Sequence record: MZ868638.1
Length of the DNA: 64,000 nt
From: Escherichia phage vB_EcoM-pEK20
Strand: one strand, 5' to 3'
Part shown: in pieces, positions 1 through 64,000 of the stretch
Numbering within the stretch: the stretch's first letter is position 1
Layout of the letters: each line of letters starts with the position of its first letter
Program-made: the position numbers and the translations under genes
Notes under the pieces: generated by a model
What the model saw: the letters and a program-made list of their open reading frames with translations, nothing else
Told to the model about the DNA's origin: nothing
Databases searched by the model: none

Positions 1-306
1 TTTTATTTTAACGAACGTGAAACAGTTATTTCCGATAGGTTAATTAATTCGCTGTATCAGCATGCTGATTATGTCTATTTTCAAAATGAATTCGGACATT
101 GGAAGTTTCTTAAAAACCGTTCCGGGTTAACTAGTTTTGAATACTTTGACCGTAAAGACCTTTTAAACGAAATTCCATTACAACATAGGTTCCAGAAACG
201 CGAATCACTATACTATTGTCGTCATATACCAAATGCTGAATGTGTTGATGAAGTAATTAATCTATGGCGTAGACGTAGAGAACAAATTGATGATATGTCA
301 AAATAA
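1..306 (+). CDS. hypothetical protein, 5' end outside window (C-terminal ~101 aa)
   Basis: Frame 1 open from nt 1 to TAA 304-306; no homolog recognised. Confidence 0.4.
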   Translation, partial: FYFNERETVISDRLINSLYQHADYVYFQNEFGHWKFLKNRSGLTSFEYFDRKDLLNEIPLQHRFQKRESLYYCRHIPNAECVDEVINLWRRRREQIDDMSK

Positions 307-475
307 GAAGCCGGGTCGCTACCGGCAAGTCGTCGGACTGATGTTCCCTGAGTAAGGACTGGTCTTAATAAATCTTTATGATTTGTTAATATCCCCTTAC
401 ATCACAGCAGAAACGGCGCAAAGAATTATCGATTCGAGGAAATATCTTTGCCGTAAGCCGAGTAGCGTTTTTGAC

Positions 476-567
476 GGAACGTTCGGATATGGTCGAGATA
501 TGGCCTTTTAAAAATATTGAGTAGCGTCAACTGCTTAATAACCGGGTTCGAATCCCGGCGTTTCGTA
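476..567 (+). ncRNA. tRNA-like remnant or small stable RNA (non-canonical cloverleaf)
   Basis: T-arm ccggg-TTCGAAT-cccgg at 543-559; 476-482 cggaacg can pair with 560-566 cgtttcg; D and anticodon arms do not fold canonically. Confidence 0.2.
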
Positions 568-610
568 CAAACACTTGCCTTAGTAGGTGGAAACCCCGAC
601 AAGGTATATA

Positions 611-639
611 GCCCCTTCCGAAAGGTTGGGGCTTTTTTG
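611..639 (+). terminator. rho-independent terminator
   Basis: stem gcccc 612-616 / ggggc 629-633 followed by T-run 634-639. Confidence 0.7.
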
Positions 640-640
640 T

Positions 641-648
641 ATAAATAT
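641..648 (+). promoter_or_regulatory. T4-type late promoter core TATAAATA
   Basis: exact TATAAATA 35 nt upstream of internal-protein-like gene at 683. Confidence 0.5.
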
Positions 649-682
649 AGTAAACAATAAACCTACTTTCTAAGGACCATCA

Positions 683-1309
683 ATGTATACTTTTAATGAA
701 TTTTTAGCCGAAACGGAAGTAATCACCGAAGCCGGTGTACGTATGACAAAAGAGAAATGGCAAGCTGCTTACGATGCTATTTCTGGTACAAAAACTAGTA
801 CAGAGTTTTTCAAAAACGTTCAAGCCATGTATGGTATCGACACTTCCAGCCAAAAAGAATATTACAGAGCTTCTAAAGCATTCAAAGATATTGTTAGTGG
901 CGGTGTTTCTGCTAAATCGGGTTCGCCTAAAGTAAAACCTGCTCCTACCGTTCCTAAACCTGCGACCCCTAAAGCAATAGCAAAACCTGAGCCTAAGCCG
1001 GAAGTAAAAGCAACTCCTAAAGCTCCTGCTCTTAAGTTTGATACTTCTAGCCTGGAAAAAAAATATAAACAACTATCTTCGCTTGTTCGTGATATTGAAT
1101 CCGATACATCTTCACTCGTTCGTGAATTCAACAGTCTTCGTAATGGCCAACATATCAACAACCTTGATACCCCAGACCTTTATCGTCTTTATTTGACTAT
1201 CGAAGGTTTGAAGTATACTCAACCACTTCACGATGCGATTAAAGAAAAACTTCGTCAGGCAGGTCGTTTGGCTGCTGACGCTGCTCAGTATGCAAAAACT
1301 CGTAAGTAA
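683..1309 (+). CDS. internal (head-packaged) protein-like, Pro/Lys-rich, with capsid-targeting-like N-terminus
   Basis: N-terminus MYTFNEFLAE resembles T4 IP leader MKTYQEFIAE; SD taagga upstream; PKP repeats. Confidence 0.5.
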   Translation: MYTFNEFLAETEVITEAGVRMTKEKWQAAYDAISGTKTSTEFFKNVQAMYGIDTSSQKEYYRASKAFKDIVSGGVSAKSGSPKVKPAPTVPKPATPKAIAKPEPKPEVKATPKAPALKFDTSSLEKKYKQLSSLVRDIESDTSSLVREFNSLRNGQHINNLDTPDLYRLYLTIEGLKYTQPLHDAIKEKLRQAGRLAADAAQYAKTRK

Positions 1310-1314
1310 AGAAT

Positions 1315-1333
1315 GGGGACTTCGGTCCCCATT
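1315..1333 (+). terminator. UUCG-tetraloop hairpin (terminator/RNA stabiliser), no strong U-run
   Basis: ggggac-ttcg-gtcccc directly after stop of 683..1309. Confidence 0.4.
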
Positions 1334-1361
1334 AGGGGGTCTATAACTTACTGAAAAAGTT

Positions 1362-1390
1362 GTTTACTTCTTCCCTAGATGTGTTACTAT
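1362..1390 (+). promoter_or_regulatory. early promoter (T4 early type)
   Basis: -35 gtttac 1362-1367, 17-nt spacer, -10 tactat 1385-1390 preceded by tg. Confidence 0.6.
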
Positions 1391-1418
1391 AGACCTATAA
1401 AAACATGAGGAAAATGTT

Positions 1419-1922
1419 ATGAGTCTTTATACCGAACTGAATAAAAAATCTGAAGAATCTGCTGAAACTATTTTTAAAAACGTGCAAAAGCGTATTTTAG
1501 AAAAGATGTATAACACTGCAGCTAAAGGTGAAAAATCTTGCCGGTTTCCGATGAGGTGTTCTTCTGATTTATGCGCAAATACTATTGAATGGCTGGAAAG
1601 TGAAGGTCTTACGGTAGAGAAAAACCCGGCGACTTCTATTGACAGCGAATCATATATTAGTATTTCTTGGGATAAATCAAGGGTAGAAGAGAAAGATGGT
1701 GATTGGGTTGTAGATGTTAAAACTTCTGATGGTGGACGTTCTGTTGAAGTTTCAGCTGTAGTTAAAGGTACCCACGAACAAAGGACTTGGGGTTGGGGTG
1801 GTGAAGAAAAAGAAATTGTTCTTAGTGTGATTGCCAGGTCAACCAGTAATAAAATTGCACAAAGCATCATTGACGCTGCAATTGCTGAAGCAGAAAAAAT
1901 TTGCAAAATTAAAAATAAATGA
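1419..1922 (+). CDS. hypothetical protein
   Basis: ATG ORF with gagg SD 9 nt upstream; no homolog recognised. Confidence 0.5.
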   Translation: MSLYTELNKKSEESAETIFKNVQKRILEKMYNTAAKGEKSCRFPMRCSSDLCANTIEWLESEGLTVEKNPATSIDSESYISISWDKSRVEEKDGDWVVDVKTSDGGRSVEVSAVVKGTHEQRTWGWGGEEKEIVLSVIARSTSNKIAQSIIDAAIAEAEKICKIKNK

Positions 1923-1951
1923 TGTACAAACGCCAAGGACGGTGTTACTAT
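1923..1951 (+). promoter_or_regulatory. early promoter
   Basis: -35 tgtaca, -10 tactat 1946-1951; the listed ORF start at 1919 lies inside this promoter. Confidence 0.45.
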
Positions 1952-1981
1952 AGACTTATCAACTACAGAGGAGTAAACAAA

Positions 1982-2146
1982 ATGACTACTTTAATTATTT
2001 GGTTTGACGAAAATGAAGAAACATACTGTGTGAACATTGGCGAAAGCCCAATGCCTGAATTTGAATCCTCAGATAAAAACTCTGTTGTATCTTGGGCTGA
2101 AGGTTATAAAGCAGCTAAAGGTGACGTTGAAATAATTTACATCTAA
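1982..2146 (+). CDS. hypothetical small protein
   Basis: internal ATG (M22 of ORF 1919..2146) preceded by SD gaggag; upstream part of listed ORF is promoter sequence. Confidence 0.45.
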   Translation: MTTLIIWFDENEETYCVNIGESPMPEFESSDKNSVVSWAEGYKAAKGDVEIIYI

Positions 2147-2164
2147 GTAAGTTTATGTTATAGT
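2135..2164 (+). promoter_or_regulatory. early promoter
   Basis: -35 atttac, -10 tatagt 2159-2164 within tgttatagtag motif shared by many promoters here. Confidence 0.5.
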
Positions 2165-2192
2165 AGTCCTATCAAATCAAGAGGAAAACAAA

Positions 2193-2420
2193 ATGGCTAA
2201 AGTTAGTATTGATGTCGTTGATTATGAATACACCGAAGAAGTTATTCGCAACCGACACCCTGAAGTTCGTATCGATTCAGTCCAAGATTCCAAGTTCTGG
2301 ACAACTGAGCTTAATCTGAGCGGTCCTTATGAAGTTGTTAAGAAGTTCATGGTTGAAGAATACTGCGAAGGCATGCACCCGGAAGACGCCGAGTTTTATG
2401 TCAATTTGATTAAAAAATAA
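2193..2420 (+). CDS. hypothetical protein
   Basis: ATG ORF, SD agagga upstream. Confidence 0.5.
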   Translation: MAKVSIDVVDYEYTEEVIRNRHPEVRIDSVQDSKFWTTELNLSGPYEVVKKFMVEEYCEGMHPEDAEFYVNLIKK

Positions 2421-2449
2421 TTTACAAACTCTTGAGAGCAGAGTATAAT
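2421..2449 (+). promoter_or_regulatory. early promoter inside repeated stem-loop cassette
   Basis: -35 tttaca 2421-2426, -10 tataat 2444-2449 flanked by inverted repeat gagagc/gctctc. Confidence 0.55.
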
Positions 2450-2468
2450 GCTCTCGTTGGATAATAAA
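2425..2468 (+). repeat. promoter cassette copy A (near-identical to 32539..32584)
   Basis: caaactcttgagagcagagtataatgctctc...ttggataataaa occurs twice in window. Confidence 0.8.
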
Positions 2469-2490
2469 CCACCAATTGAAAGGTAATAAT

Positions 2491-3084
2491 ATGAACACAC
2501 TGAAGAAACTTGTTGAATTCATCCGCACTAAACTGGGTACTGCTATGGCTAAAAATCTGACTGTCGAAGAACAGTATAACGCAGCTGCAGATAAGTTGAT
2601 TACCCAAATCAAAGAACTAAAAACGGCTTCTGTTAAATCTATTAATGAAGAAAAACGTATTCGCGAACTTGTTATTGAAAAGAATAAGCAAGCCGCTTCT
2701 AAGGAACGTGAAATTCGTAAGCTCCTGGCTGAAGGACAAGATGTTACCATGCATGCTAAGCTTGGTCTTCTGTATCGTCGAACTGCCGAACAACTTAATA
2801 CAAAAGCTGACGGGTATGCCGCTATGCGAATTGAAATTGCTCGTAAGGTTGTTGAACTTGACGATGCTCGTCAGAATCTGGCAATCAAACTCGAATACAT
2901 TCGTGAAACTCGAGCAGCTAATGCCCTTGGTATCTCTACGGCTGATGATGTAATTGAAATCGCTGCACTGACTAAGGTTGATATCGAAGACACTCTGACT
3001 CGTGTTGAAACGTTCAATGGTACTCCAGCTGGTGTCGAAACCACTTCTGCTGATGTACAAGAATATATTAACTCTTTGAAATAA
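2491..3084 (+). CDS. hypothetical protein (likely coiled-coil)
   Basis: ATG at M6 of listed TTG-start ORF; heptad-like charged sequence. Confidence 0.5.
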
Positions 3085-3092
3085 AATAATAC

Positions 3093-3114
3093 GGAGGACT
3101 CCGGTCCTCCTTTT
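3093..3114 (+). terminator. rho-independent terminator
   Basis: stem ggaggac 3093-3099 / gtcctcc 3104-3110, loop tccg, then tttt. Confidence 0.7.
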
Positions 3115-3133
3115 GGATAATAAAGGAGTTAAC

Positions 3134-3730
3134 ATGCGAAACCAAAATAATGATATTGACTCAATGTTCGAAGAGTTCCGAGATAAGGTAAATCCACCTA
3201 CGTCTTTAGTTGATTCATTACGATATGTTGCAACTGGACGTAAATGGTACTGGTCGTCTTCTTATGAGACAACTGAATATGCAAATAACCGAAAATCTTT
3301 ATTAGCCCCAGGTATTATGATTCATGATATCGGAGCTATTGCTAAACTAGTTGCAGACCATGATATTAGATTCACTGATTTCGTTGCTCCTACGTGGTCT
3401 GTTTGTTGTTTAAACACTGAATGGGACTATATCAGTGAACGTTCAGATGATTACATAGGCTTTAGAGACAAGCTTTTAAGGTCTAACATGTTTTATATTG
3501 ATACAGAAGTTCTGGTCAATAATAAAAAATACTACTTCACTTTAATCGTCGATTCTGAAACTATGTATGAAGGCAAGCCTTTGCTTAAAAGAGTTGATGC
3601 TTTAAGTGCTATTGATGCGCTTTATGAAACCATGGTTGTTAGTCCTAATTTCACTAACAATTTAATCCTTGAGCAATTTATTATGGAATGTAGAGAATAT
3701 GTCAAAGCCAACCCTATACATGCCAAGTAA
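3134..3730 (+). CDS. hypothetical protein
   Basis: ATG with SD aaagga; C-terminus carries EQFIMECR junction motif. Confidence 0.5.
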   Translation: MRNQNNDIDSMFEEFRDKVNPPTSLVDSLRYVATGRKWYWSSSYETTEYANNRKSLLAPGIMIHDIGAIAKLVADHDIRFTDFVAPTWSVCCLNTEWDYISERSDDYIGFRDKLLRSNMFYIDTEVLVNNKKYYFTLIVDSETMYEGKPLLKRVDALSAIDALYETMVVSPNFTNNLILEQFIMECREYVKANPIHAK

Positions 3731-4094
3731 GCCCTGGGCGTATGAATACAAGCGTAAATTAATCCCAAATGAAGTACTATTTGGCCCTATTTTAGCTTTA
3801 GCGTTTTTAATCTTTATGTTTATAGGAGCTGTTTTAGATTCCAATAAAGTTATATCGTCTGATGCAGCGTTTTCATTAATGTTCGTCGCACCACTTATTG
3901 TACCGTTTTTATTAATGCCTATTAATTGGGCAGGATATTGGCACCAAGGCCGTCATCACAGAGCCCGATTAAGAGAATGGAAAGTTCAGTGCGCAAAAGC
4001 CCAAGCTCAGTATGATGAAGCTGTTAAAAAGTATGAATATGAAGAAGCTATGGAATTCGTTAAGGAAATAAGATGCAAAAACCTCAACTCTTAA
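3699..4094 (+). CDS. small membrane protein (2 predicted TM segments)
   Basis: first in-frame ATG of listed TTG ORF; hydrophobic segments; C-terminal EFVKEIRC motif; start uncertain (3720 also possible). Confidence 0.4.
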   Translation: MSKPTLYMPSKPWAYEYKRKLIPNEVLFGPILALAFLIFMFIGAVLDSNKVISSDAAFSLMFVAPLIVPFLLMPINWAGYWHQGRHHRARLREWKVQCAKAQAQYDEAVKKYEYEEAMEFVKEIRCKNLNS

Positions 4095-4315
4095 CCGTAT
4101 GGCCTTCTCTTGGTGAGAACGTTCTAATTTTTATTATGAGTATTGGCATGGGATTTGCCTTTGGATTAGTTGGATTTCTTATTGACGGCGTTGTGTTAGG
4201 ATTTATAGGGAACACTGTTGGATTCACAGACCAATGGCAGGACTTACGGTATACACAAGCCTTTGCATCCATCGCATCATTTTGTACTGTAGTCTATTTT
4301 TACTACGATTTATAA
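4073..4315 (+). CDS. small membrane protein
   Basis: ATG ORF, strongly hydrophobic 80 aa. Confidence 0.45.
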   Translation: MQKPQLLTVWPSLGENVLIFIMSIGMGFAFGLVGFLIDGVVLGFIGNTVGFTDQWQDLRYTQAFASIASFCTVVYFYYDL

Positions 4316-4426
4316 ACCATAACAAGAAAAATAAAAAGGTTTACGCTTCTCAAATGATTAGTTATAATGAACTCCTAGCTAGACGTGAAAATGAAACAAT
4401 CGAAAACTTTATTAAGGAATGTAGAA

Positions 4427-4732
4427 ATGAGTAAGATTATTGAAATTAAAGTACCAGAGTTTAATGATGCCAAATCCGCTTCAGATGCAATTTATAAACT
4501 TCTGAATCAAGCTGAACGTATCGAAGAAGAAGCAACAAAGATCGCAGACCAATATGCCGTATCATTTTCTGTAGGTGATTATGGTAGTGGTCGTACTTAT
4601 TATCCTAAGGGTGAAATCGTATCCCAGTGGATGAAAGATGAAATTGAAAATAATGGTGGCGATGTTAAGCGTGAAGGTAATGGTTACATTATTACTGAAG
4701 GTGCTTGGGTTTCGTCTTCTGCGTTGTGCTAA
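4427..4732 (+). CDS. small protein, paralog family with C-terminal GxW[VI]SSSxxC (copy 1)
   Basis: ATG at M15 of listed GTG ORF; C-terminus GAWVSSSALC. Confidence 0.5.
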   Translation: MSKIIEIKVPEFNDAKSASDAIYKLLNQAERIEEEATKIADQYAVSFSVGDYGSGRTYYPKGEIVSQWMKDEIENNGGDVKREGNGYIITEGAWVSSSALC

Positions 4733-4741
4733 GGAATCATT

Positions 4742-5014
4742 ATGTCTAAAGAACAAACCGAACTGGCTGAAGCCGTAGCAAAAATCTATGCAGCTATTGA
4801 GGCTGCCAAAGAAATTGCTGATAAACAAAACACAACATTCGACTTGTATCCAGCTTATGGTATGGGTGGAACCTATCATTCACCGGGACAACTTAAAGCC
4901 GATCTTGAACGTTGTACAAAAAACGGCTATGCTGAATGGGCTGACGTTTACCAATACGACTACAATCTGAGCCTCGAAACTGGTGGTTGGATTGCGTCTT
5001 CTCACACTTGCTAA
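4742..5014 (+). CDS. small protein, paralog family (copy 2)
   Basis: ATG ORF; C-terminus GGWIASSHTC. Confidence 0.5.
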   Translation: MSKEQTELAEAVAKIYAAIEAAKEIADKQNTTFDLYPAYGMGGTYHSPGQLKADLERCTKNGYAEWADVYQYDYNLSLETGGWIASSHTC

Positions 5015-5023
5015 GGAAATCAT

Positions 5024-5221
5024 ATGTCTCGTGAATTAGATTGTGCTGTACGTACGGCAGTAGCTGCCCTAGAAAACCTGTTCCAAATTGCAACAGAAGA
5101 ACGCGAAGAAGTTACATTATGGATTGAAGATAACGCAGGTCTGAATCTCCAGAATGCAATCTCGGTATCAAATAATAGTATTACTGTTCAAGGCTGGGTA
5201 TCATCTAGTTATTCTTGCTAA
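5024..5221 (+). CDS. small protein, paralog family (copy 3)
   Basis: ATG ORF; C-terminus QGWVSSSYSC. Confidence 0.5.
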   Translation: MSRELDCAVRTAVAALENLFQIATEEREEVTLWIEDNAGLNLQNAISVSNNSITVQGWVSSSYSC

Positions 5222-5225
5222 AACA

Positions 5226-5255
5226 GTTTACAACAAGATAGGGCTATGTTATAGT
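5226..5255 (+). promoter_or_regulatory. early promoter in stem-loop
   Basis: -35 gtttac 5226-5231, -10 tatagt 5250-5255; inverted repeat gatagg 5237-5242 / cctatc 5259-5264. Confidence 0.6.
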
Positions 5256-5283
5256 AGTCCTATCAAATTAAACGGAGACCACA

Positions 5284-5523
5284 ATGATTTATTACGAAAG
5301 TGTTGGAACCAAAGTGGTTGGTAAAACCATTACTCGTGAAAAGTTTGCAAAGATATTCGATATGCGTTATAAAAAATCTGAACACAAAGGCATCCGATTC
5401 GAAGATGCACACTGTACAATTTGCCCTTATAATGAAGACATAAATGGTACAATCGTTCCATTAGTAGAGGCTTCACACGATGACCTCTGGGATGAATATA
5501 ATATCGCATGTCGTGAAATTTAA
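5284..5523 (+). CDS. hypothetical protein
   Basis: ATG ORF with SD ggagacc upstream. Confidence 0.45.
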   Translation: MIYYESVGTKVVGKTITREKFAKIFDMRYKKSEHKGIRFEDAHCTICPYNEDINGTIVPLVEASHDDLWDEYNIACREI

Positions 5524-5547
5524 GTTAATTAATCCGAGGAAAATATT

Positions 5548-6504
5548 ATGATGTTAGTTATTGGTTCTCGTGCACTTCACTATCATGGTCTTATTGATTC
5601 TAGCGCTATCAAAAATAGCGATTGGGACTTTATTGCGGACCAAGGTTCTTGGAATGCATTCAAAAATCAAATGATGGGTGTATATGTTCACCAAGACAAC
5701 CCTGATGTCCAAGTTTTCAAATGCTTCCATAATGGACGCGAAACTCATTTTGAAGCATATATTGTTCCGGCAATCACTAATGTTCGTGAACTAGTCGGTG
5801 AACTCACTCCTGAAGATTTCACGTCTTCTTATGACCTTTTAAAATACGCCAAGAAAAATTTGACTAAAGATCGTTTGACCGGGTTTTACTGGGCAACTCC
5901 TGAGATATGTCTTGCAATTAAAATGTCTCATCGTTTCAAGAAAAATAATCCATTCTTTTTAAAGACTATGAACCATATTCAGTATCTTCGTGGTAAAGGT
6001 GTTACACTGAACGATGAACTTACTGAAATTATGCTGAAACGCCAGAAAGAAACTTTGAACTATGCTCACCCAGTTCTTGACACTTCTAAAAGTGCGTTCT
6101 TTAAAGATGACATCTATACATATGACCATGATACTATTCACGAAGCCATTGCACTAACAGACCGTCCGGCTTATACGTTTTACATGAAAGACGGTTCTGA
6201 AGTCATGACCTCACGCGAGAAGTTCGAATCGTTACCAGAAATGGTCAAATTGGCCGGCGTATATGAAGAATCATGTGTACTAGCGTTAGAACGTTCTCAG
6301 ATTCCTAATAACTTTGAAATTAACCCTGAAGCCAGTTTCATGATGGCATTAGAAAAAGTCTGCACAAGCATCACCTCCGGTTGGTTCCGTGAGTATGCCT
6401 GGGAGAACTATGGCAAAGTAGTAAGTATGTATCAAAGCTTAGGACACGACGATTACGTCAAGCGTTTCAAACAAAATTTTCATATGGTAAAACCTTTCAA
6501 ATAA
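5548..6504 (+). CDS. hypothetical protein (possible minimal nucleotidyltransferase fold, weak)
   Basis: 318-aa ORF, SD gagga; N-terminal IGSRALHY...DWD loosely resembles GS...DxD motif. Confidence 0.5.
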   Translation: MMLVIGSRALHYHGLIDSSAIKNSDWDFIADQGSWNAFKNQMMGVYVHQDNPDVQVFKCFHNGRETHFEAYIVPAITNVRELVGELTPEDFTSSYDLLKYAKKNLTKDRLTGFYWATPEICLAIKMSHRFKKNNPFFLKTMNHIQYLRGKGVTLNDELTEIMLKRQKETLNYAHPVLDTSKSAFFKDDIYTYDHDTIHEAIALTDRPAYTFYMKDGSEVMTSREKFESLPEMVKLAGVYEESCVLALERSQIPNNFEINPEASFMMALEKVCTSITSGWFREYAWENYGKVVSMYQSLGHDDYVKRFKQNFHMVKPFK

Positions 6505-6516
6505 CTTCACAAAACT

Positions 6517-6546
6517 GTTTACAACAAGATAGGACTATGTTATAGT
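6517..6546 (+). promoter_or_regulatory. early promoter in stem-loop
   Basis: -35 gtttac 6517-6522, -10 tatagt 6541-6546; inverted repeat ataggact/agtcctat. Confidence 0.6.
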
Positions 6547-6574
6547 AGTCCTATTAAAACATGAGGAGAATATT

Positions 6575-6880
6575 ATGAAATTAGGCGAAACCAACCGAAT
6601 TGGTCTTTTAACAATATTTGCATCACCTTTTTACGCAGCTCTTTCTGTTGCAGTATTACAAAAGGCTTACGATATGGATGGTGTTCCTGGTTGTATATTC
6701 TTATCACCATTTTTATTATTCGTCGGGGCTTTGTTATTATATGCCACGACTAGTTTTGACCATAATGTCTGGGTTAATTATAAATGTAAATTGTCTGAAG
6801 AAGAACACGCAGAAGCTCGTAAAAAAGCTATTGAATCTACCAATCTAGAAAATTTCATTAAAGAATGTCGAGGAAAATAA
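6575..6880 (+). CDS. small membrane protein with C-terminal ENFIKECR motif
   Basis: ATG ORF, SD gaggag; two hydrophobic segments. Confidence 0.5.
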   Translation: MKLGETNRIGLLTIFASPFYAALSVAVLQKAYDMDGVPGCIFLSPFLLFVGALLLYATTSFDHNVWVNYKCKLSEEEHAEARKKAIESTNLENFIKECRGK

Positions 6881-6881
6881 T

Positions 6882-7568
6882 ATGAATAGTTCTAAAGTGT
6901 TTAATAGTCAAGCTCGTGCAGTAGGTGGTTTCGCTGGCCGTATCAGTAATGATAAAATTAAAAATGAGCCTATGTTCTTCAACTGCGACCTGAAGTTTGC
7001 TTTTGATAATGGCGGTCCTATCACTCGTTCTTTCATCATGAATCTGCCTGATGACTGGAACACTAATGAAGTAGTATTCGATTCACGTGTTCATATGCTT
7101 ATGCCTGGTTGGTACCCTGCTATTCCTGGATATCACCATGACGATGTTCCTCGCCCTGATATTCCAGTCGGCCAACACTTTATTACTGCAGGACAACCTG
7201 ACTATGATAACCCTCGTTACCATTCTGAACATATTCTTGGTCTTGTTAACGCTGACGTGTGTCCTACTCATTTTGCAACAGGAACTGCAGAGTTCAGTCA
7301 GATTCCTGATGGCGAACTTATCTATCGCCAGTGGCACAAAGAAGTCCTCGAAAAAATTGAAAAAGGTGAACTAGAGAAATGGGAAGCTCCGGACCGTACT
7401 CTTCTTCAGTTTGATTGGCAAACATGGCACACTGGTTCTCGTGCAATTAGTAATGGATGGCGTTGGTTCGGACGTGTATCTCGTAATACAGACCGAGTTA
7501 AAAAGATTACCAATGAAATTCGTGTCAACGCTCAAGTTTATCTAGAATTCCCTATGGAAGGCTGGTAA
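6882..7568 (+). CDS. hypothetical protein
   Basis: 228-aa ATG ORF, start 1 nt after upstream stop. Confidence 0.5.
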   Translation: MNSSKVFNSQARAVGGFAGRISNDKIKNEPMFFNCDLKFAFDNGGPITRSFIMNLPDDWNTNEVVFDSRVHMLMPGWYPAIPGYHHDDVPRPDIPVGQHFITAGQPDYDNPRYHSEHILGLVNADVCPTHFATGTAEFSQIPDGELIYRQWHKEVLEKIEKGELEKWEAPDRTLLQFDWQTWHTGSRAISNGWRWFGRVSRNTDRVKKITNEIRVNAQVYLEFPMEGW

Positions 7569-8059
7569 TGATTAACAAAACATATTGGTCTAATATTGAC
7601 GACGGCAATGAAGGTATTTCGTACTATTCGGTGGATTGGACAGGATGTCCATCCTACTTAGTGAAACATATTTGCCAAGAATTTAAAATCGACCAGCCAG
7701 CAGGTATTATTGTGAACAGATACATTAACGGATATCAACCTATCGATGAAGTAATACGAACAACTCAAGCTGATCTTGAAAAGTTTTTCAATAAGTGCCA
7801 ATGGATAACAGGATGGATTATATTTGTACCGTCGGTATGGTTTTTTAGTACTAAAGTAAGTGCCTTTGCCATACCAGATATTATCGCTATCTTATTAGCA
7901 TCTACTATCGTAAGTATTATTGGTGGTATTATTGGTGGAGGTACTATAGGCATCATTATTAATCTTGTTAAAAGTAGTTTACAGGAACGTAAAGACAAGA
8001 TAAAGGCCAAGAATAATGAAGTTGAACGTTTTATTACCGAATGCAGGAATTTGAGATGA
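7568..8059 (+). CDS. membrane protein with C-terminal ERFITECR motif
   Basis: ATG overlapping upstream stop (taATGa); Gly/Ile-rich TM segment. Confidence 0.5.
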   Translation: MINKTYWSNIDDGNEGISYYSVDWTGCPSYLVKHICQEFKIDQPAGIIVNRYINGYQPIDEVIRTTQADLEKFFNKCQWITGWIIFVPSVWFFSTKVSAFAIPDIIAILLASTIVSIIGGIIGGGTIGIIINLVKSSLQERKDKIKAKNNEVERFITECRNLR

Positions 8060-8292
8060 GTATAGCAATTTACATTAAATCAGAATCATGTGATAGTTAT
8101 CTGTACACATACGATAAAGATGTGTCAGAAGAAAAAATCAAAGACGATCTTAATATGGACCTTGATTTGTTCAGTCCTATTGCAGATTACAAACTTGCGG
8201 TCTCTAATAGTGAAAGTCCATCTAAAGAAACGCGCATTGAAGAATTTATGTCCGAATTAATGGCCAAATCATGGGACCGAGATGATGAGTAA
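8056..8292 (+). CDS. hypothetical small acidic protein
   Basis: ATG at M6 of listed ORF, agga 9 nt upstream. Confidence 0.4.
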   Translation: MSIAIYIKSESCDSYLYTYDKDVSEEKIKDDLNMDLDLFSPIADYKLAVSNSESPSKETRIEEFMSELMAKSWDRDDE

Positions 8293-8740
8293 GAAAAATA
8301 AAGTGAAAGAACTATCAGCCGGTATTATTTTCCTTACCGAAAATAAAGAATTATTCATGGGTCGTGTAACTGGTTCTCGTCCTAAAGGTGCATTAGCTCA
8401 TCGGTGGGATATTCCTAAAGGCCGTGTCGAACCTGGCGAATCTCCTATTGAAGCCGCTATTCGTGAATGCGAAGAAGAAACTGGGTTTACACAATATGAT
8501 CCTGCCTTCCTGAAAGACCTAGGTGAACATCATTACTCAGACAATAAGAATATTCATCTGTTCCTATATACCATCCCTGTAGAGCACGAGCAATTCAGAA
8601 ACAGTGTTTGCAATTCCTATCATACATTCCCAGACGGACGTCAGATTCCTGAATTTGATGCATTCGCTTTAATTAAACCTTCTCAATGGGAATATGTAAT
8701 GGGCAAATCATTATATAAGGTGCTCACTACCCTCCTATAA
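8282..8740 (+). CDS. nudE: Nudix hydrolase (T4 NudE/e.1-like)
   Basis: Nudix box GRVEPGESPIEAAIRECEEETG; position immediately upstream of lysozyme as in T4. Confidence 0.75.
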   Translation: MMSKKNKVKELSAGIIFLTENKELFMGRVTGSRPKGALAHRWDIPKGRVEPGESPIEAAIRECEEETGFTQYDPAFLKDLGEHHYSDNKNIHLFLYTIPVEHEQFRNSVCNSYHTFPDGRQIPEFDAFALIKPSQWEYVMGKSLYKVLTTLL

Positions 8741-8774
8741 GTAATAAATACCTCCTATAAACGTGGGAGGTATT

Positions 8775-9263
8775 ATGAATATATTTGAAATGCTTCGTAA
8801 TGACGAAGGTCTTAGACTGACTTTATACAAAGACACTGAAGGCTTTTGGACGATTGGCATAGGCCATTTAGTAACAAAGAACCCGTCTTTAGCCGTAGCT
8901 AAAGCTGAACTTGACAGAATGATCGGACGTAAATGCAACGGTACAATTACCCTTGATGAGGCTGAAAAGTTATTTAATGAAGACGTTGATAAAGCTGTTC
9001 GCGGAATCTTGGGTAATGCTAAACTTAAACCGGTATATGATTCTTTAGATGCAGTTCGTCGATGTGCATTGGTCAATATGGTCTTCCAAATGGGTGTAGC
9101 AGGCGTCGCTGGTTTTACTAATTCTCTTCGTATGCTTCAACAGAAACGTTGGGACGAAGCGGCAGTAAATCTAGCCCAATCTAAATGGTATCGTCAGACA
9201 CCTAATCGCGCGAAACGCGTAATCTCAACATTTAAAACAGGAACTTGGAAAGCGTATATATGA
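8775..9263 (+). CDS. e: endolysin, T4 lysozyme
   Basis: MNIFEMLR...GHLLTK...[27 protein letters not shown] closely matches T4 gpe; SD gggagg. Confidence 0.95.
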
Positions 9264-9541
9264 AAACATATAGTGAATTTTTATCAGAATCTATTCTTAA
9301 CGAAGCTACTGACACATTTGCAACTAAGCTAGGTGCAGCTTTGGTTGAAGCTGAAAGTTTATTAGCACGTATTTCTGAACTTGCTAGTAAGATAGATACT
9401 CGCAAATTTGAGCGCACCAGTGATATCGTTAAGCTTGAAGCCTTGTTGCGTATGTGCGATAAACCGGAAGAAATCGCTAAGAACGGCTCGCTGATGAAAC
9501 AACGTCTTGAAAAATATATTTCAGGCGCTTCAGAAAAATAG
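9260..9541 (+). CDS. internal protein (capsid-targeting sequence [10 protein letters not shown]), IPII/IPIII-like
   Basis: T4 IP leader consensus at N-terminus; ATGA overlap with e stop; position between e and denV. Confidence 0.6.
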
Positions 9542-9542
9542 T

Positions 9543-9572
9543 GTTTACTTCCTCCAAGGGTTTTGATACTAT
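9543..9572 (+). promoter_or_regulatory. early promoter upstream of denV
   Basis: -35 gtttac 9543-9548, -10 tactat 9567-9572. Confidence 0.55.
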
Positions 9573-9599
9573 ACATTCATCAACTACTTGGAGGAAATT

Positions 9600-10013
9600 A
9601 TGACTCGTATCAATTTAACACTTGTTTCTGAACTGGCCGACCAACATCTTATGGCTGAGTATCGTGAATTACCACGCGTATTTGGTGCAGTCCGTAAACA
9701 TGTTCAAAACGGTAAACGTGTAAAGGATTTTAAAATCTCTCCAACATTTATCTTAGGCACAGGTCACGTAACATTCTTTTACGACAAACTCGAATTTTTA
9801 CGTTTACGCCAAATCGAGCTAATCGCTGAATGCTTGAAACGTGGTTTCAAAATCAAGGACACGACTGTCCAGGATATTTCCGACATCCCTGCCGAATTTC
9901 GTAATAATTATGTCCCGTCCGAAGCGTCCATTGCGATAAGTCAAGCACGCTTAGATGAAAAAATTGCTCAACGTCCGACTTGGTACAAATACTATGGTAA
10001 ATCAATTTACTAA
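9600..10013 (+). CDS. denV: endonuclease V, pyrimidine-dimer DNA glycosylase
   Basis: [28 protein letters not shown]... matches T4 DenV. Confidence 0.95.
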
Positions 10014-10019
10014 GGAAAA

Positions 10020-10136
10020 ATGAAAATGTATCAAGAATTTATCATTGAAGCAGAGGCCAAAGGTCCTAAAGTAGATGTTGACGATATTGGATATGATTTT
10101 AACAACTTCGGAATTATTTCTGGCGGTAAAGCTTAA
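10020..10136 (+). CDS. mini internal-protein-like ORF (38 aa) with capsid-targeting leader MKMYQEFIIE
   Basis: SD aagga then ATG 10020; not in ORF track because <60 aa. Confidence 0.35.
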   Translation: MKMYQEFIIEAEAKGPKVDVDDIGYDFNNFGIISGGKA

Positions 10137-10139
10137 ACG

Positions 10140-10169
10140 GTTTACGCTTAAGTATTAATATGGTATAAT
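10140..10169 (+). promoter_or_regulatory. early promoter
   Basis: -35 gtttac 10140-10145, extended -10 tggtataat, tataat 10164-10169. Confidence 0.65.
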
Positions 10170-10199
10170 TGCTCTATCAAAACAAACAAGGAAACAAAA

Positions 10200-10514
10200 A
10201 TGAAAACCTATAAAGAATTTATTGCAGAATCCGCCAACCAACGCGTTGAAGGTGGTTATATTTGGATTGAACAAGTTGAGCCACCGAGCCGCACTTCTAC
10301 AGGTAAATGGAAAATTACTGTTGATGGTCCTGGTGGTAAACGTAGGACTCTTAAAGAAATTAATGGGTACTATGAAGAAGCTCTTTCGGATGCAGGAACT
10401 TACATGATGCAAATCATGATTAAAAACCCTGAAAACCGTTTTGCAGCTAAAGTCTTCCGCCGTATTGGTAATAAACTTTATGATGCATATTCTAAAAACT
10501 TCCCTAAAGAATAA
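10200..10514 (+). CDS. internal protein (leader MKTYKEFIAE)
   Basis: T4 IP leader consensus; ~100 aa basic protein. Confidence 0.6.
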   Translation: MKTYKEFIAESANQRVEGGYIWIEQVEPPSRTSTGKWKITVDGPGGKRRTLKEINGYYEEALSDAGTYMMQIMIKNPENRFAAKVFRRIGNKLYDAYSKNFPKE

Positions 10515-10540
10515 CATAAATTAAAACAATAGGAAAAAAA

Positions 10541-10843
10541 ATGAAAACATATCAAGAATTTATTACTGAAGCGCGAGTGAGTGCAGGTAAATTAGAAGCC
10601 GCTATAAATAAAAAGGCCCATTCATTTCATGATTTGTCCGATAAAGACCGTAAGAAACTTGTAAGCCTTTATATTGACAAAGAGCGTATTCTCGCTCTTC
10701 CTGGCGCTAATGAAGGTAAACAGGCCAAGCCTTTGAATGCCGTCGAAAAGAAAATTGATAACTTTGCTTCTAAATTCGGTATGTCTATGGATGACCTTCA
10801 GCAAGCGGCTATCGAAGCAGCTAAAGTAATTAAAGGTAAATAA
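10541..10843 (+). CDS. internal protein (leader MKTYQEFITE)
   Basis: T4 IP leader consensus; SD aggaaa. Confidence 0.6.
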   Translation: MKTYQEFITEARVSAGKLEAAINKKAHSFHDLSDKDRKKLVSLYIDKERILALPGANEGKQAKPLNAVEKKIDNFASKFGMSMDDLQQAAIEAAKVIKGK

Positions 10844-10845
10844 CA

Positions 10846-10874
10846 GTTTACTTTCTCCTAGAATTGTGATAGTA
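10846..10874 (+). promoter_or_regulatory. early promoter (diverged copy of the denV promoter)
   Basis: -35 gtttac 10846-10851, -10 tagtat 10869-10874. Confidence 0.5.
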
Positions 10875-10900
10875 TATTCATAATTACTTGGATGGGTAAA

Positions 10901-10999
10901 ATGACTTATATTAATTTGACTTTAGTATCTAAATTTGCTGATCAACATTTAATCGCCGAATACTGTGAATTGCCACGTGTTTTTTGGTATAATTCGTAA
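10901..10999 (+). pseudogene. denV 5' fragment (frameshifted, truncated second copy)
   Basis: [28 protein letters not shown] then stop; deleting one T restores GIIRKHV matching DenV GAVRKHV. Confidence 0.6.
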
Positions 11000-11172
11000 A
11001 CACGTGGCAAAAATATTTACATTCAAATAAAATGGGAACAACCTGGACCTCATGATTCTATGAGGGATTCCCGCCAACCTGTAATAAGGTCGAGCCCAAG
11101 TGCGGTAATGGGTAAATACAGAAATGGACAATTCATGCGCCACGGAACGGCCCCAACCTTAAGAGAAACTAA

Positions 11173-11712
11173 ATGAGAACATTTTTAACCGGACCTTATC
11201 TATCCCTGATGAATGCTTTTACACACCATTCTGATGCTAGAGTAGAAGAAATTTGTAAGAACGGTTATGCCCCACCATTTGAAGACGTACTCAAGCAGTA
11301 CTGTACACTTCGTTTAGACGGTGGCAGACAATCCGGTAAATCAATTGCTGTGACTAATTTTGCTGCTAATTGGTTGTATGATGGCGGAACGGTTATTGTT
11401 CTTTCTAATACTTCAGCTTATGCTAAAATTTCTGCTGGCAACATTGAAAAAGAATTTTCTCGTTATTCTAGCGACGATATTCGATTCCGTTTATTTACTG
11501 ATTCTGTTCGTAGTTTTATTGGTAATGAAGGACATAAATTCCGTGGATTAACACTTTCTCGTATTCTGTACATAATTGACGAGCCTATTAAAGCTCCTGA
11601 TATGGATAAGATTTACGACATCCATATTAAAACAGTCCAACACTGTTGCAAAAGCAAATATTGCATCGGCGGTAATGCTCGTCCTCAATTTTTTGTGATT
11701 GGAATGCAATGA
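11173..11712 (+). CDS. P-loop NTPase, function unknown
   Basis: Walker A DGGRQSGKS and Walker B-like LYIIDEP. Confidence 0.5.
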   Translation: MRTFLTGPYLSLMNAFTHHSDARVEEICKNGYAPPFEDVLKQYCTLRLDGGRQSGKSIAVTNFAANWLYDGGTVIVLSNTSAYAKISAGNIEKEFSRYSSDDIRFRLFTDSVRSFIGNEGHKFRGLTLSRILYIIDEPIKAPDMDKIYDIHIKTVQHCCKSKYCIGGNARPQFFVIGMQ

Positions 11713-12017
11713 TGACCGCTATTGAAGTTTTTGAGTACTGTTATAACAGCCCAGTATGCAATAAAAGGGCCCTTGTAGAAAATTATGAGATTTACCATTT
11801 TAAACCTAAACGATACCGTTTGACTAAAGGTCCGTTCGCAGGGCAGCAGGTTCTTTGTACTGCTCCTAATGCACGGTTGATGACTAGTATTCCACATTTC
11901 AAAATGGAATTTATTGATGGGCCATTTAAAGGATTAATCACTCAAAGTTTAATGGCGTTTAATTCCGACCCATTTTTGATTAAAGAAAAAACTTGGATAA
12001 ATTTATTTTCTAATTGA
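11709..12017 (+). CDS. hypothetical protein
   Basis: ATG overlapping upstream stop (ATGATGA). Confidence 0.45.
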   Translation: MMTAIEVFEYCYNSPVCNKRALVENYEIYHFKPKRYRLTKGPFAGQQVLCTAPNARLMTSIPHFKMEFIDGPFKGLITQSLMAFNSDPFLIKEKTWINLFSN

Positions 12018-12023
12018 GGTTAT

Positions 12024-12386
12024 ATGAAAGCATATCAAATTCTTGAAGGTGAACATAAAGGCACTATTTATTTTGAAGACGGTACTCAAGCCCGGATTAT
12101 TGTCTCTAAGACTTTTAAAGAAGACACTATTGTAGACCCGGAAATTTTCTACGGTTTGAATGCTCGTGAAATTGAAATTGAACATCAACCTAAAGTTAAA
12201 ATTGAAGGTGGTCAACACCTGAACGTTAACGTTCTGCGTCGCGAAACTCTGGAAGATGCAGTTAAGCATCCAGAAAAATATCCGCAGCTGACCATCCGTG
12301 TATCCGGTTATGCAGTTCGCTTTAACTCTCTGACTCCGGAACAGCAGCGCGACGTTATCGCTCGTACCTTTACCGAGAGTCTATAA
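12024..12386 (+). CDS. grcA: autonomous glycyl-radical cofactor GrcA/YfiD-like protein
   Basis: C-terminal ~60 aa ...[59 protein letters not shown] matches E. coli GrcA as I recall it; 3' half GC-rich. Confidence 0.8.
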
Positions 12387-12610
12387 TGGCTAAATTGATT
12401 ATAGAAGGGTCTGAAGATGTTTTAAAATGTTTTGCCGCCTGGTTTAGTTGCCCAGGCGAGCAATCATTCATTGAAGCATTTAGAACGGGTGATATTACTG
12501 GAAACTATCCGACAACTGATATCACTGTACGTGGATATGGTATTAATGAGCCTATCCAATTGGTCGAATATGACCTTGCCACCGATGAGGAAATTCCTTA
12601 TGTCGATTGA
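12386..12610 (+). CDS. hypothetical protein
   Basis: ATG overlapping grcA stop (TAATG). Confidence 0.4.
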   Translation: MAKLIIEGSEDVLKCFAAWFSCPGEQSFIEAFRTGDITGNYPTTDITVRGYGINEPIQLVEYDLATDEEIPYVD

Positions 12611-12845
12611 AGACATCAAAGGCTACAAGCCGCATACCGATGATAAAATCGGTAAAGTGAACGCTATTAAAGATGCCGAAGTTCGTTTAGGACTTATTCT
12701 AGACGCCCTGGCAGAAGAAGCATTATCAGCAAATACTCCTGAAGCTCTGACGGCTTTGTCCCAATTGAACTGTGCTAAAGAACGCCTAAAGGAAGCTAGT
12801 ATGTGGGCTTGTCGTGCGGTATTTCAACCAGAGGAAAAATACTAA
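12600..12845 (+). CDS. hypothetical protein
   Basis: ATG at M57 of listed ORF 12432; SD gagg; upstream part overlaps the previous gene in another frame. Confidence 0.4.
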
Positions 12846-13144
12846 TGGCTCAAATCCTATCAGGCTTTGGAACTCATTATGAAGCATCTCGACGCATAAC
12901 TGAAAGCAATCCTTTTGGCCTTGTTCCGAAGCACAAGAAAATTCAAAGCCTTGATGACTTTGAGAATCGCCTATGGGCCCTCTTTAATGAGTACAAGGCA
13001 TATCTGAAAGAAGACGCTGACGATTGTCTTGAAGAAGATGAGATTGCGTATTACGAACAACGCCTTGAACAGCTCAAGAACTTCCACCAGGTTCGTGACG
13101 AAGTATCTAAAGCAGTTAAAAAGTTAATTCCTTTCAAAGAGTAG
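12845..13144 (+). CDS. hypothetical protein
   Basis: ATG overlapping upstream stop (TAATGG). Confidence 0.45.
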
Positions 13145-13172
13145 TTTACTTCTCCTCTAGTTGTGTTACTAT
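13144..13172 (+). promoter_or_regulatory. early promoter in stem-loop, upstream of regB
   Basis: -35 gtttac 13144-13149, -10 tactat 13167-13172; inverted repeat tctcctctagttg / caactagaggaga. Confidence 0.65.
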
Positions 13173-13200
13173 AGACCTGTCAACTAGAGGAGAAATCAAA

Positions 13201-13659
13201 ATGACTATCAATTCAGACGTTTTTATCCGCCGCAATAAACTCCGTCGAATCTTTGAAACGGAGTTCCGCAAAATAAATGCCAGTATAAAAGATGCTGCAA
13301 AGTCTCTTGGACTACCGGGCTTTCATATCAAGTATTCTCAACATCTCTTAGATCGTGCCATCCAGAGAGAAATAGATGAGAATTACGTTTTTGAATTATT
13401 TCATAAAGTAAAAAATCATGTTAAAGAAGTTGCAGAATTTTTATCAATGCCGGCACGTCCAGATGTTGATGAAGATTTTGTCGAAGGTGTCGAATATCGC
13501 CCAGGCCGTTTAGAAATAACTGATGGAAATCTTTGGTTAGGACTTACAGTTTGTCGCGAAAATCCAGCATTCAAAATGAAGACTCTTCAATGCAGAATGG
13601 CTATTATTAACAATAAACGACTACCAGGAAAAGCTTCTAAAGCAGTGATTAAAATCTAG
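13201..13659 (+). CDS. regB: RegB site-specific endoribonuclease
   Basis: MTINSDVFIRRNKLRR...YSQHLLDRAIQREIDE...LQCRMAIINNKRLPGKASKAVIK matches T4 RegB. Confidence 0.9.
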   Translation: MTINSDVFIRRNKLRRIFETEFRKINASIKDAAKSLGLPGFHIKYSQHLLDRAIQREIDENYVFELFHKVKNHVKEVAEFLSMPARPDVDEDFVEGVEYRPGRLEITDGNLWLGLTVCRENPAFKMKTLQCRMAIINNKRLPGKASKAVIKI

Positions 13660-13667
13660 AGGTAAAC

Positions 13668-14210
13668 ATGAGAAAAGCACTACTCGCTGGTCTATTTGCT
13701 CTTTCATTATCAGCACATAGCTCCGAGCATACTTTTAGTAATGTCCAACTCGATAACTTGAATTATGCTTATCAGTTTGGGGAACAGTTTTCTAAGGATG
13801 GAAAATTTAAAACGCATGAAAATATGCATAAGAAAGGACTTGGATACATAATGGCCGCAATACTATGGCAGGAATCATCTGCCGGTATTAATCTTAAAGA
13901 TAAGAAAGGTCACCATGCGTATGGAATGTTCCAAAATTATCTACCAACAATGAGGGCAAGAATTAACCAACTTGGTTATAATATGACTGATGCCCAAATT
14001 AAGAAAATGCTATCTAAGCGGTCTAATTCAGCCAGATGGGCTTATATAGAATTTTCTTATTGGTTAAATATACATAACGGGGATATAAGGAAAGCCTTAT
14101 CCTCATATAATGCGGGATGGAAGACAAGTGCTGGAAGTAAATATGCTTCTGAAGTCCTAGAAAAGGCTAATTACCTTAAATCAAATAAACTACTGGAAAT
14201 AAAAGAATGA
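13668..14210 (+). CDS. secreted lytic-transglycosylase-like protein (signal peptide)
   Basis: N-terminal signal peptide; WQESSAG...GMFQ resembles Slt-domain catalytic motif. Confidence 0.45.
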   Translation: MRKALLAGLFALSLSAHSSEHTFSNVQLDNLNYAYQFGEQFSKDGKFKTHENMHKKGLGYIMAAILWQESSAGINLKDKKGHHAYGMFQNYLPTMRARINQLGYNMTDAQIKKMLSKRSNSARWAYIEFSYWLNIHNGDIRKALSSYNAGWKTSAGSKYASEVLEKANYLKSNKLLEIKE

Positions 14211-14554
14211 CCAAAATGTTGGCTTTAATAGTTGGCTTGGTTTCATTTAACGCTCTTGCTAATACTACATATACTGATGTAACGGAGTATACAAACAGAA
14301 CGGCGTCTGATTATTGTGGTAAAAGTCAAGAGTGTAAAGTAGATTTTTCACAAAAATTGTTATATGCGTATAAAGACGGAGAAAAAGACGGGGCGTCTAG
14401 TAGGTTCAAGGCGTCTACTTTAATTAAAAGATACTATAAAAAATGGCAAATATTAGAATGCTCGGTGGCGGAACCTAAAGATAAGGCGGCATGCAATTCT
14501 ATGGTGGACCGTCTAGTTGACTCTTATACTAGAGGACTTGTAGCAAGTGATTAA
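14207..14554 (+). CDS. small secreted/periplasmic protein
   Basis: signal-peptide-like N-terminus MTKMLALIVGLVSFNALA. Confidence 0.45.
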   Translation: MTKMLALIVGLVSFNALANTTYTDVTEYTNRTASDYCGKSQECKVDFSQKLLYAYKDGEKDGASSRFKASTLIKRYYKKWQILECSVAEPKDKAACNSMVDRLVDSYTRGLVASD

Positions 14555-15014
14555 AAACTATATCAAGGGCGATATTGTCGCCCTGTTTTCTAAAGGTAAT
14601 AATATTGCTCATGGGTGCAATTGTTTTCATACAATGGGCGCCGGTGTAGCAGGTCAATTGGCAAAGGCTTATCCAAAAATTTTAGAAGCCGATAAACTTC
14701 AAACCGAATTCGGAGATGAGTCTAAACTCGGGACTTATTCGGTTTATGAAAAATATTTTAAGACCCATAAAGCTTATTGCTTTAATCTTTATACACAGTT
14801 TGAGCCGGGACCTAATTTTGAGTACTATGCTTTAATGAATTGTATAATAGAATTAAATGAATTCGGAAAAAATAAGATAACAAAGCCTGTAATTTATATG
14901 CCAAGAATTGGTGCAGGTATAGGTGGTGGAAACTGGGATATCATTGAAGAAATTCTTGATACATATTCCACTAAACTAGAAATTGTGATTGTTGATTGGG
15001 AACCATTATTATGA
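14547..15014 (+). CDS. macro-domain protein (ADP-ribose binding/hydrolase family)
   Basis: HGCNCFHTMGAGVAGQL and PRIGAGIGGGNW resemble macro-domain glycine-rich motifs; GTG start, no in-frame ATG near N-terminus. Confidence 0.55.
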   Translation: MIKNYIKGDIVALFSKGNNIAHGCNCFHTMGAGVAGQLAKAYPKILEADKLQTEFGDESKLGTYSVYEKYFKTHKAYCFNLYTQFEPGPNFEYYALMNCIIELNEFGKNKITKPVIYMPRIGAGIGGGNWDIIEEILDTYSTKLEIVIVDWEPLL

Positions 15015-15223
15015 ATGTGCATTACCCACATCCGTTTGATCCTAAAAATAAAGCAGTAATTATTCGTCAATGGGAACGCATTTGTCGTACTAAATGTCCA
15101 ATTAATAGTCCACATGATGTAGATAAAGACTACATCGGAACATTCGTTGAATATACCTTTATTGATAAGAAAGGTCGTAAACAACATGTAGAAGAATATT
15201 GCTTAAAGGTTACATGGTTATGA
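15011..15223 (+). CDS. hypothetical small protein
   Basis: ATG at M6 of listed ORF. Confidence 0.4.
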   Translation: MNVHYPHPFDPKNKAVIIRQWERICRTKCPINSPHDVDKDYIGTFVEYTFIDKKGRKQHVEEYCLKVTWL

Positions 15224-15405
15224 GTTTAAGTAAAGAACAAAAAGACATACTATTTTCTCTTATTCACGAAGTTATGGATAAAAATAGTGAATTGGAAAAA
15301 GTTTGCGATGAATGCGGTCCTTTTAATACCGACGAATACGAAGAACTGTGTAAAGATTTCGACGATAAAGAACAAGAACTTATTGATTATATAAATTCCT
15401 TATGA
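15214..15405 (+). CDS. hypothetical small protein
   Basis: ATG with aaagg 6 nt upstream. Confidence 0.4.
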   Translation: MVMSLSKEQKDILFSLIHEVMDKNSELEKVCDECGPFNTDEYEELCKDFDDKEQELIDYINSL

Positions 15406-15599
15406 TTACTCGCGAACAAAAGAATGAAATACGATTTTTAATCAGCGAAATTATTAGTTTAGAACGAGATTTATCTTTTGAATTGGCTTCGGATTATGGA
15501 GATGCTGAAACATACTACGAATTAGTAAAATCTATCGATAAAGCTGAAAATGATTTAGAAACATATTTAGAAAATTTAACTAAGGACTCTTATGGCTAG
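15402..15599 (+). CDS. hypothetical small acidic protein
   Basis: ATG overlapping upstream stop. Confidence 0.4.
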   Translation: MITREQKNEIRFLISEIISLERDLSFELASDYGDAETYYELVKSIDKAENDLETYLENLTKDSYG

Positions 15600-16173
15600 T
15601 TTAATTTTTACATATGCCGCTATGAACGCTGGTAAGTCTGCTTCATTACTTACTGCCGCTCATAACTATAAAGAACGTGGCATGGGTGTATTAGTTCTTA
15701 AACCGGCTATTGATACTCGCGATTCAAAAGGTGAAATAGTCTCTCGTATTGGTATTCGTCAGGACGCCAATATAATTACAAAAGACATGGATATCTTTGA
15801 ATTCTATAAATGGGCTGCAGCACAAAAGGATATTCATTGTGTATTTGTTGACGAAGCTCAATTCTTAACTACTGAAAAGGTGTATCAACTTAGTCGTATT
15901 GTTGACGTATACAATGTGCCGGTAATGGCATATGGACTACGAACAGATTTTAAAGGTAATCTATTTGAAGGTTCTCAAGCATTAATGGCTATTGCCGATA
16001 AGCTTGTTGAACTTAAAGGTGTCTGTCATTGTGGTAAAAAGACCACAATGGTAGCTAGAGTCACGGAAGACGGACTTCCAATTATAGATGGCAGTCAAAT
16101 TGAAATTGGTGATACTGATAGATATGTGTCATTATGCCGGAAGCATTGGAATGATTTGACAGGGTTGTTATAA
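15592..16173 (+). CDS. tk: thymidine kinase
   Basis: P-loop AAMNAGKS, FVDEAQF, C-terminal CxCG zinc ribbon; matches T4 Tk. Confidence 0.95.
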   Translation: MASLIFTYAAMNAGKSASLLTAAHNYKERGMGVLVLKPAIDTRDSKGEIVSRIGIRQDANIITKDMDIFEFYKWAAAQKDIHCVFVDEAQFLTTEKVYQLSRIVDVYNVPVMAYGLRTDFKGNLFEGSQALMAIADKLVELKGVCHCGKKTTMVARVTEDGLPIIDGSQIEIGDTDRYVSLCRKHWNDLTGLL

Positions 16174-16176
16174 ATA
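16169..16176 (+). promoter_or_regulatory. late promoter core TATAAATA
   Basis: exact TATAAATA upstream of 16201 and rI. Confidence 0.45.
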
Positions 16177-16200
16177 CTAATATCTAACCAAGAGGTATAT

Positions 16201-16413
16201 ATGCAGCAATTAAACGAAAGACAACTTCGTAATCTTACTGTAACCCAATTGGATGAAATCCGAAGAGAATTAGGACATTCTATTTCTCATTTAAACGAGG
16301 ATATCCGTCAAACTGGTTCTAAAGCTGATTATACACGCAAGCGCAAGCTGGAAAAATACCTCACAGATGTTAAGGCCGTCCAAAGGCGAAAAATAAATAC
16401 TGGCCAAAATTAA
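16201..16413 (+). CDS. hypothetical protein
   Basis: ATG ORF, SD agagg. Confidence 0.45.
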
Positions 16414-16425
16414 CAGGAGGCCTAT

Positions 16426-16728
16426 ATGGCCTTAAGAGCGATAGCTGTCATAGCGATGCTGGGGTTTTTTGCAGCAACAACTCCTATCGTTGGTACTGCA
16501 CATATCGACCCATATTTTGATAACTTTATGGAATCAGGGATTAAAAACGTATATACTTTGTTTGAAATTCAAAATGTCGAGAATTCTGAAAAATTCTATA
16601 AGTATATGGCAAAGCATTACAAAAATAGCCCCTGTGATGATGCATTTGAATGTCATGAACAAGGCATAAAAACCGCCAGACAATTTGCCGAGTTCATGAA
16701 AATAAAATTAGAGCCTACATCTATCTAA
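16426..16728 (+). CDS. rI: lysis-inhibition regulator RI (antiholin)
   Basis: signal-anchor N-terminus and DPYFDNFMESGI...FECHEQG resemble T4 RI; adjacent to tk. Confidence 0.75.
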   Translation: MALRAIAVIAMLGFFAATTPIVGTAHIDPYFDNFMESGIKNVYTLFEIQNVENSEKFYKYMAKHYKNSPCDDAFECHEQGIKTARQFAEFMKIKLEPTSI

Positions 16729-16734
16729 TTTACT

Positions 16735-16762
16735 AGCCCCTTCCTTATGGTTGGGGCTTTTT
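16735..16762 (+). terminator. rho-independent terminator
   Basis: agcccc 16735-16740 / ggggct 16753-16758 then T-run. Confidence 0.7.
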
Positions 16763-16773
16763 GGCATTTAGCA

Positions 16774-16802
16774 GTTTACTTCTCCTCAGGTTGTGTTATA
16801 GT
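16774..16802 (+). promoter_or_regulatory. early promoter
   Basis: -35 gtttac 16774-16779, -10 tatagt 16797-16802. Confidence 0.6.
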
Positions 16803-16829
16803 AGTCCTTACTTACTAGAGGAGAACGTT

Positions 16830-17009
16830 ATGACACGTAAAGAAAAAATTTCTAAGTTAATGTTTTTGATTGAAGAGTACGCTAATGCGGTATCTGATTG
16901 GGAAAATGCTCATGGTTGCGAAGATGGAGACATCGACATTAACAGAGCTATGAAAAAGATGGCTGAAGCCCACACCGAATTGCAAATGTATGTTAACGAG
17001 ATTATGTGA
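16830..17009 (+). CDS. hypothetical small protein
   Basis: ATG after SD agaggag; upstream part of listed ORF 16761 is promoter. Confidence 0.35.
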   Translation: MTRKEKISKLMFLIEEYANAVSDWENAHGCEDGDIDINRAMKKMAEAHTELQMYVNEIM

Positions 17010-17016
17010 GGATATT

Positions 17017-17226
17017 ATGCTTTACGATTATACTGGAAAATCTGAAGACGGTGTACTTGAACTTTTACCTGAAAGCGCTGAAGATGACGATATGACGACG
17101 GTGATGTTTTGTAAAAATGGCCCTGGGGATAAGGGATGGATTTATCTTCGTCAAGAAAATGACTTAATTGTTTTGGACCCTAAACAAGTTGAAGAACTTT
17201 ATCAACATTTAAAACACAATCGGTAG
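17017..17226 (+). CDS. hypothetical small acidic protein
   Basis: ATG at M10 of listed ORF, SD gagga. Confidence 0.4.
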   Translation: MLYDYTGKSEDGVLELLPESAEDDDMTTVMFCKNGPGDKGWIYLRQENDLIVLDPKQVEELYQHLKHNR

Positions 17227-17255
17227 TTTACGTCTTGGTAGGACTATGATATAGT
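17226..17255 (+). promoter_or_regulatory. early promoter in stem-loop
   Basis: -35 gtttac 17226-17231, -10 tatagt 17250-17255; inverted repeat ttggtaggact / taatcctaccaa. Confidence 0.6.
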
Positions 17256-17390
17256 AATCCTACCAAAACAAATGGAGAACAAAATGAAACTTTTGCTTAT
17301 CGCTTATGTTGTAGTACAATACAATTATCCGATGTTTACTTATAACATGGTAAACGGCATAGTGAATCTTATTGAAACGAGTATGGTAAA

Positions 17391-17570
17391 ATGACCCGTG
17401 AACAAGCTAATAAATTGATGGACCTTATCCGTGACTTACGTGAAGCCGATTCAGATTTGAATGATGTAGCTTATCATGCGGTAAATGATAACGAAGACTT
17501 TTATGAAAATCAGGTTGATGCTTGCCAGAATGCTTTGGTGAATTTTGTTGAAACTTTAATTGGTGAATAA
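17391..17570 (+). CDS. hypothetical small protein (59 aa)
   Basis: ATG ORF not in track (<60 aa); stop overlaps next start. Confidence 0.3.
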   Translation: MTREQANKLMDLIRDLREADSDLNDVAYHAVNDNEDFYENQVDACQNALVNFVETLIGE

Positions 17571-17571
17571 T

Positions 17572-18105
17572 ATGAAAACTGTAATTGAAACAACCGAGTT
17601 GTTTGGTGATTTATGTATCGAAAAACGTGGTTATGTGTATGTTCTGACACAAGAAGATGATGCTGCTACTATTCTTCCTATGGAACTGGACAAGATTTTG
17701 AAACTCAATCCGTCTGGACGTCGTCGAGAGGTAATTAACATTGGTAAAGACCTCCAAGTTCGTTTTTATCCTGGTCTTTACAATGTGGCTAATATCGAAA
17801 CTGAAGACGAATGTTTTTCTATTAATAATTGGAAAACATTCGTCACTAAGGTGAAAGAATTAATGGAATCTGAAACAGCCAAAAAGGCCAAACTTCAATG
17901 GGCTAAATGCCGTAATGCTTTTATTACAAATCAGGACCGCCCTGACTATACAACAGTCCTAGGCGTTAATCCTTCTTATGAAGATGGTGATGTCGTAGTT
18001 ATTCGTCAAATTGATGACCTTCGTCAACATATCGTTACATTAGACAAAGATGAAGCAGTTGCTCTTAAAGCTTATCTTGATTCTATTATCCCGACTTTGA
18101 AATAA
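17572..18105 (+). CDS. hypothetical protein
   Basis: ATG at M5 of listed ORF. Confidence 0.5.
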   Translation: MKTVIETTELFGDLCIEKRGYVYVLTQEDDAATILPMELDKILKLNPSGRRREVINIGKDLQVRFYPGLYNVANIETEDECFSINNWKTFVTKVKELMESETAKKAKLQWAKCRNAFITNQDRPDYTTVLGVNPSYEDGDVVVIRQIDDLRQHIVTLDKDEAVALKAYLDSIIPTLK

Positions 18106-18114
18106 GGAATTATT

Positions 18115-18588
18115 ATGATTATCAATGAAAACTCTTGGCACTTTAAAATTTATGCCGCGTTCAATAGTACATGGAATCGCCCGAAAACGTTGTGTGCTTA
18201 TTTTTGGAAAACGTTAATCCCGGTATTGGCTGTTTCAATTATTGGATTTGCGATTTTAGCAGCAGTCGTAATCATTGGCCAGGAAATTTTAACTAAATTC
18301 TTTGTTTTTAGCAGTCTATGGACATTAGTTCCAGCCTCAATTGGCGTAGGCATTTTAATGGTAGCAGTCATGGCTTTTATTGCTACCGGGTTGGTAATTG
18401 GCCCGTCTTGGCTGTTAGACAAATATAACGACAGAAAATATTATAAAGAAATTGAGCTCATTGCGCAAAACCAAGAACGAATTAAAAATGGACTAGAGCC
18501 TATTGAACGTAAGAAATCATTAATAGGTGAATACCTTAAAGCTCGTAAAGAAAAAATCTGTCCTACTCTTGAATATAAGGCTAAATGA
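18115..18588 (+). CDS. membrane protein
   Basis: multiple hydrophobic segments. Confidence 0.5.
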   Translation: MIINENSWHFKIYAAFNSTWNRPKTLCAYFWKTLIPVLAVSIIGFAILAAVVIIGQEILTKFFVFSSLWTLVPASIGVGILMVAVMAFIATGLVIGPSWLLDKYNDRKYYKEIELIAQNQERIKNGLEPIERKKSLIGEYLKARKEKICPTLEYKAK

Positions 18589-19574
18589 TGAAAACGATTG
18601 TTAAGGCTTACTTTGGTAGCCATCTTTATGGAACGTCTACTCCTGAATCTGACATCGATTTTAAAGAAATTTATGTCCCTCATGCTCGTGATATCTTGAC
18701 CGGTAACGTTAAAGAACACATGAGCAAGAACACGAATAACACATCTTCTAAGAACACAAAAGACGACGTGGACCATGAGTTGTATAGTCTCAAATATTTC
18801 TTTAAACTAGCTGCAGATGGCGAAACCGTCGCATTAGATATGCTTCACACTCCACCAAGTTTAGTAGTTAAATCTGATTTGCCTGATGTATGGAAGTATA
18901 TTCAAGATAACAGGTCTCGTTTCTATACCACTAACATGAAATCTTATTTAGGGTATGTCCGTAAGCAAGCTTCTAAATACGGTGTCAAGGGTTCTCGACT
19001 GGCTGTTCTTCGTCAAGCCCTTAAACGTTCTAATGAATGGGGACAATACTTTGATAATGGTGCAGTAATTCGTTTATCACATATGAAGAATGTTCTGCCT
19101 GTAGGTGAATTTGCTTCGTGGATTGAAACTGAAAACGAGAAAACAGGTAAGCAAACATTCTATAATCTGTTAGACCGTAAATTCCAAGACACGTTAACCA
19201 ATAAAGAGTTCAATGCCATCCTGGTTAAACTGGAAGAGAACTATGGTGAACGTGCTCGTAAGGCAGAAGCTAACGAAGGTATTGATTGGAAAGCATTGAG
19301 TCATGCATGTCGTGGTGGACTTCAACTATTAGAAATTTATAAAACCGGCGACCTGGTTTACCCACTTCAGGATGCTCCATTTATTCTCGATGTTAAGCTC
19401 GGTAAACATACGTTTAAAACTGTACAAGAATTCCTAGAAGATATCGTCGACCAAGTTGAACATGCGTCAGAACAAGCTGCCAAGAACGGTATGCAACAAA
19501 AAGTAGATATGAGTTTCTGGGATGATTTCCTTGAACAAGTCTATCTCGAAAATCATAATTCTTACTATAAATAA
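18585..19574 (+). CDS. predicted nucleotidyltransferase (pol-beta-like fold)
   Basis: N-terminal FGSHLYGTSTPESDID fits hG[GS]-x(9-13)-DxD nucleotidyltransferase signature. Confidence 0.45.
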   Translation: MMKTIVKAYFGSHLYGTSTPESDIDFKEIYVPHARDILTGNVKEHMSKNTNNTSSKNTKDDVDHELYSLKYFFKLAADGETVALDMLHTPPSLVVKSDLPDVWKYIQDNRSRFYTTNMKSYLGYVRKQASKYGVKGSRLAVLRQALKRSNEWGQYFDNGAVIRLSHMKNVLPVGEFASWIETENEKTGKQTFYNLLDRKFQDTLTNKEFNAILVKLEENYGERARKAEANEGIDWKALSHACRGGLQLLEIYKTGDLVYPLQDAPFILDVKLGKHTFKTVQEFLEDIVDQVEHASEQAAKNGMQQKVDMSFWDDFLEQVYLENHNSYYK

Positions 19575-19605
19575 GTAGATAAATAACCATTAACTTGAGG
19601 TAAAT

Positions 19606-19872
19606 ATGAAAAAATTAGTAATTGGTTTATTCGCAGTAATGATGGCATTCTCTGTTGGTGCTACCACGGGTGCAGGAGCTGGTGGTAACCAGTCTTCTGG
19701 GCCTTCTAATGGTTCGGTAAATGCATCACATTCTCAGGGTATTGAGAACATTAGATCAAGCTATATTAATAGCACCGCCGGACAAGCAACTGAAGCATGG
19801 TCAAAGGGCCGAGTAGTTACTCGCTCCGTATTCTGTGATATGCCTAATTATGTTGCTAAGTGCGATAAGTAA
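19606..19872 (+). CDS. small secreted Gly/Ser-rich protein
   Basis: signal peptide MKKLVIGLFAVMMAFSVGA. Confidence 0.5.
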   Translation: MKKLVIGLFAVMMAFSVGATTGAGAGGNQSSGPSNGSVNASHSQGIENIRSSYINSTAGQATEAWSKGRVVTRSVFCDMPNYVAKCDK

Positions 19873-19877
19873 ATGTG

Positions 19878-19896
19878 GGGACCTTCGGGTCCCTTT
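19878..19896 (+). terminator. UUCG-tetraloop hairpin terminator
   Basis: gggacc-ttcg-ggtccc then ttt. Confidence 0.5.
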
Positions 19897-19968
19897 AGGG
19901 GGTTAAAATATTTAAAAAAGTGGTGTACATGCTTTTAGGATATGTTATTATAGACCTATCGAAACGAA

Positions 19969-20970
19969 ATGAGTAAATTGGAGAATAAAATGTTCAACGT
20001 TCAAATCAAAAAAGGTATCTATCGTAATAACGAAATCTCTGGTTCTTATGTTGCCACAAAGACCTGGTTCCCGGCAAAGCTTAATCCTGAATGTTCCCAC
20101 TTAGGTGATGGTAAAATTTTCGTTATGATTGATGGTTCTGAACGTGGAGTATGGGTCTTCAAATCAGACATCGTAATGGAAGGAGTTGAGACGTCACCAG
20201 TTGCAGTTGTTGAAAGCACTGAAGATATGAAAACTCGTATCAACAAACGCTTTAAAGTAATGAACATGATGACGAATGGCATTATCGATGGCAAAATTCG
20301 TTCACTCATTATTTCAGGTGCAGCCGGTATTGGTAAGACGTATTCTCTGGATAAAGCACTTAATAATGCTAATGATAACGGTTTCATCAAATACAAAAGC
20401 ATTAATGGTAAAATCTCCGGTATTGGCCTTTACGAACAACTTTGGCTCAACCGTGATGCGGACAGCGTTCTCTTAATCGACGACGTTGACGTATTCTCGG
20501 ATATGGACATCTTGAACCTTCTTAAAGCAGCATTAGATACCGGAGATAAACGCAAAGTTTGCTGGAGCACTGCGTCATCTTATCTCGATGATAAGGGTAT
20601 TGATAAAGAATTTGAGTTTGAAGGTACTATCGTTTTCATTACAAACGTTGATATCGATAAAGAGTTAGAACGCGGTTCGAAACTTGCCCCACACCTTCAA
20701 GCTTTAGTATCTCGTTCAGTGTATCTCGACCTTGGAGTACACTCTAATGAAGAGATTATGGTTCGAGTTGAAGATGTAATATTATCTACTGACATGATGC
20801 AGAAACGTGGTCTGACAGATGCAGAAACGTATAAAGCATTGTCCTGGATGAAGGCTAACGTATCTCGTCTTCGCAATGTATCATTACGTACGGCTCTTTA
20901 CGTAGCAGATTTTATTTCAACTGATAAAGATGGTTGGGAGGAAATCTCTGAAGTAACTTTACTGAAATAA
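19969..20970 (+). CDS. AAA+/P-loop ATPase
   Basis: Walker A SGAAGIGKT, Walker B LLIDDVD. Confidence 0.6.
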   Translation: MSKLENKMFNVQIKKGIYRNNEISGSYVATKTWFPAKLNPECSHLGDGKIFVMIDGSERGVWVFKSDIVMEGVETSPVAVVESTEDMKTRINKRFKVMNMMTNGIIDGKIRSLIISGAAGIGKTYSLDKALNNANDNGFIKYKSINGKISGIGLYEQLWLNRDADSVLLIDDVDVFSDMDILNLLKAALDTGDKRKVCWSTASSYLDDKGIDKEFEFEGTIVFITNVDIDKELERGSKLAPHLQALVSRSVYLDLGVHSNEEIMVRVEDVILSTDMMQKRGLTDAETYKALSWMKANVSRLRNVSLRTALYVADFISTDKDGWEEISEVTLLK

Positions 20971-21108
20971 GCTTATAGGAAGTTCTGAGGTAACAAAAGC
21001 CATAAAGATGAATAATCATATGGCTTACCTCAAAGAAGGACACCAGGAACCTACTGAGGGCATAGAAATATTTAAAAATAATGATGTACAAATCAAAGAG
21101 GATATGTT

Positions 21109-21396
21109 ATGGATTTTATGCAAAAAATTAAAGCCGCAGTAGAACTCTATGCTCATCGTATGGTTAGTTCTACAATGCAATATAGCGAGGAGGTTCGCCA
21201 GGACTCTTCCTTGAAAGGAAAAACTAAAGCCTTAATTACCTTAGATCGTTTGCAAAAGAATGCCATAGAGATGCTCCAGTACGACAAGGCTGTATATAAG
21301 AAAGAACAGGAAGAGAAACTTAAATCTGAAAAATTACAGAAAATTCCGAAATCGGTTTGGTTCAGTGGAAAAAATACCGAAAAAAGTTTCTTTTAG
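21109..21396 (+). CDS. hypothetical protein
   Basis: ATG ORF. Confidence 0.4.
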   Translation: MDFMQKIKAAVELYAHRMVSSTMQYSEEVRQDSSLKGKTKALITLDRLQKNAIEMLQYDKAVYKKEQEEKLKSEKLQKIPKSVWFSGKNTEKSFF

Positions 21397-21398
21397 TT

Positions 21399-21427
21399 GT
21401 TTACAAGGTCTATAGTTATGTTATTAT
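21399..21427 (+). promoter_or_regulatory. early promoter in stem-loop
   Basis: -35 gtttac 21399-21404, -10 tattat 21422-21427; inverted repeat ggtctatag / tatagacc. Confidence 0.6.
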
Positions 21428-21454
21428 AGACCTATCAACTACTGGAGGTAAAAC

Positions 21455-21982
21455 ATGAACGCTAAAGATATTTTCAACCTGGTAAATTATAACGACGGTA
21501 AATTTAAATCTGAAGCACAAAGCAAGTTCTTTAATGACGTTGCTTATGGTAACGAGATTACCGTGGACGGAGGTCAGATTTTCAAATCTCGCTGGAATTG
21601 GATTGCTATCATCGATTCAGTTGGAATTGTGGAAGTCTACAAAAACACTAACAAAAAACGTACATTATTCTGGTCTCGTGAAACTAACGAGCAGTACAAA
21701 AAGGATAAAGCATCTCGTTTATCCAAAGTAACCCAGGAAGATATCGAGTTTATCAAGAAAGATATCGAGATGTACGAAAATTTAATCGCTGAAGACCAGG
21801 CAGTACTCGACAAGTTTGACGAAATTAAAGCTTCTCGTGAAATCCCTGACTTCATGAAAGAAACAGTAAATGAACGATACGCTCTCACTTCAGAACGTAT
21901 TGCAAACTATACAAAACAGAAAGCAGAACGTATTAGTACTCTTCGGAAATTTGAAGAACGTTTAAAGACGGTTCACGCATAA
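21455..21982 (+). CDS. hypothetical protein
   Basis: ATG ORF, SD ggaggt. Confidence 0.5.
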   Translation: MNAKDIFNLVNYNDGKFKSEAQSKFFNDVAYGNEITVDGGQIFKSRWNWIAIIDSVGIVEVYKNTNKKRTLFWSRETNEQYKKDKASRLSKVTQEDIEFIKKDIEMYENLIAEDQAVLDKFDEIKASREIPDFMKETVNERYALTSERIANYTKQKAERISTLRKFEERLKTVHA

Positions 21983-22009
21983 ACGCTTTACCCAAGGACG
22001 GGTTATAAT
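21983..22009 (+). promoter_or_regulatory. middle promoter (MotA-box type)
   Basis: acGCTTTA 21983-21990, 13-nt spacer, tataat 22004-22009. Confidence 0.5.
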
Positions 22010-22044
22010 GGTTTTGAGTTCCAATTCAATCTGAGGAAATAGTT

Positions 22045-23040
22045 ATGAGCATTACATCTGATGCGGTAAAACATGAAATTAACGGTTTATGTGCTTCACA
22101 GATTAAAGTGTGGTTTAAAGACCATAATGATCGCAGAGCACTTAATTATGAGCAAATTGCTATCCAAGTTCATCAATTACTGACTAGTAAATTTGATTTT
22201 CATATGCCGTCTGAAATTTATACTAATCTACCACGAGCGCTTATTAAAGCGTGTAAAGGTTACGGAAAATCAATGGCCGATGGAATCTTCAGCGCGCTGA
22301 ATAAACTTAACGTTCTGTCGATGATTAACTCTAACAACATCCTGCGTAATCTAGGACGTACTGATTTGTTCGGCCGTGAACAGTGTAAAATGCCTTTGAA
22401 ATGGATTGTTGCTCATCTTAACGAGAACCAAACACGTTTTATGGCCGTATCAGCACGCTTACAAATGGGTCTAGATCGTCAGATGAACTTTAAAACTCAT
22501 CCACGTTATTCAGGTTCAACAGACTTTTATAAATGTGAGCTTCAAAAGGTTGCAGGTAAAACTGTCTTAGTAGTTCGTGTAACGTTTGAAGGACGACGTC
22601 AAGGATATTTTGACCTAATCGGCTCTGGACTTAAACATTGTGGATTTATTGACGAAGTTGATATCAAGCGAGACAGCATTGGATACCGTATTGGATATGT
22701 TTGTACTCTTAAAGAAGAGATTTCAGGACCAGCACCAGGACTAAAAGACGTTAGATATAAAGACGAACTCGTTGAAGAAATAAAAGAAGTTGAATATGAT
22801 ATCAACCAAGAAGATGCTCTTAAAGACCTTATTGATGAACTAAACCAAGACGTTATTCCGGTTCAGAAATTTGAATCAAAACATGCTGAGCAAATCAAAT
22901 ACTTTGAAGCTTTGATTAACGAACTTAATGTAACTATTCAACAGACTGATGATGAAATCTCACGATTAGCAGGCTTAAACGGTAAAAATAAAACAGAACG
23001 AGCTAATCTTATCCAGGTAGTAAAACTTCTTAAGGAATGA
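22045..23040 (+). CDS. hypothetical protein with C-terminal coiled coil
   Basis: 331-aa ATG ORF. Confidence 0.5.
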   Translation: MSITSDAVKHEINGLCASQIKVWFKDHNDRRALNYEQIAIQVHQLLTSKFDFHMPSEIYTNLPRALIKACKGYGKSMADGIFSALNKLNVLSMINSNNILRNLGRTDLFGREQCKMPLKWIVAHLNENQTRFMAVSARLQMGLDRQMNFKTHPRYSGSTDFYKCELQKVAGKTVLVVRVTFEGRRQGYFDLIGSGLKHCGFIDEVDIKRDSIGYRIGYVCTLKEEISGPAPGLKDVRYKDELVEEIKEVEYDINQEDALKDLIDELNQDVIPVQKFESKHAEQIKYFEALINELNVTIQQTDDEISRLAGLNGKNKTERANLIQVVKLLKE

Positions 23041-23069
23041 TGTACAACCAAGGATGGTTGGAGTATAAT
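23041..23069 (+). promoter_or_regulatory. early promoter in stem-loop
   Basis: -35 tgtaca, -10 tataat 23064-23069; inverted repeat caacca/tggttg; same cassette as 24036..24065. Confidence 0.5.
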
Positions 23070-23095
23070 AAATTTTTCAACATGAGGAATATAAA

Positions 23096-24031
23096 ATGGC
23101 TTCTATTACACGTAGAGAACTTATCAAAGAATTTACCTCGAACGCATATACCCCAGGACCTAATCCTATCCGTATGCCTGTAAAGACTCCTGAAGAGATT
23201 GAGGAAATCTGTTCATATTATGGGATTAATTCTCGTAAGTTTACTCAATTTGAATGCGTTACTAACACACCCGTTAAAGAGTTCATTAAAAATGGTGAGT
23301 TCAGCCGTTTATTAGCCAAACAGAAACTTCGTAATTTTTGTATTGGCGGTGAAGGACAATATTTCGCTAAGCAGTTCAGGAATAACCTTAACAATCTGAT
23401 GGCCATTGCTTCTCGTATTCGTCCTCAAGCAATTAACATGAAACATTTGAAATATACTTACGATAAGTTAGAAATCATGGTTATCAGTGAGAACGAGTTC
23501 ACTCTTACGTATAAACCTAAGAATGATAACGTTGCTCGTGTATTCCACCAAGCGTTGGAAGTTTTAGGTGATAATATCCACCAGATTAAAGCAATTTATT
23601 CTCGTGAGCTTAATATTATCAACCCTATCAAGAATAAGGGCCATATCGCTATCCAGGCTCGTGTATCTGTTGGTAAAAAGGTTCCTGCGCCATGGTGGCA
23701 CAAAGACTCTGAATACTATCAAAATCTTAAAAAGGAAAATGCAACGTTCGAAGCGTCAATTACTACAACCCCAATTGGCAATGCTGAAGTTCAAGGTGCA
23801 TATTTTACTGCTCCATCTATATACACTTCACCGTCGACTAAACTGGAAATCTCTAACGGTCTTCTTCCTGCCGAAGATTACTATTATAATCAAATCAAAG
23901 CCACTGTGGACCAACTGTCTGTTGAACTTGACAAAGCACAAGCTAAGCTTCGTGATGCTCAACAAGTAGTTACCAAGCTCCAGTTGCAGTACTCTAAACT
24001 TTTTAACGCAATGAATGCATTAAAATCATAA
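23096..24031 (+). CDS. hypothetical protein with C-terminal coiled coil
   Basis: 311-aa ATG ORF. Confidence 0.5.
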   Translation: MASITRRELIKEFTSNAYTPGPNPIRMPVKTPEEIEEICSYYGINSRKFTQFECVTNTPVKEFIKNGEFSRLLAKQKLRNFCIGGEGQYFAKQFRNNLNNLMAIASRIRPQAINMKHLKYTYDKLEIMVISENEFTLTYKPKNDNVARVFHQALEVLGDNIHQIKAIYSRELNIINPIKNKGHIAIQARVSVGKKVPAPWWHKDSEYYQNLKKENATFEASITTTPIGNAEVQGAYFTAPSIYTSPSTKLEISNGLLPAEDYYYNQIKATVDQLSVELDKAQAKLRDAQQVVTKLQLQYSKLFNAMNALKS

Positions 24032-24035
24032 ATCA

Positions 24036-24065
24036 GTTTACAACCAAGGATGGTTGGAGTATAAT
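24036..24065 (+). promoter_or_regulatory. early promoter in stem-loop
   Basis: -35 gtttac 24036-24041, -10 tataat 24060-24065. Confidence 0.6.
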
Positions 24066-24093
24066 CTTTCTATCTTAACGAGAGGAAAATATT

Positions 24094-25038
24094 ATGACAC
24101 GTTCACATTACATTGATTATTTTGCAGGTCTTATCGCTAACGTTCATGCCCAACGTGCTTCTGGTTCATTAGGATTTGATGTTCCACACCGAGTTGTAGT
24201 AAGTGGTATTCTTCGCGATTTTGGTACATACACAGGCCAAGAAAATCATATCTGTAAAGATACTCAGAATGCATATTCTCATTCATTAGGGACACTGCTT
24301 CAATGGTTCAAACGTTCTCGTTTATTATCTTCTACTGTAGCTCGCGATAACATTAAAAACTTTATGAAGCCGAGCTTTATTAAATCTGTGACATCTAAAA
24401 CCGATTTGGTTGAATTCACTATTGTTAATGATGTTAAAAAGACTCATTTGGCTGATTGGTTATCTACCATTCCTGAAACTAAATTTGCTGATAAATTTGC
24501 TTGTGAATTCAATAACCAAGTGAATATGCTTTTTAAACATTCTCGTAAATTATTCACAGGCGGCGATGATCGTACAAATAAAGTTCATGTTAAAGATTGG
24601 GTTACTGCAGTATTCAAACCAACCGGTAATGGTAACGCATCATTATCAATTGATATCCAGGTTCCTTATTACTACTCACGTAATCTCGGTACCATGAAAG
24701 CCGAAGAAATTAATAAGCACAACAAAACCATTCGTTCGCTGTCTTATAAACTTCGCATGATGTTAAGAATCATGGACGTGGTAGAAATGTATGATGAAAC
24801 CGAAGATAATGGTTCAATGTTATACAGTTCTCGCATTCAAATTAAGTTGAAGAACCCTAACGAGTATAAGCCTATTAAAGAGCCTAAAGCAGAAAAAGTT
24901 GATAACTTAAGAGAAGAACGCGAATATCTCAAATCTCGTCTGAAAGAAGTCGAAGCCCAGATTGCAGAACAAACTAAATCGTTAAAAGCTCTGAATGCGA
25001 AAGCGGATGGCTTACGAAATGCCATTGAGGTGTTATAA
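24094..25038 (+). CDS. hypothetical protein with C-terminal coiled coil
   Basis: 314-aa ATG ORF. Confidence 0.5.
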   Translation: MTRSHYIDYFAGLIANVHAQRASGSLGFDVPHRVVVSGILRDFGTYTGQENHICKDTQNAYSHSLGTLLQWFKRSRLLSSTVARDNIKNFMKPSFIKSVTSKTDLVEFTIVNDVKKTHLADWLSTIPETKFADKFACEFNNQVNMLFKHSRKLFTGGDDRTNKVHVKDWVTAVFKPTGNGNASLSIDIQVPYYYSRNLGTMKAEEINKHNKTIRSLSYKLRMMLRIMDVVEMYDETEDNGSMLYSSRIQIKLKNPNEYKPIKEPKAEKVDNLREEREYLKSRLKEVEAQIAEQTKSLKALNAKADGLRNAIEVL

Positions 25039-25343
25039 TGAAACTACGTCTTTTAGAGGATATTGATATGAGCACTAATCATGGCTTGGTTAAGTTTATT
25101 GACGATAGTTCAAAGATTGAATTTGTTCAGCGAGATAAAATCCACGGTGAAGAAGAGTTCGTTCCTCCGGCATGGAACGAAATCATGAAAATGGTTGAAC
25201 GACGTGAAAATGCTGCCAAATCGGCAGCAAAACATCCATGTCCGGAATGTGGAACTATCCAAGTCCAACTGGTTAACTGGACCACTGATAACTTGAAATT
25301 GAAATGCCGTAAATGCTTCCACAAATTTGAGAGAACATTATAA
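25038..25343 (+). CDS. hypothetical protein with C-terminal zinc ribbon
   Basis: CPECG...CRKC motif. Confidence 0.45.
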   Translation: MKLRLLEDIDMSTNHGLVKFIDDSSKIEFVQRDKIHGEEEFVPPAWNEIMKMVERRENAAKSAAKHPCPECGTIQVQLVNWTTDNLKLKCRKCFHKFERTL

Positions 25344-25756
25344 TGAGATATAGCTTTCGTTGTTTTATCGCAGCTTTAGTTTTTGCTATTATTCCATTCA
25401 TTTGGAACAGCCAGAATACTTACATGGAAACTAAAGTAATTCCTGTGGAGGTAGTGGAATTAATCTCAGGCCAATCTACAGGAAAATATTCTAAATTAGA
25501 ATTTATTGCAGTCTATAAAGATGAGCAAGGACGAGTTTTTGACAGGCGTGTATCGCCGTCGTTTTATACGCTTCTGAATAAAGGTGATACGATAGCTATA
25601 GAAATTCGTGAGATGGATATAAAACAAACTACTAAAGATAACTTGATTTGGTTCTTTGGTACAGTGTTGTTGGTTTCTATCTGTATCACAGGTTTTATTA
25701 CATGTATTGTATTTGGCATTGCATATTTAATCGATGAAAGGAAAAATAATGTTTAA
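25343..25756 (+). CDS. membrane protein
   Basis: N- and C-terminal hydrophobic segments. Confidence 0.45.
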   Translation: MRYSFRCFIAALVFAIIPFIWNSQNTYMETKVIPVEVVELISGQSTGKYSKLEFIAVYKDEQGRVFDRRVSPSFYTLLNKGDTIAIEIREMDIKQTTKDNLIWFFGTVLLVSICITGFITCIVFGIAYLIDERKNNV

Positions 25757-26012
25757 AGTGTACGGGTATGACTCTACTATTCATAAATGCATTTATTGCG
25801 ATAATGCGAAACGATTGCTGACTGTTAAGAAACAACCATTCGAATTCATTAATGTTATGCCAGAAAAAGGTGTGTTCGATGATGAGAAAATTGCTGAGCT
25901 TCTGGTTAAGCTTGGTCGTGAATCACAAGTTGGATTGACTATGCCTCAAGTGTTTGCTCCTGATGGAACTTCGATCGGTGGCTTTGACCAACTACGAGAA
26001 TATTTTAAATGA
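25749..26012 (+). CDS. nrdC: glutaredoxin/thioredoxin NrdC
   Basis: MFKVYGYD...CIYCDNAKRLL...MPQVFAPDG matches T4 NrdC. Confidence 0.9.
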   Translation: MFKVYGYDSTIHKCIYCDNAKRLLTVKKQPFEFINVMPEKGVFDDEKIAELLVKLGRESQVGLTMPQVFAPDGTSIGGFDQLREYFK

Positions 26013-26365
26013 CATATTCATTAAATCTTAAAGATTTCCAAGATGTATACGAAGTTTGTGCCAATGAACTTGGTCCTGATGCTCCAACTATTATTGAAGT
26101 TTTAAATGTGCTCCCTTCATCATTAGCTTACGAAGCCAAATCATGGGGTTGGAACGACACTGTCGTTCGTGATGACCTTTACGTCCTGATGAACGATATG
26201 ATGGTTAAAAAGGCAGAACCGGTTGCACCAATGGTTACCATTACCGTTGAAGAATATAATCGCCTGCAAGCCATTGAAGAGCTTCTGTGGAACATTGAAT
26301 GTGACCTGCCATCCGGACTAGAATCCTGGATTGATTATGAAGAGCTCAATAAACTCCGGGGTTAA
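26009..26365 (+). CDS. hypothetical protein
   Basis: ATG overlapping nrdC stop. Confidence 0.45.
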   Translation: MTYSLNLKDFQDVYEVCANELGPDAPTIIEVLNVLPSSLAYEAKSWGWNDTVVRDDLYVLMNDMMVKKAEPVAPMVTITVEEYNRLQAIEELLWNIECDLPSGLESWIDYEELNKLRG

Positions 26366-26493
26366 ACCGTGGTATTCGGCTCGATGGGAGACAGTCGAGC
26401 CAGACGTCGAAACAGTTTACAATGACGAAGAAACGTGTTATGATGAACCTTCAATAAATGAATTAATTGATATGGAAATGGGAAGAGATTATT

Positions 26494-26664
26494 ATGCAAG
26501 TTAAATTATTGTACCGTTTATTAAAAAATGGCAAGCATGATTGGTATTTGCTTATTAAAACCGATCCGAATTTTTTCTCTGGACAACCATTTACAGTTCG
26601 TCCTACTAAACGTCAGCTTCGCAAAGCTAAACGTTCTCATCGTAACTTTTATAGAGAATATTGA
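26494..26664 (+). CDS. small basic protein, RPTKRQ-motif family (copy 1)
   Basis: C-terminus VRPTKRQLRKAKRSHRNFY. Confidence 0.4.
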   Translation: MQVKLLYRLLKNGKHDWYLLIKTDPNFFSGQPFTVRPTKRQLRKAKRSHRNFYREY

Positions 26665-26665
26665 T

Positions 26666-27079
26666 ATGAATATTTCTGAAACTCGCGGTAAATGGTTCAA
26701 GATTGTTAAAGAAGACGAAGAACTCCAAGATAAGTTTCCTGAATTAAAGAAAGATACGATCATCAAGGTAATTGGTACTACTACCGAAGATGGTTATGGC
26801 GACCATGGCATTATCGAAGTGATGTTGAACACAGGTGAGAAACTTTGCATCTATGACCGTGATACTTCTCTTTGGTGCTTCTGGGAATCCCATTCAATAG
26901 ATGAACTCGAAGAAATTGACCAAGTAGTTTGTGATGGTGGACTTGGCGAATTCAAAGGTGAACGTATTTCTTATGCTTTAGCTAAATTAGCCGCCCAAGA
27001 AAATAATGACGGTTATGAAGGTAATCTGATGCAAGCCGCAGCGGAATACATTGAATATTTAGAAAGACGTTTAAGTTAA
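26666..27079 (+). CDS. hypothetical acidic protein
   Basis: ATG at M47 of listed ORF 26528. Confidence 0.45.
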   Translation: MNISETRGKWFKIVKEDEELQDKFPELKKDTIIKVIGTTTEDGYGDHGIIEVMLNTGEKLCIYDRDTSLWCFWESHSIDELEEIDQVVCDGGLGEFKGERISYALAKLAAQENNDGYEGNLMQAAAEYIEYLERRLS

Positions 27080-27088
27080 GGGCTTATT

Positions 27089-27268
27089 ATGAAAACTGCA
27101 TTATTTTTTGGCGAAAGAACAAACGGTCAAAAATCTTGGAAATTTGTTATAATTGGTGCTCCAAACAATCCGAACATGAGGACTTCAATCATTTCGGTAA
27201 CACGTCCTACTAAAAGAATGATTCGCCAATACAAACGTTTTCATCGAGACTTTTATAACGTTTACTAA
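27089..27268 (+). CDS. small basic protein, RPTKRQ-motif family (copy 2)
   Basis: 59-aa ORF not in track; C-terminus TRPTKRMIRQYKRFHRDFY. Confidence 0.35.
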   Translation: MKTALFFGERTNGQKSWKFVIIGAPNNPNMRTSIISVTRPTKRMIRQYKRFHRDFYNVY

Positions 27269-27270
27269 AT

Positions 27271-27278
27271 TATAAATA
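27271..27278 (+). promoter_or_regulatory. late promoter core TATAAATA upstream of gene 49
   Basis: exact TATAAATA 30 nt upstream of 49. Confidence 0.5.
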
Positions 27279-27307
27279 CCCTTATCTATTTAAGGTAAGG
27301 GTTTATC

Positions 27308-27781
27308 ATGTTATTATCAGGCGCAAAATATAAAGAAGAAAAACAAAAATTTTATGATGCACAGAACGGTAAGTGTCCTATTTGCCACCGTGAATTAGAC
27401 CCTGATGTTCAAGGTAACCATCTTGACCACGACCACGAATTAAACGGGCCAAAAGCCGGTAGAGTTCGTGGATTACTCTGTAATCTGTGCAACGCAGCAG
27501 AAGGTCAAATGAAGCATAAGTTCAACCGTTCCGGTCTTAAAGGACGTGATGTCGACTACCTCGAATGGCTTGAAGCTCTTCTTGCTTATTTGAAACAAGA
27601 TTATTCTGATAATAATATCCATCCTAATTTTGTTCCAGACAAAACTAAAGAGTTCTCAAGACTAGGTAAAGAGGAAATGATGGCTGAGATGCTTCAAAGA
27701 GGATTTGAATATAATGAATCTGATACCAAAACACAATTAATAGCTTCATTCAAAAAGCAGCTTAGAAAGAGTTTAAAATGA
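27308..27781 (+). CDS. 49: endonuclease VII (Holliday junction resolvase)
   Basis: near-identical to T4 gp49 over whole length (CPICHREL...GLLCNLCNAAEGQ). Confidence 0.95.
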   Translation: MLLSGAKYKEEKQKFYDAQNGKCPICHRELDPDVQGNHLDHDHELNGPKAGRVRGLLCNLCNAAEGQMKHKFNRSGLKGRDVDYLEWLEALLAYLKQDYSDNNIHPNFVPDKTKEFSRLGKEEMMAEMLQRGFEYNESDTKTQLIASFKKQLRKSLK

Positions 27782-29595
27782 AAATTGAAAAAGAAATTGA
27801 AGGATTAATTCATAAAACTAATAAAGATCTTTTGAACGAGAATGCTAATAAAGATTCTCGTGTTTTTCCAACTCAACGGGACCTTATGGCTGGTATTGTG
27901 TCTAAGCACATTGCCAAAAATATGGTCCCGTCTTTTATTATGAAAGCACATGAAAGCGGAATTGTCCATTTCCATGATATTGATTATTCCCCTGCTCTTC
28001 CATTTACTAATTGCTGTTTAGTAGATTTAAAAGGAATGCTTGAAAACGGGTTTAAGCTAGGTAATGCTCAAATTGAAACGCCTAAATCGATTGGTGTTGC
28101 TACTGCAATTATGGCACAAATTACCGCACAGGTTGCTTCACATCAGTACGGCGGAACGACTTTTGCTAATGTAGATAAAGTACTTTCTCCTTATGTTAAA
28201 CGCACCTATGCAAAACATATTGAGGATGCAGAAAAATGGCAAATCGCTGATGCGTTGAATTATGCCCAATCTAAAACAGAAAAAGACGTATACGATGCAT
28301 TTCAAGCTTATGAGTATGAAGTAAATACTCTTTTTAGCTCAAACGGTCAAACGCCTTTTGTAACAATTACATTTGGTACTGGAACTGACTGGACTGAACG
28401 AATTATTCAGAAAGCAATTCTTAAAAACCGCATTAAAGGCCTTGGTCGTGATGGAATAACTCCTATTTTCCCTAAACTTGTTATGTTCATTGAAGAGGGT
28501 GTCAATCTTTATAAAGACGACCCGAACTATGATATTAAGCAGCTTGCTCTAGAGTGTGCAAGCAAAAGAATGTATCCTGATATTATTTCAGCTAAGAACA
28601 ATAAAGCTATCACTGGTTCATCTATTCCTGTTTCTCCAATGGGTTGTCGTAGTTTCTTGAGTGTATGGAAAGATTCGACTGGAAATGAAATTCTTGATGG
28701 ACGTAATAATCTTGGTGTTGTAACACTGAATCTTCCTCGTATTGCGTTAGATTCTTATATTGGAACACAATTCAATGAACAGAAATTTGTTGAGCTATTT
28801 AATGAACGAATGGATCTGTGTTTTGAAGCCTTGATGTGTAGAATTAGTTCTTTAAAGGGTGTTAAAGCAACAGTTGCTCCTATTCTTTACCAAGAAGGTG
28901 CATTTGGGGTTCGTCTTAAACCTGATGATGATATAATTGAGCTATTTAAAAACGGTAGAAGTTCAGTGTCTTTAGGATACATTGGTATTCACGAATTGAA
29001 TATTCTTGTCGGTCGTGATATTGGACAGGAAATTTTGACTAAAATGAATGCTCGTCTTAAGCAGTGGACTGAAAGAACCGGTTTTGCTTTTAGCTTGTAT
29101 TCTACTCCTGCTGAAAACCTGTGCTATCGCTTCTGTAAACTTGATACTGAAAAATATGGAAGTGTAAAAGATGTTACTGATAAAGGCTGGTACACTAATA
29201 GTTTCCATGTTTCAGTAGAAGAAAATATCACTCCGTTTGAAAAGATTTCTCGCGAAGCCCCATATCATTTCATTGCGACTGGCGGACACATTTCTTATGT
29301 TGAACTTCCTGATATGAAAAATAACCTAAAAGGTCTTGAGGCTGTCTGGGATTATGCTGCGCAACATTTAGATTATTTTGGTGTTAATATGCCAGTAGAT
29401 AAATGTTTTACGTGTGGAAGTACCCATGAAATGACTCCTACCGAAAACGGATTTGTTTGTTCTATTTGTGGAGAAACTGATCCTAAAAAGATGAACACAA
29501 TAAGAAGAACTTGTGGTTATCTTGGAAATCCTAACGAACGTGGATTTAATCTCGGCAAAAATAAAGAAATCATGCATAGGGTTAAACACCAATGA
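27778..29595 (+). CDS. nrdD: anaerobic ribonucleoside-triphosphate reductase
   Basis: 605 aa, glycyl-radical motif RTCGYLG and zinc-site cysteines at C-terminus; uninterrupted (no intron). Confidence 0.95.
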   Translation: MKIEKEIEGLIHKTNKDLLNENANKDSRVFPTQRDLMAGIVSKHIAKNMVPSFIMKAHESGIVHFHDIDYSPALPFTNCCLVDLKGMLENGFKLGNAQIETPKSIGVATAIMAQITAQVASHQYGGTTFANVDKVLSPYVKRTYAKHIEDAEKWQIADALNYAQSKTEKDVYDAFQAYEYEVNTLFSSNGQTPFVTITFGTGTDWTERIIQKAILKNRIKGLGRDGITPIFPKLVMFIEEGVNLYKDDPNYDIKQLALECASKRMYPDIISAKNNKAITGSSIPVSPMGCRSFLSVWKDSTGNEILDGRNNLGVVTLNLPRIALDSYIGTQFNEQKFVELFNERMDLCFEALMCRISSLKGVKATVAPILYQEGAFGVRLKPDDDIIELFKNGRSSVSLGYIGIHELNILVGRDIGQEILTKMNARLKQWTERTGFAFSLYSTPAENLCYRFCKLDTEKYGSVKDVTDKGWYTNSFHVSVEENITPFEKISREAPYHFIATGGHISYVELPDMKNNLKGLEAVWDYAAQHLDYFGVNMPVDKCFTCGSTHEMTPTENGFVCSICGETDPKKMNTIRRTCGYLGNPNERGFNLGKNKEIMHRVKHQ

Positions 29596-30062
29596 ATTAT
29601 GATAGATTTTATCCTTGCGATTTTGTGAATGGCCCTGGTTGCAGGGTCGTTCTTTTCGTTACAGGTTGTTTGCATAAATGCGAAGGGTGTTATAATAAAT
29701 CAACATGGAATGCTAGAAATGGTATTCCATTCACAGGTGAAACACTAGAGCAATTAATTGAATGTTTGAATAATGATTATATAGAAGGATTAACTATAAC
29801 TGGAGGAGACCCTCTCTATCCCGATAACAGAGATGTTGTTCATTGCATTGCTCAAACAGTAAAAAATCTTTATCCCAATAAAAGCATTTGGTTGTGGACA
29901 GGATATAAGTTTGAAGATATTAAACAACTAGAAATGCTTAAATATGTTGATGTTATTATTGATGGGAAGTATGAGAAAAATCTTCCGACCAAAAAACTGT
30001 GGCGAGGATCAGATAATCAGCGACTTTGGTCAAATACCGATGGGGTGTGGAAACATGATTAA
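29592..30062 (+). CDS. nrdG: anaerobic RNR activating enzyme (radical SAM)
   Basis: CxxxCxxC-type cluster CLHKCEGCYN; immediately downstream of nrdD. Confidence 0.9.
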   Translation: MNYDRFYPCDFVNGPGCRVVLFVTGCLHKCEGCYNKSTWNARNGIPFTGETLEQLIECLNNDYIEGLTITGGDPLYPDNRDVVHCIAQTVKNLYPNKSIWLWTGYKFEDIKQLEMLKYVDVIIDGKYEKNLPTKKLWRGSDNQRLWSNTDGVWKHD

Positions 30063-30172
30063 ATTGAATTACATTATGGATACTATAAATGATATGATTT
30101 TTCGTTTTGGTCCAGAATTTTATTCGCAGTATAGTTTGGTGTTTATCAATGCTTAGTTAATTAAGGGTAAAT

Positions 30173-30388
30173 ATGTATAAATTTCGTAAAGGTTTAGCTG
30201 ATTTTCTTACAACTGTAACGTTCTTTTTGTTTATGGCAGTTGGAGCTATTTTTCTTATTCCTTTTACTGTTGTATTTTTCTTGATTAGTTTAATTTCTCC
30301 GGAAAAGGGTTTATCCTCCAGCGAATTCAATGAACGTTTGGACAAAATTACTAATAAACTGAATTCTGTTCTTGATAAAAAGGCTTAA
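30173..30388 (+). CDS. small membrane protein
   Basis: hydrophobic 71-aa ORF. Confidence 0.4.
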   Translation: MYKFRKGLADFLTTVTFFLFMAVGAIFLIPFTVVFFLISLISPEKGLSSSEFNERLDKITNKLNSVLDKKA

Positions 30389-30390
30389 TT

Positions 30391-30708
30391 ATGATTAGTT
30401 TTGAGCGGTATGTGGTAGAGAGTTGGAAAGGTTTTGATATGTTCGGTAATGACTATTATTTTTACGAATGTAATCTAAATCCTAGTTTTTGGGCTGGACG
30501 TGAACGAGATCTCGAAGAAATTAATGCTCGTGCCGAATTGTTAGGTGAACTGCCTACAGTTTATTTTACCTTTGATGAATCTGGATTTGTTATCCAGGTT
30601 TATTTTCCTGAAGAAAACTCTGGCGAGGATTCTGTTAATCCTCCTTATTGGGCTTACCAAGGAATTATTTCTCGTGGAACAAAACTCGAACTTAAAGAAC
30701 AAGATTGA
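30391..30708 (+). CDS. hypothetical protein
   Basis: ATG ORF. Confidence 0.45.
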   Translation: MISFERYVVESWKGFDMFGNDYYFYECNLNPSFWAGRERDLEEINARAELLGELPTVYFTFDESGFVIQVYFPEENSGEDSVNPPYWAYQGIISRGTKLELKEQD

Positions 30709-30997
30709 AATTTATGGCATCCCTGAAGAAGTAGGACGTTGTCCGGGATGTTATACTGTTACAAAACTTTTAAAGGAGCTCAATGCTCCTTATACGTTTT
30801 ATAAAGTCCTCACTAATAATGGTAAGATTGAATATGACCGTCCTTTAATCGTATCTCTTGCTAAACGTGCAGGATTCACTTCACTTAATATTCGTTATCC
30901 TGTCATATTTTTAAATGATAAGAAACAAAAGAATATTGCAGAGTTTAAAAAGTCCTTGATTTCATTAGGATATGACTCCGATATCATAGAAGATTGA
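30674..30997 (+). CDS. nrdH: glutaredoxin-like protein NrdH
   Basis: CPGCY redox motif; no in-frame ATG near N-terminus, start assigned to GTG 30674 (ATT 30704 also possible). Confidence 0.55.
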   Translation: MEQNSNLKNKIEIYGIPEEVGRCPGCYTVTKLLKELNAPYTFYKVLTNNGKIEYDRPLIVSLAKRAGFTSLNIRYPVIFLNDKKQKNIAEFKKSLISLGYDSDIIED

Positions 30998-31020
30998 CCA
31001 GGTGCCGCCTGGTCTTCTTT
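30996..31020 (+). terminator. rho-independent terminator
   Basis: gaccagg 30996-31002 / cctggtc 31008-31014 then ttcttt. Confidence 0.6.
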
Positions 31021-31106
31021 ATCTCATTTCTAATATAATCCATTGGAATCTTCACTTCACTATCTCCTTGTGCCCCTCTCAAATCAAAAAATATTTTCAT
31101 AAAACA

Positions 31107-31135
31107 GTTTACATCCTCAATAGATGTGTTAAGAT
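31107..31135 (+). promoter_or_regulatory. early promoter
   Basis: -35 gtttac 31107-31112, -10 taagat 31130-31135. Confidence 0.5.
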
Positions 31136-31163
31136 TAAACCATCTACTATAGAGGAAAATAAA

Positions 31164-31346
31164 ATGACAATTGAAGATAAAGAAATTAAGGTCGACCAGT
31201 ACTATTCTGTCAACGGTAGTGCAGTACAGATAACCAGAGTTTCAAGCCTGGATGTTTGGTACCGTTCGATCAAATATCCAGAAATTGGTGAAATGCTTTG
31301 TGACCGTGGTATCTTCTGTTCAATTGCGAAGGAAATTAAGCCATGA
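31164..31346 (+). CDS. hypothetical small protein
   Basis: ATG at M55 of listed ORF, SD agagga. Confidence 0.35.
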   Translation: MTIEDKEIKVDQYYSVNGSAVQITRVSSLDVWYRSIKYPEIGEMLCDRGIFCSIAKEIKP

Positions 31347-31591
31347 TTAGTTTAGATTCAAAGAAAGTTGTTCTAACCCTTAAAGTTAATGATGAGCGTC
31401 TAGTATTCGTTACCATTTCAGATTTGCATGTTGAAATTGCTAATGGCGTCCGTACTTATCAAACGTCTAAAACACAATGGGACTATATCCCAATGTTGAC
31501 GCTTACTCAGCGTTTAGAATCAATCGGTCTTAAAGACCTTTCAGTAAGTGAAGTGAATTTTATCAAACGCGTTGTATCAATCAACCTCTGA
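31343..31591 (+). CDS. hypothetical protein
   Basis: ATG overlapping upstream stop. Confidence 0.4.
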   Translation: MISLDSKKVVLTLKVNDERLVFVTISDLHVEIANGVRTYQTSKTQWDYIPMLTLTQRLESIGLKDLSVSEVNFIKRVVSINL

Positions 31592-31598
31592 GGTACTT

Positions 31599-31892
31599 AT
31601 GGGTAAAACGTATCGTCGTAAAGATTTGAAAGTTCGTGATTACGACTATTTTGGTAAACGTAAAGCTCCTGACGGTGTTAGCCACAAAGACATGGTTGAA
31701 AACATTTTCCGCTCAGATAAATGGAAACGTATGAAAGGCGTTGATTCTGAAGTCAAGAACGAAATGAATCGACAACTCCGCAAAGAAGTTCGTAAGTTGA
31801 AAAAAGATGTTTACAGTAAAGAAGATTATGATTATAATACTTCTCATACTGAAGCCAAACGTAAAGCTAATGAATGTTATCGTTACAGTTGA
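31599..31892 (+). CDS. hypothetical basic protein
   Basis: ATG at M10 of listed ORF. Confidence 0.4.
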   Translation: MGKTYRRKDLKVRDYDYFGKRKAPDGVSHKDMVENIFRSDKWKRMKGVDSEVKNEMNRQLRKEVRKLKKDVYSKEDYDYNTSHTEAKRKANECYRYS

Positions 31893-32030
31893 GGAAATTA
31901 TGAATATCAAACGAATGCTTTTTAAGCAGGGATTATATACTTTAAATGTTAATCCAAAGGGTGATACAACTAAATGGTCTGTAAATGACTGGATTAAGTT
32001 CATCGATGAAAATGGGGCGTGGAACACAAA

Positions 32031-32231
32031 ATGAATCCTGAAAATATTGTGTCATGGCAACTTCGTGAAGAACGTGCCGAATTCTTTGCCAATATGAAAC
32101 TCAACGGCGTTGAGGACGAAGACTTTTTACGTTGGTTCTGGATTTACAAATACAAAGAATGCCAGCACGCTGTACTACTGACTTGTGCAGCTATGTATGA
32201 AGGCTGGAAAGGCGCTAAAAAGTTCGGTTAA
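32031..32231 (+). CDS. hypothetical small protein
   Basis: ATG at M5 of listed ORF. Confidence 0.4.
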   Translation: MNPENIVSWQLREERAEFFANMKLNGVEDEDFLRWFWIYKYKECQHAVLLTCAAMYEGWKGAKKFG

Positions 32232-32294
32232 TAATGTACAACGATAGGAAGACGTGTTATTATCTTCCTATCGTCTTAAAATGAGGAAAATATC

Positions 32295-32534
32295 ATGGAA
32301 CAAGAATTAGACGTTATTACATCGAAAAAACGTCTTGAAGTCGTAGTGAATGGCTCAACTATTAAGTTTGTATATGACACTTTAACTGATGCTATTACCG
32401 TTAGTTGTGGTGGAAAGGCTTTTAGTCTAGATTCTACTGAAAACAAATACCCGTTCTATAAAGGTATCTTTGATATGGGTGTTGATATCAGTGTTCGTCA
32501 AGCAAACTATTTACATTATCTTATCACGGAATAA
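32295..32534 (+). CDS. hypothetical protein
   Basis: ATG ORF, SD gagga; upstream inverted repeat gacgataggaaga/tcttcctatcgtc. Confidence 0.45.
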   Translation: MEQELDVITSKKRLEVVVNGSTIKFVYDTLTDAITVSCGGKAFSLDSTENKYPFYKGIFDMGVDISVRQANYLHYLITE

Positions 32535-32563
32535 TGCACAAACTCTTGAGAGCAGAGTATAAT
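32535..32563 (+). promoter_or_regulatory. early promoter inside repeated stem-loop cassette
   Basis: -35 tgcaca, -10 tataat 32558-32563. Confidence 0.5.
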
Positions 32564-32584
32564 GCTCTCTCATTGGATAATAAA
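32539..32584 (+). repeat. promoter cassette copy B (near-identical to 2425..2468)
   Basis: caaactcttgagagcagagtataatgctctc shared with 2425-2455. Confidence 0.8.
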
Positions 32585-32602
32585 ATAACCGAGGAAAATA
32601 AT

Positions 32603-32935
32603 ATGTCTACTAAAATCAAAAACGTAGTTAATTCTTTCGCTTTCGATAAAGTTGTTGCTCTTCTGGAATCCGGCAATATTGTTACTCCTCAAGTCCTTGA
32701 CGCGTGGGAATTCCGTCTTTATGAAATCATGCAAAAACACGACCAGAAAATTGGACGTAATTCTATTCGTGAAATTCTAGTACAATATATTCTTTCTGAA
32801 TTTGACGTTGCTGCATTTGGTGTTGAATCTAAAGCTTATCAGAAACATGAAATCTCTGAAAAGACTATCCGTCGTATGAAAAATCAACGTAAGAAAAAAT
32901 TCGTTGACCTGAAAATTGTTAAGGCGGTAAAATGA
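32603..32935 (+). CDS. hypothetical protein
   Basis: ATG at M24 of listed ORF, SD gagga. Confidence 0.45.
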   Translation: MSTKIKNVVNSFAFDKVVALLESGNIVTPQVLDAWEFRLYEIMQKHDQKIGRNSIREILVQYILSEFDVAAFGVESKAYQKHEISEKTIRRMKNQRKKKFVDLKIVKAVK

Positions 32936-33159
32936 GTGTATTAACAGAATCTTTGATTAATGACCTGCGTCTAGCTGGTTACGAAGTTGGTACAAATAGC
33001 CTAGGTCTTTCTCAGATTGAAGGGCTTGGATTTATCCTAGAATATGAATTCAAACAATGGTGGCTATATGCTACGGCTGACGATGCGTTGAATATCGATT
33101 TCGTTGACCAATTTGATTCGTTGGATGATGCTCTTGAAGCAGCAAAGGAACTAGAATGA
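32932..33159 (+). CDS. hypothetical acidic protein
   Basis: ATG overlapping upstream stop. Confidence 0.4.
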   Translation: MSVLTESLINDLRLAGYEVGTNSLGLSQIEGLGFILEYEFKQWWLYATADDALNIDFVDQFDSLDDALEAAKELE

Positions 33160-33425
33160 AATTAACTCGAATCAGTATAACTGAAGAAAAGCTGGGCGAA
33201 TTTTATGTTGACGAATACATGAAAGTCACGTATTTTCCATTCGTTAAAGGTGTTGGTTTTTGGGAAACTCATGTATCTCAATTAAACGAAGGCGACTATA
33301 ACGAAACACATGAGAACTTTTTAGATTTTCTTTATAATGCCGGTCTTACTGAGCTTTATATCGATATCCATGAGTTCAAACGTTTAATGGAAAAAGTGTT
33401 TCAGGCTTATTGTTTGCTCCGATAG
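33156..33425 (+). CDS. hypothetical protein
   Basis: ATG overlapping upstream stop. Confidence 0.4.
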   Translation: MKLTRISITEEKLGEFYVDEYMKVTYFPFVKGVGFWETHVSQLNEGDYNETHENFLDFLYNAGLTELYIDIHEFKRLMEKVFQAYCLLR

Positions 33426-33432
33426 TATCTCG

Positions 33433-33477
33433 TGCTTTAAGATAGGTCTCTAAATATTATGATATAATAGACCTATG
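33433..33477 (+). promoter_or_regulatory. promoter-containing stem-loop upstream of gene 55 (MotA-box-like tgcttta)
   Basis: tgcttta 33433-33439; inverted repeat ataggtct 33442-33449 / agacctat 33470-33477 enclosing tattat and tataat. Confidence 0.4.
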
Positions 33478-33497
33478 AATTGAGCTAAGAGGTACTT

Positions 33498-34055
33498 ATG
33501 ACCGAACAAAAACCTAAAAATAACTATGTGAATAATAAAGAGCTTCTCGCCGCTATAATCGAGTGGAAAAAGGAGCTCTTAAATAATAAAGACCCAAACA
33601 AAATTATTCGTCAGAATGATACCATCGGTTTAGCAATTATGCTTATCGCCGAAGGCCTGTCCAAACGTTTCAACTTTTCAGGATATACCCAGTCTTGGAA
33701 GCAGGAGATGATTGCAGATGGGATTGAAGCCTCTATTAAGGGACTTCATAATTTCGACGAAACTAAGTACAATAACCCACATGCATACATAACTCGAGCT
33801 TGTTTTAATGCTTTTGTCCAACGTATCAAAAAAGAACGTAAGGAAGTTGCAAAGAAATATAGTTACTTCGTTCATAACGTCTACGACAGTCATGACGATG
33901 ATATGGTAGCGTTGGTAGATGAAACGTTTATTCAAGACATCTACGATAAAATGACGCATTATGAAGAATCCGCTTATAAAGCTCCTGGGGCTGAAAAGAA
34001 GGAAGTTGTTAGCGATTCGCCTAGTTTGGATTTTTTATATGAGGATGACAATTGA
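33498..34055 (+). CDS. 55: late-transcription sigma factor gp55
   Basis: near-identical to T4 gp55 (YVNNKELL...[39 protein letters not shown]). Confidence 0.95.
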
Positions 34056-34254
34056 CATCTCTAACTACTTAGAAGAACCTTTTGACGAAGCAATCCCTTA
34101 TTTGGTAAAACTGTTGGGTCGTGAATTTAAAATTAATTTTGACATCGACCCTTTGAACCCACATGACGTGTCATTTTCGATAAATGGGACTCCGGTTGAG
34201 TATGAGTTCTGTATTGAAGAGGATGGACGTTTTTATTTTAATTTAATGAGATAA
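34039..34254 (+). CDS. hypothetical small protein
   Basis: ATG at M27 of listed ORF 33961, overlapping 55 stop. Confidence 0.35.
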
Positions 34255-34255
34255 T

Positions 34256-34579
34256 ATGACTACCGAGATTATTGAAAATAAAGAAGCAGAAGATGCAGTA
34301 GCTAAAATGCTACAAGAAATCCAAAAGAAAAATGAAGCTGAAGCACGTAAAAAATCCGAAAAGATTCTTAAAAAGAATCGTTTTGAACTAAACCGTCTTT
34401 ATGCTCATGCTCAAGAAGCAGCAATTCAAAACAACTTCGAAGCTTACGAATATGCTATTAAGAAATCTCGGGATATTCTACGACAACCATATAATGACAA
34501 GTTAATTAAAATCCAGTGGATTACTACTCGTCAGGCTATTGAGGACATCATTAATGGCGCTAGTTCAAACAAAGTTTAA
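34256..34579 (+). CDS. hypothetical protein
   Basis: ATG ORF. Confidence 0.45.
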   Translation: MTTEIIENKEAEDAVAKMLQEIQKKNEAEARKKSEKILKKNRFELNRLYAHAQEAAIQNNFEAYEYAIKKSRDILRQPYNDKLIKIQWITTRQAIEDIINGASSNKV

Positions 34580-34760
34580 ACGTCTGAAGCTGAACGCAGG
34601 GTTCACCCTTAAATTGGGAGGTCCTCTTTGTGTTAAAATTTCTGAAAAGGAATATCACGACGGTTCTATTACAGAAATTTGTCCGCCTATTGTAAAGGCA
34701 GACCCAAAACAACTCGTGTGGGTTGATTCATTTCAAGTTAAGAAATGGTGGAAACGATGA
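34554..34760 (+). CDS. hypothetical small protein
   Basis: ATG at M6 of listed ORF. Confidence 0.35.
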   Translation: MALVQTKFKRLKLNAGFTLKLGGPLCVKISEKEYHDGSITEICPPIVKADPKQLVWVDSFQVKKWWKR

Positions 34761-34799
34761 GAGAAATCGATTTAGGCATTTTCTGAGAGGTGCTTATGC

Positions 34800-34973
34800 A
34801 TGACGAACATCCCGACTTCTGAAAATTTCGATAAAATCCGTAAAGGCAAAGCAGAAAGAATGAGACGTTTTAAAGAGTCTTATGATAAAGCTAAAGCCGA
34901 AGGAACTATTACATACAAGCCCATTCGATTTAAAAGTTCAAATGAGCCTCTGTACGGTGTACTATGTGGATAG
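34800..34973 (+). CDS. hypothetical small basic protein (57 aa)
   Basis: ATG ORF not in track; followed directly by terminator. Confidence 0.3.
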   Translation: MTNIPTSENFDKIRKGKAERMRRFKESYDKAKAEGTITYKPIRFKSSNEPLYGVLCG

Positions 34974-34996
34974 GAACTCTTCGGAGTTCCTTTTTT
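34972..34996 (+). terminator. rho-independent terminator
   Basis: aggaactc-ttcg-gagttcct then T6 34991-34996. Confidence 0.7.
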
Positions 34997-35042
34997 GCTT
35001 TATAAACGGATGATAGAATGAATTAACTAATGAGGAAATAAT

Positions 35043-36062
35043 ATGAAAATTTTAAATTTAGGTGATTGGCATTTAGGTGTTAAAGCCGATGATGAGTGGG
35101 TTCAATCCATTCAGTTGGATGGAATTAAGCAGGCGATAGAATATTCTAAGAAAAATGGAATTACTACATGGATTCAATACGGCGATATTTTTGATGTGCG
35201 AAAAGCAATCACGCATAAAACTATGGAGTTCGCACGTGAAATAGTTCAAATGCTTGATGATGCTGGTATTACCCTACATACTGTTGTAGGAAACCATGAT
35301 ATGCACTTTAAAAATACTTTAACTCCAAACGCTTCTACTGAGCTTTTAGCTAAATATCCTAATGTTAAAGTATATGATAAGCCTACTACAGTAGATTTTG
35401 ACGGATGTTTGATTGATTTAATTCCTTGGATGTGCGAAGAAAATACTGGTGAAATTCTTGAACATATCAAAACTTCATCTGCTTCTTTTTGTGTTGGGCA
35501 CTGGGAACTGAATGGTTTTTATTTCTATAAAGGAATGAAGTCTCATGGGCTTGAACCTGATTTTTTAAAGACCTATAAACAAGTCTGGTCCGGCCACTTC
35601 CACACAATCTCTGAAGCTGCTAACGTCAAATATATTGGGACACCATGGACCCTTACTGCAGGTGATGAAAACGACCCTCGAGGATTCTGGGTATTTGACA
35701 CCGATGTTGAACGTATGGAATTTATTCCTAATGAAACAACATGGCATCGACGAATCACTTATCCGTTTAAAGGCAAAATCAATTATTCTGATTATACTAA
35801 TCTAGCCGTACGTGTTATAGTATCAGAAATTGATTCAGAGTTGACTAAGTTTGAATCTGAACTTGAAAAAGTAGTTCACTCTCTTCGTATGGTTTCTAAA
35901 GTTGATAACAGTGTTGAATCTGATGACGACCAGGAAATCGAGATTAAATCACTTCAAGATATCATTAAAGAATATATTGACGCGATTCCAGATATCTCAG
36001 ACGAAGACAGAGAAGCGCTGGTCAAATATTCCAACGAACTTTATATTGAGGCAACACAATGA
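35043..36062 (+). CDS. 47: recombination endonuclease subunit gp47 (Mre11-like)
   Basis: 339 aa; phosphoesterase motifs DWHLG, GDIFD, GNHD; matches T4 gp47. Confidence 0.95.
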   Translation: MKILNLGDWHLGVKADDEWVQSIQLDGIKQAIEYSKKNGITTWIQYGDIFDVRKAITHKTMEFAREIVQMLDDAGITLHTVVGNHDMHFKNTLTPNASTELLAKYPNVKVYDKPTTVDFDGCLIDLIPWMCEENTGEILEHIKTSSASFCVGHWELNGFYFYKGMKSHGLEPDFLKTYKQVWSGHFHTISEAANVKYIGTPWTLTAGDENDPRGFWVFDTDVERMEFIPNETTWHRRITYPFKGKINYSDYTNLAVRVIVSEIDSELTKFESELEKVVHSLRMVSKVDNSVESDDDQEIEIKSLQDIIKEYIDAIPDISDEDREALVKYSNELYIEATQ

Positions 36063-36316
36063 CTTTAGATGAATTTAACAATGCTGGACTCAGGCTTGAA
36101 GTTGAAATGGACGTTAAAGATGATGATGGATTCGAGAACACTATCAAGTATTGGATTGAGCCATTACGTGTTGAAGGCAATGAAGTTAAAGCAGTTCATG
36201 TCTGCACCGACTGGGCTATTGAATTTAGCTTTAATATAATGGACAACGATACTCCTGGCTCTATTCTTAAAATGGCTGAAGCGTGTATTGAGGACGCGTA
36301 TAATGACGAAGACTGA
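36059..36316 (+). CDS. hypothetical acidic protein
   Basis: ATG overlapping 47 stop. Confidence 0.45.
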   Translation: MTLDEFNNAGLRLEVEMDVKDDDGFENTIKYWIEPLRVEGNEVKAVHVCTDWAIEFSFNIMDNDTPGSILKMAEACIEDAYNDED

Positions 36317-37163
36317 CTATGAAACTCAAATTTATAAAATTCTTAAAACCTCCTTCCCTTCGTGGGAAGGACTTGATGAGTATTTAAACTTTATAAAAAC
36401 TAATTCCACTAATAAAGTAAAAGGACTGACTCAGGTTCACCATATACTACCAAAATCTATTTTTCCAGATTTTAAAACATGTAAATGGAACTTGTGTCAT
36501 TTAAGTCATTATAACCATTTTATTGCACATAGCATTTTGGCAAAAACTGGCAACCACAAGATGATTAACGCGCTTCAAAGAATGTATACCGGGCGATTTA
36601 ATTTAAATTGTACAACGCATGAACTAAATAATATAGCCGAGGCGTATTCTTTAGAATTCGAAAATGTTTGTAAAGTTAATTCTATAAAAATGACATTATA
36701 CTATTCCAATCAGGATAATAGAATTAAGATTAGTCAAGCTTTAAAAGCATGGTTTAAAAATCCGGAAAATTTAAAGAAACATAGAATTATGACAAGTTCA
36801 AAGGAATTTAAAGAAACCGTCTCTATTATGACCCAAAAGTGGTTTAGTGACCCTATTAATAAACAAAAACATTTGGATGCTTGTCGTAAAATATCTAAAA
36901 CAACCGAATATAGAGAATCATTATCGGCTGGAGTTTCACGCAGTTGGAAAAATCCTAAAGTTAGAGACACTCATTTGAAATCTAGAAGAAAAGGATATCA
37001 TTGGGAAAATTTTGATATGCTTTACGTTGAATGGGTTAAAATGAACAAACCTAAATATGTAACTTTTTCTAAAAATTTAGTCAATTTAGGATATCCTATA
37101 CAAAGTTCTTTACAGGCTTTAGTTTCTGAATTCATGAGGAAAAATTTAAGTGAAAACATTTAA
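36303..37163 (+). CDS. HNH homing endonuclease with NUMOD-like repeats
   Basis: HNH core VHHILPKS...NLCHLSHYNHFIAH; three KxWxNPxxxKxH-type repeats; ATG at M6 of listed TTG ORF. Confidence 0.6.
   Translation: MTKTDYETQIYKILKTSFPSWEGLDEYLNFIKTNSTNKVKGLTQVHHILPKSIFPDFKTCKWNLCHLSHYNHFIAHSILAKTGNHKMINALQRMYTGRFNLNCTTHELNNIAEAYSLEFENVCKVNSIKMTLYYSNQDNRIKISQALKAWFKNPENLKKHRIMTSSKEFKETVSIMTQKWFSDPINKQKHLDACRKISKTTEYRESLSAGVSRSWKNPKVRDTHLKSRRKGYHWENFDMLYVEWVKMNKPKYVTFSKNLVNLGYPIQSSLQALVSEFMRKNLSENI
36303..37163 (+). mobile_element. free-standing homing endonuclease gene between genes 47 and 46
   Basis: HNH endonuclease ORF in a slot that holds only small ORFs in T4. Confidence 0.5.
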
Positions 37164-38838
37164 ATTAAATCGTGTTCGTTATAAAAATATAATGTCTGTT
37201 GGGCAAAATTTTATCGATATCCAATTAGATAAAGTCCAAAAGACCTTAATCACAGGTAAAAATGGTGGTGGTAAATCTACGATGTTAGAAGCCATTACTT
37301 TCGGACTTTTCGGTAAACCATTTCGTGATGTTAAGAAAGGGCAAATCATTAATAGCACGAACAAGAAAGAGCTCTTAGTTGAGCTTTGGATGGAATTCGA
37401 TGGTAAAAAATACTTCATTAAACGTGGCCAAAAACCCAATATTTTCGAAATCTCCGTTGACGGTGTTCGTCTTGATGAATCTGCCAGCAGTCGTGACTTC
37501 CAAGAAGAATTTGAACGCAGCATCGGAATGTCATACGCGTCTTTTAAACAAATCGTTGTGCTTGGGACGGCAGGGTATACCCCTTTCATGGCTCTTAGCA
37601 CCCCTGCTCGCAGAAAACTTGTCGAAGACCTTTTAGAAGTCGGCACACTCGCTGAAATGGATAAAATCAATAAGTCTCAAGTTCGAGAACTTAATTCCCA
37701 GGGACAAGTTCTCGATGCCAAGAAAGATGGTATTATCCAACAAATTAAGATTTATAACGAGAATATCGAACGTCAAAAGAAATTATCTGGTGATAATGTA
37801 GCGCGTCTACAGAATATGTATGACGACCTAGCCAAAGAAGCTCGTTCATTAAAAGCAGAAATCGAAGAAGCTAATGAGCGACTACTTAATATCGTTCTTG
37901 ATGAAGACCCTACTGAGGCATTCAACAAGATAGGACAAGAAGCATTCTTGATTAAATCTAAAATCGACTCATATAACAAAGTTATTAAGATGTATCATGA
38001 CGGTGGCACATGTCCTACTTGTGCATCACAGTTGCACCAGGGTGATCCTATTGTCTCTAAGATTACCGATAAGCTTCACGAATGTAATCACTCATTCGAA
38101 CAACTTACATGTCACAGAGATAATCTGAGTGTCTTAGTGGACGAATATAGAGCTAATGTTAAGACTAAACAGGACCTTGCATCTGATATTCGTACCAAGA
38201 AACAAGCAATGATTGCCACTATTGATAAAGCTAAGAAAGTTAAAGCTGCAATAGAACAAGCCTCAGCGGAATTTATCGACCATGCCGATGAGATAGCTTT
38301 GCTTCAAAAAGAACTTGATAAAATCATTAAAACAAAATCGGATATCGTTCTTGAAAAATACCATCGTGGTATTATCACAGATATGTTAAAAGATTCTGGT
38401 ATTAAAGGTGCTATCATTAAAAAATATGTGCCTCTGTTCAACAAACAGATTAACCATTATCTTAAAATCATGGAAGCTGATTACGTGTTTTCTATTGACG
38501 AAGAATTCAATGAATCTATAAAATCACGTGGTCGTGAAGAGTTCAGTTATGCTTCATTTAGTCAAGGTGAAAAGGCACGTATCGATATCGCATTGTTGTT
38601 TACATGGCGAGATATTGCTGAAAAGGTCTCTGGTGTTAGAATCAATACATTAATTATGGACGAAGTCATGGATTCCGCGACTGATTCTGAAGGTATTAAA
38701 GCTATTTCAACAATTCTTAACTCTCTAACCGATGCAAACGTGTTTATAATTAGTCACAGAGACCATGACCCACAAGCTTATGGACAACATCTTCAAATGA
38801 GCAAAGTTGGACGATTTACTGTAATGACTGTTTCATAA
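37150..38838 (+). CDS. 46: recombination endonuclease subunit gp46 (Rad50/SbcC-like)
   Basis: Walker A GKNGGGKST, coiled-coil middle, CPTC zinc hook, signature FSQGEKARI; GTG start overlapping HEG end. Confidence 0.95.
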   Translation: MKTFKLNRVRYKNIMSVGQNFIDIQLDKVQKTLITGKNGGGKSTMLEAITFGLFGKPFRDVKKGQIINSTNKKELLVELWMEFDGKKYFIKRGQKPNIFEISVDGVRLDESASSRDFQEEFERSIGMSYASFKQIVVLGTAGYTPFMALSTPARRKLVEDLLEVGTLAEMDKINKSQVRELNSQGQVLDAKKDGIIQQIKIYNENIERQKKLSGDNVARLQNMYDDLAKEARSLKAEIEEANERLLNIVLDEDPTEAFNKIGQEAFLIKSKIDSYNKVIKMYHDGGTCPTCASQLHQGDPIVSKITDKLHECNHSFEQLTCHRDNLSVLVDEYRANVKTKQDLASDIRTKKQAMIATIDKAKKVKAAIEQASAEFIDHADEIALLQKELDKIIKTKSDIVLEKYHRGIITDMLKDSGIKGAIIKKYVPLFNKQINHYLKIMEADYVFSIDEEFNESIKSRGREEFSYASFSQGEKARIDIALLFTWRDIAEKVSGVRINTLIMDEVMDSATDSEGIKAISTILNSLTDANVFIISHRDHDPQAYGQHLQMSKVGRFTVMTVS

Positions 38839-38839
38839 A

Positions 38840-38864
38840 CGCTTTAACACGATGTGGTTATAAT
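38840..38864 (+). promoter_or_regulatory. middle promoter (MotA-box type)
   Basis: cGCTTTA 38840-38846, 12-nt spacer, tataat 38859-38864; inverted repeat gatgtggt/accacatc. Confidence 0.55.
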
Positions 38865-38892
38865 GACCACATCAAATTAAATGGAGAACAAC

Positions 38893-39081
38893 ATGGAGTA
38901 TTCAACTGGCCAACATCTTCTCGTTGTCCCTGAAATTAAAAAATATGTTTTGACCAATACGTTTTCAGGTGAAGAACATATTGTTACTGAACAAATGCTC
39001 AAATCTGCTTTTAAAGATGAGTATAATAAAATAATGTCTAATCGCAATTCCGCATGGACAGTTACCGACTTCTACGAATAA
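38893..39081 (+). CDS. 45.2: small protein 45.2-like
   Basis: ATG at M5 of listed ORF; position upstream of rpbA/45. Confidence 0.5.
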   Translation: MEYSTGQHLLVVPEIKKYVLTNTFSGEEHIVTEQMLKSAFKDEYNKIMSNRNSAWTVTDFYE

Positions 39082-39093
39082 GAGAGAAATAAT

Positions 39094-39510
39094 ATGTTTA
39101 CTACTGCTAAAGGTTTCACTGCTGCTGATCTGAAAGTTACTTCTATCCGTACTGACGCTAACCCACATAACCATAATCGTGTTCGTAAAGCATGGGTCCT
39201 GCATTGTGATGACGCAAGTGCTAAAAAGCTTCAATCTCTTCCACAAGAAACTCGTTTTATGATTTATGGTTTTATTGATAACGATGTATCTGATATGTGG
39301 ATTCATCTGATGCGTAAGCACTATAAAGATTCTATTGAAGCCGGCGGAAAAATCGTTCTTGATAAAGATGGTTCTGAGCGTCTGGAAGATTTCTACTGTG
39401 TTGATGCCGACGAACAACTAATTGCAGCTGGCGAAATTGTTGCTTCTAAAATTCCAGAATATATTGAATCACTGCCTGAAGCTATTAAAAAGCAAATGGT
39501 TGCTGCATAA
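39094..39510 (+). CDS. rpbA: RNA polymerase-binding protein RpbA
   Basis: position immediately upstream of gene 45 and size as in T4. Confidence 0.65.
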   Translation: MFTTAKGFTAADLKVTSIRTDANPHNHNRVRKAWVLHCDDASAKKLQSLPQETRFMIYGFIDNDVSDMWIHLMRKHYKDSIEAGGKIVLDKDGSERLEDFYCVDADEQLIAAGEIVASKIPEYIESLPEAIKKQMVAA

Positions 39511-39550
39511 TAAATTTGTTAAACTTTGAATTGTCTTGAAAGGAAATAAA

Positions 39551-40237
39551 ATGAAACTGTCTAAAGATACTATCGCTATTCTGAAAAACTTTGCCTCTAT
39601 TAACTCCGGCATTCTGCTGAGTCAAGGTAAATTTATTATGACTCGTGCAGTTAATGGCACAACTTATGCGGAAGCAAATATCTCTGATGAAATTGATTTT
39701 GACGTAGCACTTTATGATTTGAATAGCTTCTTAAGCATTTTGAGTCTAGTGTCTGATGATGCTGAAATTTCAATGCACACCGATGGCAATATTAAAATTG
39801 CAGATACACGTTCCACGGTTTATTGGCCTGCCGCTGACAAGAGCACCATTGTTTTTCCTAATAAGCCAATTCAATTTCCAGTGGCTTCTGTGATTACTGA
39901 AATTAAAGCTGAAGACCTTCAACAATTGCTTCGAGTTTCACGTGGTCTTCAGATTGATACAATTGCTATTACAAATAAAGATGGTAAAATTGTTATCAAT
40001 GGCTATAATAAAGTTGAAGATTCTGGACTAACTCGTCCTAAGTATTCTTTGACTCTTACCGATTATGATGGTTCTAACAACTTTAACTTCGTAATCAATA
40101 TGGCTAATATGAAAATCCAGCCAGGTAACTATAAAGTAATGTTGTGGGGAGCTGGTGATAAAGTTGCAGCCAAGTTTGAAAGCTCTCAAGTAAGTTATGT
40201 TATTGCGATGGAAGCCGATTCTACTCACGACTTCTAA
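39551..40237 (+). CDS. 45: sliding clamp gp45
   Basis: MKLSKDT..LKNFASINSGILL matches T4 gp45 N-terminus; 228 aa. Confidence 0.95.
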   Translation: MKLSKDTIAILKNFASINSGILLSQGKFIMTRAVNGTTYAEANISDEIDFDVALYDLNSFLSILSLVSDDAEISMHTDGNIKIADTRSTVYWPAADKSTIVFPNKPIQFPVASVITEIKAEDLQQLLRVSRGLQIDTIAITNKDGKIVINGYNKVEDSGLTRPKYSLTLTDYDGSNNFNFVINMANMKIQPGNYKVMLWGAGDKVAAKFESSQVSYVIAMEADSTHDF

Positions 40238-40312
40238 GTCAAAGCTTTACGTTTAATGTAGTACTATTATGGAGGAGAAATCCTCCAGTTTAATGATAAT
40301 GAGGAAAATTAC

Positions 40313-41275
40313 ATGATTACTATCAATTCCAAAGAACACATTCTAGAACAGAAATATCGTCCTTCTTCCATTGACGAATGTATTCTGCCTGCGTATGACC
40401 ATGAAACATTCAAGTCTTTAGTATCTAAAGGAAAACTTCCTCATATTATTTTGCACTCTCCTTCTCCTGGTACAGGTAAAACAACCGTAGCAAAAGCATT
40501 ATGTAATGATATCAATGCCGAAATGATGTTCGTCAACGGTTCTGATTGTAAGATTGATTTTGTGCGTGGTCCGTTAACCGCATTCGCTCGTTCAGTCTCA
40601 ATGGAAGGCAAGCCTAAAGTTATTGTTATTGATGAATTTGACCGTAGTGGCCTCGCCGAATCACAACGTCACCTTCGTACATTCATGGAAGAATTCTCTA
40701 GTAACTGCTCTATTATTATTACTGCTAACAACATCGATGGAATTATTGAACCATTACGTAGTCGTTGTCGAGTTATCGAATTCGGACGTCCAACCGAAGA
40801 AGATAAAATCTCGATGATGAAGAAAATGATTCATCGTATGGTTGAAATCTGTAAGAACGAAAATATCGAAATCGCTGATATGAAAGTTGTTGCAGCTCTG
40901 GTTAAAAAGAACTTCCCGGACTTTCGTCGCACAATTGGACAATTAGACCAGTACTCGTCTAAAGGTGTTCTTGATGCGGGTATTTTGTCTATCGTAACTA
41001 ATGACCGTGGCACGGTCTCTGATGTTATCGAAGCAATGAAGAACAAAGATATCAAACAGCTTCGTGCATTAGCTCCAAAATATGCCGCAGATTATTCATG
41101 GTTCATCGATAAATTAGTTTCAGAATGTTATGACCAAGTTGCACCTGGTAAAAGTATTATTTCGCTTTATGAAATTGCAGGCGAAAACAATAAGTTTCAT
41201 GGATTAGCAAGTAATATTGAATTACATGTTATGTATATGCTTCTTCAACTGACCTGCGAACTGACTTGGAAATAA
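40313..41275 (+). CDS. 44: clamp loader large subunit gp44 (AAA+)
   Basis: Walker A SPGTGKTT, Walker [12 protein letters not shown] motif. Confidence 0.95.
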
Positions 41276-41276
41276 T

Positions 41277-41840
41277 ATGAACTTATTCGATGATGACGTC
41301 CAGCTTAACGAGCACCAAATTGCATGGAAGTCTAATGACGCTGATGCGATTCAAAAATGTGCTGATATGTTTAAAGAAAAACCTGAGAATGAATTCTTTA
41401 AAATCATTAATGCTATTAATGAAAAGAAATCTATGTCAATTGCTCAGGTCGACTACTCAAAATTTATGGTTGAGAACTCATTATCCCAGTTCCCAGAATG
41501 TATGCCAGCTGTTTACATGATGAACTTAGTCGGTTCTGAATTAAGTGATGAAGCGCACTTCAACTATATGATGGCGGCAATTCCGCGTGGTCGTCGATTC
41601 TCTAAATGGGCTAAACTAGTCGAAGACACTTCAGAGTTACTAGTTATCAAACTGTTGATGAAACATTACACAATCAACATGAATGATGCTACTGAGTATA
41701 AGCGGCTCCTTGAAAAAAATAACAAGTTGCCAATAGTCCTTAAAGAACTGAAGGCCATGGTCACTGATGAGTTTCTCAAAGAAGTTACAAAAAATGTGAA
41801 AGAACAAAAACAATTTAAAAAATTAGCATTGGAATGGTAA
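41277..41840 (+). CDS. 62: clamp loader small subunit gp62
   Basis: 187 aa, directly follows 44 as in T4. Confidence 0.9.
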
Positions 41841-41842
41841 AA

Positions 41843-42211
41843 ATGATTGAAATTAAATTGAAGAACCCTGAAGATTTTCTGAAAGTCAAAGAGACTTTGA
41901 CCCGTATGGGCATCGCTAATAACAAGGATAAAGTCCTTTACCAGTCTTGTCATATCCTCCAAAAGCAAGGTAAATACTATATCGTCCACTTTAAAGAAAT
42001 GCTGCGTATGGACGGACGTCAGGTTGATATTGATGGTGAAGACTATCAGCGACGTGATTCGATTGCTCAGTTGCTTGAAGACTGGGGATTGATTGTTATT
42101 GAAGACTCTGCTCGTGAAGATCTGTTTGGTCTGACTAATAACTTCCGCGTTATCTCTTTTAAACAGAAAGATGACTGGACTTTGAAAGCAAAATATACAA
42201 TTGGTAATTAA
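41843..42211 (+). CDS. regA: translational repressor RegA
   Basis: MIEIKLKNPEDFLKVKETLTRMGIANNKDKVLYQSCHILQK matches T4 RegA. Confidence 0.95.
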   Translation: MIEIKLKNPEDFLKVKETLTRMGIANNKDKVLYQSCHILQKQGKYYIVHFKEMLRMDGRQVDIDGEDYQRRDSIAQLLEDWGLIVIEDSAREDLFGLTNNFRVISFKQKDDWTLKAKYTIGN

Positions 42212-42216
42212 AGCAA

Positions 42217-42235
42217 TGGGACTTCGGTCCCATTT
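42217..42235 (+). terminator. UUCG-tetraloop hairpin between regA and 43
   Basis: tgggac-ttcg-gtccca then ttt; followed by tataat 42240-42245. Confidence 0.45.
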
Positions 42236-42292
42236 GGAGTATAATAAGTTCATCAACAAACAAAAGACAATAACTCGTCTAAAGGAAATTAA

Positions 42293-45004
42293 ATGAAAGA
42301 ATTTTACTTAACGGTTGAACAGATTGGTGATTCAATTTTTGAACGTTACATCGATTCTAACGGTCGTGAACGTACTCGTGAAGTAGAATATAAACCATCA
42401 CTGTTTGCTCATTGTCCAGAAAGTCAGGCTACGAAATATTTCGATATCTACGGTAAGCCGTGTACTCGTAAGTTGTTCGCCAATATGCGTGATGCCTCCC
42501 AATGGATTAAACGCATGGAAGATATCGGACTTGAAGCACTTGGCATGGACGATTTCAAATTGGCGTATTTGTCCGACACTTATAACTATGAAATAAAATA
42601 CGACCATACAAAAATTCGTGTGGCTAACTTCGACATCGAAGTAACATCTCCAGATGGGTTCCCTGAGCCATCACAAGCAAAACATCCGATTGATGCTATC
42701 ACTCATTATGACTCAATTGACGACAGGTTCTACGTATTTGACCTTTTGAATTCTCCATACGGTAATGTAGAAGAATGGTCTATCGAAATTGCGGCTAAGC
42801 TTCAAGAACAAGGTGGTGATGAAGTTCCATCCGAAATTATCGATAAAATCATTTATATGCCGTTTGATAACGAAAAAGAATTGTTGATGGAATATCTCAA
42901 CTTCTGGCAACAGAAAACTCCTGTCATTTTGACTGGATGGAACGTTGAGTCATTTGATATTCCATATGTGTATAACCGAATCAAGAATATTTTTGGCGAA
43001 TCTACTGCGAAACGTTTATCACCACATCGTAAAACTCGTGTTAAAGTTATCGAAAACATGTATGGTTCTCGTGAAATCATTACATTGTTCGGTATCTCTG
43101 TTCTTGATTACATTGACCTTTACAAAAAATTCTCTTTTACCAATCAACCATCATATTCTCTGGATTACATTTCAGAATTTGAATTGAACGTTGGTAAACT
43201 GAAATATGACGGCCCTATTTCTAAGCTTCGTGAAAGCAATCACCAACGATATATTTCTTATAACATTATCGACGTATATCGTGTATTGCAAATTGACGCT
43301 AAGCGTCAGTTCATCAACTTGAGTTTGGACATGGGTTATTATGCTAAGATACAGATTCAATCTGTGTTTAGCCCAATTAAAACATGGGATGCTATTATTT
43401 TTAATAGCCTTAAAGAGCAGAACAAGGTGATTCCACAAGGTCGTTCTCACCCGGTTCAACCTTATCCAGGCGCTTTTGTTAAGGAACCTATTCCAAATCG
43501 GTACAAATATGTAATGAGTTTCGACCTTACATCTCTGTATCCAAGTATTATTCGCCAAGTGAATATTAGCCCAGAAACAATAGCAGGAACGTTTAAAGTA
43601 GCTCCATTGCATGATTATATTAACGCTGTTGCTGAACGTCCTTCTGATGTGTACAGTTGTTCTCCTAACGGCATGATGTATTATAAAGACCGTGACGGTG
43701 TTGTTCCAACTGAAATCACTAAGGTCTTTAATCAACGTAAAGAACATAAAGGTTACATGCTTGCAGCTCAACGTAATGGTGAAATAATTAAAGAGGCATT
43801 GCATAATCCTAATCTTTCTGTTGACGAACCATTAGATGTTGATTATCGTTTCGACTTCAGTGATGAGATTAAAGAAAAGATTAAAAAGTTGTCTGCTAAA
43901 TCTCTTAACGAAATGTTGTTTAGAGCTCAACGTACTGAAGTTGCAGGTATGACTGCCCAAATTAACCGTAAATTGCTTATCAACTCACTTTATGGTGCAC
44001 TTGGCAACGTTTGGTTCCGTTATTATGATTTGCGTAATGCTACTGCAATCACAACATTCGGGCAAATGGCTTTACAGTGGATTGAACGTAAAGTTAATGA
44101 ATATTTGAATGAAGTTTGTGGCACAGAAGGTGAAGCTTTCGTTCTTTATGGTGATACAGACTCTATTTACGTATCTGCTGATAAAATTATCGATAAGGTT
44201 GGTGAATCTAAATTCCGTGATACCAACCATTGGGTAGACTTCTTAGATAAGTTTGCACGTGAACGTATGGAACCAGCTATTGATAGAGGTTTCCGTGAAA
44301 TGTGTGAATACATGAACAATAAACAACACTTAATGTTCATGGACCGAGAAGCTATCGCTGGGCCTCCACTCGGTTCTAAAGGTATTGGTGGATTCTGGAC
44401 TGGTAAGAAACGTTATGCATTAAACGTGTGGGATATGGAAGGTACTCGTTACGCTGAGCCTAAACTCAAAATCATGGGTCTAGAGACTCAGAAATCTTCG
44501 ACTCCTAAAGCAGTACAGAAAGCTCTTAAAGAATGTATTCGTCGTATGCTTCAAGAAGGTGAAGAATCATTACAAGAATATTTTAAAGAGTTTGAAAAAG
44601 AATTCCGTCAATTGAATTATATTAGCATCGCGTCGGTATCTTCTGCGAATAACATTGCTAAATATGATGTAGGTGGATTCCCTGGTCCCAAATGCCCGTT
44701 CCATATTCGTGGAATTCTGACGTATAACCGGGCTATCAAAGGTAATATCGATGCACCACAAGTTGTAGAAGGTGAAAAAGTATATGTTCTGCCTTTACGT
44801 GAAGGAAACCCATTCGGTGATAAATGTATCGCATGGCCTTCTGGTACTGAAATCACAGATTTAATTAAAGACGATGTACTTCATTGGATGGACTACACTG
44901 TTCTCCTTGAGAAGACATTTATTAAACCACTTGAAGGATTCACATCAGCAGCGAAACTCGATTACGAGAAGAAAGCATCTCTGTTCGATATGTTCGATTT
45001 TTGA
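42293..45004 (+). CDS. 43: DNA polymerase gp43 (family B)
   Basis: 903 aa; exo motif FDIEV, pol motifs SFDLTSLYPSII, KILINSLYGALG, YGDTDS; N-terminus as I recall for RB69 gp43. Confidence 0.98.
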   Translation: MKEFYLTVEQIGDSIFERYIDSNGRERTREVEYKPSLFAHCPESQATKYFDIYGKPCTRKLFANMRDASQWIKRMEDIGLEALGMDDFKLAYLSDTYNYEIKYDHTKIRVANFDIEVTSPDGFPEPSQAKHPIDAITHYDSIDDRFYVFDLLNSPYGNVEEWSIEIAAKLQEQGGDEVPSEIIDKIIYMPFDNEKELLMEYLNFWQQKTPVILTGWNVESFDIPYVYNRIKNIFGESTAKRLSPHRKTRVKVIENMYGSREIITLFGISVLDYIDLYKKFSFTNQPSYSLDYISEFELNVGKLKYDGPISKLRESNHQRYISYNIIDVYRVLQIDAKRQFINLSLDMGYYAKIQIQSVFSPIKTWDAIIFNSLKEQNKVIPQGRSHPVQPYPGAFVKEPIPNRYKYVMSFDLTSLYPSIIRQVNISPETIAGTFKVAPLHDYINAVAERPSDVYSCSPNGMMYYKDRDGVVPTEITKVFNQRKEHKGYMLAAQRNGEIIKEALHNPNLSVDEPLDVDYRFDFSDEIKEKIKKLSAKSLNEMLFRAQRTEVAGMTAQINRKLLINSLYGALGNVWFRYYDLRNATAITTFGQMALQWIERKVNEYLNEVCGTEGEAFVLYGDTDSIYVSADKIIDKVGESKFRDTNHWVDFLDKFARERMEPAIDRGFREMCEYMNNKQHLMFMDREAIAGPPLGSKGIGGFWTGKKRYALNVWDMEGTRYAEPKLKIMGLETQKSSTPKAVQKALKECIRRMLQEGEESLQEYFKEFEKEFRQLNYISIASVSSANNIAKYDVGGFPGPKCPFHIRGILTYNRAIKGNIDAPQVVEGEKVYVLPLREGNPFGDKCIAWPSGTEITDLIKDDVLHWMDYTVLLEKTFIKPLEGFTSAAKLDYEKKASLFDMFDF

Positions 45005-45044
45005 TATAATGTCATGGACGGTAAACTAATTAAATGAGAGAAAT

Positions 45045-45680
45045 ATGAAAACTACTCCTATTACTATCGCTATTGACGCAATCATAAAACAAGCTTCTTC
45101 TTTGGCCGCTATGGCCAAAGTAATTAGTCAAAACCCTGCTCGTTATAATGCTATTCTAGAAACTCTTCGACGCCCGGGACTTAGTAATTATGAAAGTCGT
45201 GTAATTATTACAGGTGTGGGTAAGAATGCTAATATTGCAACTAAAGCTTCTGAGACATTTGCTTCACTTGGTATCCCGAGTATGTACTTGAACACCGGGC
45301 ATTATTCTCACGGTGATGCAGGATTCATTGCGCCTAATGATGTGTTGATTCATATTAGTCGTTCTGGTAAAACTGAAGAAATGATAGGCGTGGCTAAGCA
45401 TCTTAAAATGATTCGTCCGAACGTCAAACAGATTCTGTTGCATTGTAACCCAGACATTCCACAAGAAAATGAAGCCCTTTTTGATTACTCTTTCTGTACA
45501 GGCATCGCAGTAGAGGTTGATGAGAATTCTCTGGCTCCGACTATGTCCACTACATTGTTGTTAGCGCTTATCGATACGTTTGCTATCAACCTTTCGTCTG
45601 AACGTGGATTTACCTCTAATGACTTCCTTAAGTTCCACCCTGGCGGTGCACTAGGTGCCATGTTACGAGGCGAACAATGA
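45045..45680 (+). CDS. SIS-domain sugar-phosphate isomerase (arabinose-5-phosphate isomerase-like, no CBS domains)
   Basis: SIS motifs VIITGVGKNANIATKA, LIHISRSGKTEE and KpsF/KdsD-type FHPGGALG. Confidence 0.75.
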   Translation: MKTTPITIAIDAIIKQASSLAAMAKVISQNPARYNAILETLRRPGLSNYESRVIITGVGKNANIATKASETFASLGIPSMYLNTGHYSHGDAGFIAPNDVLIHISRSGKTEEMIGVAKHLKMIRPNVKQILLHCNPDIPQENEALFDYSFCTGIAVEVDENSLAPTMSTTLLLALIDTFAINLSSERGFTSNDFLKFHPGGALGAMLRGEQ

Positions 45681-45820
45681 AAGCAATAACAATAGGACTT
45701 TTACTATTGATGCTTGTCATGACTATCTACTGGAGCTTAACGGCTCCAGTAATGATTCCGACTCTTATAATCGGATGGATTATGATTGGACTACAAGCAA
45801 AGTATGAATGCTTTAACTAG
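45677..45820 (+). CDS. tiny hydrophobic protein (47 aa)
   Basis: ATGA overlap with SIS stop; single TM segment; not in track. Confidence 0.3.
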   Translation: MKAITIGLLLLMLVMTIYWSLTAPVMIPTLIIGWIMIGLQAKYECFN

Positions 45821-45833
45821 AATAGTGTACAAT
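45809..45833 (+). promoter_or_regulatory. middle promoter (MotA box) upstream of nucleotidyltransferase-kinase gene
   Basis: TGCTTTA 45809-45815, 12-nt spacer, tacaat 45828-45833. Confidence 0.55.
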
Positions 45834-45861
45834 ACTCCTACTTACCAATGAGGACCACAAC

Positions 45862-47550
45862 ATGAAAAAAGCTGTTATTCTTGGTGCTGGACTGGCAACT
45901 CGTTTGTATCCAATAACGCATCATATTCCTAAGGTGCTTGTTAACTATAAACAAGACACTATTCTGAGCAATTTGTATACAATTTATTCTGACCTTGGCG
46001 CAGATGAAATTATTGTAGTAGTTCATTCAAAATTTGCTGAAACTGTTCGAGCTTATTGTGAGCAAGAAGGGTTCAATGTGACTATTCGTACAGTTGATGA
46101 AGCGTATGGTTCCGCTTATGCTCTTGCTAAATTACACAAAGATTTAGACGGCCATAATGTAATTGTTAACTGGTGTGATATTATTCCCGATTTTGGTTCA
46201 TGGTCTTGGAATGTTAACGCAATCTATGTTAAGGGCGACGAATGTCGTTATAATTTCGACGGTGAAAATATCACTAACGTAGGTTCAACAGGTGGTAATG
46301 TTGTAGGAATTTATCAGTTCAAAGACTGGGAATTCTATATGGGTTCTACTGATGAGGAAATTCATGAATACTGCAAAGGACGTGATTTCGTAGAATTCCT
46401 TTACGGCAGCGCATTCAATAAATCAGAGCTTATGAATATCATCGACCTTGGTGATATGCCTAAACTTGAAAAAGCTCATGAAGTTCGTGAACTTAATCGT
46501 AGTTTTAATGCAGTTGAAATTGGCGAAGAAACGGTAACAAAGATTGCTTTAACAGAACAGGGCGTTGCACTTCAAAAAGATGAAGTCAATTGGTATAAGA
46601 AAGTTAAATCAGATTCAGTTCCACGGATTGTAAGTTATCATCCTGGCGGCCACTTTATTATGGAACGCATTAAAGGTAAGCCAGCATTTGAATATATTAA
46701 ATCCAAATCGAGTCTTGCTCGTCCACAAATTGTTGATGCAATTTTAGACGCACTGAAATTCAGCACAGACACTTATTTTGTAAGTCCTGAAACTGTTCGT
46801 CGTGATTTCACTAAAGAATTCTATACGAAAGTTATTGATCGTTGTGAAAGTATTCAACCATTGATTGATTCATTTGGTAAAATCACACATGTGAACTACA
46901 CTAAGATTGGGCGTCTGAAGCCAATGCTGAAACAAGCTTTAGAACACCTTATTCGTTATCATAACCGTTCTCAGGGACAGTACTCTGTTATTCATGGTGA
47001 CCCGAACTTCAGTAATACTATGATTACTGATAATGGTGAAGTCAAGTTTATCGACCCTCGTGGATATTTTGGTGAAACCAAGATTTATGGGCCAAAATTG
47101 TATGATGAAGCTAAAGTGCTTTATGCTGTTTCAGGTTATGATGAATTCAACGCTAATCCGACCTGGGGTCAGTTTACTATTGATGAAACAACTTGTAATG
47201 TGACTATTAACATCAATCCATTAGTTTACAAATATGGAAAGATGAGTTCGTTTAATGAGTATCATCATTTGGCTGTAGCAATTATCTGGATTGCATTAGG
47301 TGGTTATTTCAAGAATAATCCACTTAAAGCGGTAGCCGCATATTATAAAGGTATGGAACTTCTGACTAAGCAATTACGTAACATGGGCCGTGTACTTCAG
47401 GACGGCACTATTAGTTATGATGTAGCAGAACCTGTAACGGCTACTCTGATTACAAAAAATCCTGGTAAATGGGTACTAACTGATAAAGAAACTGGTGTTT
47501 CTTATCGTCCAATCGGTGGCGATATCACTCATCAATGGGAACGAATCTAA
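45862..47550 (+). CDS. bifunctional sugar-1-phosphate nucleotidyltransferase / anomeric sugar kinase
   Basis: N-terminal GAGLATRLYPIT (RmlA/GlmU-type NT); C-terminal HGDPNFSNTMI...IDPRG (APH/choline-kinase-type kinase). Confidence 0.7.
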   Translation: MKKAVILGAGLATRLYPITHHIPKVLVNYKQDTILSNLYTIYSDLGADEIIVVVHSKFAETVRAYCEQEGFNVTIRTVDEAYGSAYALAKLHKDLDGHNVIVNWCDIIPDFGSWSWNVNAIYVKGDECRYNFDGENITNVGSTGGNVVGIYQFKDWEFYMGSTDEEIHEYCKGRDFVEFLYGSAFNKSELMNIIDLGDMPKLEKAHEVRELNRSFNAVEIGEETVTKIALTEQGVALQKDEVNWYKKVKSDSVPRIVSYHPGGHFIMERIKGKPAFEYIKSKSSLARPQIVDAILDALKFSTDTYFVSPETVRRDFTKEFYTKVIDRCESIQPLIDSFGKITHVNYTKIGRLKPMLKQALEHLIRYHNRSQGQYSVIHGDPNFSNTMITDNGEVKFIDPRGYFGETKIYGPKLYDEAKVLYAVSGYDEFNANPTWGQFTIDETTCNVTININPLVYKYGKMSSFNEYHHLAVAIIWIALGGYFKNNPLKAVAAYYKGMELLTKQLRNMGRVLQDGTISYDVAEPVTATLITKNPGKWVLTDKETGVSYRPIGGDITHQWERI

Positions 47551-47936
47551 TGCACCGTGTAGAAAACATGCTTAATCTTTGTTTTGATGTCGATGATTGT
47601 ATAACAGAGTGGAATAACAACCGTGATTACGTGAACTTCAAACCAGACGTCGAAATGGTGACTGCCATTAATGCCCTGTACGATGCAGGGCATACCATAA
47701 CGCTTTACACTGCTCGCGGTATGAAGTCAGTCGGTCCTGGTCGTATAGCAATTGACATTCTCCCAAGTCTGATTCAGAACTTGGCAAACATTGGATTGAA
47801 GTACCATAATTTGCTAACACATAAACCAGTATATGATTGGATTATCGACGACAAAGCTATGCGTCCTGACGAATTCAAAGCTCTTATGAATAAAGGCGAA
47901 TTCGAAACATTTAAATCGTATAAACCGAATCTATAA
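47550..47936 (+). CDS. HAD-superfamily phosphatase
   Basis: motif I LCFDVDDCIT at N-terminus; ATG overlapping upstream stop. Confidence 0.6.
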   Translation: MHRVENMLNLCFDVDDCITEWNNNRDYVNFKPDVEMVTAINALYDAGHTITLYTARGMKSVGPGRIAIDILPSLIQNLANIGLKYHNLLTHKPVYDWIIDDKAMRPDEFKALMNKGEFETFKSYKPNL

Positions 47937-47992
47937 TAATTTAAGTAAGACCTGCAAAAACCATCGCGTCAATTAACGTGAGATGCAAAAAA

Positions 47993-49153
47993 ATGAATAC
48001 TTTTAAAATCGGAACGAATTTTGATTTAGCTCTTCTTGATAAAATCGTAGAGCTCAATAAAACTTATCCTAATAGCTTGATAAACGAAGTATACGGCTCT
48101 ACAAGAGAAATGGCTTTTGTAGCAGCCAGACCTGATTTTAGGCTTCCTGACGTTGACAAAAAGATGTTAGAAGATTACGTTAAACGTTGTAACGAATTAG
48201 GTATTTGCTTTAACTATACACTCAACACGATAAATCCTGGTTCAAAAAGAGAACTAGTTGAGTGGAAGAAGAAAGCTATTCAGGATTATGTTCAGTATCT
48301 TTGGTCAATAGGCGTATGGCGTATTACTATCGCTAACCCTGTTGTTATGGAAATTGTTCGTGAAGTCAATAAAGACATTGAGATTGAAGTTTCAACAATT
48401 CTACATGTCGATGCTGTAACTCAAATCAAATACTTGCATGACCAGTATAATATCAAAAAGGTCTGCTGTGGAATTCATAAGAACCGTTCGGTTTCTTTCC
48501 TGAAGCGTGCAGCAGAGTTTTGCAATAAGAACAATATAATATTTGAAGTTCTTGTAAATGAGTTCTGTTCTAATGCTGGTAAAGGGTATACAACACATTG
48601 TAGCTATCGTGACTCTTGCTATATTTTCCATAGTACTGATGTTACCGCTGATGATGCTAAATCCTTAAATGGATATCCAATGCAACACTGCATTAAAGCT
48701 CGTGATACAGATCCATTTAACTGGTTGAGAACTCGTTTTGTTCGTCCTCAAGATTTGAAACTTTATAATGATATTGGTATCACTCAATTCAAAGTTTCAG
48801 GACGTACAGGTAGCACAGACTACATTTTGAAAGTTCTTGAAGCTTATGCTTCCGAAAAATTTGAAGGTAATTTGTTGGAATTGTGGAAGCCTTTAGAGAC
48901 CATTTTCACTCTTGAAAATGAGACCGAGTTTTCACATACGGTAAATATTGAAACCTCTTTGTTAGATGGCTTTTTAGAAAAAAGGTGGTTCAGACATCCA
49001 GATTTCGATTGTGCTAATGAAATCTGTGGGACGACGTGTACATATTGTGAAAGATATTATAAACGTCAATTATCTAAAAATGGGTTATCAGAAAACTCTA
49101 TATCTATTATTGATATAACTAACTCTGACGACGCTTTGAGGTACCCAGAATGA
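47993..49153 (+). CDS. peptidase-U32-family-like protein (putative Fe-S/radical enzyme), function unknown
   Basis: LGICFNYTLNT, NEFCSNAGKGYTTHC and FKVSGRTGSTDYILKVLEAY resemble U32 family motifs; C-terminal Cys cluster CGTTCTYC. Confidence 0.4.
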   Translation: MNTFKIGTNFDLALLDKIVELNKTYPNSLINEVYGSTREMAFVAARPDFRLPDVDKKMLEDYVKRCNELGICFNYTLNTINPGSKRELVEWKKKAIQDYVQYLWSIGVWRITIANPVVMEIVREVNKDIEIEVSTILHVDAVTQIKYLHDQYNIKKVCCGIHKNRSVSFLKRAAEFCNKNNIIFEVLVNEFCSNAGKGYTTHCSYRDSCYIFHSTDVTADDAKSLNGYPMQHCIKARDTDPFNWLRTRFVRPQDLKLYNDIGITQFKVSGRTGSTDYILKVLEAYASEKFEGNLLELWKPLETIFTLENETEFSHTVNIETSLLDGFLEKRWFRHPDFDCANEICGTTCTYCERYYKRQLSKNGLSENSISIIDITNSDDALRYPE

Positions 49154-49388
49154 TTTCTAGAAAAACTTTTAACCACCAACTTAATGAAGAGATTTTGACT
49201 ATGAAAATTAACAGCAACGAACAAATTCTTAAAAAGGCCCTTATGGGCCTGTTTGAAACCAAAGCGGCTTAAAGTGATTAAAGAACCTGTTCAATTGTAA
49301 TACTACGCTGATGCATTTCTTCATAGTGTCCTTGGAAGTATCGATGCCGAAGCTCTACGTTATATCAACATCGCTAAGAAATTCAAAT

Positions 49389-49413
49389 AAGCTTTATGAA
49401 TTGAGTATATAAT
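49389..49413 (+). promoter_or_regulatory. middle-type promoter upstream of gene 42
   Basis: aGCTTTA 49390-49396, 11-nt spacer, tataat 49408-49413. Confidence 0.45.
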
Positions 49414-49432
49414 AAATTGTATTGAGGTAAAC

Positions 49433-50149
49433 ATGGGAAAACATAACACAATGAAATATATTAAAGCCGCAGATTTTCAATCCGCATTTAAAGCTGTCAA
49501 TCGTGAAATTTTAGAAAACCCGGAATTCGTAACTGATTCTCGTATTGGACGTTGTAATGAAATTGGGTCTATGACAGTAGTTGTTGACACTCCATCATCA
49601 TTCAAAATGACCGACCCACGTATTAACCGCATCTCTTATGAATATGCTGAAGACTTCTGGAAGTTTATGGTTTCTGGTGGTACTGATGCAGAAGAAGCAT
49701 TTAAGGCATATCCTAACGTTGCTAAATTTATTTCTAAACCTAAATCAGACGCTTTGCCTGCAAACTTCAACACTTTCTACGGTCCACGAATTGCGGCCCA
49801 ATTACCAGCTCTTTTAAAAGAACTTAAAGAGAAGCCTAACTCTCGAAGAGTTGTGTTTCAAATTCTTGAAAGTTCTGATCAGGCTTTGCTTGATTCGGAC
49901 GAAACGCTTGAATATCCATGTACTGACTCAGTGACTTATTATATTCGTGATGGTAAGCTTTATACCCACTGCCATATGCGTTCTCAGAACTGTGCTGTTG
50001 TTATGCAGTTGGATTTTTATCTCCAAGGAAAATTACTTCATTATATCGCTAACGAATGTGGTGTAGAAGTTGGTGATTATACTCATACCATGGTAAGTGC
50101 CCATGTGTTTGAACGTGATTTTGATTATGTTAAAGGATTCCTTGACTAA
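49433..50149 (+). CDS. 42: dCMP hydroxymethylase
   Basis: thymidylate-synthase-like motifs PNSRRVVFQI and TDSVTYYIRDGKLYTHCHMRSQN parallel T4 gp42. Confidence 0.9.
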   Translation: MGKHNTMKYIKAADFQSAFKAVNREILENPEFVTDSRIGRCNEIGSMTVVVDTPSSFKMTDPRINRISYEYAEDFWKFMVSGGTDAEEAFKAYPNVAKFISKPKSDALPANFNTFYGPRIAAQLPALLKELKEKPNSRRVVFQILESSDQALLDSDETLEYPCTDSVTYYIRDGKLYTHCHMRSQNCAVVMQLDFYLQGKLLHYIANECGVEVGDYTHTMVSAHVFERDFDYVKGFLD

Positions 50150-51048
50150 TGGCTATTTTCCGCGTACCTATCTTGAGTATGCGGTCTTATGAAACTGGAC
50201 AGTATGCTATCCTTAAGGATGGCAACTTCCAACTTCATTTGCACCGTGCTAATCCAGGTGATGTGATTACATATCCACGTAATGCATCTGATATTAAAGA
50301 ATGTGAACGTCTTTTCCCAGAATTTAAGTTTGTTCCATTATGGTATAAAGATAACGCGTATAACACTCGTAAATATTTCTGGTCTGAAAATGAATTTGTG
50401 GTTGATTCATTAATTGCTTATTATGATTGTGATTTTCTAATAACAGATATCACTGGATATGATGGTGCTTTTGATGTAGAATTCAATTTCAATATCACCG
50501 CAGACCCTAATAAACCGCGTTTTTATATTGACGAATTCTTAAAAACCGACATGTTGTCGGTTAATCGTTCACTTCAAACTACTGTGTTGAATGAACGTCA
50601 AAAGGAAGTGCTGGTTAACGCTGGTGCGGATGGTAATAAGATTATCGTAACGCAGAAAGTTATACGTCCTTCCATCATGCAGCGTCTTGTAGGTGATTTG
50701 GCTCCTATTCATCTAGATGGTATTTTTCATCCATTTCGAATTAGTGACCCGTGCTATCGTTTTGAACAAGTGGTTGAATGTGCAATTCAATTAGGCCAAC
50801 CGCTTTATATAACCGATCCAAATAATAGCTTCGACAGAAATAAGTATCCTGAAGAAGCGCTGATTCGAATTTTTAAACCAACTAAAACCGAGTACTATCA
50901 AATTCTTAAAGGACGTCCAAAGATTCAATATTTCGAAAATCCTGAAGAAGTATTCCATCCAGGTCTTGGTGAGTTCATCTACTTTAATGCTTTAATTTCT
51001 TCGCCGTATAATATACCTAAATACGAAGATGTCGTAATCGAGGAATAA
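50149..51048 (+). CDS. hypothetical protein in the beta-glucosyltransferase slot (candidate hmC glycosyltransferase)
   Basis: 299-aa ORF between 42 and uvsX; no similarity to T4 Bgt noted; assignment by synteny only. Confidence 0.3.
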   Translation: MAIFRVPILSMRSYETGQYAILKDGNFQLHLHRANPGDVITYPRNASDIKECERLFPEFKFVPLWYKDNAYNTRKYFWSENEFVVDSLIAYYDCDFLITDITGYDGAFDVEFNFNITADPNKPRFYIDEFLKTDMLSVNRSLQTTVLNERQKEVLVNAGADGNKIIVTQKVIRPSIMQRLVGDLAPIHLDGIFHPFRISDPCYRFEQVVECAIQLGQPLYITDPNNSFDRNKYPEEALIRIFKPTKTEYYQILKGRPKIQYFENPEEVFHPGLGEFIYFNALISSPYNIPKYEDVVIEE

Positions 51049-51049
51049 A

Positions 51050-51598
51050 ATGGCTAAAATTATTTTAGTAGATGGCCCGGATAATGCTGGTAAAACAACT
51101 TTCATTAATGACATAATGGAAATTAGTGAAAGATATGTAAAGATTGATTTCCCTAAACGAACGGTTGATGGACGTTTCGATGTTAAGTCTCGAAATGAAG
51201 TTGGCTGTTTCGAAACGATGCTGAATTATTTAGACCCTACTAAGATTTATCTGTTAGATCGTGGATATATTAGTAACTGGGTTTACGGACGTATTCGACA
51301 AGATGCGGACTCGGTTCTTGACGTTTATGAACAGGATTATGTTCGTCTTTGCCAAAACCATGATGTGTTCACAATTATTTTAACACGTAACGAAATGACT
51401 GAAAGTTTTGAAGACGACCTTATTACTTTGTCTTCATTCGGTTTTAATACAGTAATTTCATATTTTGAAGAGTTTGCAATCCATAACGAAATCCAAACGT
51501 ATCAATTACTTAATCATGATGGTGCTAACAAAGTTATAGGATTTAATGCAAGCGAACGTAATAATTTGATTACAGAAATTATCAAATGGGCTCGTTAA
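51050..51598 (+). CDS. P-loop kinase-like protein
   Basis: Walker A VDGPDNAGKTT; LLDRGY resembles nucleotide-kinase DRx motif. Confidence 0.5.
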   Translation: MAKIILVDGPDNAGKTTFINDIMEISERYVKIDFPKRTVDGRFDVKSRNEVGCFETMLNYLDPTKIYLLDRGYISNWVYGRIRQDADSVLDVYEQDYVRLCQNHDVFTIILTRNEMTESFEDDLITLSSFGFNTVISYFEEFAIHNEIQTYQLLNHDGANKVIGFNASERNNLITEIIKWAR

Positions 51599-51619
51599 GA
51601 GCCTGTTTAAAGTTTTAAA

Positions 51620-51644
51620 TGCTGTATAACCCTTAGTATATAAT
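51620..51644 (+). promoter_or_regulatory. middle promoter upstream of uvsX
   Basis: TGCTGTA 51620-51626, 12-nt spacer, tataat 51639-51644. Confidence 0.5.
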
Positions 51645-51697
51645 CGTCTTATCTTTTAAACATGAGTAAAATATAATGATGCCTATGGAAAAATACA

Positions 51698-52870
51698 ATG
51701 TCTGATTTAAAATCTCGTCTGATTAAAGCTTCTACTTCTAAAATGACTGCAGACTTGACTAAGTCTAAGTTGTTTAATAATCGCGATGAAGTCCCTACTC
51801 GTATTCCGATGTTGAATATTGCATTAGGTGGTGCACTGAATGCTGGGTTGCAATCAGGCTTAACTATTTTTGCTGCTCCTTCTAAACACTTTAAAACGTT
51901 GTTTGGACTGACCATGGTTGCAGCATATATGAAGAAATATAAAGATGCAATTTGTTTGTTCTATGATTCAGAATTTGGTGCTTCAGAATCTTATTTTCGT
52001 TCGATGGGTGTTGATTTAGACCGTGTAGTTCATACTCCGATTCAATCTGTCGAACAACTTAAAGTTGATATGACTAATCAGCTTGACGCGATTGAACGCG
52101 GTGATAAAGTTATTATCTTTATCGATTCAATTGGTAATACTGCATCTAAGAAAGAAACCGAAGATGCGTTGAACGAGAAAGTTGTAGGTGATATGTCTCG
52201 TGCTAAGGCACTTAAATCTCTGTTCCGCATTGTGACTCCTTATCTGACTATTAAAGATATTCCGTGTGTTGCAATCAACCATACAGCAATGGAAATTGGC
52301 GGACTATATCCTAAAGAGATTATGGGTGGTGGTACAGGTATTCTTTACTCTGCTAACACTGTATTCTTTATCTCTAAACGTCAGGTTAAAGAAGGTACAG
52401 AATTGACCGGTTATGACTTCACGTTGAAAGCAGAAAAATCTCGTACAGTTAAAGAGAAATCTACTTTCCCAATCACAGTCAATTTCGATGGCGGTATCGA
52501 CCCATTCAGTGGCTTGTTAGAAATGGCAACTGAAATTGGTTTTGTAGTTAAGCCTAAAGCCGGGTGGTATGCTCGAGAATTCCTTGACGAAGAAACAGGC
52601 GAAATGATTCGTGAAGAGAAATCATGGCGTGCTAAAGCTACTGATTGTGTAGAATTCTGGGGACCGTTGTTTAAACACAAACCTTTCCGAGATGCAATTG
52701 AAACTAAATATAAACTAGGTGCTATCTCTTCTATTAAAGAAGTCGATGACGCTGTTAACGACCTTATTAATTGCAAAGCAACAACTAAAGTTCCGGTTAA
52801 AACTTCTGATGCTCCGTCTGCAGCAGATATAGAAAACGACCTTGACGAAATGGAAGATTTCGATGAATAA
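51698..52870 (+). CDS. uvsX: recombinase UvsX (RecA-like)
   Basis: 390 aa; RecA-fold motifs; matches T4 UvsX. Confidence 0.95.
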   Translation: MSDLKSRLIKASTSKMTADLTKSKLFNNRDEVPTRIPMLNIALGGALNAGLQSGLTIFAAPSKHFKTLFGLTMVAAYMKKYKDAICLFYDSEFGASESYFRSMGVDLDRVVHTPIQSVEQLKVDMTNQLDAIERGDKVIIFIDSIGNTASKKETEDALNEKVVGDMSRAKALKSLFRIVTPYLTIKDIPCVAINHTAMEIGGLYPKEIMGGGTGILYSANTVFFISKRQVKEGTELTGYDFTLKAEKSRTVKEKSTFPITVNFDGGIDPFSGLLEMATEIGFVVKPKAGWYAREFLDEETGEMIREEKSWRAKATDCVEFWGPLFKHKPFRDAIETKYKLGAISSIKEVDDAVNDLINCKATTKVPVKTSDAPSAADIENDLDEMEDFDE

Positions 52871-53204
52871 TCTCGATGATTTAAATCTAGAAATCGTTGA
52901 TGAATCCCCTTCTTCGGAAGGGGAAGACATTCGCAAAGAACGAGTGTTTAATGAATCTCTTAAAATTGTCCGTTCAGCAATGGAAAATGTCATTCAAGAG
53001 ATTCTGATTACGCTTGAAGATGGTTCTCATCATATAGTCTATATTACAAAACTAGACTGGGTTGATGGTAAAATCGTAATGGACTTTGCAGTTCTTGACC
53101 AGGACAGAAAAGCAGAACTTGCACCACATGTTGAAAAATGTGTTACAATGCAAGTACAACAAGCTTTTAATGAACGGGCCAAGAAAAAATTTAGATTCTT
53201 TTAA
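52863..53204 (+). CDS. 40: gp40-like protein (head vertex assembly chaperone)
   Basis: position between uvsX and 41 as in T4; ATG overlapping uvsX stop. Confidence 0.5.
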   Translation: MNNLDDLNLEIVDESPSSEGEDIRKERVFNESLKIVRSAMENVIQEILITLEDGSHHIVYITKLDWVDGKIVMDFAVLDQDRKAELAPHVEKCVTMQVQQAFNERAKKKFRFF

Positions 53205-53213
53205 GGAGTTATC

Positions 53214-54656
53214 GTGGTAGAAATTATTTTGTCTCATCTAGTATACGACCAGGCTTATTTTTCTAAGGTCTGGCCTTATATGGATTCTGAGTATTTTGAG
53301 CGTGGACCGGCAAAAAATGTCTTTAAAATTATAAAGAGCCACGTTAACGAATATAATGCAATGCCGTCTATCAATGCATTAAAGGTGGCTTTAGATAACA
53401 GTTCTTTAACTGAAGCCGAATATAAAGGAACTTCAGACCTAATTGAAAAATTGGCTGATACTCCTGAAGACCACGAATGGTTGGTTAAAGAAACTGAGAA
53501 ATATGTCCAGCAAAAAGCGATGTATAATGCTACATCCAAAATCATTGAGATTCAGTCTAATGCTGAACTACCTCCAGAACAACGTAACAAGAAAATGCCT
53601 GACGTAGGAGCTATTCCTGATATTATGCGTCAAGCACTTTCAATTTCGTTTGATAGTTATGTTGGACATGACTGGATGGAAGACTATGAAGCACGCTGGC
53701 TTTCTTATCTGAACAAAGCACGTAAGGTCCCGTTCAAATTAAACATTCTGAATAAAATCACTAAAGGTGGTGCTGAAACCGGTACACTGAATGTTTTAAT
53801 GGCTGGTGTTAACGTTGGTAAATCTTTAGGCCTTTGTTCACTTGCTGCAGATTATCTTCAAACAGGTCATAATGTTCTTTATATTTCCATGGAAATGGCT
53901 GAAGAAGTTTGTGCTAAGCGTATAGATGCAAACATGCTTGACGTATCACTCGATGATATCGATGATGGTAACGTATCTTATGCTGAATATAAAGCCAAGA
54001 TGGAAAAATGGCGTTCAAAATCCACATTAGGACGTTTAGTGGTTAAACAGTATCCTACTGGCGGAGCTAATGCTAATACATTCCGTGCATTGCTTAATGA
54101 ATTGAAACTCAAGAAGAACTTTGTGCCATCTGTAATCATGGTTGATTACTTAGGTATTTGTGGGTCTTGTCGTATCAGAGTTTACACTGAAAATAGCTAC
54201 ACATTAGTTAAAGCTATCGCAGAAGAACTTCGTGCATTAGCAGTAGAATCTGAAACAGTTCTATGGACTGCAGCTCAAGTAGGACGTGCAGCATGGGATG
54301 CTTCGGATATGAACATGAGCGATATTGCAGAATCAGCAGGTTTACCAGCAACGGCAGATTTCATGTTGGCCGTAATTGAAACCGAAGAACTTGCACAAGC
54401 TGAACAACAACTTATCAAACAAATCAAATCACGATATGGTGATAAGAATAAGTGGAATAAATTCCTGATGGGTGTACGTAAAGGCAACCAGAAATGGATT
54501 GAGATTGAGCAAGAAGGCATGAACACATCTAACACAGTAAATGAAAACGCAGGTGCTCAGATGCGTCAGGCAGAGGTGAATCGTACGGAACGCGTAGGTA
54601 AAGCCAAAGCAACACGTGCTGACCTAGATAGCTTAGCCAATGAGTTAAAATTTTAA
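53214..54656 (+). CDS. 41: replicative DNA helicase gp41 (DnaB-like)
   Basis: MVEIILSHL..., Walker A GVNVGKS; matches T4 gp41; GTG start. Confidence 0.95.
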   Translation: MVEIILSHLVYDQAYFSKVWPYMDSEYFERGPAKNVFKIIKSHVNEYNAMPSINALKVALDNSSLTEAEYKGTSDLIEKLADTPEDHEWLVKETEKYVQQKAMYNATSKIIEIQSNAELPPEQRNKKMPDVGAIPDIMRQALSISFDSYVGHDWMEDYEARWLSYLNKARKVPFKLNILNKITKGGAETGTLNVLMAGVNVGKSLGLCSLAADYLQTGHNVLYISMEMAEEVCAKRIDANMLDVSLDDIDDGNVSYAEYKAKMEKWRSKSTLGRLVVKQYPTGGANANTFRALLNELKLKKNFVPSVIMVDYLGICGSCRIRVYTENSYTLVKAIAEELRALAVESETVLWTAAQVGRAAWDASDMNMSDIAESAGLPATADFMLAVIETEELAQAEQQLIKQIKSRYGDKNKWNKFLMGVRKGNQKWIEIEQEGMNTSNTVNENAGAQMRQAEVNRTERVGKAKATRADLDSLANELKF

Positions 54657-54662
54657 TAAAAA

Positions 54663-54681
54663 GGAGACTTCGGTCTCCTTT
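54663..54681 (+). terminator. UUCG-tetraloop hairpin terminator
   Basis: ggagac-ttcg-gtctcc then ttt. Confidence 0.55.
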
Positions 54682-54685
54682 CGGG

Positions 54686-54715
54686 GTTTACATCTTCCTC
54701 TAGGCATGATATGAT
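54686..54715 (+). promoter_or_regulatory. early promoter
   Basis: -35 gtttac 54686-54691, -10 tatgat 54710-54715. Confidence 0.5.
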
Positions 54716-54744
54716 GTACTTACACAAACCAAGAGGAAAACATT

Positions 54745-55119
54745 ATGAATATGTCTCAAGCAATTTTTACTGCAATCACCGAAAACACAACTGTTGAAGT
54801 AGTTTCTCCGCTGGCAACCTACGTTATTCTTGCTCCTAAAACTATTGTATCTCGTATGGAAAACATGGGCAAACGTATCGTACAAATTGTTGGAGCCGGA
54901 AATCAAAAACTTGATTATCTGCGAACCATCAAAGCTTATGAACATTTCCAACTCGAAAAAGGTTCTCCTATCCAGGTAGAACTCGTAAATGGTGATATTG
55001 TTCGAGCAATGTTCCATCATTTCTATGCATTGAATGACCCATCTAAAGCGGTTCGTTTAATTGCATACGACGCAAACCAAAACGAAATCAACGCAGATGT
55101 ATCTAAATTACGTTTTTAA
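54745..55119 (+). CDS. hypothetical protein
   Basis: ATG ORF, SD agagga. Confidence 0.5.
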   Translation: MNMSQAIFTAITENTTVEVVSPLATYVILAPKTIVSRMENMGKRIVQIVGAGNQKLDYLRTIKAYEHFQLEKGSPIQVELVNGDIVRAMFHHFYALNDPSKAVRLIAYDANQNEINADVSKLRF

Positions 55120-55148
55120 GTTTACTTCTCCAGTAGTTGTGTTATTAT
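55120..55148 (+). promoter_or_regulatory. early promoter in stem-loop
   Basis: -35 gtttac 55120-55125, -10 tattat 55143-55148; inverted repeat ctccagtagttg / caactactggag. Confidence 0.65.
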
Positions 55149-55174
55149 AGACCTATCAACTACTGGAGAACAAA

Positions 55175-55492
55175 ATGAAAACCATCGATTGTAAAGCAGA
55201 ATTTAAGATTTTTTATCACGGTTCAAGTAGTTCAGCTAACATCGAAAACATGCTTTGTCCTCCTGAGGAAACAGGAGTTCTGTCTGAAACCGGACGTAAG
55301 AAAAACTTGGATCGTGTATTCTTTACTGAAGATATCGGTTTAGCAAAGATTTATGCAGGACGAGCAGCACGCTCTTATGGAGGTGAACCACGTCTCTATC
55401 GAGTAATTTCTCCGGTAGACGTAGTTCAAATGAATAATACTAAAGGTGCTACAGTTTATCACGCTGAATGGGCATTTTGCGAGGAAATATGA
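55175..55492 (+). CDS. hypothetical protein
   Basis: ATG ORF. Confidence 0.5.
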   Translation: MKTIDCKAEFKIFYHGSSSSANIENMLCPPEETGVLSETGRKKNLDRVFFTEDIGLAKIYAGRAARSYGGEPRLYRVISPVDVVQMNNTKGATVYHAEWAFCEEI

Positions 55493-55680
55493 GCAAATTA
55501 ACTAAAGTTACTTTTATTGGTTGGTTTAAAAGTGGTGAGATGTTCACTAAAGATATCATGTTATCAGGTGACCGTGAAGAAATCGAGTGGGTTGCTGTAC
55601 AACTCGCTGAAGTGAACAGTGCACTTGTTAAAGCATTTGTTAATGACGAGAAAGTTTTTGAAGCTGATTTCAGAGGATAA
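55489..55680 (+). CDS. hypothetical small protein
   Basis: ATG at M8 of listed ORF. Confidence 0.4.
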   Translation: MSKLTKVTFIGWFKSGEMFTKDIMLSGDREEIEWVAVQLAEVNSALVKAFVNDEKVFEADFRG

Positions 55681-55681
55681 T

Positions 55682-55894
55682 ATGTATTCAACTGTGTTTA
55701 AACCATCAACATACGAATTTGCATCAACTACACAATGGAAAGCTCTTATTCTGGAAGGATGGGAACTAATGATGGACTGTGAAGCATCTGAAAAGTTTCC
55801 ACACGGCAAAGTGGACTTCGTTAAATTTGCTGTACGTCCGACTAAACGACAGATTCGTCAAGAAAAACGCAAATTTCGCAAAAGTTTAAAATAA
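55682..55894 (+). CDS. small basic protein, RPTKRQ-motif family (copy 3)
   Basis: C-terminus VRPTKRQIRQEKRKFRKSLK. Confidence 0.4.
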   Translation: MYSTVFKPSTYEFASTTQWKALILEGWELMMDCEASEKFPHGKVDFVKFAVRPTKRQIRQEKRKFRKSLK

Positions 55895-55896
55895 CT

Positions 55897-55926
55897 GTTT
55901 ACAAGCACCACATACTGTGTTACTAT
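55897..55926 (+). promoter_or_regulatory. early promoter
   Basis: -35 gtttac 55897-55902, -10 tactat 55921-55926. Confidence 0.6.
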
Positions 55927-55954
55927 CTTTTTATCAACTACAGAGGAAATTGAA

Positions 55955-56323
55955 ATGAAAAAATTAATCGCTTTAGCAATGGTATTTGGATTAACCGGAT
56001 GTGGTGCCCATGGCTTTATCCCTAATAACGTTGGCCAACTGATTTACAATCCGAATGTTAAACAGTATGACCAACCTAAAGTTGAAGTGGAAGACCCGGT
56101 TACTGTAGGTAATCGAATGATTCAAGCTGATGCCCATGCTCAACGTTATCGTGACTCTGATACTGTAGCATTGTCAAAAGAACAACGCGTTAAAGAACAT
56201 TGTCTACAATCTACTGAAATCGCATTCATTCGCTATGTTGAAACAACTGGTAAAGAGCCTACCCAGAAACAAATCGCAAATAACTACGTCCAGTGTATTG
56301 AACGTTTAAACAAATTTAACTAA
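55955..56323 (+). CDS. lipoprotein
   Basis: signal peptide with lipobox LTGC. Confidence 0.55.
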   Translation: MKKLIALAMVFGLTGCGAHGFIPNNVGQLIYNPNVKQYDQPKVEVEDPVTVGNRMIQADAHAQRYRDSDTVALSKEQRVKEHCLQSTEIAFIRYVETTGKEPTQKQIANNYVQCIERLNKFN

Positions 56324-56326
56324 TTG

Positions 56327-56356
56327 GTTTACACCAAAGTTAAAATAAGATACTAT
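56327..56356 (+). promoter_or_regulatory. early promoter
   Basis: -35 gtttac 56327-56332, -10 tactat 56351-56356. Confidence 0.55.
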
Positions 56357-56384
56357 AAACATAACAAATCAAGAGGAAATTAAC

Positions 56385-56633
56385 ATGGAATTATTCGTAG
56401 CTAGTTCAGTAGCAGTTTTAATCGCAGGTATTGGTTCAATCATCATTTACATGTTGCCTTGGGTAATCGCACTTATTCGTGGCACAAAAAGCACAACAGC
56501 AATCTTCTTTGTATCTTTACTCTTTAACTGGACGATGATTGGTTGGATTGGAACTTTAATTTGGTCTATCGTTGCCGAAAAGAAATCTGCTCAGCAGCCT
56601 CAACAAGTAATTATTATTCGCGAAAAAGAATAA
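56385..56633 (+). CDS. small membrane protein
   Basis: two hydrophobic segments. Confidence 0.5.
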   Translation: MELFVASSVAVLIAGIGSIIIYMLPWVIALIRGTKSTTAIFFVSLLFNWTMIGWIGTLIWSIVAEKKSAQQPQQVIIIREKE

Positions 56634-56637
56634 ACTT

Positions 56638-56667
56638 GTTTACATTATAGATGGACTATAGTATAGT
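56638..56667 (+). promoter_or_regulatory. early promoter in stem-loop
   Basis: -35 gtttac 56638-56643, -10 tatagt 56662-56667; inverted repeat ggactat/atagtcc. Confidence 0.6.
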
Positions 56668-56696
56668 AGTCCTATCAAATCAACTAAGGAGTTAAA

Positions 56697-56990
56697 ATGA
56701 AAAAGTTATCATTGGCAGCAATCTTACTTGCAGTATCATGTGCACCAGCTCCAGTTACGGCAGGTTATGATAAAGACCTCTGTGAGTGGTCAATGACTGC
56801 AAATCAAGAAGATGTTGAACAACAAATCTTCTCTGATATCATGAACATCACTAAACGAGACCGTCCTAATATGGTTAATAAAGTTGTTGAACAACTTAAG
56901 TCTGGCGGTATCATGCAGTACAACTATGTTTTGTATTGTGACCCTAATTTCGATAACAAAGATATCGTAACCGAAATCACAGGTGAATAA
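56697..56990 (+). CDS. sp: periplasmic protein, spackle (Sp)-like
   Basis: signal peptide; 97 aa; GYDKDLCEWSMTA resembles my recollection of T4 Sp; lies between 41 and 61. Confidence 0.45.
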   Translation: MKKLSLAAILLAVSCAPAPVTAGYDKDLCEWSMTANQEDVEQQIFSDIMNITKRDRPNMVNKVVEQLKSGGIMQYNYVLYCDPNFDNKDIVTEITGE

Positions 56991-56991
56991 C

Positions 56992-57642
56992 ATGATTTAT
57001 TACATGCACAAAAATGCGCCATTTAAATATGGTAAATTTCCTAATGCGCAATGTTATAATATAACGCCGAATGAAAATAATAACGGATATCATATTGGTG
57101 TAATTTTTGTAATTGTTAAAGATAACGAAATCGTTGCCTGGGCAGATTTTAAAGGTACAACATATGATGTTAATCCTGTGCCTTTCACATATTACAATAT
57201 AATGGATTTGGCATATGATTATAATTGGTTTAATCACGACGCGTTGGCTCATATTGAAGGTGTAGGATTTGACATCTCTTATTCTAGCTATTCATTATGT
57301 CCTATGAGCCGAGCTCACGGTAAAGATGCATCATATCTTTCATTTCGGAAACGTGTAAACTTCAAACGTAGTACAGAGTATGTCGGTGGACTCTTTGTTA
57401 AAGATAATAAAATAACCCGTATTAGTTATCCTCTAAGTGTAGGTCAAAAAGATGTTGATGTTGATTTAGACTTAACTGAAAATAACATTAATCATATTGC
57501 TTCTGTATATTTTGATATCGATGAAAAAATTGTAGTGTGTGGATACGAATTACCACCCGAAGAAAAGGCTGAAGCAATTGAAGTCGAATTAGAAATTTCT
57601 GTCGATGACCAAATATTTAATGCATTTATGAATCGAGGTTAA
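56992..57642 (+). CDS. hypothetical protein
   Basis: ATG at M4 of listed GTG ORF. Confidence 0.5.
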   Translation: MIYYMHKNAPFKYGKFPNAQCYNITPNENNNGYHIGVIFVIVKDNEIVAWADFKGTTYDVNPVPFTYYNIMDLAYDYNWFNHDALAHIEGVGFDISYSSYSLCPMSRAHGKDASYLSFRKRVNFKRSTEYVGGLFVKDNKITRISYPLSVGQKDVDVDLDLTENNINHIASVYFDIDEKIVVCGYELPPEEKAEAIEVELEISVDDQIFNAFMNRG

Positions 57643-57643
57643 A

Positions 57644-57841
57644 ATGACTACTGCAATTTGCACTGGTTCTAAAATTAGTGTTTTTACAAGTTTTGAAGAT
57701 TATGAAGTTATTTCAAAACACCAATGCCATATTAGCGTAAAAGCTAATGACGGTGTAATTTGGAATATTCCACAGTATGAAGGCACTACATATGAAGTCA
57801 CAGATATAAATGGTGACAAAGCAATCTTTGTAATTGATTAA
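57644..57841 (+). CDS. hypothetical small protein
   Basis: ATG ORF. Confidence 0.4.
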   Translation: MTTAICTGSKISVFTSFEDYEVISKHQCHISVKANDGVIWNIPQYEGTTYEVTDINGDKAIFVID

Positions 57842-57860
57842 ATATACTCAGGAGGTACCT

Positions 57861-58328
57861 ATGGGTATTATTAACACTGCAATAGATTCTGTTTACGCAT
57901 ATAAGTTTATTCGACTAATGCAAAAACCTTTTACTGAATGGAAAGCATACGAAGCCAAAATCATCGATGAACGTGGAAGTGTTCTTAAACGTCCTTCCAC
58001 TCCTGAAGAGAAAGCGGCTTATACACCTTTTCATGCTTCAGTTCGTTCAATGAAGCGAATGATGAGCACTGTTCCAGGTCTTAATGGAATGGCCTCAATG
58101 ATGTCTGCCTGGAGTGCTGTAGCTTCACGCTATAACATTACGGAAGAACAGCAGAAAGAAATATTTAAAGAACTCCCTTTATTTGAGGATATGGTTGCTG
58201 GTGATTCAGGTGGCAGCCCTCAAGCTATTGCATCAGGAACAACTACAGGTGCAGTAGTAAATAAAGGTCCAGAACAAATTCCTTCCAAGAAAAGAAAGCG
58301 AATTAAAGTAAATATTAATAAGTTGTGA
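57861..58328 (+). CDS. hypothetical protein
   Basis: ATG at M10 of listed ORF, SD ggaggt. Confidence 0.45.
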   Translation: MGIINTAIDSVYAYKFIRLMQKPFTEWKAYEAKIIDERGSVLKRPSTPEEKAAYTPFHASVRSMKRMMSTVPGLNGMASMMSAWSAVASRYNITEEQQKEIFKELPLFEDMVAGDSGGSPQAIASGTTTGAVVNKGPEQIPSKKRKRIKVNINKL

Positions 58329-58367
58329 TAAGATGGCCTTATTAATTTAAGGCCTCTGGAGAATACT

Positions 58368-59390
58368 ATGGCTGAATGGATAGATAATGAATTTGCTTAT
58401 CGCGCGTTTTCTCACCTACCTCGTTTTAGACAAATCAATAATTCAAGCACATTTAAATTAACATTTCGATGTCCAGTTTGTGGCGACTCCCAGACAGATG
58501 CAATGAAAGCTCGCGGATGGTATTATGGCGGTACTCCTGGTAATGTACATTGTTATAATTGCCAATACCACAATACAATTTCCGGATACTTAAAAGAGTA
58601 TGATGAAGAGCTTTATCGCGAATATCTAATGGAAGTTCGTAAAGAAAAAGCTAGAATGGAACCAAAGATTGAAAAGGTTCCTGAACATAAACCAGAACCG
58701 GAGAAAAAGACTATAAATTCTTTGCCGTCTTGTTCTCGTCTGGACAAGCTGCCCGAAGAGCATCCTATTGTGAAATATGTTAAGTCTCGGTGTATTCCTA
58801 AAGAATCGTGGAACAGATTATGGTTCACATTAGAATGGCCTAAATTGGTCAACAAGATTCAACCTGGTACGTATAAGAAAGAGATTCCCGAACCACGTTT
58901 AGTGATTCCTATTTTTAATAAAGATGGGAAGGCCGAGTCATTCCAAGGACGTGCACTTCGTAAAGATGCTCCTCAGAAATATATCACTATTAAAGCGTTT
59001 GAGTCTGCAACAAAAATTTATGGTGTTGAACGTGTTAAGGAAGGGGACGTCTGGGTAATGGAAGGCCCTATTGATAGTTTATTCATACCCAATGCAATCG
59101 CTATTACAGGCGGCTCAATAGATTTAGATGTGGTACCATTTAAAGAACGTCGGGTATGGGTAATGGATAATGAACCTAGGCATCCGGATACTATAGCTCG
59201 CATGAAGCGATTAGTTGATGCAGGCGAACGTGTCATGTTCTGGGACCGAGCTCCGTGGAGATCAAAGGATGTGAATGATATGGTAATGAAAGAAAATGCA
59301 ACACCACAAGAAATTTTAGAATATATGAAACAGAATATTTCAAGTGGGTTGCATGCTAAAATGAGATTATCTCGTTATTCGAAGATTTAA
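58368..59390 (+). CDS. 61: DNA primase gp61
   Basis: N-terminal zinc ribbon CPVCGDS...CYNC, TOPRIM-like motifs; matches T4 gp61. Confidence 0.95.
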   Translation: MAEWIDNEFAYRAFSHLPRFRQINNSSTFKLTFRCPVCGDSQTDAMKARGWYYGGTPGNVHCYNCQYHNTISGYLKEYDEELYREYLMEVRKEKARMEPKIEKVPEHKPEPEKKTINSLPSCSRLDKLPEEHPIVKYVKSRCIPKESWNRLWFTLEWPKLVNKIQPGTYKKEIPEPRLVIPIFNKDGKAESFQGRALRKDAPQKYITIKAFESATKIYGVERVKEGDVWVMEGPIDSLFIPNAIAITGGSIDLDVVPFKERRVWVMDNEPRHPDTIARMKRLVDAGERVMFWDRAPWRSKDVNDMVMKENATPQEILEYMKQNISSGLHAKMRLSRYSKI

Positions 59391-59584
59391 ACAAGCCCTA
59401 TAATAGCAAAGGCCAAATCAACTACAGTATCCAATGGAACAGAAGGAACCATAACACCATGGGCAACTAACAATGGTGCAATCCCGAAGTTCCATGAAAT
59501 AATGCCACCTACAACTATTGCAGCGATAGCAGTTTTCTTTTTATTGCCTTTAATAGCGTTGATTAACGATGGAAGTTTAAACAT
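59387..59584 (-). CDS. small hydrophobic membrane protein (minus strand)
   Basis: only minus-strand ORF in an intergenic gap; strong SD aaggag 5 nt upstream of ATG (complement of 59590-59595). Confidence 0.45.
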   Translation of the reverse strand: MFKLPSLINAIKGNKKKTAIAAIVVGGIISWNFGIAPLLVAHGVMVPSVPLDTVVDLAFAIIGLV

Positions 59585-59614
59585 AATATCTCCTTAGTTA
59601 CCTATTATTTATTA

Positions 59615-59639
59615 CGCTTTATAAAATTAATGTTAGAAT
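59615..59639 (+). promoter_or_regulatory. middle promoter (MotA box) upstream of gene 56
   Basis: cGCTTTA 59615-59621, 12-nt spacer, tagaat 59634-59639. Confidence 0.5.
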
Positions 59640-59673
59640 TAACTTCTCTTATACTGAATTGAAAGGAAAAATA

Positions 59674-60195
59674 ATGGCACACTTTAACGAATGTTCACAA
59701 CTTATTTCTGGTGTTGATAAAGCAGAAGAAGCTTATTTTAATGCTCTGATTCACGAAGATAAAGACCCTCTGCAGGTAATGCTTGATATGCAGAAATCTT
59801 TACAGGTTCGTCTGGCAAATGACAAGCCTGAACATAACAAACATCCTGATGAATTGGCCACTGCTGGTGATGTTGTTGATTGGCTGCGTAATCAGAAAGA
59901 TTATATTGATGATGAATTCCGTGAACTGTTGACTTCACTTGGTGGTATGAGCAATGGTGAAAAAGCCGCTAGCTCTGTATGGAAGCCGTGGAAAGCACAA
60001 CATGCTGAATATCGAAATCGTCGTATCGATGAACTGTCTCCTGAAGACCAGCTTGAAATTAAATTTGAAATGATTGATATTCTGCATTTCGTTCTAAATA
60101 TGTTCCAAGGTCTAGGACTTTCTGCTGAAGAAATCTTCAAACTGTATTACCTGAAAAACCAACACAACTTTGAACGCCAGGATAATGGTTACTAA
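59674..60195 (+). CDS. 56: dCTPase/dUTPase gp56 (MazG-like)
   Basis: MAHFNEC...DPLQVMLDMQ...ELATAGDVVDWLR...IDDEFRELLTSLGG matches T4 gp56. Confidence 0.95.
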   Translation: MAHFNECSQLISGVDKAEEAYFNALIHEDKDPLQVMLDMQKSLQVRLANDKPEHNKHPDELATAGDVVDWLRNQKDYIDDEFRELLTSLGGMSNGEKAASSVWKPWKAQHAEYRNRRIDELSPEDQLEIKFEMIDILHFVLNMFQGLGLSAEEIFKLYYLKNQHNFERQDNGY

Positions 60196-60201
60196 TTAAG
60201 T

Positions 60202-60209
60202 TATAAATA
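60202..60209 (+). promoter_or_regulatory. late promoter core TATAAATA upstream of soc
   Basis: exact TATAAATA 31 nt upstream of soc ATG. Confidence 0.6.
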
Positions 60210-60240
60210 CACCTGTAATTAAACAACAAAGGAGTTAATT

Positions 60241-60477
60241 ATGGGTGGTTACGTTAATATCAAAACCTTTACGCATCCTGCAGGTGAAGGCAAAGAAGTT
60301 AAAGGTATGGAAGTTTCTGTACCGTTTGAGATTTATTCAAACGAACATCGGATTGCGGATTCTCATTACCAAATCTTTCCGTCAGAAAAGGCAGCTTATT
60401 CTGATGTCGTTTCTGATGCAGCAACTTGGAAAACTAAGAACGCTGCAATGTTTACCCCTACACCAGTAAGTGGTTAA
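60241..60477 (+). CDS. soc: small outer capsid protein Soc
   Basis: GYVNIKTF...HYQIFPSEKAAYS matches T4 Soc; downstream of 56 as in T4. Confidence 0.85.
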   Translation: MGGYVNIKTFTHPAGEGKEVKGMEVSVPFEIYSNEHRIADSHYQIFPSEKAAYSDVVSDAATWKTKNAAMFTPTPVSG

Positions 60478-60486
60478 ATAATTTAA

Positions 60487-60511
60487 GGAATCCTTCGGGA
60501 TTCCTTTTTTT
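60487..60511 (+). terminator. rho-independent terminator
   Basis: ggaatcc-ttcg-ggattcc then T7 60505-60511. Confidence 0.8.
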
Positions 60512-60520
60512 GTTTCTACA

Positions 60521-60550
60521 GTTTACAACCACTAAAAACTGTGTTAAGAT
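60521..60550 (+). promoter_or_regulatory. early promoter
   Basis: -35 gtttac 60521-60526, -10 taagat 60545-60550. Confidence 0.5.
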
Positions 60551-60578
60551 ATTATTACTTACTCAAGAGGAGAACAAT

Positions 60579-60806
60579 ATGTTAAATCGTTGGATTAAAC
60601 CTAATAACACATTAGGTGCTTTGATTGCTCAAGAAGTTTCGTTGAAATATGGTCTTGGATATTATGACGACGTAGTCGTACACTCATTCATGATGGATGG
60701 TGAAGACGTCAAATTTAATGCCGAAATCCGTTGGGATGATGGTGGTGTTCGTTTTGTTCGAGGAACAATTAATGCTTACGATGCTGAAGAAGTTGTTTGC
60801 TGTTAA
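60579..60806 (+). CDS. hypothetical small protein
   Basis: ATG at M24 of listed ORF, SD agaggag. Confidence 0.4.
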   Translation: MLNRWIKPNNTLGALIAQEVSLKYGLGYYDDVVVHSFMMDGEDVKFNAEIRWDDGGVRFVRGTINAYDAEEVVCC

Positions 60807-60819
60807 ACCAGGCGAAGGT

Positions 60820-61008
60820 ATGATGCCTATTCCTGATACACGTGAAAAGGCTTGGGAATACATTGGTGACGGCATGATGGAAGAAGTTATTCGTCCAAAG
60901 TCTGCTTCAAGCTCTTCAAGTTATAATCATTCATACGTATCGTCTTGGTCTGGTGATTCTGGGTCAAGTTATTCTGATTGTGATTCAAGCTCAGGGAGCT
61001 GCGAATGA
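60820..61008 (+). CDS. small protein with Ser-rich low-complexity C-terminus
   Basis: ATG with SD gaagg; C-terminus SASSSSSYNHSYVSSWSGDSGSSYSDCDSSSGSCE. Confidence 0.35.
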   Translation: MMPIPDTREKAWEYIGDGMMEEVIRPKSASSSSSYNHSYVSSWSGDSGSSYSDCDSSSGSCE

Positions 61009-61184
61009 ACAAGATAGTTAAATGGTTTAAAAGCTGGGACGATGGTGTCGGTCCAGAAGATTGGCTGGATGTTCTTGAAGAGAATATGGCTAAAGAATTC
61101 CAGAAACATGAAGAAAAGCTCGTCGAAGATGAAGGCGAACGTATTGTAAAACTTTATATGGGTGAACCATCGAGGAAATTATAA
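61005..61184 (+). CDS. hypothetical small acidic protein (59 aa)
   Basis: ATG overlapping upstream stop; not in track. Confidence 0.3.
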   Translation: MNKIVKWFKSWDDGVGPEDWLDVLEENMAKEFQKHEEKLVEDEGERIVKLYMGEPSRKL

Positions 61185-61543
61185 TGGATGCTATGCTATT
61201 TAAAATGTATTTGCTTGAAGCCAAGTCATTTAAACATATACCAGTGGAAGATAAGACTCCACTAGAAATAGCTATTCTAATTAACAAAAGTCTAAATAAT
61301 CCGCAATATATCGTAGAAGAATTCTGCAAATTGCAGATTCCTAAAGGTTACAAAATTCGTGTAGAGCGAGTTGGAGCTATTACTCGTTCTAAAAATTCTC
61401 CGTTTAGTCTTGAAGAAGGCATAAAGGACTTAGGTTATGAATCTACGGAAAATGCAGTTTATGTGAATCCTGAAAAGCGTTTAGACTTGTTTGAAAAGCG
61501 AGACCATAAGTATTTTGCCAAAAATACTTTATTACATCATTAG
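61184..61543 (+). CDS. hypothetical protein
   Basis: ATG overlapping upstream stop. Confidence 0.45.
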   Translation: MDAMLFKMYLLEAKSFKHIPVEDKTPLEIAILINKSLNNPQYIVEEFCKLQIPKGYKIRVERVGAITRSKNSPFSLEEGIKDLGYESTENAVYVNPEKRLDLFEKRDHKYFAKNTLLHH

Positions 61544-61639
61544 CAGATTTAGTCCATTTGCAACGAGCTATTTGGAAATTTTTTAAGACAAAAGGTGTAG
61601 CGCTAGAAACATTCTCTGAACCTGCTAGTTTTTATCTAG

Positions 61640-61828
61640 GTGAATAATATGGACCTTATGAGTATGTTTGACGAGCCTGAAGTTGAGGCTCCTAAAGTGC
61701 ATCGTAGTGAACTTATTGATGAACTAGATAGTATTATACAACGACACGGCTTTAGTTTACCTGTTGAAGCCCTGAAAGACCTTGCATCTTATTATGACGA
61801 CCCTCCACCATGGAGTCCTTGGAAATGA
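61640..61828 (+). CDS. hypothetical small acidic protein
   Basis: ATG ORF. Confidence 0.4.
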   Translation: MNNMDLMSMFDEPEVEAPKVHRSELIDELDSIIQRHGFSLPVEALKDLASYYDDPPPWSPWK

Positions 61829-61989
61829 AAGAGAAATTGAAAGAGAAATTCTTACTAGAAATCAAGGAAAAAGACTTTGAGACATGGTATCGAATGGTGA
61901 AAGGGCTGACATTGCTTTTTAAAGCATCGTTATTCATGTTAGAACAACCTGGTCCTGATGGGCCTTTAGTAGGAAAGCTTAAAAAGTAG
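61825..61989 (+). CDS. hypothetical small protein (54 aa)
   Basis: ATGA overlap with upstream stop; not in track. Confidence 0.3.
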   Translation: MKEKLKEKFLLEIKEKDFETWYRMVKGLTLLFKASLFMLEQPGPDGPLVGKLKK

Positions 61990-62017
61990 TTTACATTCCC
62001 TCCTCTCGTGTTATGAT
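61989..62017 (+). promoter_or_regulatory. early promoter
   Basis: -35 gtttac 61989-61994, -10 tatgat 62012-62017. Confidence 0.5.
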
Positions 62018-62044
62018 AGGCTTATCTTTAAATGGAGGTCTATC

Positions 62045-62626
62045 ATGACATGTCAATCTGAACTTCAAGAACGCGAATACCTAACAAATCTGATTGATAG
62101 CAAATTCACCCGCCAAGAACAAAACATTCTCTGGGCCTGCACCGATTCTAAGGAAGACCCGGATTTCCACTATGAATTAGACCATCTTGTTCGTAAGCAT
62201 ATGACTTCTACAGTGCCAGTAGAACTCTACCGTGGTGTAACTCCAGAAGAAGTAGAACGTCTTTCCCTTCTTTCTGTGGGATGCCATTGGTCTCCTGGAC
62301 GAGTAACATCGTTCACAACTGATTTCAGTACAGCTCGTCAATTCTCCGGGAGATGGGAATATCAGACGTACACTATTCTTAGTCTCAGGAATGCTCCATT
62401 CATTTTTGATTACTACCAAAACATGGTTAACATTGTACTTGCCGGAAAGAACCCTAAGCATGTTATGGAAGAAACGCGTGTTGACGTCCTAGATATGATT
62501 GAATCTGAACAAGAATACATGGTCTCAGGTATCTCTAGATTTGAGATTGTGGAAATTGAAGAGTTAGAGTATGACCCTTTGTCTCGAGTATACAAAATCA
62601 TTCACTTAAAGATGTTGAATTTTTAG
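62045..62626 (+). CDS. ADP-ribosyltransferase, ModA/ModB-like
   Basis: R-S-E ART motifs: YRG, SFTTDF, EQEYMVSG; paralog of next gene; position downstream of soc as for T4 modA/modB. Confidence 0.55.
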   Translation: MTCQSELQEREYLTNLIDSKFTRQEQNILWACTDSKEDPDFHYELDHLVRKHMTSTVPVELYRGVTPEEVERLSLLSVGCHWSPGRVTSFTTDFSTARQFSGRWEYQTYTILSLRNAPFIFDYYQNMVNIVLAGKNPKHVMEETRVDVLDMIESEQEYMVSGISRFEIVEIEELEYDPLSRVYKIIHLKMLNF

Positions 62627-62655
62627 TGTACAAACTCTACCTACGATGATACTAT
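62626..62655 (+). promoter_or_regulatory. early promoter
   Basis: -35 gtgtac 62626-62631, -10 tactat 62650-62655. Confidence 0.5.
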
Positions 62656-62683
62656 ACTTTTATCAACCACAGGAGAAACCTAA

Positions 62684-63292
62684 ATGTTTATGCCGTATAA
62701 CGAGTGTGAAATTGAAGAAATGGTTCGTCGTGCTCAAAACCCCGAATATCAAGATGTATTGCAGTACGAAATTGATAGTCAATTCAGCGACATTGAACAA
62801 AGTGTACTGTGGCAGTGTATGGAAAACAAGCCAGACTGTATTCAACAGGAGTTAAGTTCAATCGTTCGTAGAAATTGGACGTCTTCTGTTCCTGAGACAA
62901 TGTATCGTGGAATCTCTAAGAAAACTATAGCCACACTCGATGATAAAGGTATTGGTAGTATTATTAAATTTGACAGAGTAATGAGCTTCAGCCCAGTGTT
63001 CGGTGTAGCACGTAACTTTGCTTCGTATAATTTTTACGGAACATTTAATATGTTCTGCATCAAAGATGCACCATTTGCTTTCAACTTCCGTGAACATATG
63101 CTTAATATGATTCTGGCTGCACCATCTTGTGAGTTCAATGGAGCTTTCCCTGAAGCGACAAGACGGTCTAATGCTAGACTTATATCTGACGAATGTGAAT
63201 TTATGCTCCCTATAGGGACTACACTGCGTGTAGATTCTATTATTCAAGATGGACGTTATACAATCTGGAATCTGTCTATTGTCAGTTACTGA
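62684..63292 (+). CDS. ADP-ribosyltransferase, ModA/ModB-like
   Basis: R-S-E ART motifs: YRG, SFSPVF, ECEFMLPIG. Confidence 0.55.
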   Translation: MFMPYNECEIEEMVRRAQNPEYQDVLQYEIDSQFSDIEQSVLWQCMENKPDCIQQELSSIVRRNWTSSVPETMYRGISKKTIATLDDKGIGSIIKFDRVMSFSPVFGVARNFASYNFYGTFNMFCIKDAPFAFNFREHMLNMILAAPSCEFNGAFPEATRRSNARLISDECEFMLPIGTTLRVDSIIQDGRYTIWNLSIVSY

Positions 63293-63444
63293 CTGAATTG
63301 GAATAACCGGATGGAACTCAGAACCATTATAACACATAAAAAATTAAAGCATTTTATGAAAAAAGAGTGTACACTACCTGAGGGCATGATATTATAAGCT
63401 TATCAGCTAAATGACCTAACGTCCGTAAGACAGAGGAAAATATT

Positions 63445-64000
63445 ATGTTGTCAAATAATAAAATTAACAAAATCAATCGTCGTCTTGACCACACCAGAGC
63501 TTCTGCGAAGAGACGCTCTAAGGATTTTAACTTAGACTTTAATTACCTTAAAAACATTCTTGATCAAAAGGTCTGCGCTTACTCAGGTGAATCTTTTAAT
63601 AACTCTGTTGAAGGTGAGAAATTATCCTTAGAACGTTTTAATAATGATATCGGCTACATTAAAGGTAATGTTATCCCAGTTAAGAAAAAATATAACACGG
63701 CTCGTTCTGATTTAACATTAGAAGAACTTATTGAGAAACGTGATGCCATTGCAAGACGTATCGCTAATCCTTCTGCCCGTAAAGTAGAGAAACTTAATCT
63801 CGACGAGAAGAAATGGGCCCAAATTAAAAAGGTTTATGGTACTATTTTAAAAATCCGAGCAAAACGTGAAAATCGTGTTAAGCATATGGCGAACATGATG
63901 AAAAATCAACCTTTATCTAACGAATCTAAACTTAGAATTGTTGCTTTGAAAGCACGCATTAATGGCTCACATCAAGCAGAAGGCCATGAACTTACTAAAC
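63445..64000 (+). CDS. hypothetical basic protein, 3' end outside window
   Basis: ATG 63445 after SD agaggaaaa; open to window end. Confidence 0.4.
   Translation, partial: MLSNNKINKINRRLDHTRASAKRRSKDFNLDFNYLKNILDQKVCAYSGESFNNSVEGEKLSLERFNNDIGYIKGNVIPVKKKYNTARSDLTLEELIEKRDAIARRIANPSARKVEKLNLDEKKWAQIKKVYGTILKIRAKRENRVKHMANMMKNQPLSNESKLRIVALKARINGSHQAEGHELTK

Follow-up and report, generated by a model that had tools for sequence, protein, structure and literature searches.

The region between gene e and vs.8 of Escherichia phage vB_EcoM-pEK20 (sequence record MZ868638.1) carries a row of short genes around denV that open with nearly the same ten residues and continue into unrelated bodies. This raises the question of what such genes may contribute to the phage, and whether a distant gene with a looser form of the leader belongs to the same class. 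The question was addressed in a stretch of 64,000 nucleotides, hereafter the window, that contains both. The window is 99% identical to the genome of Mosigvirus JS09, in which most of the leader-bearing genes are already annotated. The region is read here, with a probability of about 85%, as the polymorphic ip locus of a T4-like Mosigvirus phage (RB69/JS09 group), encoding head proteins that bear a capsid-targeting sequence (CTS). The features on which the analysis draws are the following.

640-647, + strand: T4-type late promoter, exact TATAAATA, 35 nt before the ATG at 683 and preceded by a terminator-like hairpin and T-run
683-1309, + strand: candidate internal head protein of 208 aa (phrog_2280) with the CTS-like leader MYTFNEFLAE; basic, mature pI about 9.7
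8743 and 8736: near-consensus late promoters upstream of e, AATAAATA and TATAAGTA, respectively
8775-9263, + strand: gene e (lysozyme), given as context
9260-9541, + strand: IP93, internal head protein of 93 aa, Ip5-related family phrog_3499 (E = 1e-46)
9600-10013, + strand: denV (endonuclease V), intact copy; Pyr_excise family, 92% amino acid identity to T4 DenV
10020-10136, + strand: 38-aa ORF, a deletion derivative of the RB69ORF125c family (86 aa), from DNA alignment with RB69 and phi25-307
10141-10169, + strand: T4-early-type sigma-70 promoter upstream of Ip10, TTTACG-17-TATAAT with TG; best-scoring site, 10/12
10200-10514, + strand: Ip10, 104 aa, leader MKTYKEFIAE, phrog_3966; JS09 note 'Ip10, phage Pol CAA84455'
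10541-10843, + strand: IpII, 100 aa, leader MKTYQEFITE, phrog_7857 (E = 4.5e-55)
10901-11011, + strand: decayed fragment from the 5' end of a second denV; a promoter copy of its own lies at 10846-10900

The leader and its occurrence in the window

A scan of every ATG, GTG and TTG start in six frames of the whole window yielded five ORFs that match M[KY][TM][YF]xEF[IL]xE, namely 683, 9260, 10020, 10200 and 10541, all of them on the + strand. The core [YF]xEF[ILV]xE occurred in no frame of the window outside these five, and 30 shuffles of the window produced no strict matches and a mean of 0.07 loose ones; relaxing the pattern still further (^M..[YF].[EDQN]F) added two ORFs, both unrelated. Tyr or Phe at position 4 and Phe at position 7, the capsid-targeting determinants, are present in 5/5 ORFs, and residues 8-10 conform to the gp21 motif (I/L)-x-E in each case (LAE in 683, LSE in 9260, IIE in 10020, IAE in 10200 and ITE in 10541). 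Mutagenesis of the T4 CTS assigned targeting to the aromatic residue at position 4 and to Phe7, and gp21 processing to I/L8 and Glu10 (Mullaney & Black 1996, as far as the account in PMC9026906 goes); in the same work, to the extent that it is related in PMC9026906 and PMC3012670, the CTS by itself was enough to package foreign proteins in T4.

Behind the leader the five products part company. All-against-all blastp confined the similarity to the first 11-19 residues, with one exception (10541 versus 9260, 28 gapped columns aligned), and at the level of sequence the bodies are thus mutually unrelated. The leaders together with their ribosome-binding sites form direct DNA repeats of about 30-36 nt, which are 77-89% identical. 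The original prediction had named the same five ORFs and no others, had called their bodies unrelated, and had placed four of them (9260, 10020, 10200 and 10541) around denV, which they do flank; all of this holds. The motif that it described is likewise real, but had been written with one x too many, the proper form being EF(L/I)xE rather than EF(L/I)xxE.

The route established in T4 suggests how such products would act. The 10-residue CTS of each precursor would bind the gp22 scaffolding core during prohead assembly, and the gp21 prohead protease would cleave after Glu10 of (I/L)-x-E. The mature protein would then remain in the head beside the DNA and be ejected with it into the host, in whose cytoplasm it would block a particular first-response enzyme before the sugar-modified DNA is cut. 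The JS09 genome encodes gp21, gp22, gp67 and gp68, that is, a T4-type prohead core and protease, from genes situated outside the window, and it also has ipI, some 2 kb before the window begins; IpIII is absent from the window.

Scans of the five proteins with Pfam, NCBIfam and PADLOC returned nothing above curated cut-offs, and a PDB sequence search with four of them returned no relatives. Weak matches to CsgH and to a TonB linker were rejected as noise or low complexity. In the literature, proteomic data on virions were sought for Mosigvirus, JS98, fHe-Yen9-01 and JS09, and none of relevance came to light.

The 683 family

The leader of ORF 683 departs from the common form in having Tyr for Lys at position 2 and Phe for Tyr at position 4, and the homologues in Dhakavirus bear the canonical MKTYNEFLNE. 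The family spans at least four genera (Mosigvirus, Dhakavirus, Karamvirus and Marfavirus) and is labelled 'hypothetical protein' in all 138 phage records. Its leader is kept among homologues of only 33-35% identity, and also among members with a different C-terminal domain; as the DNA is no longer alike at such distances, this conservation of the protein sequence points to selection acting on the peptide. Residues 14-16 (ITE) form a second site of the gp21 type, with Glu16 invariant in the family within the motif [IL]-[ST]-E-A-G, and the propeptide would probably comprise 16 residues.

The late promoter of 683 is kept in four genera: the hairpin and TATAAATA likewise precede the homologous genes of JS98 and PG7, while Marfa has CATAAATA. 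The window has six exact copies of TATAAATA, each of them on the + strand. The other leader-bearing genes have no dedicated exact late promoter, nor do T4 ipI, ipII and ipIII. Because four genera keep both the leader and the late promoter, 683 can be considered, on sequence grounds, a credible unrecognised internal protein; its product would most likely be another member of the class, expressed strictly late, with the variant leader MxxFxEFLxE.

Past its first 25 or so residues, ORF 683 could not be related by sequence to any of the proven internal proteins. Alignment of the family with IpIII by hhalign covered the first ~25 residues only, at a probability of 21%, which does not establish homology. 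The AlphaFold2 model of the product comprises two helical domains with a disordered linker, rich in Pro and Lys, between them, and a Foldseek search of the PDB with this model retrieved generic helical hairpins only (best E = 1.8).

Such features could also be those of a late prohead core or scaffold-associated assembly factor, which would be degraded or retained in the capsid instead of being injected as an effector. The dedicated and conserved late promoter would suit this role, given that the classical ip genes have early promoters, as would the conservation across four or more genera in place of presence and absence among close relatives, and the long helical C-terminal domain predicted next to the Pro/Lys-rich linker. 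Nevertheless, homologues are absent from T4, T2, T6 and RB69 (the JS09 note points to JS98, not to RB69), so that T4-type heads must be able to assemble without the protein; the gene is located in the accessory tRNA-e.8 region, outside the head gene cluster, and its product resembles IpIII in size and charge. An assembly factor is therefore considered unlikely, although it deserves to be kept in mind.

A tentative reading, with chances somewhat short of even, would make 683 a member of a so far unlabelled internal-protein family that, unlike the classical ip genes, is strictly late, extends over at least four genera and has a swappable C-terminal domain. On this reading its function could differ from the GmrSD inhibition exerted by Ip1-3. 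The family represents a modest lead, through which injected proteins could become known from phage genera other than the T-evens.

The locus between e and vs.8

The order of the locus is e, IP93 (Ip5-like), denV, the IP86 remnant, Ip10, IpII, the denV fragment and vs.8, and across eight phages the e-vs.8 interval holds six CTS families in differing combinations. The stop codon of e overlaps the start of the 9260 gene (ATGA), and translation of IP93 is probably coupled to that of e. IP93 recurs with 100% identity in many records of Tequatrovirus and Mosigvirus, bears the RefSeq name 'internal head protein', is not basic (mature pI 6.3) and contains several internal (I/L)xE sites. ORF 10200 is homologous over its full length to proteins named Ip10, with 72% identity to that of Shigella phage SP18, and the promoters upstream of T4 ipI, ipII and ipIII share the architecture of its own promoter; the AlphaFold2 model of Ip10, with a mean pLDDT of 48, was too poor for a fold search. 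By analogy with T4, IP93 and Ip10 would be packaged proteins of the same kind. Along its whole length of 100 residues, ORF 10541 matches T4 IpII with 93% identity (E = 3e-66), differing from it at 7 residues. The exact TATAAATA at 10603 was rejected as a promoter: it lies inside ipII, with an Ile codon in place of a Val codon of T4, and its count is at chance level.

The gene at 10020 is of a different nature. An in-frame loss of 144 bp has removed 48 internal codons of 86, and the leader MKMYQEFIIE is now followed closely by the last 24 residues of the protein, so that 28 mature residues stand in place of the RB69ORF125c-type body of about 76; the product is not basic. With the 86-aa protein as query, 217 records matched, and the short form appeared only in low-identity gapped matches, e.g. 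JS09 and MRostami-2023e. From the alignment, ORF 10020 is a remnant and not an intact gene; its function has probably been lost, and it should not be counted as an effector. Farther along, positions 10535-11011 align colinearly, at 88% nucleotide identity, with T4 ipII and the opening ~110 nt of denV, also in a three-way alignment, and the second denV fragment retains 82% amino acid identity over 28 residues; as judged from this colinearity, the fragment is a relic of a T4-type ipII-denV junction. A structured RNA proposed for the GC-rich stretch at 11000-11170 was discarded: Rfam gave no match at E ≤ 1, and the stretch aligns colinearly with T4 vs.8, in the part that codes for the N-terminus.

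The known Ip proteins are specific to the host GmrSD variant and give no cross-protection. The cluster at 9260-10843 is itself largely known, in that CTS proteins, their hypervariability and an anti-type-IV role have been published and the genes are annotated in near-identical genomes. The model of injected anti-restriction proteins reportedly goes back to Repoila in 1994, Bair in 2007 and Silas in 2025.

In T4, Ip1, Ip2 and Ip3 are inhibitors of three different type IV restriction enzymes of the GmrSD kind (PMC12373910), and IPIII, which is required on ECOR17, still works if a form lacking the CTS is provided in the cytoplasm (PMC9391042). Ip4-10 had no reproducible target in a GmrSD panel (PMC12373910, section 10, Supplementary Fig. 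9), and an anti-defence role is thus shown only for the IpII homologue, through its T4 allele, whereas for IP93 and Ip10 it would be an extrapolation. By analogy with T4 Ip2, the target of IpII would most likely be a type IV restriction enzyme of the BrxU/GmrSD-ECOR21 type.

These results trim the original prediction in three respects. Its four internal-protein genes at the cluster become 9260, 10200 and 10541, the fourth being the remnant at 10020; its anti-defence effectors stand in the case of the IpII homologue and lack a reproducible GmrSD target for the Ip4-10 group; and its proposal that the effectors are matched to the sugar on the phage DNA is not supported. In Mosigvirus the DNA is arabinosylated, and BrxU cleaves it (PMC13390438); JS09 carries an RB69-type arabinosyltransferase (PMC6024577). 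The cassette IP93-denV-Ip10-IpII, however, shows 97.5-99.3% nucleotide identity to Tequatrovirus W143, a member of a genus with a different DNA sugar, while the flanks have diverged to 65-81%. The effectors thus move between genera with different DNA sugars, and so follow the enzymes of the host and not the sugar of the phage itself. The cassette passes, moreover, between genera formerly thought to be genetically isolated. The leader-coding repeats (~30-36 nt) and the doubled 5' end of denV are short homologies of the kind used to shuffle cassettes between phages.

Internal proteins might, on the other hand, serve mainly as structural cargo, i.e. as basic counter-ions or spacers for DNA condensation and ejection, most of those besides Ip1-3 having no specific anti-defence target. 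In accordance with this, 3/5 mature products are strongly basic (pI 9.6-9.7), a T4 head contains ~1000 internal-protein molecules whose lysines touch DNA phosphates (PMC3012670), and Ip4-10 inhibited none of the tested GmrSD enzymes reproducibly. Yet 3/3 of the closely studied T4 internal proteins are specific GmrSD inhibitors (PMC12373910), the unrelated bodies and their presence and absence among close relatives suggest arms-race cargo instead of a conserved structural need, and neither IP93 nor the 38-aa remnant is basic, which together make a mainly structural role improbable. Similarly improbable, finally, is that the leaders are a by-product of cassette shuffling, as a mobile translation-initiation/5'-coding module whose carriers, notably the 38-aa ORF and ORF 683, need not all be packaged: the direct repeats, the visibly mosaic locus with its duplicated denV 5' end, the origin of the 38-aa ORF by deletion and the mobile regulatory cassettes of T4-type genomes (as far as PMC2839356 describes them) would agree with it, but the residues kept are the very CTS residues mapped by mutagenesis, the 683 leader persists at 33-35% protein identity and despite a swapped C-terminal domain, and the CTS alone packages foreign proteins in T4 (on the account in PMC9026906).

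Comparison with known internal proteins

As a polymorphic ip locus, the region can be set beside the internal proteins described in related phages. Ip10 of phages Pol, PP01 and SP18 (Repoila et al. 1994) is the counterpart of ORF 10200, for which proteins annotated as Ip10 in records of Tequatrovirus and Mosigvirus show identities of 96-100%, the annotation in PP01 being 'ip10'. ORF 9260 shares 48-51% of its residues with Ip5 from T2 and PP01 (Repoila et al. 1994), but represents a paralogous family next to e and not at the ipI locus. ORF 10541 shares with T4 Ip2 a near-identical leader and a position directly upstream of a denV 5' end; it differs in residing in a phage with arabinosylated, not glucosylated, cytosines, and in having only a fragment of denV downstream. 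With the RB69ORF125c family ('internal head protein', 86 aa), ORF 10020 has in common the leader, the C-terminal 24 residues and the place between denV and Ip10, whereas the 48 internal codons are missing and the short form is confined to JS09-like records.

ORF 683 is comparable to T4 Ip3 in size (208 versus 193 aa) and charge, and the weak N-terminal similarity of ~25 residues reaches past the CTS; its body, however, has no significant homology to Ip3, and it occupies a different locus (tRNA-e.8) under a late promoter of its own. Although no ORF of the window is homologous to T4 IPI beyond the leader, which in IPI extends to 19 residues, IPI* (the inhibitor of GmrSD-CT596) has the targeting, processing and ejection logic in common with the proteins considered here and provides the paradigm for their proposed function.

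A leader shared by five ORFs

The leader motif M[KY][TM][YF]xEF[IL]xE opens exactly five ORFs in a six-frame scan of the window that took in all ATG, GTG and TTG starts:

683-1309: ORF 683, 208 aa; phrog_2280, "unknown function"
9260-9541: IP93, 93 aa; phrog_3499, "internal head protein"
10020-10136: 38-aa ORF, deletion remnant of the 86-aa internal protein RB69ORF125c
10200-10514: Ip10; phage Pol's Ip10 is the reference given in the JS09 record
10541-10843: IpII, sharing 93% identity with T4 IpII along the entire 100 residues; phrog_7857, "internal virion protein"

The core motif has no further occurrence in any frame of the window, 30 shuffled windows yielded no strict match, and a far looser pattern added just two ORFs, both unrelated. 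The leaders keep the positions which, according to the mapping of Mullaney and Black as described in PMC9026906, serve capsid targeting (4 and 7) and processing by the prohead protease gp21 (8 and 10); gp21 cleaves on the C-terminal side of Glu, in motifs like ITE and LTE (PMC5694885). Together with their ribosome-binding sites, the leaders form direct DNA repeats of 30-36 nt (77-89% identity). In an all-against-all blastp of the five proteins, no similarity extended beyond the N-terminal 11-19 residues (in one pair, 28 gapped columns), and the bodies are therefore unrelated. The original prediction of a common capsid-targeting sequence (CTS) on mutually unrelated bodies is borne out, except that its pattern has a superfluous residue between (L/I) and E.

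Known internal proteins at a polymorphic locus

The main cluster is already annotated in near-identical public genomes. Window 8700-11200 matches vB_EcoM_JS09 (Mosigvirus, RB69 group) over its full length at 99.0% identity, and 858 T4-like phage records match some part of it. The JS09 annotation has the same order as the window, namely nudE, e (lysozyme), a 93-aa ORF, denV, a short ORF, Ip10, IpII, a denV fragment and vs.8; T4 has e-ipIII-ipII-denV-vs.8 in the equivalent place. Genes for the T4-type prohead core and protease (gp22, gp21, gp67, gp68) are also present in JS09, where an ipI gene precedes the window start by about 2 kb.

Three of the four predicted clustered genes (9260, 10200 and 10541) stand. 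Numerous genomes of Tequatrovirus and Mosigvirus carry IP93 at 100% identity, and ip5 of T2 and PP01 shares 48-51% identity with it; a protein 96-100% identical to that of ORF 10200 carries the ip10 label in PP01 and others, and Ip10 of SP18 is 72% identical to it. The fourth, at 10020, is not intact: when aligned with RB69 and phi25-307 it shows a clean in-frame loss of 144 bp (48 codons), bounded by two short CCTAAA repeats. The full-length 86-aa form has matches in 217 records, and the short form only low-identity gapped ones (e.g., JS09 and MRostami-2023e).

RefSeq starts the 86-aa/38-aa protein at Met3 (MYQEF...) in JS09, phi25-307, ST0 and p000v, omitting the MKMYQEF start that completes the CTS (window 10020; comparison records L001 10827, L004 1627, L007 2827 and L008 1927). 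In the RB69 reference (L003, NC_004928), the leader of the IP93 homologue (1417-1698) is scrambled, MKTYMNFYQNLSLNE, as if by two compensating frameshifts, and the Ip10 homologue (2501-2773) has a C-terminal frameshift; these lesions may be either old sequencing errors or genuine loss of targeting.

The e-vs.8 interval is a known polymorphic cassette site. Eight phages carry differing subsets of IP93, IP86 (the 86-aa family), Ip10, IpIII, IpII and IP109, with two (T4) to six (phi25-307) CTS families per interval. When window 9260-10843 is compared with Tequatrovirus W143 (L006, 1132-3550), the cassette IP93-denV-Ip10-IpII shows 97.5-99.3% nucleotide identity overall (IP93 98%, denV 98%, Ip10 97.5%, IpII 99%), and the flanks are far lower (nudE 65%, e 81%, vs.8 78.5%). 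This sharp step at the cassette edges argues for recent movement between genera, in contrast to the reported recombinational isolation of RB69-type phages from T-even phages.

Window 10535-11011 aligns colinearly, at 88% nucleotide identity, with T4 ipII and the ~110 nt that open denV; an intact denV lies 1.3 kb upstream of this 5' fragment, an arrangement that reads as a rearrangement scar. denV occurs twice, once intact and once as the decayed fragment, each preceded by a copy of the same early promoter (repeats at 9541-9720 and 10846-11011), and recombination between these direct repeats could delete the intervening denV-IP-Ip10-IpII block.

Downstream, vs.8 is seemingly split into a 38-aa ORF (11060-11176) and a 179-aa ORF (11173-11712) with an ATGA overlap; the T4 gene is one undivided ORF of 219 aa. 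An RNA element considered at the GC-rich stretch 11034-11172 was rejected, the stretch being the N-terminal coding part of vs.8.

ORF 683 and its expression

The 683 family is probably an unrecognised internal protein, and is the only, mildly, new element here. Its 138 homologue-bearing phage records all label it "hypothetical" or leave it unannotated; the record search found no homologue in T4 or RB69, and the JS09 annotation note points to JS98, not RB69. The canonical leader MKTYNEFLNE starts the Dhakavirus homologues, and Karamvirus PG7 and Marfavirus Marfa have MLNFKEFITE and MLKFKDILTE, respectively. Run against 1.84 billion representatives, a profile search returned 14 members, which keep leaders such as MITFNEFLNE, MLKFNEFLAE and MISFNEFVDG even where body identity drops under 30% or a different C-terminal domain has been substituted. 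A second gp21-type site, [IL]-[ST]-E-A-G, lies at residues 14-18, with Glu16 invariant. The mature protein is basic (pI ~9.7), and in the AlphaFold2 model two helical domains (~20-72 and 122-206) flank a disordered linker rich in Pro and Lys; Foldseek with this model gave no informative match. In representatives P0026 and P0029 the leader and N-terminal domain are joined to an unrelated C-terminal domain, which suggests domain swapping.

ORF 683 alone among the five has its own exact late promoter, TATAAATA, 35 nt upstream of its ATG and directly after a terminator-like hairpin; both elements recur upstream of the homologues in JS98, PG7 and, with one mismatch, Marfa. The exact promoter sequence occurs six times in the window, all on the + strand (640, 10603, 16169, 19566, 27271 and 60202). 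Since this count is at chance level, only copies that closely precede a start codon, for example that at 640, are likely to be real. We infer, without claiming proof, that ORF 683 encodes a head protein that is made late, targeted to the capsid and processed by gp21, and that annotation has overlooked it.

Ip10 has a strong T4-early-type promoter (10141-10169), an architecture shared by T4 ipI, ipII and ipIII, which likewise lack a dedicated exact late promoter. Near-consensus late promoters precede e, whose stop codon overlaps the ATG of 9260 (ATGA), so that IP93 is probably expressed together with lysozyme from the late message. Similarity between IpIII and the 683 family ends after ~25 residues.

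Just upstream of ORF 683, window 301-642 is 88.6% identical to the T4 rnaD and rnaC region (small stable RNAs, species 2 and 1). No feature is called there by ARAGORN or Rfam, so these tRNA-like RNAs are without an Rfam family.

Restriction enzymes as possible targets

The clustered proteins had been proposed as injected anti-defence effectors matched to the sugar on the phage DNA, a reading that is partly supported. The near-identical cassette of Tequatrovirus W143 contradicts the matching, as does the protein-level specificity of Ip1, Ip2 and Ip3: each is active against a single GmrSD variant, a different one in each case, and they do not cross-protect (PMC12373910). In Mosigvirus DNA the 5-hydroxycytosine is mono- and di-arabosylated, and BrxU, an enzyme of the GmrSD family, cuts this DNA (PMC13390438); the RB69-type arabinosyltransferase is present in JS09 (PMC6024577). 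Given this cutting and the action of Ip1-3, it is sensible to suppose, by analogy, that IpII would block an enzyme of the BrxU/GmrSD-ECOR21 type. A similar role for Ip10 and the Ip5 relative is more tentative, because Silas et al. reproduced no interaction of ip4-10 with a GmrSD panel (PMC12373910). The anti-restriction model itself is published, textbook knowledge: T4 IPI* inhibits GmrSD of strain CT596 (PMC3012670), and growth on ECOR17 needs IPIII, which is active in the cytoplasm when it lacks the CTS (PMC9391042).

Follow-up and report, generated by a model that had tools for sequence, protein, structure and literature searches.

The region between the lysozyme gene e and vs.8 raises a simple question in Escherichia phage vB_EcoM-pEK20 (sequence record MZ868638.1): why should the beginning of denV occur in it twice, once as part of an intact gene and once as a fragment? 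The stretch of DNA that was analyzed, referred to here as the window, comprises 64,000 nucleotides of a T4-like phage of the RB69 group, and its positions 8700-11800, which match 861 phage records, are 98.3% identical to Escherichia phage vB_EcoM_JS09 (Mosigvirus). An initial annotation, made from the sequence alone, had described 10846-10999 as a diverged second copy of the denV promoter and 5′ coding region, now a pseudogene, and had read it as the scar of a recombination that moved or replaced denV relative to the internal-protein (ip) genes, with reference to the T4 order e, ipIII, ipII, denV. That order is correct (T4 has e, ipIII, ipII, denV, vs.8), and the fragment occupies exactly the position of denV in T4, after ipII and before vs.8. 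The locus is arranged as follows:

8282-8740: nudE
8763-9263: e (lysozyme)
9245-9541: internal-protein-like gene, 98 aa
9543-10013: early promoter and intact denV, consisting of the two parts below
9543-9599, + strand: early-type promoter and 5′UTR of the resident denV (GTTTAC 9543-9548, TACTAT 9567-9572)
9600-10013, + strand: intact denV (copy A), RB69-type allele, 137 aa plus stop
10020-10136: ip-like ORF, 38 aa
10141-10514: second promoter and ip10-like gene
10541-10843, + strand: ipII-like internal protein gene, 100 aa, annotated IpII in JS09; probably imported together with the denV remnant
10846-11026: denV copy B element, the remnant under study
11027-11172, + strand: conserved non-coding spacer between denV and vs.8, near-identical in T4, JE01 and fPS-65
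11173-11712, + strand: vs.8, annotated as such in JS09 and RB69; the first gene downstream of the remnant

The functional denV in this phage is copy A, a separate gene of RB69 type at 9600-10013. Its product matches the Pfam family PF03013 (Pyr_excise) with 52.5 bits against a cut-off of 23 and is annotated DenV in JS09 and RB69, and the first 104 nt of the gene are 99% identical to RB69. The preceding promoter and 5′UTR are 97-100% identical to those of RB69, phi25-307 and TH58, and contain a 10-bp inverted repeat (TTCCTCCAAG / CTTGGAGGAA) through which the region between the promoter hexamers pairs with the Shine-Dalgarno sequence.

When 10846-11020 was compared by blastn with the whole window, the sole non-self match was 9543-9703 (73.0% over 163 columns, E=1e-21), the next best match reaching E=0.027. 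The pair was also aligned with MAFFT, and the remnant agrees with copy A at 72% of some 58 nt upstream of the ATG (promoter, 5′UTR and Shine-Dalgarno sequence) and at 71% of the coding part; similarity thus reaches well past the promoter. Several elements of the initial annotation are confirmed by these comparisons, namely the presence of a second early promoter with a denV 5′ fragment, the by-eye estimate of about 70% identity to the intact gene, and the 32 codons aligned with the DenV N-terminus, which run from the ATG at 10901 in frame to the TAA at 10997-10999.

The fragment could be imagined as a duplication of the resident promoter and 5′ end within this very genome, later diverged to about 70%, and the two copies are indeed in direct orientation, 1.3 kb apart, with promoter, 5′UTR architecture and 35 codons in common. 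The closest relatives of the remnant lie elsewhere. In the phage collection, a large set of denV genes from Tequatrovirus agrees with its promoter and first 110 coding nucleotides at 91-93%, and the remnant is 86-88% identical upstream and 89-91% in the coding part to the alleles of fPS-65, LH2, ESh36 and SH-2 (61% and 79%, respectively, to T4 denV); for genes of the fPS-65/LH2/ESh36 type the identity comes to 89-92%. Positions 10505-11011 of the window are 94.9% identical to JE01, VIPECOOM01 and TB004, and JE01 and VIPECOOM01 (Tequatrovirus) have the order e-ipIII-ipII-promoter-denV(417 bp)-spacer-vs.8 with a single denV; adjacency of ipII and denV is also found in Dhakavirus (MX01, ABTNLS3) and Marfavirus (PWKp16). 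Duplication is thus contradicted by an identity of 89-95% to the alleles of other phages as against only 71-73% to the resident gene, by the denV 3′ end and Tequatrovirus-type spacer that the remnant possesses, and by the intact versions at the same position in JE01, VIPECOOM01 and T4. It was rejected on this allele comparison, convergence being implausible over 500 nt, and we accord it next to no probability. The initial annotation was accordingly right that the duplication is not recent and that a recombination scar is tied to where denV lies with respect to the internal-protein genes (the remnant sits at the T4 denV site). It was mistaken in regarding the remnant as a diverged copy of the resident gene, for it is a different denV allele, 94.9% identical to that of JE01 and VIPECOOM01 together with ipII.

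Alignments with JE01, fPS-65, LH2 and T4 resolve the anatomy of the remnant:

10846-10900, + strand: early-type promoter and stem-loop of copy B (GTTTAC 10846-10851, 18-nt spacer, TGA followed by TAGTAT 10870-10875)
10901-11005, + strand: 5′ fragment of denV copy B, codons 1-35, from alignments and codon comparison
10980-10985, + strand: run of six T, a +1 frameshift that yields the stop at 10997-10999
11006-11011, + strand: GGCAAA, the junction microhomology of a 292-bp deletion
11006-11026, + strand: 3′ fragment of denV copy B, the last seven codons (GKNIYI plus stop), out of frame

A 200-nt query from the remnant spans 491 nt in Tequatrovirus denV records, and therefore about 291 nt are absent from the window. 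In the JE01 reference the missing block measures 292 bp and is bounded on both sides by the GGCAAA repeat, which occurs as acatgtGGCAAAtgg and tattacGGCAAAaat; when 200,000 deletions were simulated in this sequence, a junction microhomology of at least 6 had a chance of 0.002 per junction. What had been taken for a 5′ fragment ending at 10999 continues in homology to codon 35 (11005) and is followed by the last 21 nt of the gene, so that codons 1-35 run directly into the final seven (GGC AAA AAT ATT TAC ATT plus stop) and these into a spacer such as lies 3′ of denV in T4 and JE01, about 97 codons being missing. As 292 cannot be divided by three, the deletion throws the 3′ piece out of frame, and the former stop TAA reads CAA at 11024-11026, as it does in every remnant examined. 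The one-base insertion and stop of the initial annotation are real insofar as the T run at 10980-10985 is concerned, whereas the main lesion is the 292-bp internal deletion. Among the type-1 carriers aligned for this run (the window, AV110, JS09 and ESCO47), the window and AV110 have six T, while JS09 and ESCO47, like every full-length allele, have five; the extra T is a later, secondary lesion and the 292-bp deletion the inactivating event. The Shine-Dalgarno sequence is degraded from GGAG to GGAT (GGATGGG at 10890-10896), a change that created an upstream in-frame ATG and for that reason gave rise to the open reading frame listed as 10892-10999 (35 aa). The remnant cannot encode the enzyme.

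The surviving codons bear the marks of relaxed constraint. Codons 1-35 of the remnant carry five non-synonymous changes (R3Y, E11K, L12F, R22C, V31I) and two synonymous ones; over the same codons nine full-length alleles encode an identical peptide, with no non-synonymous and six synonymous polymorphic codons (Fisher p=0.021 for the remnant against the nine intact alleles, on few sites). The remnant of TB004 shows four non-synonymous and three synonymous changes. We take the conserved N-terminal residues of T4 endonuclease V to be Thr2, Arg3, Arg22, Glu23 and Arg26, with R3 and R22 presumably contacting DNA. The remnant keeps T2, E23 and R26 but has R3 replaced by Y and R22 by C, residues that are retained in 9/9 full-length alleles. 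The window ORF 10901-10996 has no match to PF03013, translation of the remnant in the JS09 frame scores 18.8 bits (below the cut-off of 23), and no uninterrupted frame of about 137-138 codons is present; the remnant is not a DenV enzyme. Homology combined with lesions (the 292-bp out-of-frame deletion, the frameshift and the lost stop codon), together with relaxed constraint and an ORF that is not conserved in close relatives, identifies it as a pseudogene, in agreement with the initial annotation.

It might nevertheless be argued that selection maintains the remnant as a short leader ORF, as a peptide from the DenV N-terminus or as a 5′ leader that regulates vs.8, given that a promoter and a stem-loop pairing with the Shine-Dalgarno sequence are retained, that the ORF is annotated in JS09 and ESCO47, and that the remnant persists in at least five phages. 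We consider such a function very improbable. The length of the ORF varies among near-identical phages (32 codons in the window, 45 in JS09, and a different frame history in AV110) with the state of the T run, the Shine-Dalgarno sequence is mutated, substitutions are mostly non-synonymous, and the Pfam scores fall short in either frame. Moreover, in most related genomes nothing of the coding remnant survives and the promoter stands alone; in mogra and phi25-307 the coding remnant is gone outright.

How a foreign denV allele came to stand in an RB69-like genome is indicated by the mosaic structure of the locus. The window is 98.6% identical to RB69 at 8201-10070, 96.7% at 10063-10571 and 96.1% at 11074-12600, vs.8 being RB69-like (96% from 11074 onward). 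RB69 lacks a counterpart of 10571-11074 and has a different ip gene there (ORF123c), and against JE01, VIPECOOM01 and TB004 identity in the flanks reaches only 71-84%. The segment from about 10571 to about 11137, which includes the body of ipII, the promoter, denV copy B and most of the spacer, is of Tequatrovirus type (e.g., JE01/VIPECOOM01), and the genome on both sides is RB69-like (Mosigvirus), with its own intact copy A further upstream in the locus. The boundaries of the segment fall in two short conserved sequences, the start of an ip gene and the denV-vs.8 spacer:

10531-10571, + strand: left crossover zone, the ribosome-binding site and conserved first ~10 codons (MKTYQEFI, capsid-targeting signal) of the ipII-like gene; a three-way alignment is RB69-like upstream of it and JE01-like downstream
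about 11134-11151: right crossover zone, in the denV-vs.8 spacer, placed from informative sites in the junction alignment

The conserved stretches that hold the exchange points are about 40 bp and about 18 bp long, and homology patches of <50 bp are given as the requirement for T4 recombination (Singer et al., 1982, as quoted in PMC2839356). In the left zone the window is identical to neither RB69 nor JE01, and both phages are stand-ins for the true parents of the mosaic; we infer the direction of transfer from the grouping of alleles only.

Genus labels proved poor guides to ancestry of the e-to-vs.8 locus. W143, which is filed under Tequatrovirus, has a denV promoter and first 104 coding nucleotides 98-99% identical to the RB69-type copy of the window, its whole nudE-e-ip98-denV block being 84.7% identical, and the RefSeq record of HP3 has a 'Rosemountvirus' taxonomy line and yet a T4-like locus.

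Taken together, these comparisons of sequence favor, with a probability of roughly 0.8, the reading that the element is a decayed second denV (copy B), which would have been imported together with ipII by recombination and have decayed as redundant, its promoter being retained. Between co-infecting T-even phages, homologous recombination would have swapped one internal-protein cassette for ipII, and denV would have been carried along because the nearest homology on the right-hand side lies downstream of denV. Being redundant with copy A, the imported copy would then have been free to decay, by slipped-strand or microhomology-mediated deletion and by point mutation. Copy B lost 292 bp between GGCAAA repeats, and substitutions, a degraded Shine-Dalgarno sequence, the lost stop and, in the window and AV110, the extra T were added. 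The promoter and stem-loop may survive either in still transcribing vs.8 and the downstream early genes, or as a repeated linker for the recombination of cassettes.

Related phages display other stages of this decay, which were told apart by their distinct junctions:

Type 1: deletion of 292 bp at GGCAAA; the window, JS09, AV110, TU01 and ESCO47
Type 2: deletion of 347 bp at GACTCG; W143, SH-2, TH58, N2 and about a dozen more
Type 3: deletion of 187 bp at AATGG; TB004
Type 4: deletion of 507 bp at GGTAAA; mogra and phi25-307, inspected directly

All four junctions are at direct repeats of 5-6 bp. In type 4 the entire gene is gone, together with two-thirds of the spacer, so that only the promoter remains; about 200 further records that match the promoter part alone of the junction probe would fit type 4, a type assigned directly in mogra and phi25-307. 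Within type 1, the remnant of JS09 is 99.5% identical to that of the window and the remnant of ESCO47 about 94%, both with the same GGCAAA junction. The loss of the stop codon to CAA, common to all four deletion types, suggests that they descend from a full-length but already unconstrained ancestor. Copy B was deleted in all of the inspected genomes that have an upstream denV (JS09, W143, SH-2, N2, TH58, mogra and phi25-307), and within the inspected set the genomes with an intact copy B lack any other denV. The middle 276 nt of copy B, used as a query, gave 595 records, with 10 extra 'places' beyond those inspected. With a chimeric 1990-nt probe no genome was found to hold two full-length copies (best coverage 88%), and the probe detected no record in which an RB69-type denV-A block lies less than about 1.5 kb from the middle of copy B; a redundant two-copy intermediate would therefore be our inference.

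This leads to a competing order of events, in which the module arrived already dead: the 292-bp deletion would have occurred in a donor with copy B alone, denV being dispensable, and the block would then have recombined into a Mosigvirus with copy A, so that the lineage never had two working copies. ESCO47 lends this some weight. Its identical type-1 junction lies in a different context (e, a 133-aa ORF, ipIII, ipII, remnant, vs.8), its remnant is less decayed (E11 kept, a GGAGGG Shine-Dalgarno sequence and five T), and there is no intact denV between e and vs.8, where, as in TB004, the deleted remnant is alone. The same junction in two contexts shows that recombination has moved the remnant since the deletion occurred, and copy B can evidently be lost, or carried without a second copy. 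On the other hand, a deleted copy B accompanies an upstream denV in nearly all inspected genomes and an intact copy B accompanies none, the shared TAA-to-CAA change points to a full-length, unconstrained ancestor, and in ESCO47 and TB004 copy A may have been lost secondarily through recombination. We regard arrival in the dead state as possible but doubtful, and prefer import of a full-length copy B followed by its decay.

Two observations on these genomes may be recorded here. ESCO47 and TB004, in which the loci extend over 474-2800 and 1560-3620, respectively (locus coordinates), may be without pyrimidine-dimer glycosylase altogether. In the window, the 38-aa ip-like ORF at 10020-10136 is RB69ORF125c (86 aa; full length also in phi25-307) minus 144 bp in frame, with the deletion junction at a CCTAAA direct repeat; the deletion is also present in JS09 and represents a second short-repeat deletion within the same locus as the denV remnant.

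The part of copy B that most genomes retain is its promoter, which follows the T4-type early pattern, with GTTTAC at -35, a spacer of ~17-18 nt and a TG-extended TAnnnT at -10; the homologous site in fPS-65 is annotated as 'predicted early promoter'. A generic sigma-70 scan (threshold 9 of 12) listed neither denV promoter. By eye the copy B promoter has 8 of 12 consensus matches plus the TG extension, the T4-early consensus likewise being judged by eye. Its 43-nt core (10846-10888) is identical in JE01, mogra and phi25-307, and in comparison with JE01 there are 0/43 differences in this core and 12/116 in the adjacent Shine-Dalgarno sequence and coding remnant (p=0.037, on few sites). The promoter alone is retained in many genomes, and it probably still drives vs.8, its presumed target. 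JE01, SH-2 and N2 each have two copies of the 43-nt core, one behind e and one behind ipII, and recombination between such copies would explain phages with the order e-promoter-denV-vs.8 and no ip genes (HP3, fPS-65 and LH2).

The promoter regions of denV also fold into hairpins, with energies of -19.1 kcal/mol for copy A, -16.9 for the remnant and -20.7 for JE01, and with z-scores against shuffled sequences of -3.2 (copy A), -3.35 (remnant), -4.7 (JE01) and -3.6 (T4). In all four the stretch between the promoter hexamers pairs with the Shine-Dalgarno sequence, the arms differing in sequence by allele type; RNAalifold found no consensus structure for eight denV promoter regions because the arms are out of register between allele types. 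Pairing of the Shine-Dalgarno sequence is kept in every denV allele type (window 9543-9599; T4 locus 3350-3412, minus strand). With the pairing partner between the promoter hexamers, the ribosome-binding site is predicted to be sequestered in read-through transcripts and to stay free in those that start at the gene's own promoter.

Between the window, T4, JE01 and fPS-65 the spacer that follows the remnant hardly differs, despite flanking genes that are only 71-84% identical. Within it lie a hairpin (CCTCAT 11048-11053 / ATGAGG 11060-11065) and a core (11074-11112) whose conservation extends across genera; folded as a whole, the spacer is no better than shuffled sequence (z=0.25). An Rfam scan of 9000-12000 at E<=1 returned nothing, so that the conserved 11027-11172 is neither an RNA already known nor part of a known intron. 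An origin of the remnant from a homing endonuclease or intron was rejected on this result and the allele comparison. In the T4 annotation the spacer makes up the first 40 codons of a vs.8 of 219 aa, and in the window a separate 38-aa ORF (11060-11176) ends at the start of vs.8; so strongly conserved a spacer may be coding, regulatory or a linker for recombination. Its last ~60 nt (GGTAAATAC..ATGGACAATTCATG..) occur twice in phi25-307 (locus coordinates 4455-4500 and 4985-5030) and TH58 (2890-2935 and 3400-3445), before an extra ip gene and before vs.8, and this end of the spacer seems to be a portable 5′ leader or linker for cassettes.

Phages of the SH-2 and N2 type have two copies of the promoter with the denV 5′ end, at about 90% identity to each other. 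In SH-2, the intact denV beside e (locus coordinates 2556-2972) and the downstream remnant (3623-3893) have in common the private variants AATAAAG and GGTACAAG, which are not seen in other phages and suggest gene conversion between the copies in one genome; they hint at ongoing exchange between the repeats.

The remnant is, in our view, an ordinary scar in a locus already known to be hypervariable, a well-resolved example and not a new kind of element, and its value lies mainly in annotation and illustration. For annotation, the 'endonuclease V' entries JS09_060 and ESCO47_00047 should be marked as pseudogenes. As an illustration, it belongs to an unusually complete natural series that leads from an intact gene through three different internal deletions to a bare promoter, and in which the passenger gene of a swapped anti-restriction cassette is removed by short-repeat deletions while the promoter is kept. 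That the exchange points lie in conserved stretches fits the old proposal that sequences flanking the ip genes guide the exchange of T-even cassettes between genera.

Comparison with known systems begins with T4 denV itself, the gene of endonuclease V, a pyrimidine-dimer DNA glycosylase (PF03013). The remnant stands at its position, both ends align with DenV of T4/JE01 type, and the spacer downstream is nearly identical to that of T4; it differs in the missing codons (about 97), the broken frame, the lost stop and the replacement of R3 and R22. Direct counterparts are JS09_060 (YP_009037383.1) and ESCO47_00047, which are the same remnant with the same GGCAAA junction under the name of endonuclease V, the ORF of the window being shortened further by the extra T. 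Our literature search, which did not take in Repoila et al. (1994), found no paper that describes the short DenV ORF of JS09 or ESCO47 as a deletion derivative, and a paper on RegB and denV (PMC1702504) deals with the T4 denV Shine-Dalgarno sequence only and has nothing on remnants.

Deletions between short direct repeats in phage T4 were reportedly described by Singer and Westlye in 1988. Mosig et al. (1998), as quoted in PMC2839356, is a further source for such deletions in T4. The likeness consists in the 5-6-bp repeats at all four copy B junctions and the CCTAAA repeat in the neighboring ip gene; the present deletions differ in being natural variants fixed in wild phages rather than laboratory mutants, and in having no GGGC motif.

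A second parallel is offered by the PeSL cassettes of RB49 and phi1, in which repeats of a promoter and stem-loop flank small accessory genes (Arbiol et al., 2010; PMC2839356). That paper presents the PeSL unit as a homology patch for insertion, deletion and replacement, and the promoter/stem-loop elements of T-even IP loci as its analogues. The denV promoter regions likewise combine a promoter with a significant hairpin in an intergenic position, and all that were tested fold; they are analogues and not homologues, with a T4-early promoter and an AT-richer stem that lacks the GGGG/CCCC motif, a difference that Arbiol et al. likewise state for the T-even IP elements. By analogy, the promoter, stem-loop and denV 5′ fragment could together be a maintained recombination or regulatory linker, the T-even counterpart of PeSL. 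In that event anti-restriction (Ip) cassettes would be actively excised, captured and gene-converted through the direct repeats that flank ip genes; the retained stretch of denV would add length to the patch of homology, and the promoter would maintain expression of the vs genes. We think this unlikely, and the record of shuffling is mixed: the 43-nt core is repeated in JE01, SH-2 and N2, and the crossovers of the window lie in the ip 5′ signal and the spacer, not in the promoter.

Import of copy B as a passenger, the reading we prefer, relates the remnant to the IP loci themselves. The T-even IP loci are characterized as hypervariable (Repoila, Tetart, Bouet and Krisch, 1994, EMBO J 13:4181, via PMC2839356 and PMC12373910), and both of these later papers have the ip genes vary in number and identity behind a common conserved 5′ signal sequence, with early-promoter/stem-loop elements thought to mediate their shuffling. 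The genes encode injected inhibitors of GmrSD-type restriction enzymes (PMC12373910). The remnant lies in this same locus, from e to denV, and the crossover zones of the window fall in just such conserved sequences; what sets the window apart is that its swapped cassette carried a non-ip neighbor along and left graded deletion remnants.

Follow-up and report, generated by a model that had tools for sequence, protein, structure and literature searches.

A host-derived patch in the vs.6 ortholog of a T4-like Escherichia phage, probably overwritten by gene conversion from E. coli grcA

In a strictly lytic phage that destroys the DNA of its host, a tract of 168 nt agrees with a current host allele at 99-100% of its positions. 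The tract sits within an anciently diverged homolog of the host gene, and separate cases are found in phages of E. coli and of K. pneumoniae. By what route can such a tract come to stand in such a gene? We addressed this question at ORF 12024-12386 of Escherichia phage vB_EcoM-pEK20 (MZ868638.1), of which a stretch of 64,000 nt was analysed (hereafter the window, to which all positions refer). The initial annotation, made from the sequence alone, had described this ORF as a GrcA-like glycyl-radical cofactor gene, and its exact coordinates, its + strand, and its length of 120 aa were confirmed. From the evidence set out below, we consider it highly probable that the ORF is a Mosigvirus ortholog of T4 vs.6 with a GrcA-like function, in which a patch has been overwritten by gene conversion from E. 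coli grcA. The features on which the argument turns are collected in Table 1.

Table 1. Features of the vs.6 ortholog and its immediate surroundings in the window
Feature	Position	Strand	Basis
Shine-Dalgarno-like TGAGG, 4 nt upstream of the ATG of the vs.6 ortholog	12015..12019	+	Read from sequence
vs.6 / Y06I ortholog, 120-aa GrcA-like autonomous glycyl-radical cofactor gene	12024..12386	+	ORF call
Phage-type 5' half (codons 1-60), homologous to the N-terminal region of GrcA but long diverged	12024..12203	+	GC 0.33, GC3 0.22; hhalign
Host-derived patch (codons 61-116), coding for the larger part of the structured glycyl-radical domain (GrcA residues 68-123)	12204..12371	+	167/168 to K-12 grcA
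E. coli polymorphic site, grcA position 240, CGC/CGT; the source phage has the K-12-type C	12242..12242	+	Allele comparison
Sole substitution within the patch, CCG>CCA, synonymous, G>A	12272..12272	+	Comparison with K-12 grcA
Gly95 codon in the RVSGYAV motif, equivalent to the PflB radical glycine G734	12306..12308	+	Alignment to 6owr and 1h16
Phage-type 3' end, ACC GAG AGT CTA TAA	12372..12386	+	Four synonymous differences from every host examined

The resident gene and its family

The source phage belongs to the T4-like genus Mosigvirus; over positions 11000-13700, its identity is 97-98% with phages AV117 and HX01 and 96.7% with Mosigvirus mar005p1. Comparison with T4 established the orthology of the ORF: its product shares 112 of 120 residues with that of T4 vs.6 (NP_049730.1), the nucleotide identity is 92%, and both genes are 363 nt long. 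The surrounding genes stand in the order e, denV, vs.8, vs.7, vs.6, vs.5, vs.4, vs.3, regB, vs.1, vs, tk.4, and tk, and the co-oriented early-gene cluster around the ORF corresponds, gene by gene, to 58.5-67.5 kb of T4. The stop codon of the vs.6 ortholog overlaps the ATG of vs.5 (12386) in the sequence TAATG. When 10800-13300 was scanned for promoters and terminators, the number of sites was not above that in shuffled sequence, and a tRNA scan found none. In T4, vs.6 is one of only eleven ORFs of unknown function that Nolan et al. (2006, PMC1524935) found conserved in every one of the five T4-like genomes they compared, and RefSeq phage records already name the T4 vs.6-type gene "autonomous glycyl radical cofactor GrcA".

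The product is a small, stand-alone protein that ends in a Gly_radical domain with an RVSGYAV loop. The match to phrog_1209 covered the protein from end to end (E 4.5e-63), residues 1-120 spanning profile positions 1-121 of 121, and the score against Pfam Gly_radical was 67.2 bits (PF01228; cut-off, 22.2). Among solved structures, E. coli GrcA (PDB 6owr) was the best match with E 2e-42, and the C-terminus of PflB came next; by a count over the alignment, 48 of 64 residues are identical to PflB 696-759 (PDB 1h16/2PFL). The radical site of PflB is G734 (PMC8683613), and the counterpart of Gly95 in E. coli GrcA is residue 102, as taken from the offset of the K-12 alignment. HMMER aligned residues 21-120 of the phage protein to GrcA 27-127. 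Against the NCBIfam GrcA equivalog TIGR04365 (IPR011140), the protein scored 158.4 bits, which is below the cut-off of 170 because the N-terminal half has diverged. Among GrcA-like proteins, we class it with the phage vs.6 subfamily and not with the bacterial GrcA equivalogs.

A patch of host sequence between phage-type ends

Alignment to host grcA established that the gene is a mosaic. The initial annotation had described the last ~60 codons as apparently identical to E. coli GrcA. This held for the protein, in which residues 61-120 agree with K-12 GrcA 68-127 at 60 of 60 positions, and fell slightly short for the DNA, in which 175 of 180 nt agree. Over codons 61-116, the identity to grcA of K-12, cryptic Escherichia, Citrobacter, K. 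pneumoniae, and Salmonella was 167, 164, 153, 148, and 137 of 168 nt, respectively; at the nucleotide level, the identity of the patch spans 12202 to 12373. Codons 45-60 are 54% identical to K-12 grcA, and codons 1-44 are alignable at the protein level only. By blastn, grcA was matched in all 5,426 complete E. coli genomes, with 90.5% identity over gene positions 133-363; for the last 185 nt the identity was 97.3%, the level of K-12 itself. No E. coli allele identical to the patch, including its CCA codon, was present among the 5,426 genomes, the best being 97.3% over 185 nt.

The patch also stands apart in composition. Its GC content is 0.50, compared with 0.33 for the 5' half and a mean of 0.37 (sd 0.039) for the whole 64-kb window, of which it is the GC-richest stretch; 168-nt windows that reach the GC content of the patch make up 0.025% across the 64 kb, and nearly all of them are the patch itself. 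Codon usage switches in the same gene: leucine is encoded by CTG in 5/6 cases in the 3' half and in 0/2 in the 5' half, isoleucine by ATC in 2/2 cases in the 3' half and by ATT in 9/9 in the 5' half, and the arginine codons of the 3' half are CGT or CGC in 6/6 cases. These counts bear out the earlier impression of an AT-rich, phage-like 5' half and a GC-richer 3' half with host-like codons. Neither of the findings that the initial annotation had named against its own proposal, low nucleotide identity to host grcA or uniform GC content across the gene, was made. High GC content recurs at 37446-37613, within a gene for a gp46-like ATPase, but this stretch had no megablast match and is not host-identical. 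Within positions 1-12000, 12400-37399, and 37400-62399, megablast likewise detected nothing that matches any of the 5,426 E. coli genomes.

An assembly contaminated with host reads would yield near-identity of this kind, and near-identity itself, with nothing else, is what speaks for such an artefact. However, 632 independent records of E. coli phages, the T4 reference among them, have the in-frame mosaic, the flanks are phage-specific, the 3' end is phage-type, and the 62 kb scanned hold no further host-like DNA. The probability of contamination is, in our judgement, negligible.

The sequence on either side of the patch is that of the phage. When the N-terminal halves alone were compared by hhalign, the phage half was aligned to bacterial GrcA 1-67 with a probability of 94% (E 1.4e-7, 61 columns), and the two are about 23% identical in the profile alignment. 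The dN/dS of the 5' half was about 0.14, both between the source phage and T4 and between the source phage and Jiaodavirus, indicating purifying selection among phages. At the other end of the gene, all hosts examined read ACT/ACC GAA AGC CTG at the last four codons, and the GAG AGT CTA of the source phage is common to the Slopekvirus and Pseudotevenvirus copies. Four of the five synonymous differences fall within the last 4 of the 60 codons (post-hoc hypergeometric P = 1e-5). Because the last four codons are phage sequence, the host DNA is an internal patch. The phage-type end contains GAGAG (12375-12379), 6 nt upstream of the vs.5 ATG, and codon 118 is annotated as the RBS of the downstream gene in phage KLB25; GAGAG may act as the Shine-Dalgarno sequence of vs.5, which would be a possible reason why the phage-type end is kept.

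In Slopekvirus and Pseudotevenvirus, the gene lies at the same locus and has the same length, and the tract is only 80-85% identical to any host. These copies bear on the possibility that the gene is a chimera, in which the 3' half of host grcA was newly captured and fused to an unrelated AT-rich phage 5' sequence. The sharp switch in GC content and codon usage at about 12200 would fit a fusion, as would the near-identity of the tract to E. coli grcA. Nevertheless, the 5' half is itself a GrcA homolog by both the hhalign and the HMMER alignments, a gene of the same length stands at this locus in genera whose copies differ from the host sequence, the final 12 nt are of phage type and leave the host DNA internal, and vs.6 is kept in all T4-like genomes (PMC1524935). 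We regard a newly fused chimera as very unlikely. Of the earlier suggestion of a chimeric gene from a recent host acquisition, the recent host derivation of the tract stands (dS 0.024, as described below), whereas the gene was not newly acquired or fused. The host sequence is an internal patch, best explained by gene conversion of a resident phage gene and not by capture of a 3' half.

Donor, direction, and recurrence of the transfer

The age and donor of the patch were assessed from synonymous divergence and from a neighbour-joining (NJ) tree. In the patch codons, the dS between the source phage and E. coli K-12 was 0.024; in the same codons, the dS of E. coli versus cryptic Escherichia, Citrobacter, K. 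pneumoniae, and Salmonella was 0.074, 0.44, 0.52, and 1.32, respectively. In the tree, the patch nested within Escherichia in 290 of 300 bootstraps, and the Tevenvirinae tracts were monophyletic in 0 of 300. The patch is host-derived and recent. The direction of transfer is from host to phage, because the host tracts follow the species tree, the patch is a GC outlier within the phage, the post-transfer changes are biased from GC to AT (share of GC>AT changes across phage patches: 1/1, 1/1, 4/5, 4/6, 6/9, and 11/17), and the phage-type 3' end is absent from every E. coli genome (carried by 0 of 5,426, none of which exceeds 97.3% over the last 185 nt).

A likeness of this degree might in principle persist with no transfer at all, through extreme purifying selection that extends to synonymous sites (codon bias, high expression). 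The protein segment is indeed almost invariant across Enterobacterales, and the codons of grcA are strongly biased. Hosts under equal constraint, however, differ by a dS of 0.44-1.3 in these codons, and in other phage genera that encode this protein segment, identity to any host reaches only 80-85%. Klebsiella phages, moreover, match K. pneumoniae over E. coli, and the GC content of the tract is exceptional for the phage. Selection as the whole explanation appears extremely improbable to us.

The host specificity of the patch was established by comparison across phages. The tract of 632 E. coli-phage records is 95-99% identical to E. coli grcA, with a left edge common to all, and that of 106 Klebsiella-phage records is 95-99% identical to K. 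pneumoniae grcA, with the left edge as in E. coli phages. The Klebsiella Jiaodavirus patch agrees with K. pneumoniae grcA at 162/168 positions and with E. coli grcA at 149/168, and phage 15882-6-2 (Jiaodavirus) has a 129-nt exact run with K. pneumoniae grcA. Jiaodaviruses carry the Klebsiella residue signature TLLDAVEH, not TLEDAVKH, and their N-terminal half is of T4 type; the clade of K. pneumoniae and Jiaodavirus tracts has a bootstrap support of only 168/300. Near-identity to host grcA was seen for two host species only, E. coli and K. pneumoniae, and the phage collection held no Salmonella-type or Enterobacter-type patch (best, 84% and 86%, respectively). Conversion is not universal, because E. 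coli-infecting Krischviruses, Pseudotevenviruses, and Slopekviruses have unconverted copies, 80-85% identical to any host. One candidate for a converted Slopekvirus, vB_Kpn_AM_K5, turned out to be a Jiaodavirus, and the Slopekvirus copies stay unconverted. From these comparisons, conversion appears to be host-specific and is probably recurrent.

The alleles within E. coli were then compared with those of the phages. At grcA position 240, K-12 has C, and BL21, O157:H7, SFAD3, and cryptic Escherichia have T. The Tequatroviruses fPS-65 and OES_C-2 have T at this position and patches that are 168/168 to the BL21-type allele, and the T4 codon is CAT. A parallel transition could account for this single E. 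coli polymorphism shared between phages and hosts. The source phage, T4, fPS-65, and OES_C-2 differ at the right-hand end of the patch. Between the source phage and T4, dS was 0.049 for the patch, compared with 0.44 for codons 1-60 of vs.6 and 0.67 to saturated for the flanking genes. When PKO111, a K. oxytoca phage, was compared with other Jiaodaviruses, the patch agreed at 151-154/168 positions and the 5' half at 171-177/180; the patch is more diverged than the 5' half, which is the reverse of what constraint predicts.

Did conversion take place once or repeatedly? A history of one ancient conversion for each host species, after which the patch passed on only through recombination between phages and by vertical descent, would be in keeping with the left breakpoint common to all E. 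coli phages, with the free recombination of T-even phages among themselves, and with the patch dS of 0.049 between the source phage and T4, which fits one shared event. The common left edge, however, is equally expected if homology simply stops there. In addition, fPS-65 and OES_C-2 agree with a current E. coli allele at 168/168 positions and the source phage has a different, derived K-12-type allele, the right-hand ends vary among phages in a four-gamete-like pattern, and PKO111 has diverged more in the patch than in the flank. A single conversion per host species is on the whole unlikely in our view, although we give it real weight.

Under the reading that we prefer, gene conversion of the resident gene, the 168-nt internal tract of codons 61-116 would have been recently overwritten by homologous recombination with chromosomal grcA, and the 5' half and the last four codons would have remained phage sequence. 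The patch would be confined to the only stretch with enough similarity between phage and host, heterology setting both of its ends, and strict protein conservation would preserve that similarity, so that conversion could recur. A parallel event would have brought K. pneumoniae grcA sequence into Klebsiella Jiaodaviruses. We infer both the recombination mechanism and its recurrence from sequence comparison. T4-type phages have a highly active recombination system. They also degrade host DNA early in infection, and this early breakdown could limit the substrate for host-phage recombination.

A stronger proposal is that the structured domain of vs.6 is copied anew, time after time, from the grcA allele of the host in which a T-even-type phage replicates, through homologous recombination with the chromosome during lytic infection, and here we find the chances evenly balanced. 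Were this so, phage and host genes would evolve in concert, the patch would record recent host history in the form of E. coli K-12-type or B-type alleles or of K. pneumoniae sequence, and a natural, ongoing, sequence-resolved case of gene conversion from host to virulent phage would be available in the best-studied phage family. An ongoing conversion would also offer, in T4-like phages, a simple experimental handle on how often host-to-phage recombination occurs and how long its tracts are. A host-like segment in a phage metabolic gene could then be a sign of conversion, not of fresh capture, and the patch could mark the recent host of a phage.

Predicted function and comparison with known systems

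The radical glycine of E. coli YfiD lies in residues 61-127, whose fold resembles that of PflB 693-759; residues 1-60 are disordered and improve the binding to cleaved PFL and the installation of the radical about four-fold (PMC8683613). Both YfiD and T4 Y06I are radicalised by the PFL activase and restore the activity of oxygen-cleaved PFL in vitro (Wagner et al. 2001, per PMC8683613). Since the glycyl-radical domain of the vs.6 ortholog is 100% identical to the GrcA domain, we infer that the phage protein acts as a spare part for PFL; it would act on host PflB with host PflA, as GrcA does. The host activase PflA would place a glycyl radical on Gly95, the C-terminal domain would then replace the PflB fragment lost by oxygen cleavage at G734, and an infected cell exposed to oxygen would keep its fermentative production of acetyl-CoA and formate. 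The source-phage protein and T4 Y06I differ at 8 residues, 7 of which lie in the N-terminal, binding-mediating half. The pattern suggests that the domain inserting into PflB must match the host exactly and that the N-terminal binding region may be free for phage remodelling. No in vivo benefit of vs.6 to the phage has been demonstrated in the literature searched.

A different partner is conceivable, as the source phage also encodes NrdD (27778-29595) and its activase NrdG (29592-30062), and Nolan et al. (2006, PMC1524935) proposed a role in nucleotide metabolism; on this reading, the protein would serve phage NrdD or another glycyl-radical enzyme. The match of the vs.6 ortholog to the NrdD of its own phage was, however, not significant (BLASTP E 2.8) and left the radical site unaligned, and the radical motifs differ (RRTCGYLG in NrdD versus RVSGYAV). 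The 100% identity to the GrcA domain and the 48/64 identity to PflB 696-759 point instead to PFL, as does the rescue of cleaved PFL by T4 Y06I in vitro (PMC8683613). Service to NrdD is very improbable, and the choice of host PFL over NrdD, which the initial annotation had made from the PflB-like C-terminus, agrees with these comparisons and with the biochemistry of T4 Y06I.

The gene and its function were already known, T4 Y06I having been characterised in 2001, and the evolutionary signature is apparently unreported. Our literature search found no paper that connects grcA and phage with gene conversion, or that treats vs.6, its identity to the host, or its host-specific patches at the nucleotide level; older key literature may have noted the identity.

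The closest known system is T4 Vs.6/Y06I, an ortholog of the same 363 nt that likewise has vs.7 upstream, vs.5 downstream, and an E. coli-like 3' tract. It differs in having H73, where the source-phage protein and E. coli have R; in addition, its patch derives from the T allele, whereas the source phage has the K-12-type C at position 240, and reaches two codons further right. E. coli GrcA (YfiD, 6OWR) shares with the phage protein the C-terminal 60 residues, the RVSGYAV radical loop, and a detectably homologous N-terminal half. The phage protein, however, is 7 residues shorter, and its gene belongs to a lytic phage, lies in an early-gene cluster, and is translationally coupled to vs.5. The C-terminal domain of PflB (1H16/2PFL, 696-759) is alike in fold segment and motif, but it is the end of a 760-aa enzyme, whereas the phage protein stands alone with 120 aa and has a signature (29 residues) of GrcA type, not of PflB type.

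For the evolutionary pattern, the nearest parallel is provided by the psbA and psbD genes of T4-like cyanophages, which have undergone intragenic recombination between host and phage and have a patchy %G+C (Zeidner 2005; Sullivan et al. 2006, PMC1484495). There, as here, a host-derived metabolic gene is carried by T4-like phages, segments have been exchanged, and the GC content is patchy. As in psbA-like host-to-phage recombination, the vs.6 patch nests in the host clade and the rest of the gene is phage-type, and for a second host the same was found with the Jiaodavirus/K. pneumoniae patch (bootstrap 168/300). In contrast to psbA and psbD, the vs.6 patch is single, sharply bounded, and up to 168/168 identical to a current host allele; it occurs in the classical enterobacterial T-even phages, and the only direction seen is from host to phage.

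Copies in other phage lineages

The coordinates of the features considered here are collected in the table below. The vs.6 homolog of the Krischvirus phages that infect E. coli (L089 and L092) is a longer protein, of 138 aa. Given that its tract is identical to E. coli grcA at just 124-128 of 168 positions and carries the L..E signature, having E. coli as a host is not enough for conversion, the proposed overwriting of the phage tract by host grcA through homologous recombination.

GrcA-like genes are also found in T5-like Demerecviridae. The copies of Providencia phage PSTRCR_121 (L090) and Salmonella T5-like phage SE11 (L091) have an N-terminus of the usual MKAYQ... type and a C-terminal domain with the PflB-type signatures VMNREMLL.AME and LTKEQQ and the ending ..AM. 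By hand count, 53 of 60 residues of the PSTRCR_121 domain are those of E. coli PflB, and 47 of 60 those of GrcA. Judging from these sequences, the C-terminal domain of some phage lineages may be derived from, or converted by, pflB and not grcA.

Positions of features in the window and of related copies in other phages
Feature	Sequence	Position	Remark
vs.8 homolog (of T4 vs.8)	window	11173-11712	ORF
vs.5	window	12386-12610	74 aa
RegB homolog	window	13201-13659	the real one
NrdD and NrdG genes	window	27778-30062	adjacent, 4-nt overlap
AAA_23/SMC_N ORF	window	37150-38838	562 aa; gp46-like recombination nuclease subunit; encloses 37446-37613
vs.6 homolog	L089 and L092 (Krischvirus phages of E. coli)	267-683	138 aa
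GrcA-like copy	L090 (Providencia phage PSTRCR_121)	282-683	
GrcA-like copy	L091 (Salmonella T5-like phage SE11)	320-688	

Host grcA references

Among the records L095 (CP125156.1), L096 (LR134122.1) and L025 (NZ_CP170105.1), several carry a plasmid label but consist of a chromosome or part of one; K. pneumoniae 'plasmid unnamed2', for example, measures 5.37 Mb. The K. pneumoniae grcA used for comparison came from chromosomal sequence labelled in this way. In the K. aerogenes record, grcA is frameshifted by one extra A in an A-run, which is probably a sequencing error.

Other genes of the window

Besides the vs.6 tract, only one 168-nt stretch of the 64-kb window (37446-37613) reached a GC content of 0.50, and megablast gave no match for it in E. 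coli genomes. The window nrdD is a single, uninterrupted ORF encoding 605 aa with the C-terminal motif RRTCGYLG, and NrdG has 156 aa. ARAGORN detected no tRNA genes across window positions 1-64000, the e/denV/tk region included.

A gene in the vs.8 region is labelled 'endoribonuclease' or 'RegB domain-containing' in several related phage records; these labels probably reflect annotation drift in public records. Downstream of vs.6, vs.5 has the lowest nucleotide identity to T4 in the cluster (51%). The T4 protein has 58 aa, whereas that of the window has 74 aa, and the two are similar over the first ~17 residues but diverge completely thereafter, as though one of the lineages had undergone a frameshift or had this part of the gene replaced.
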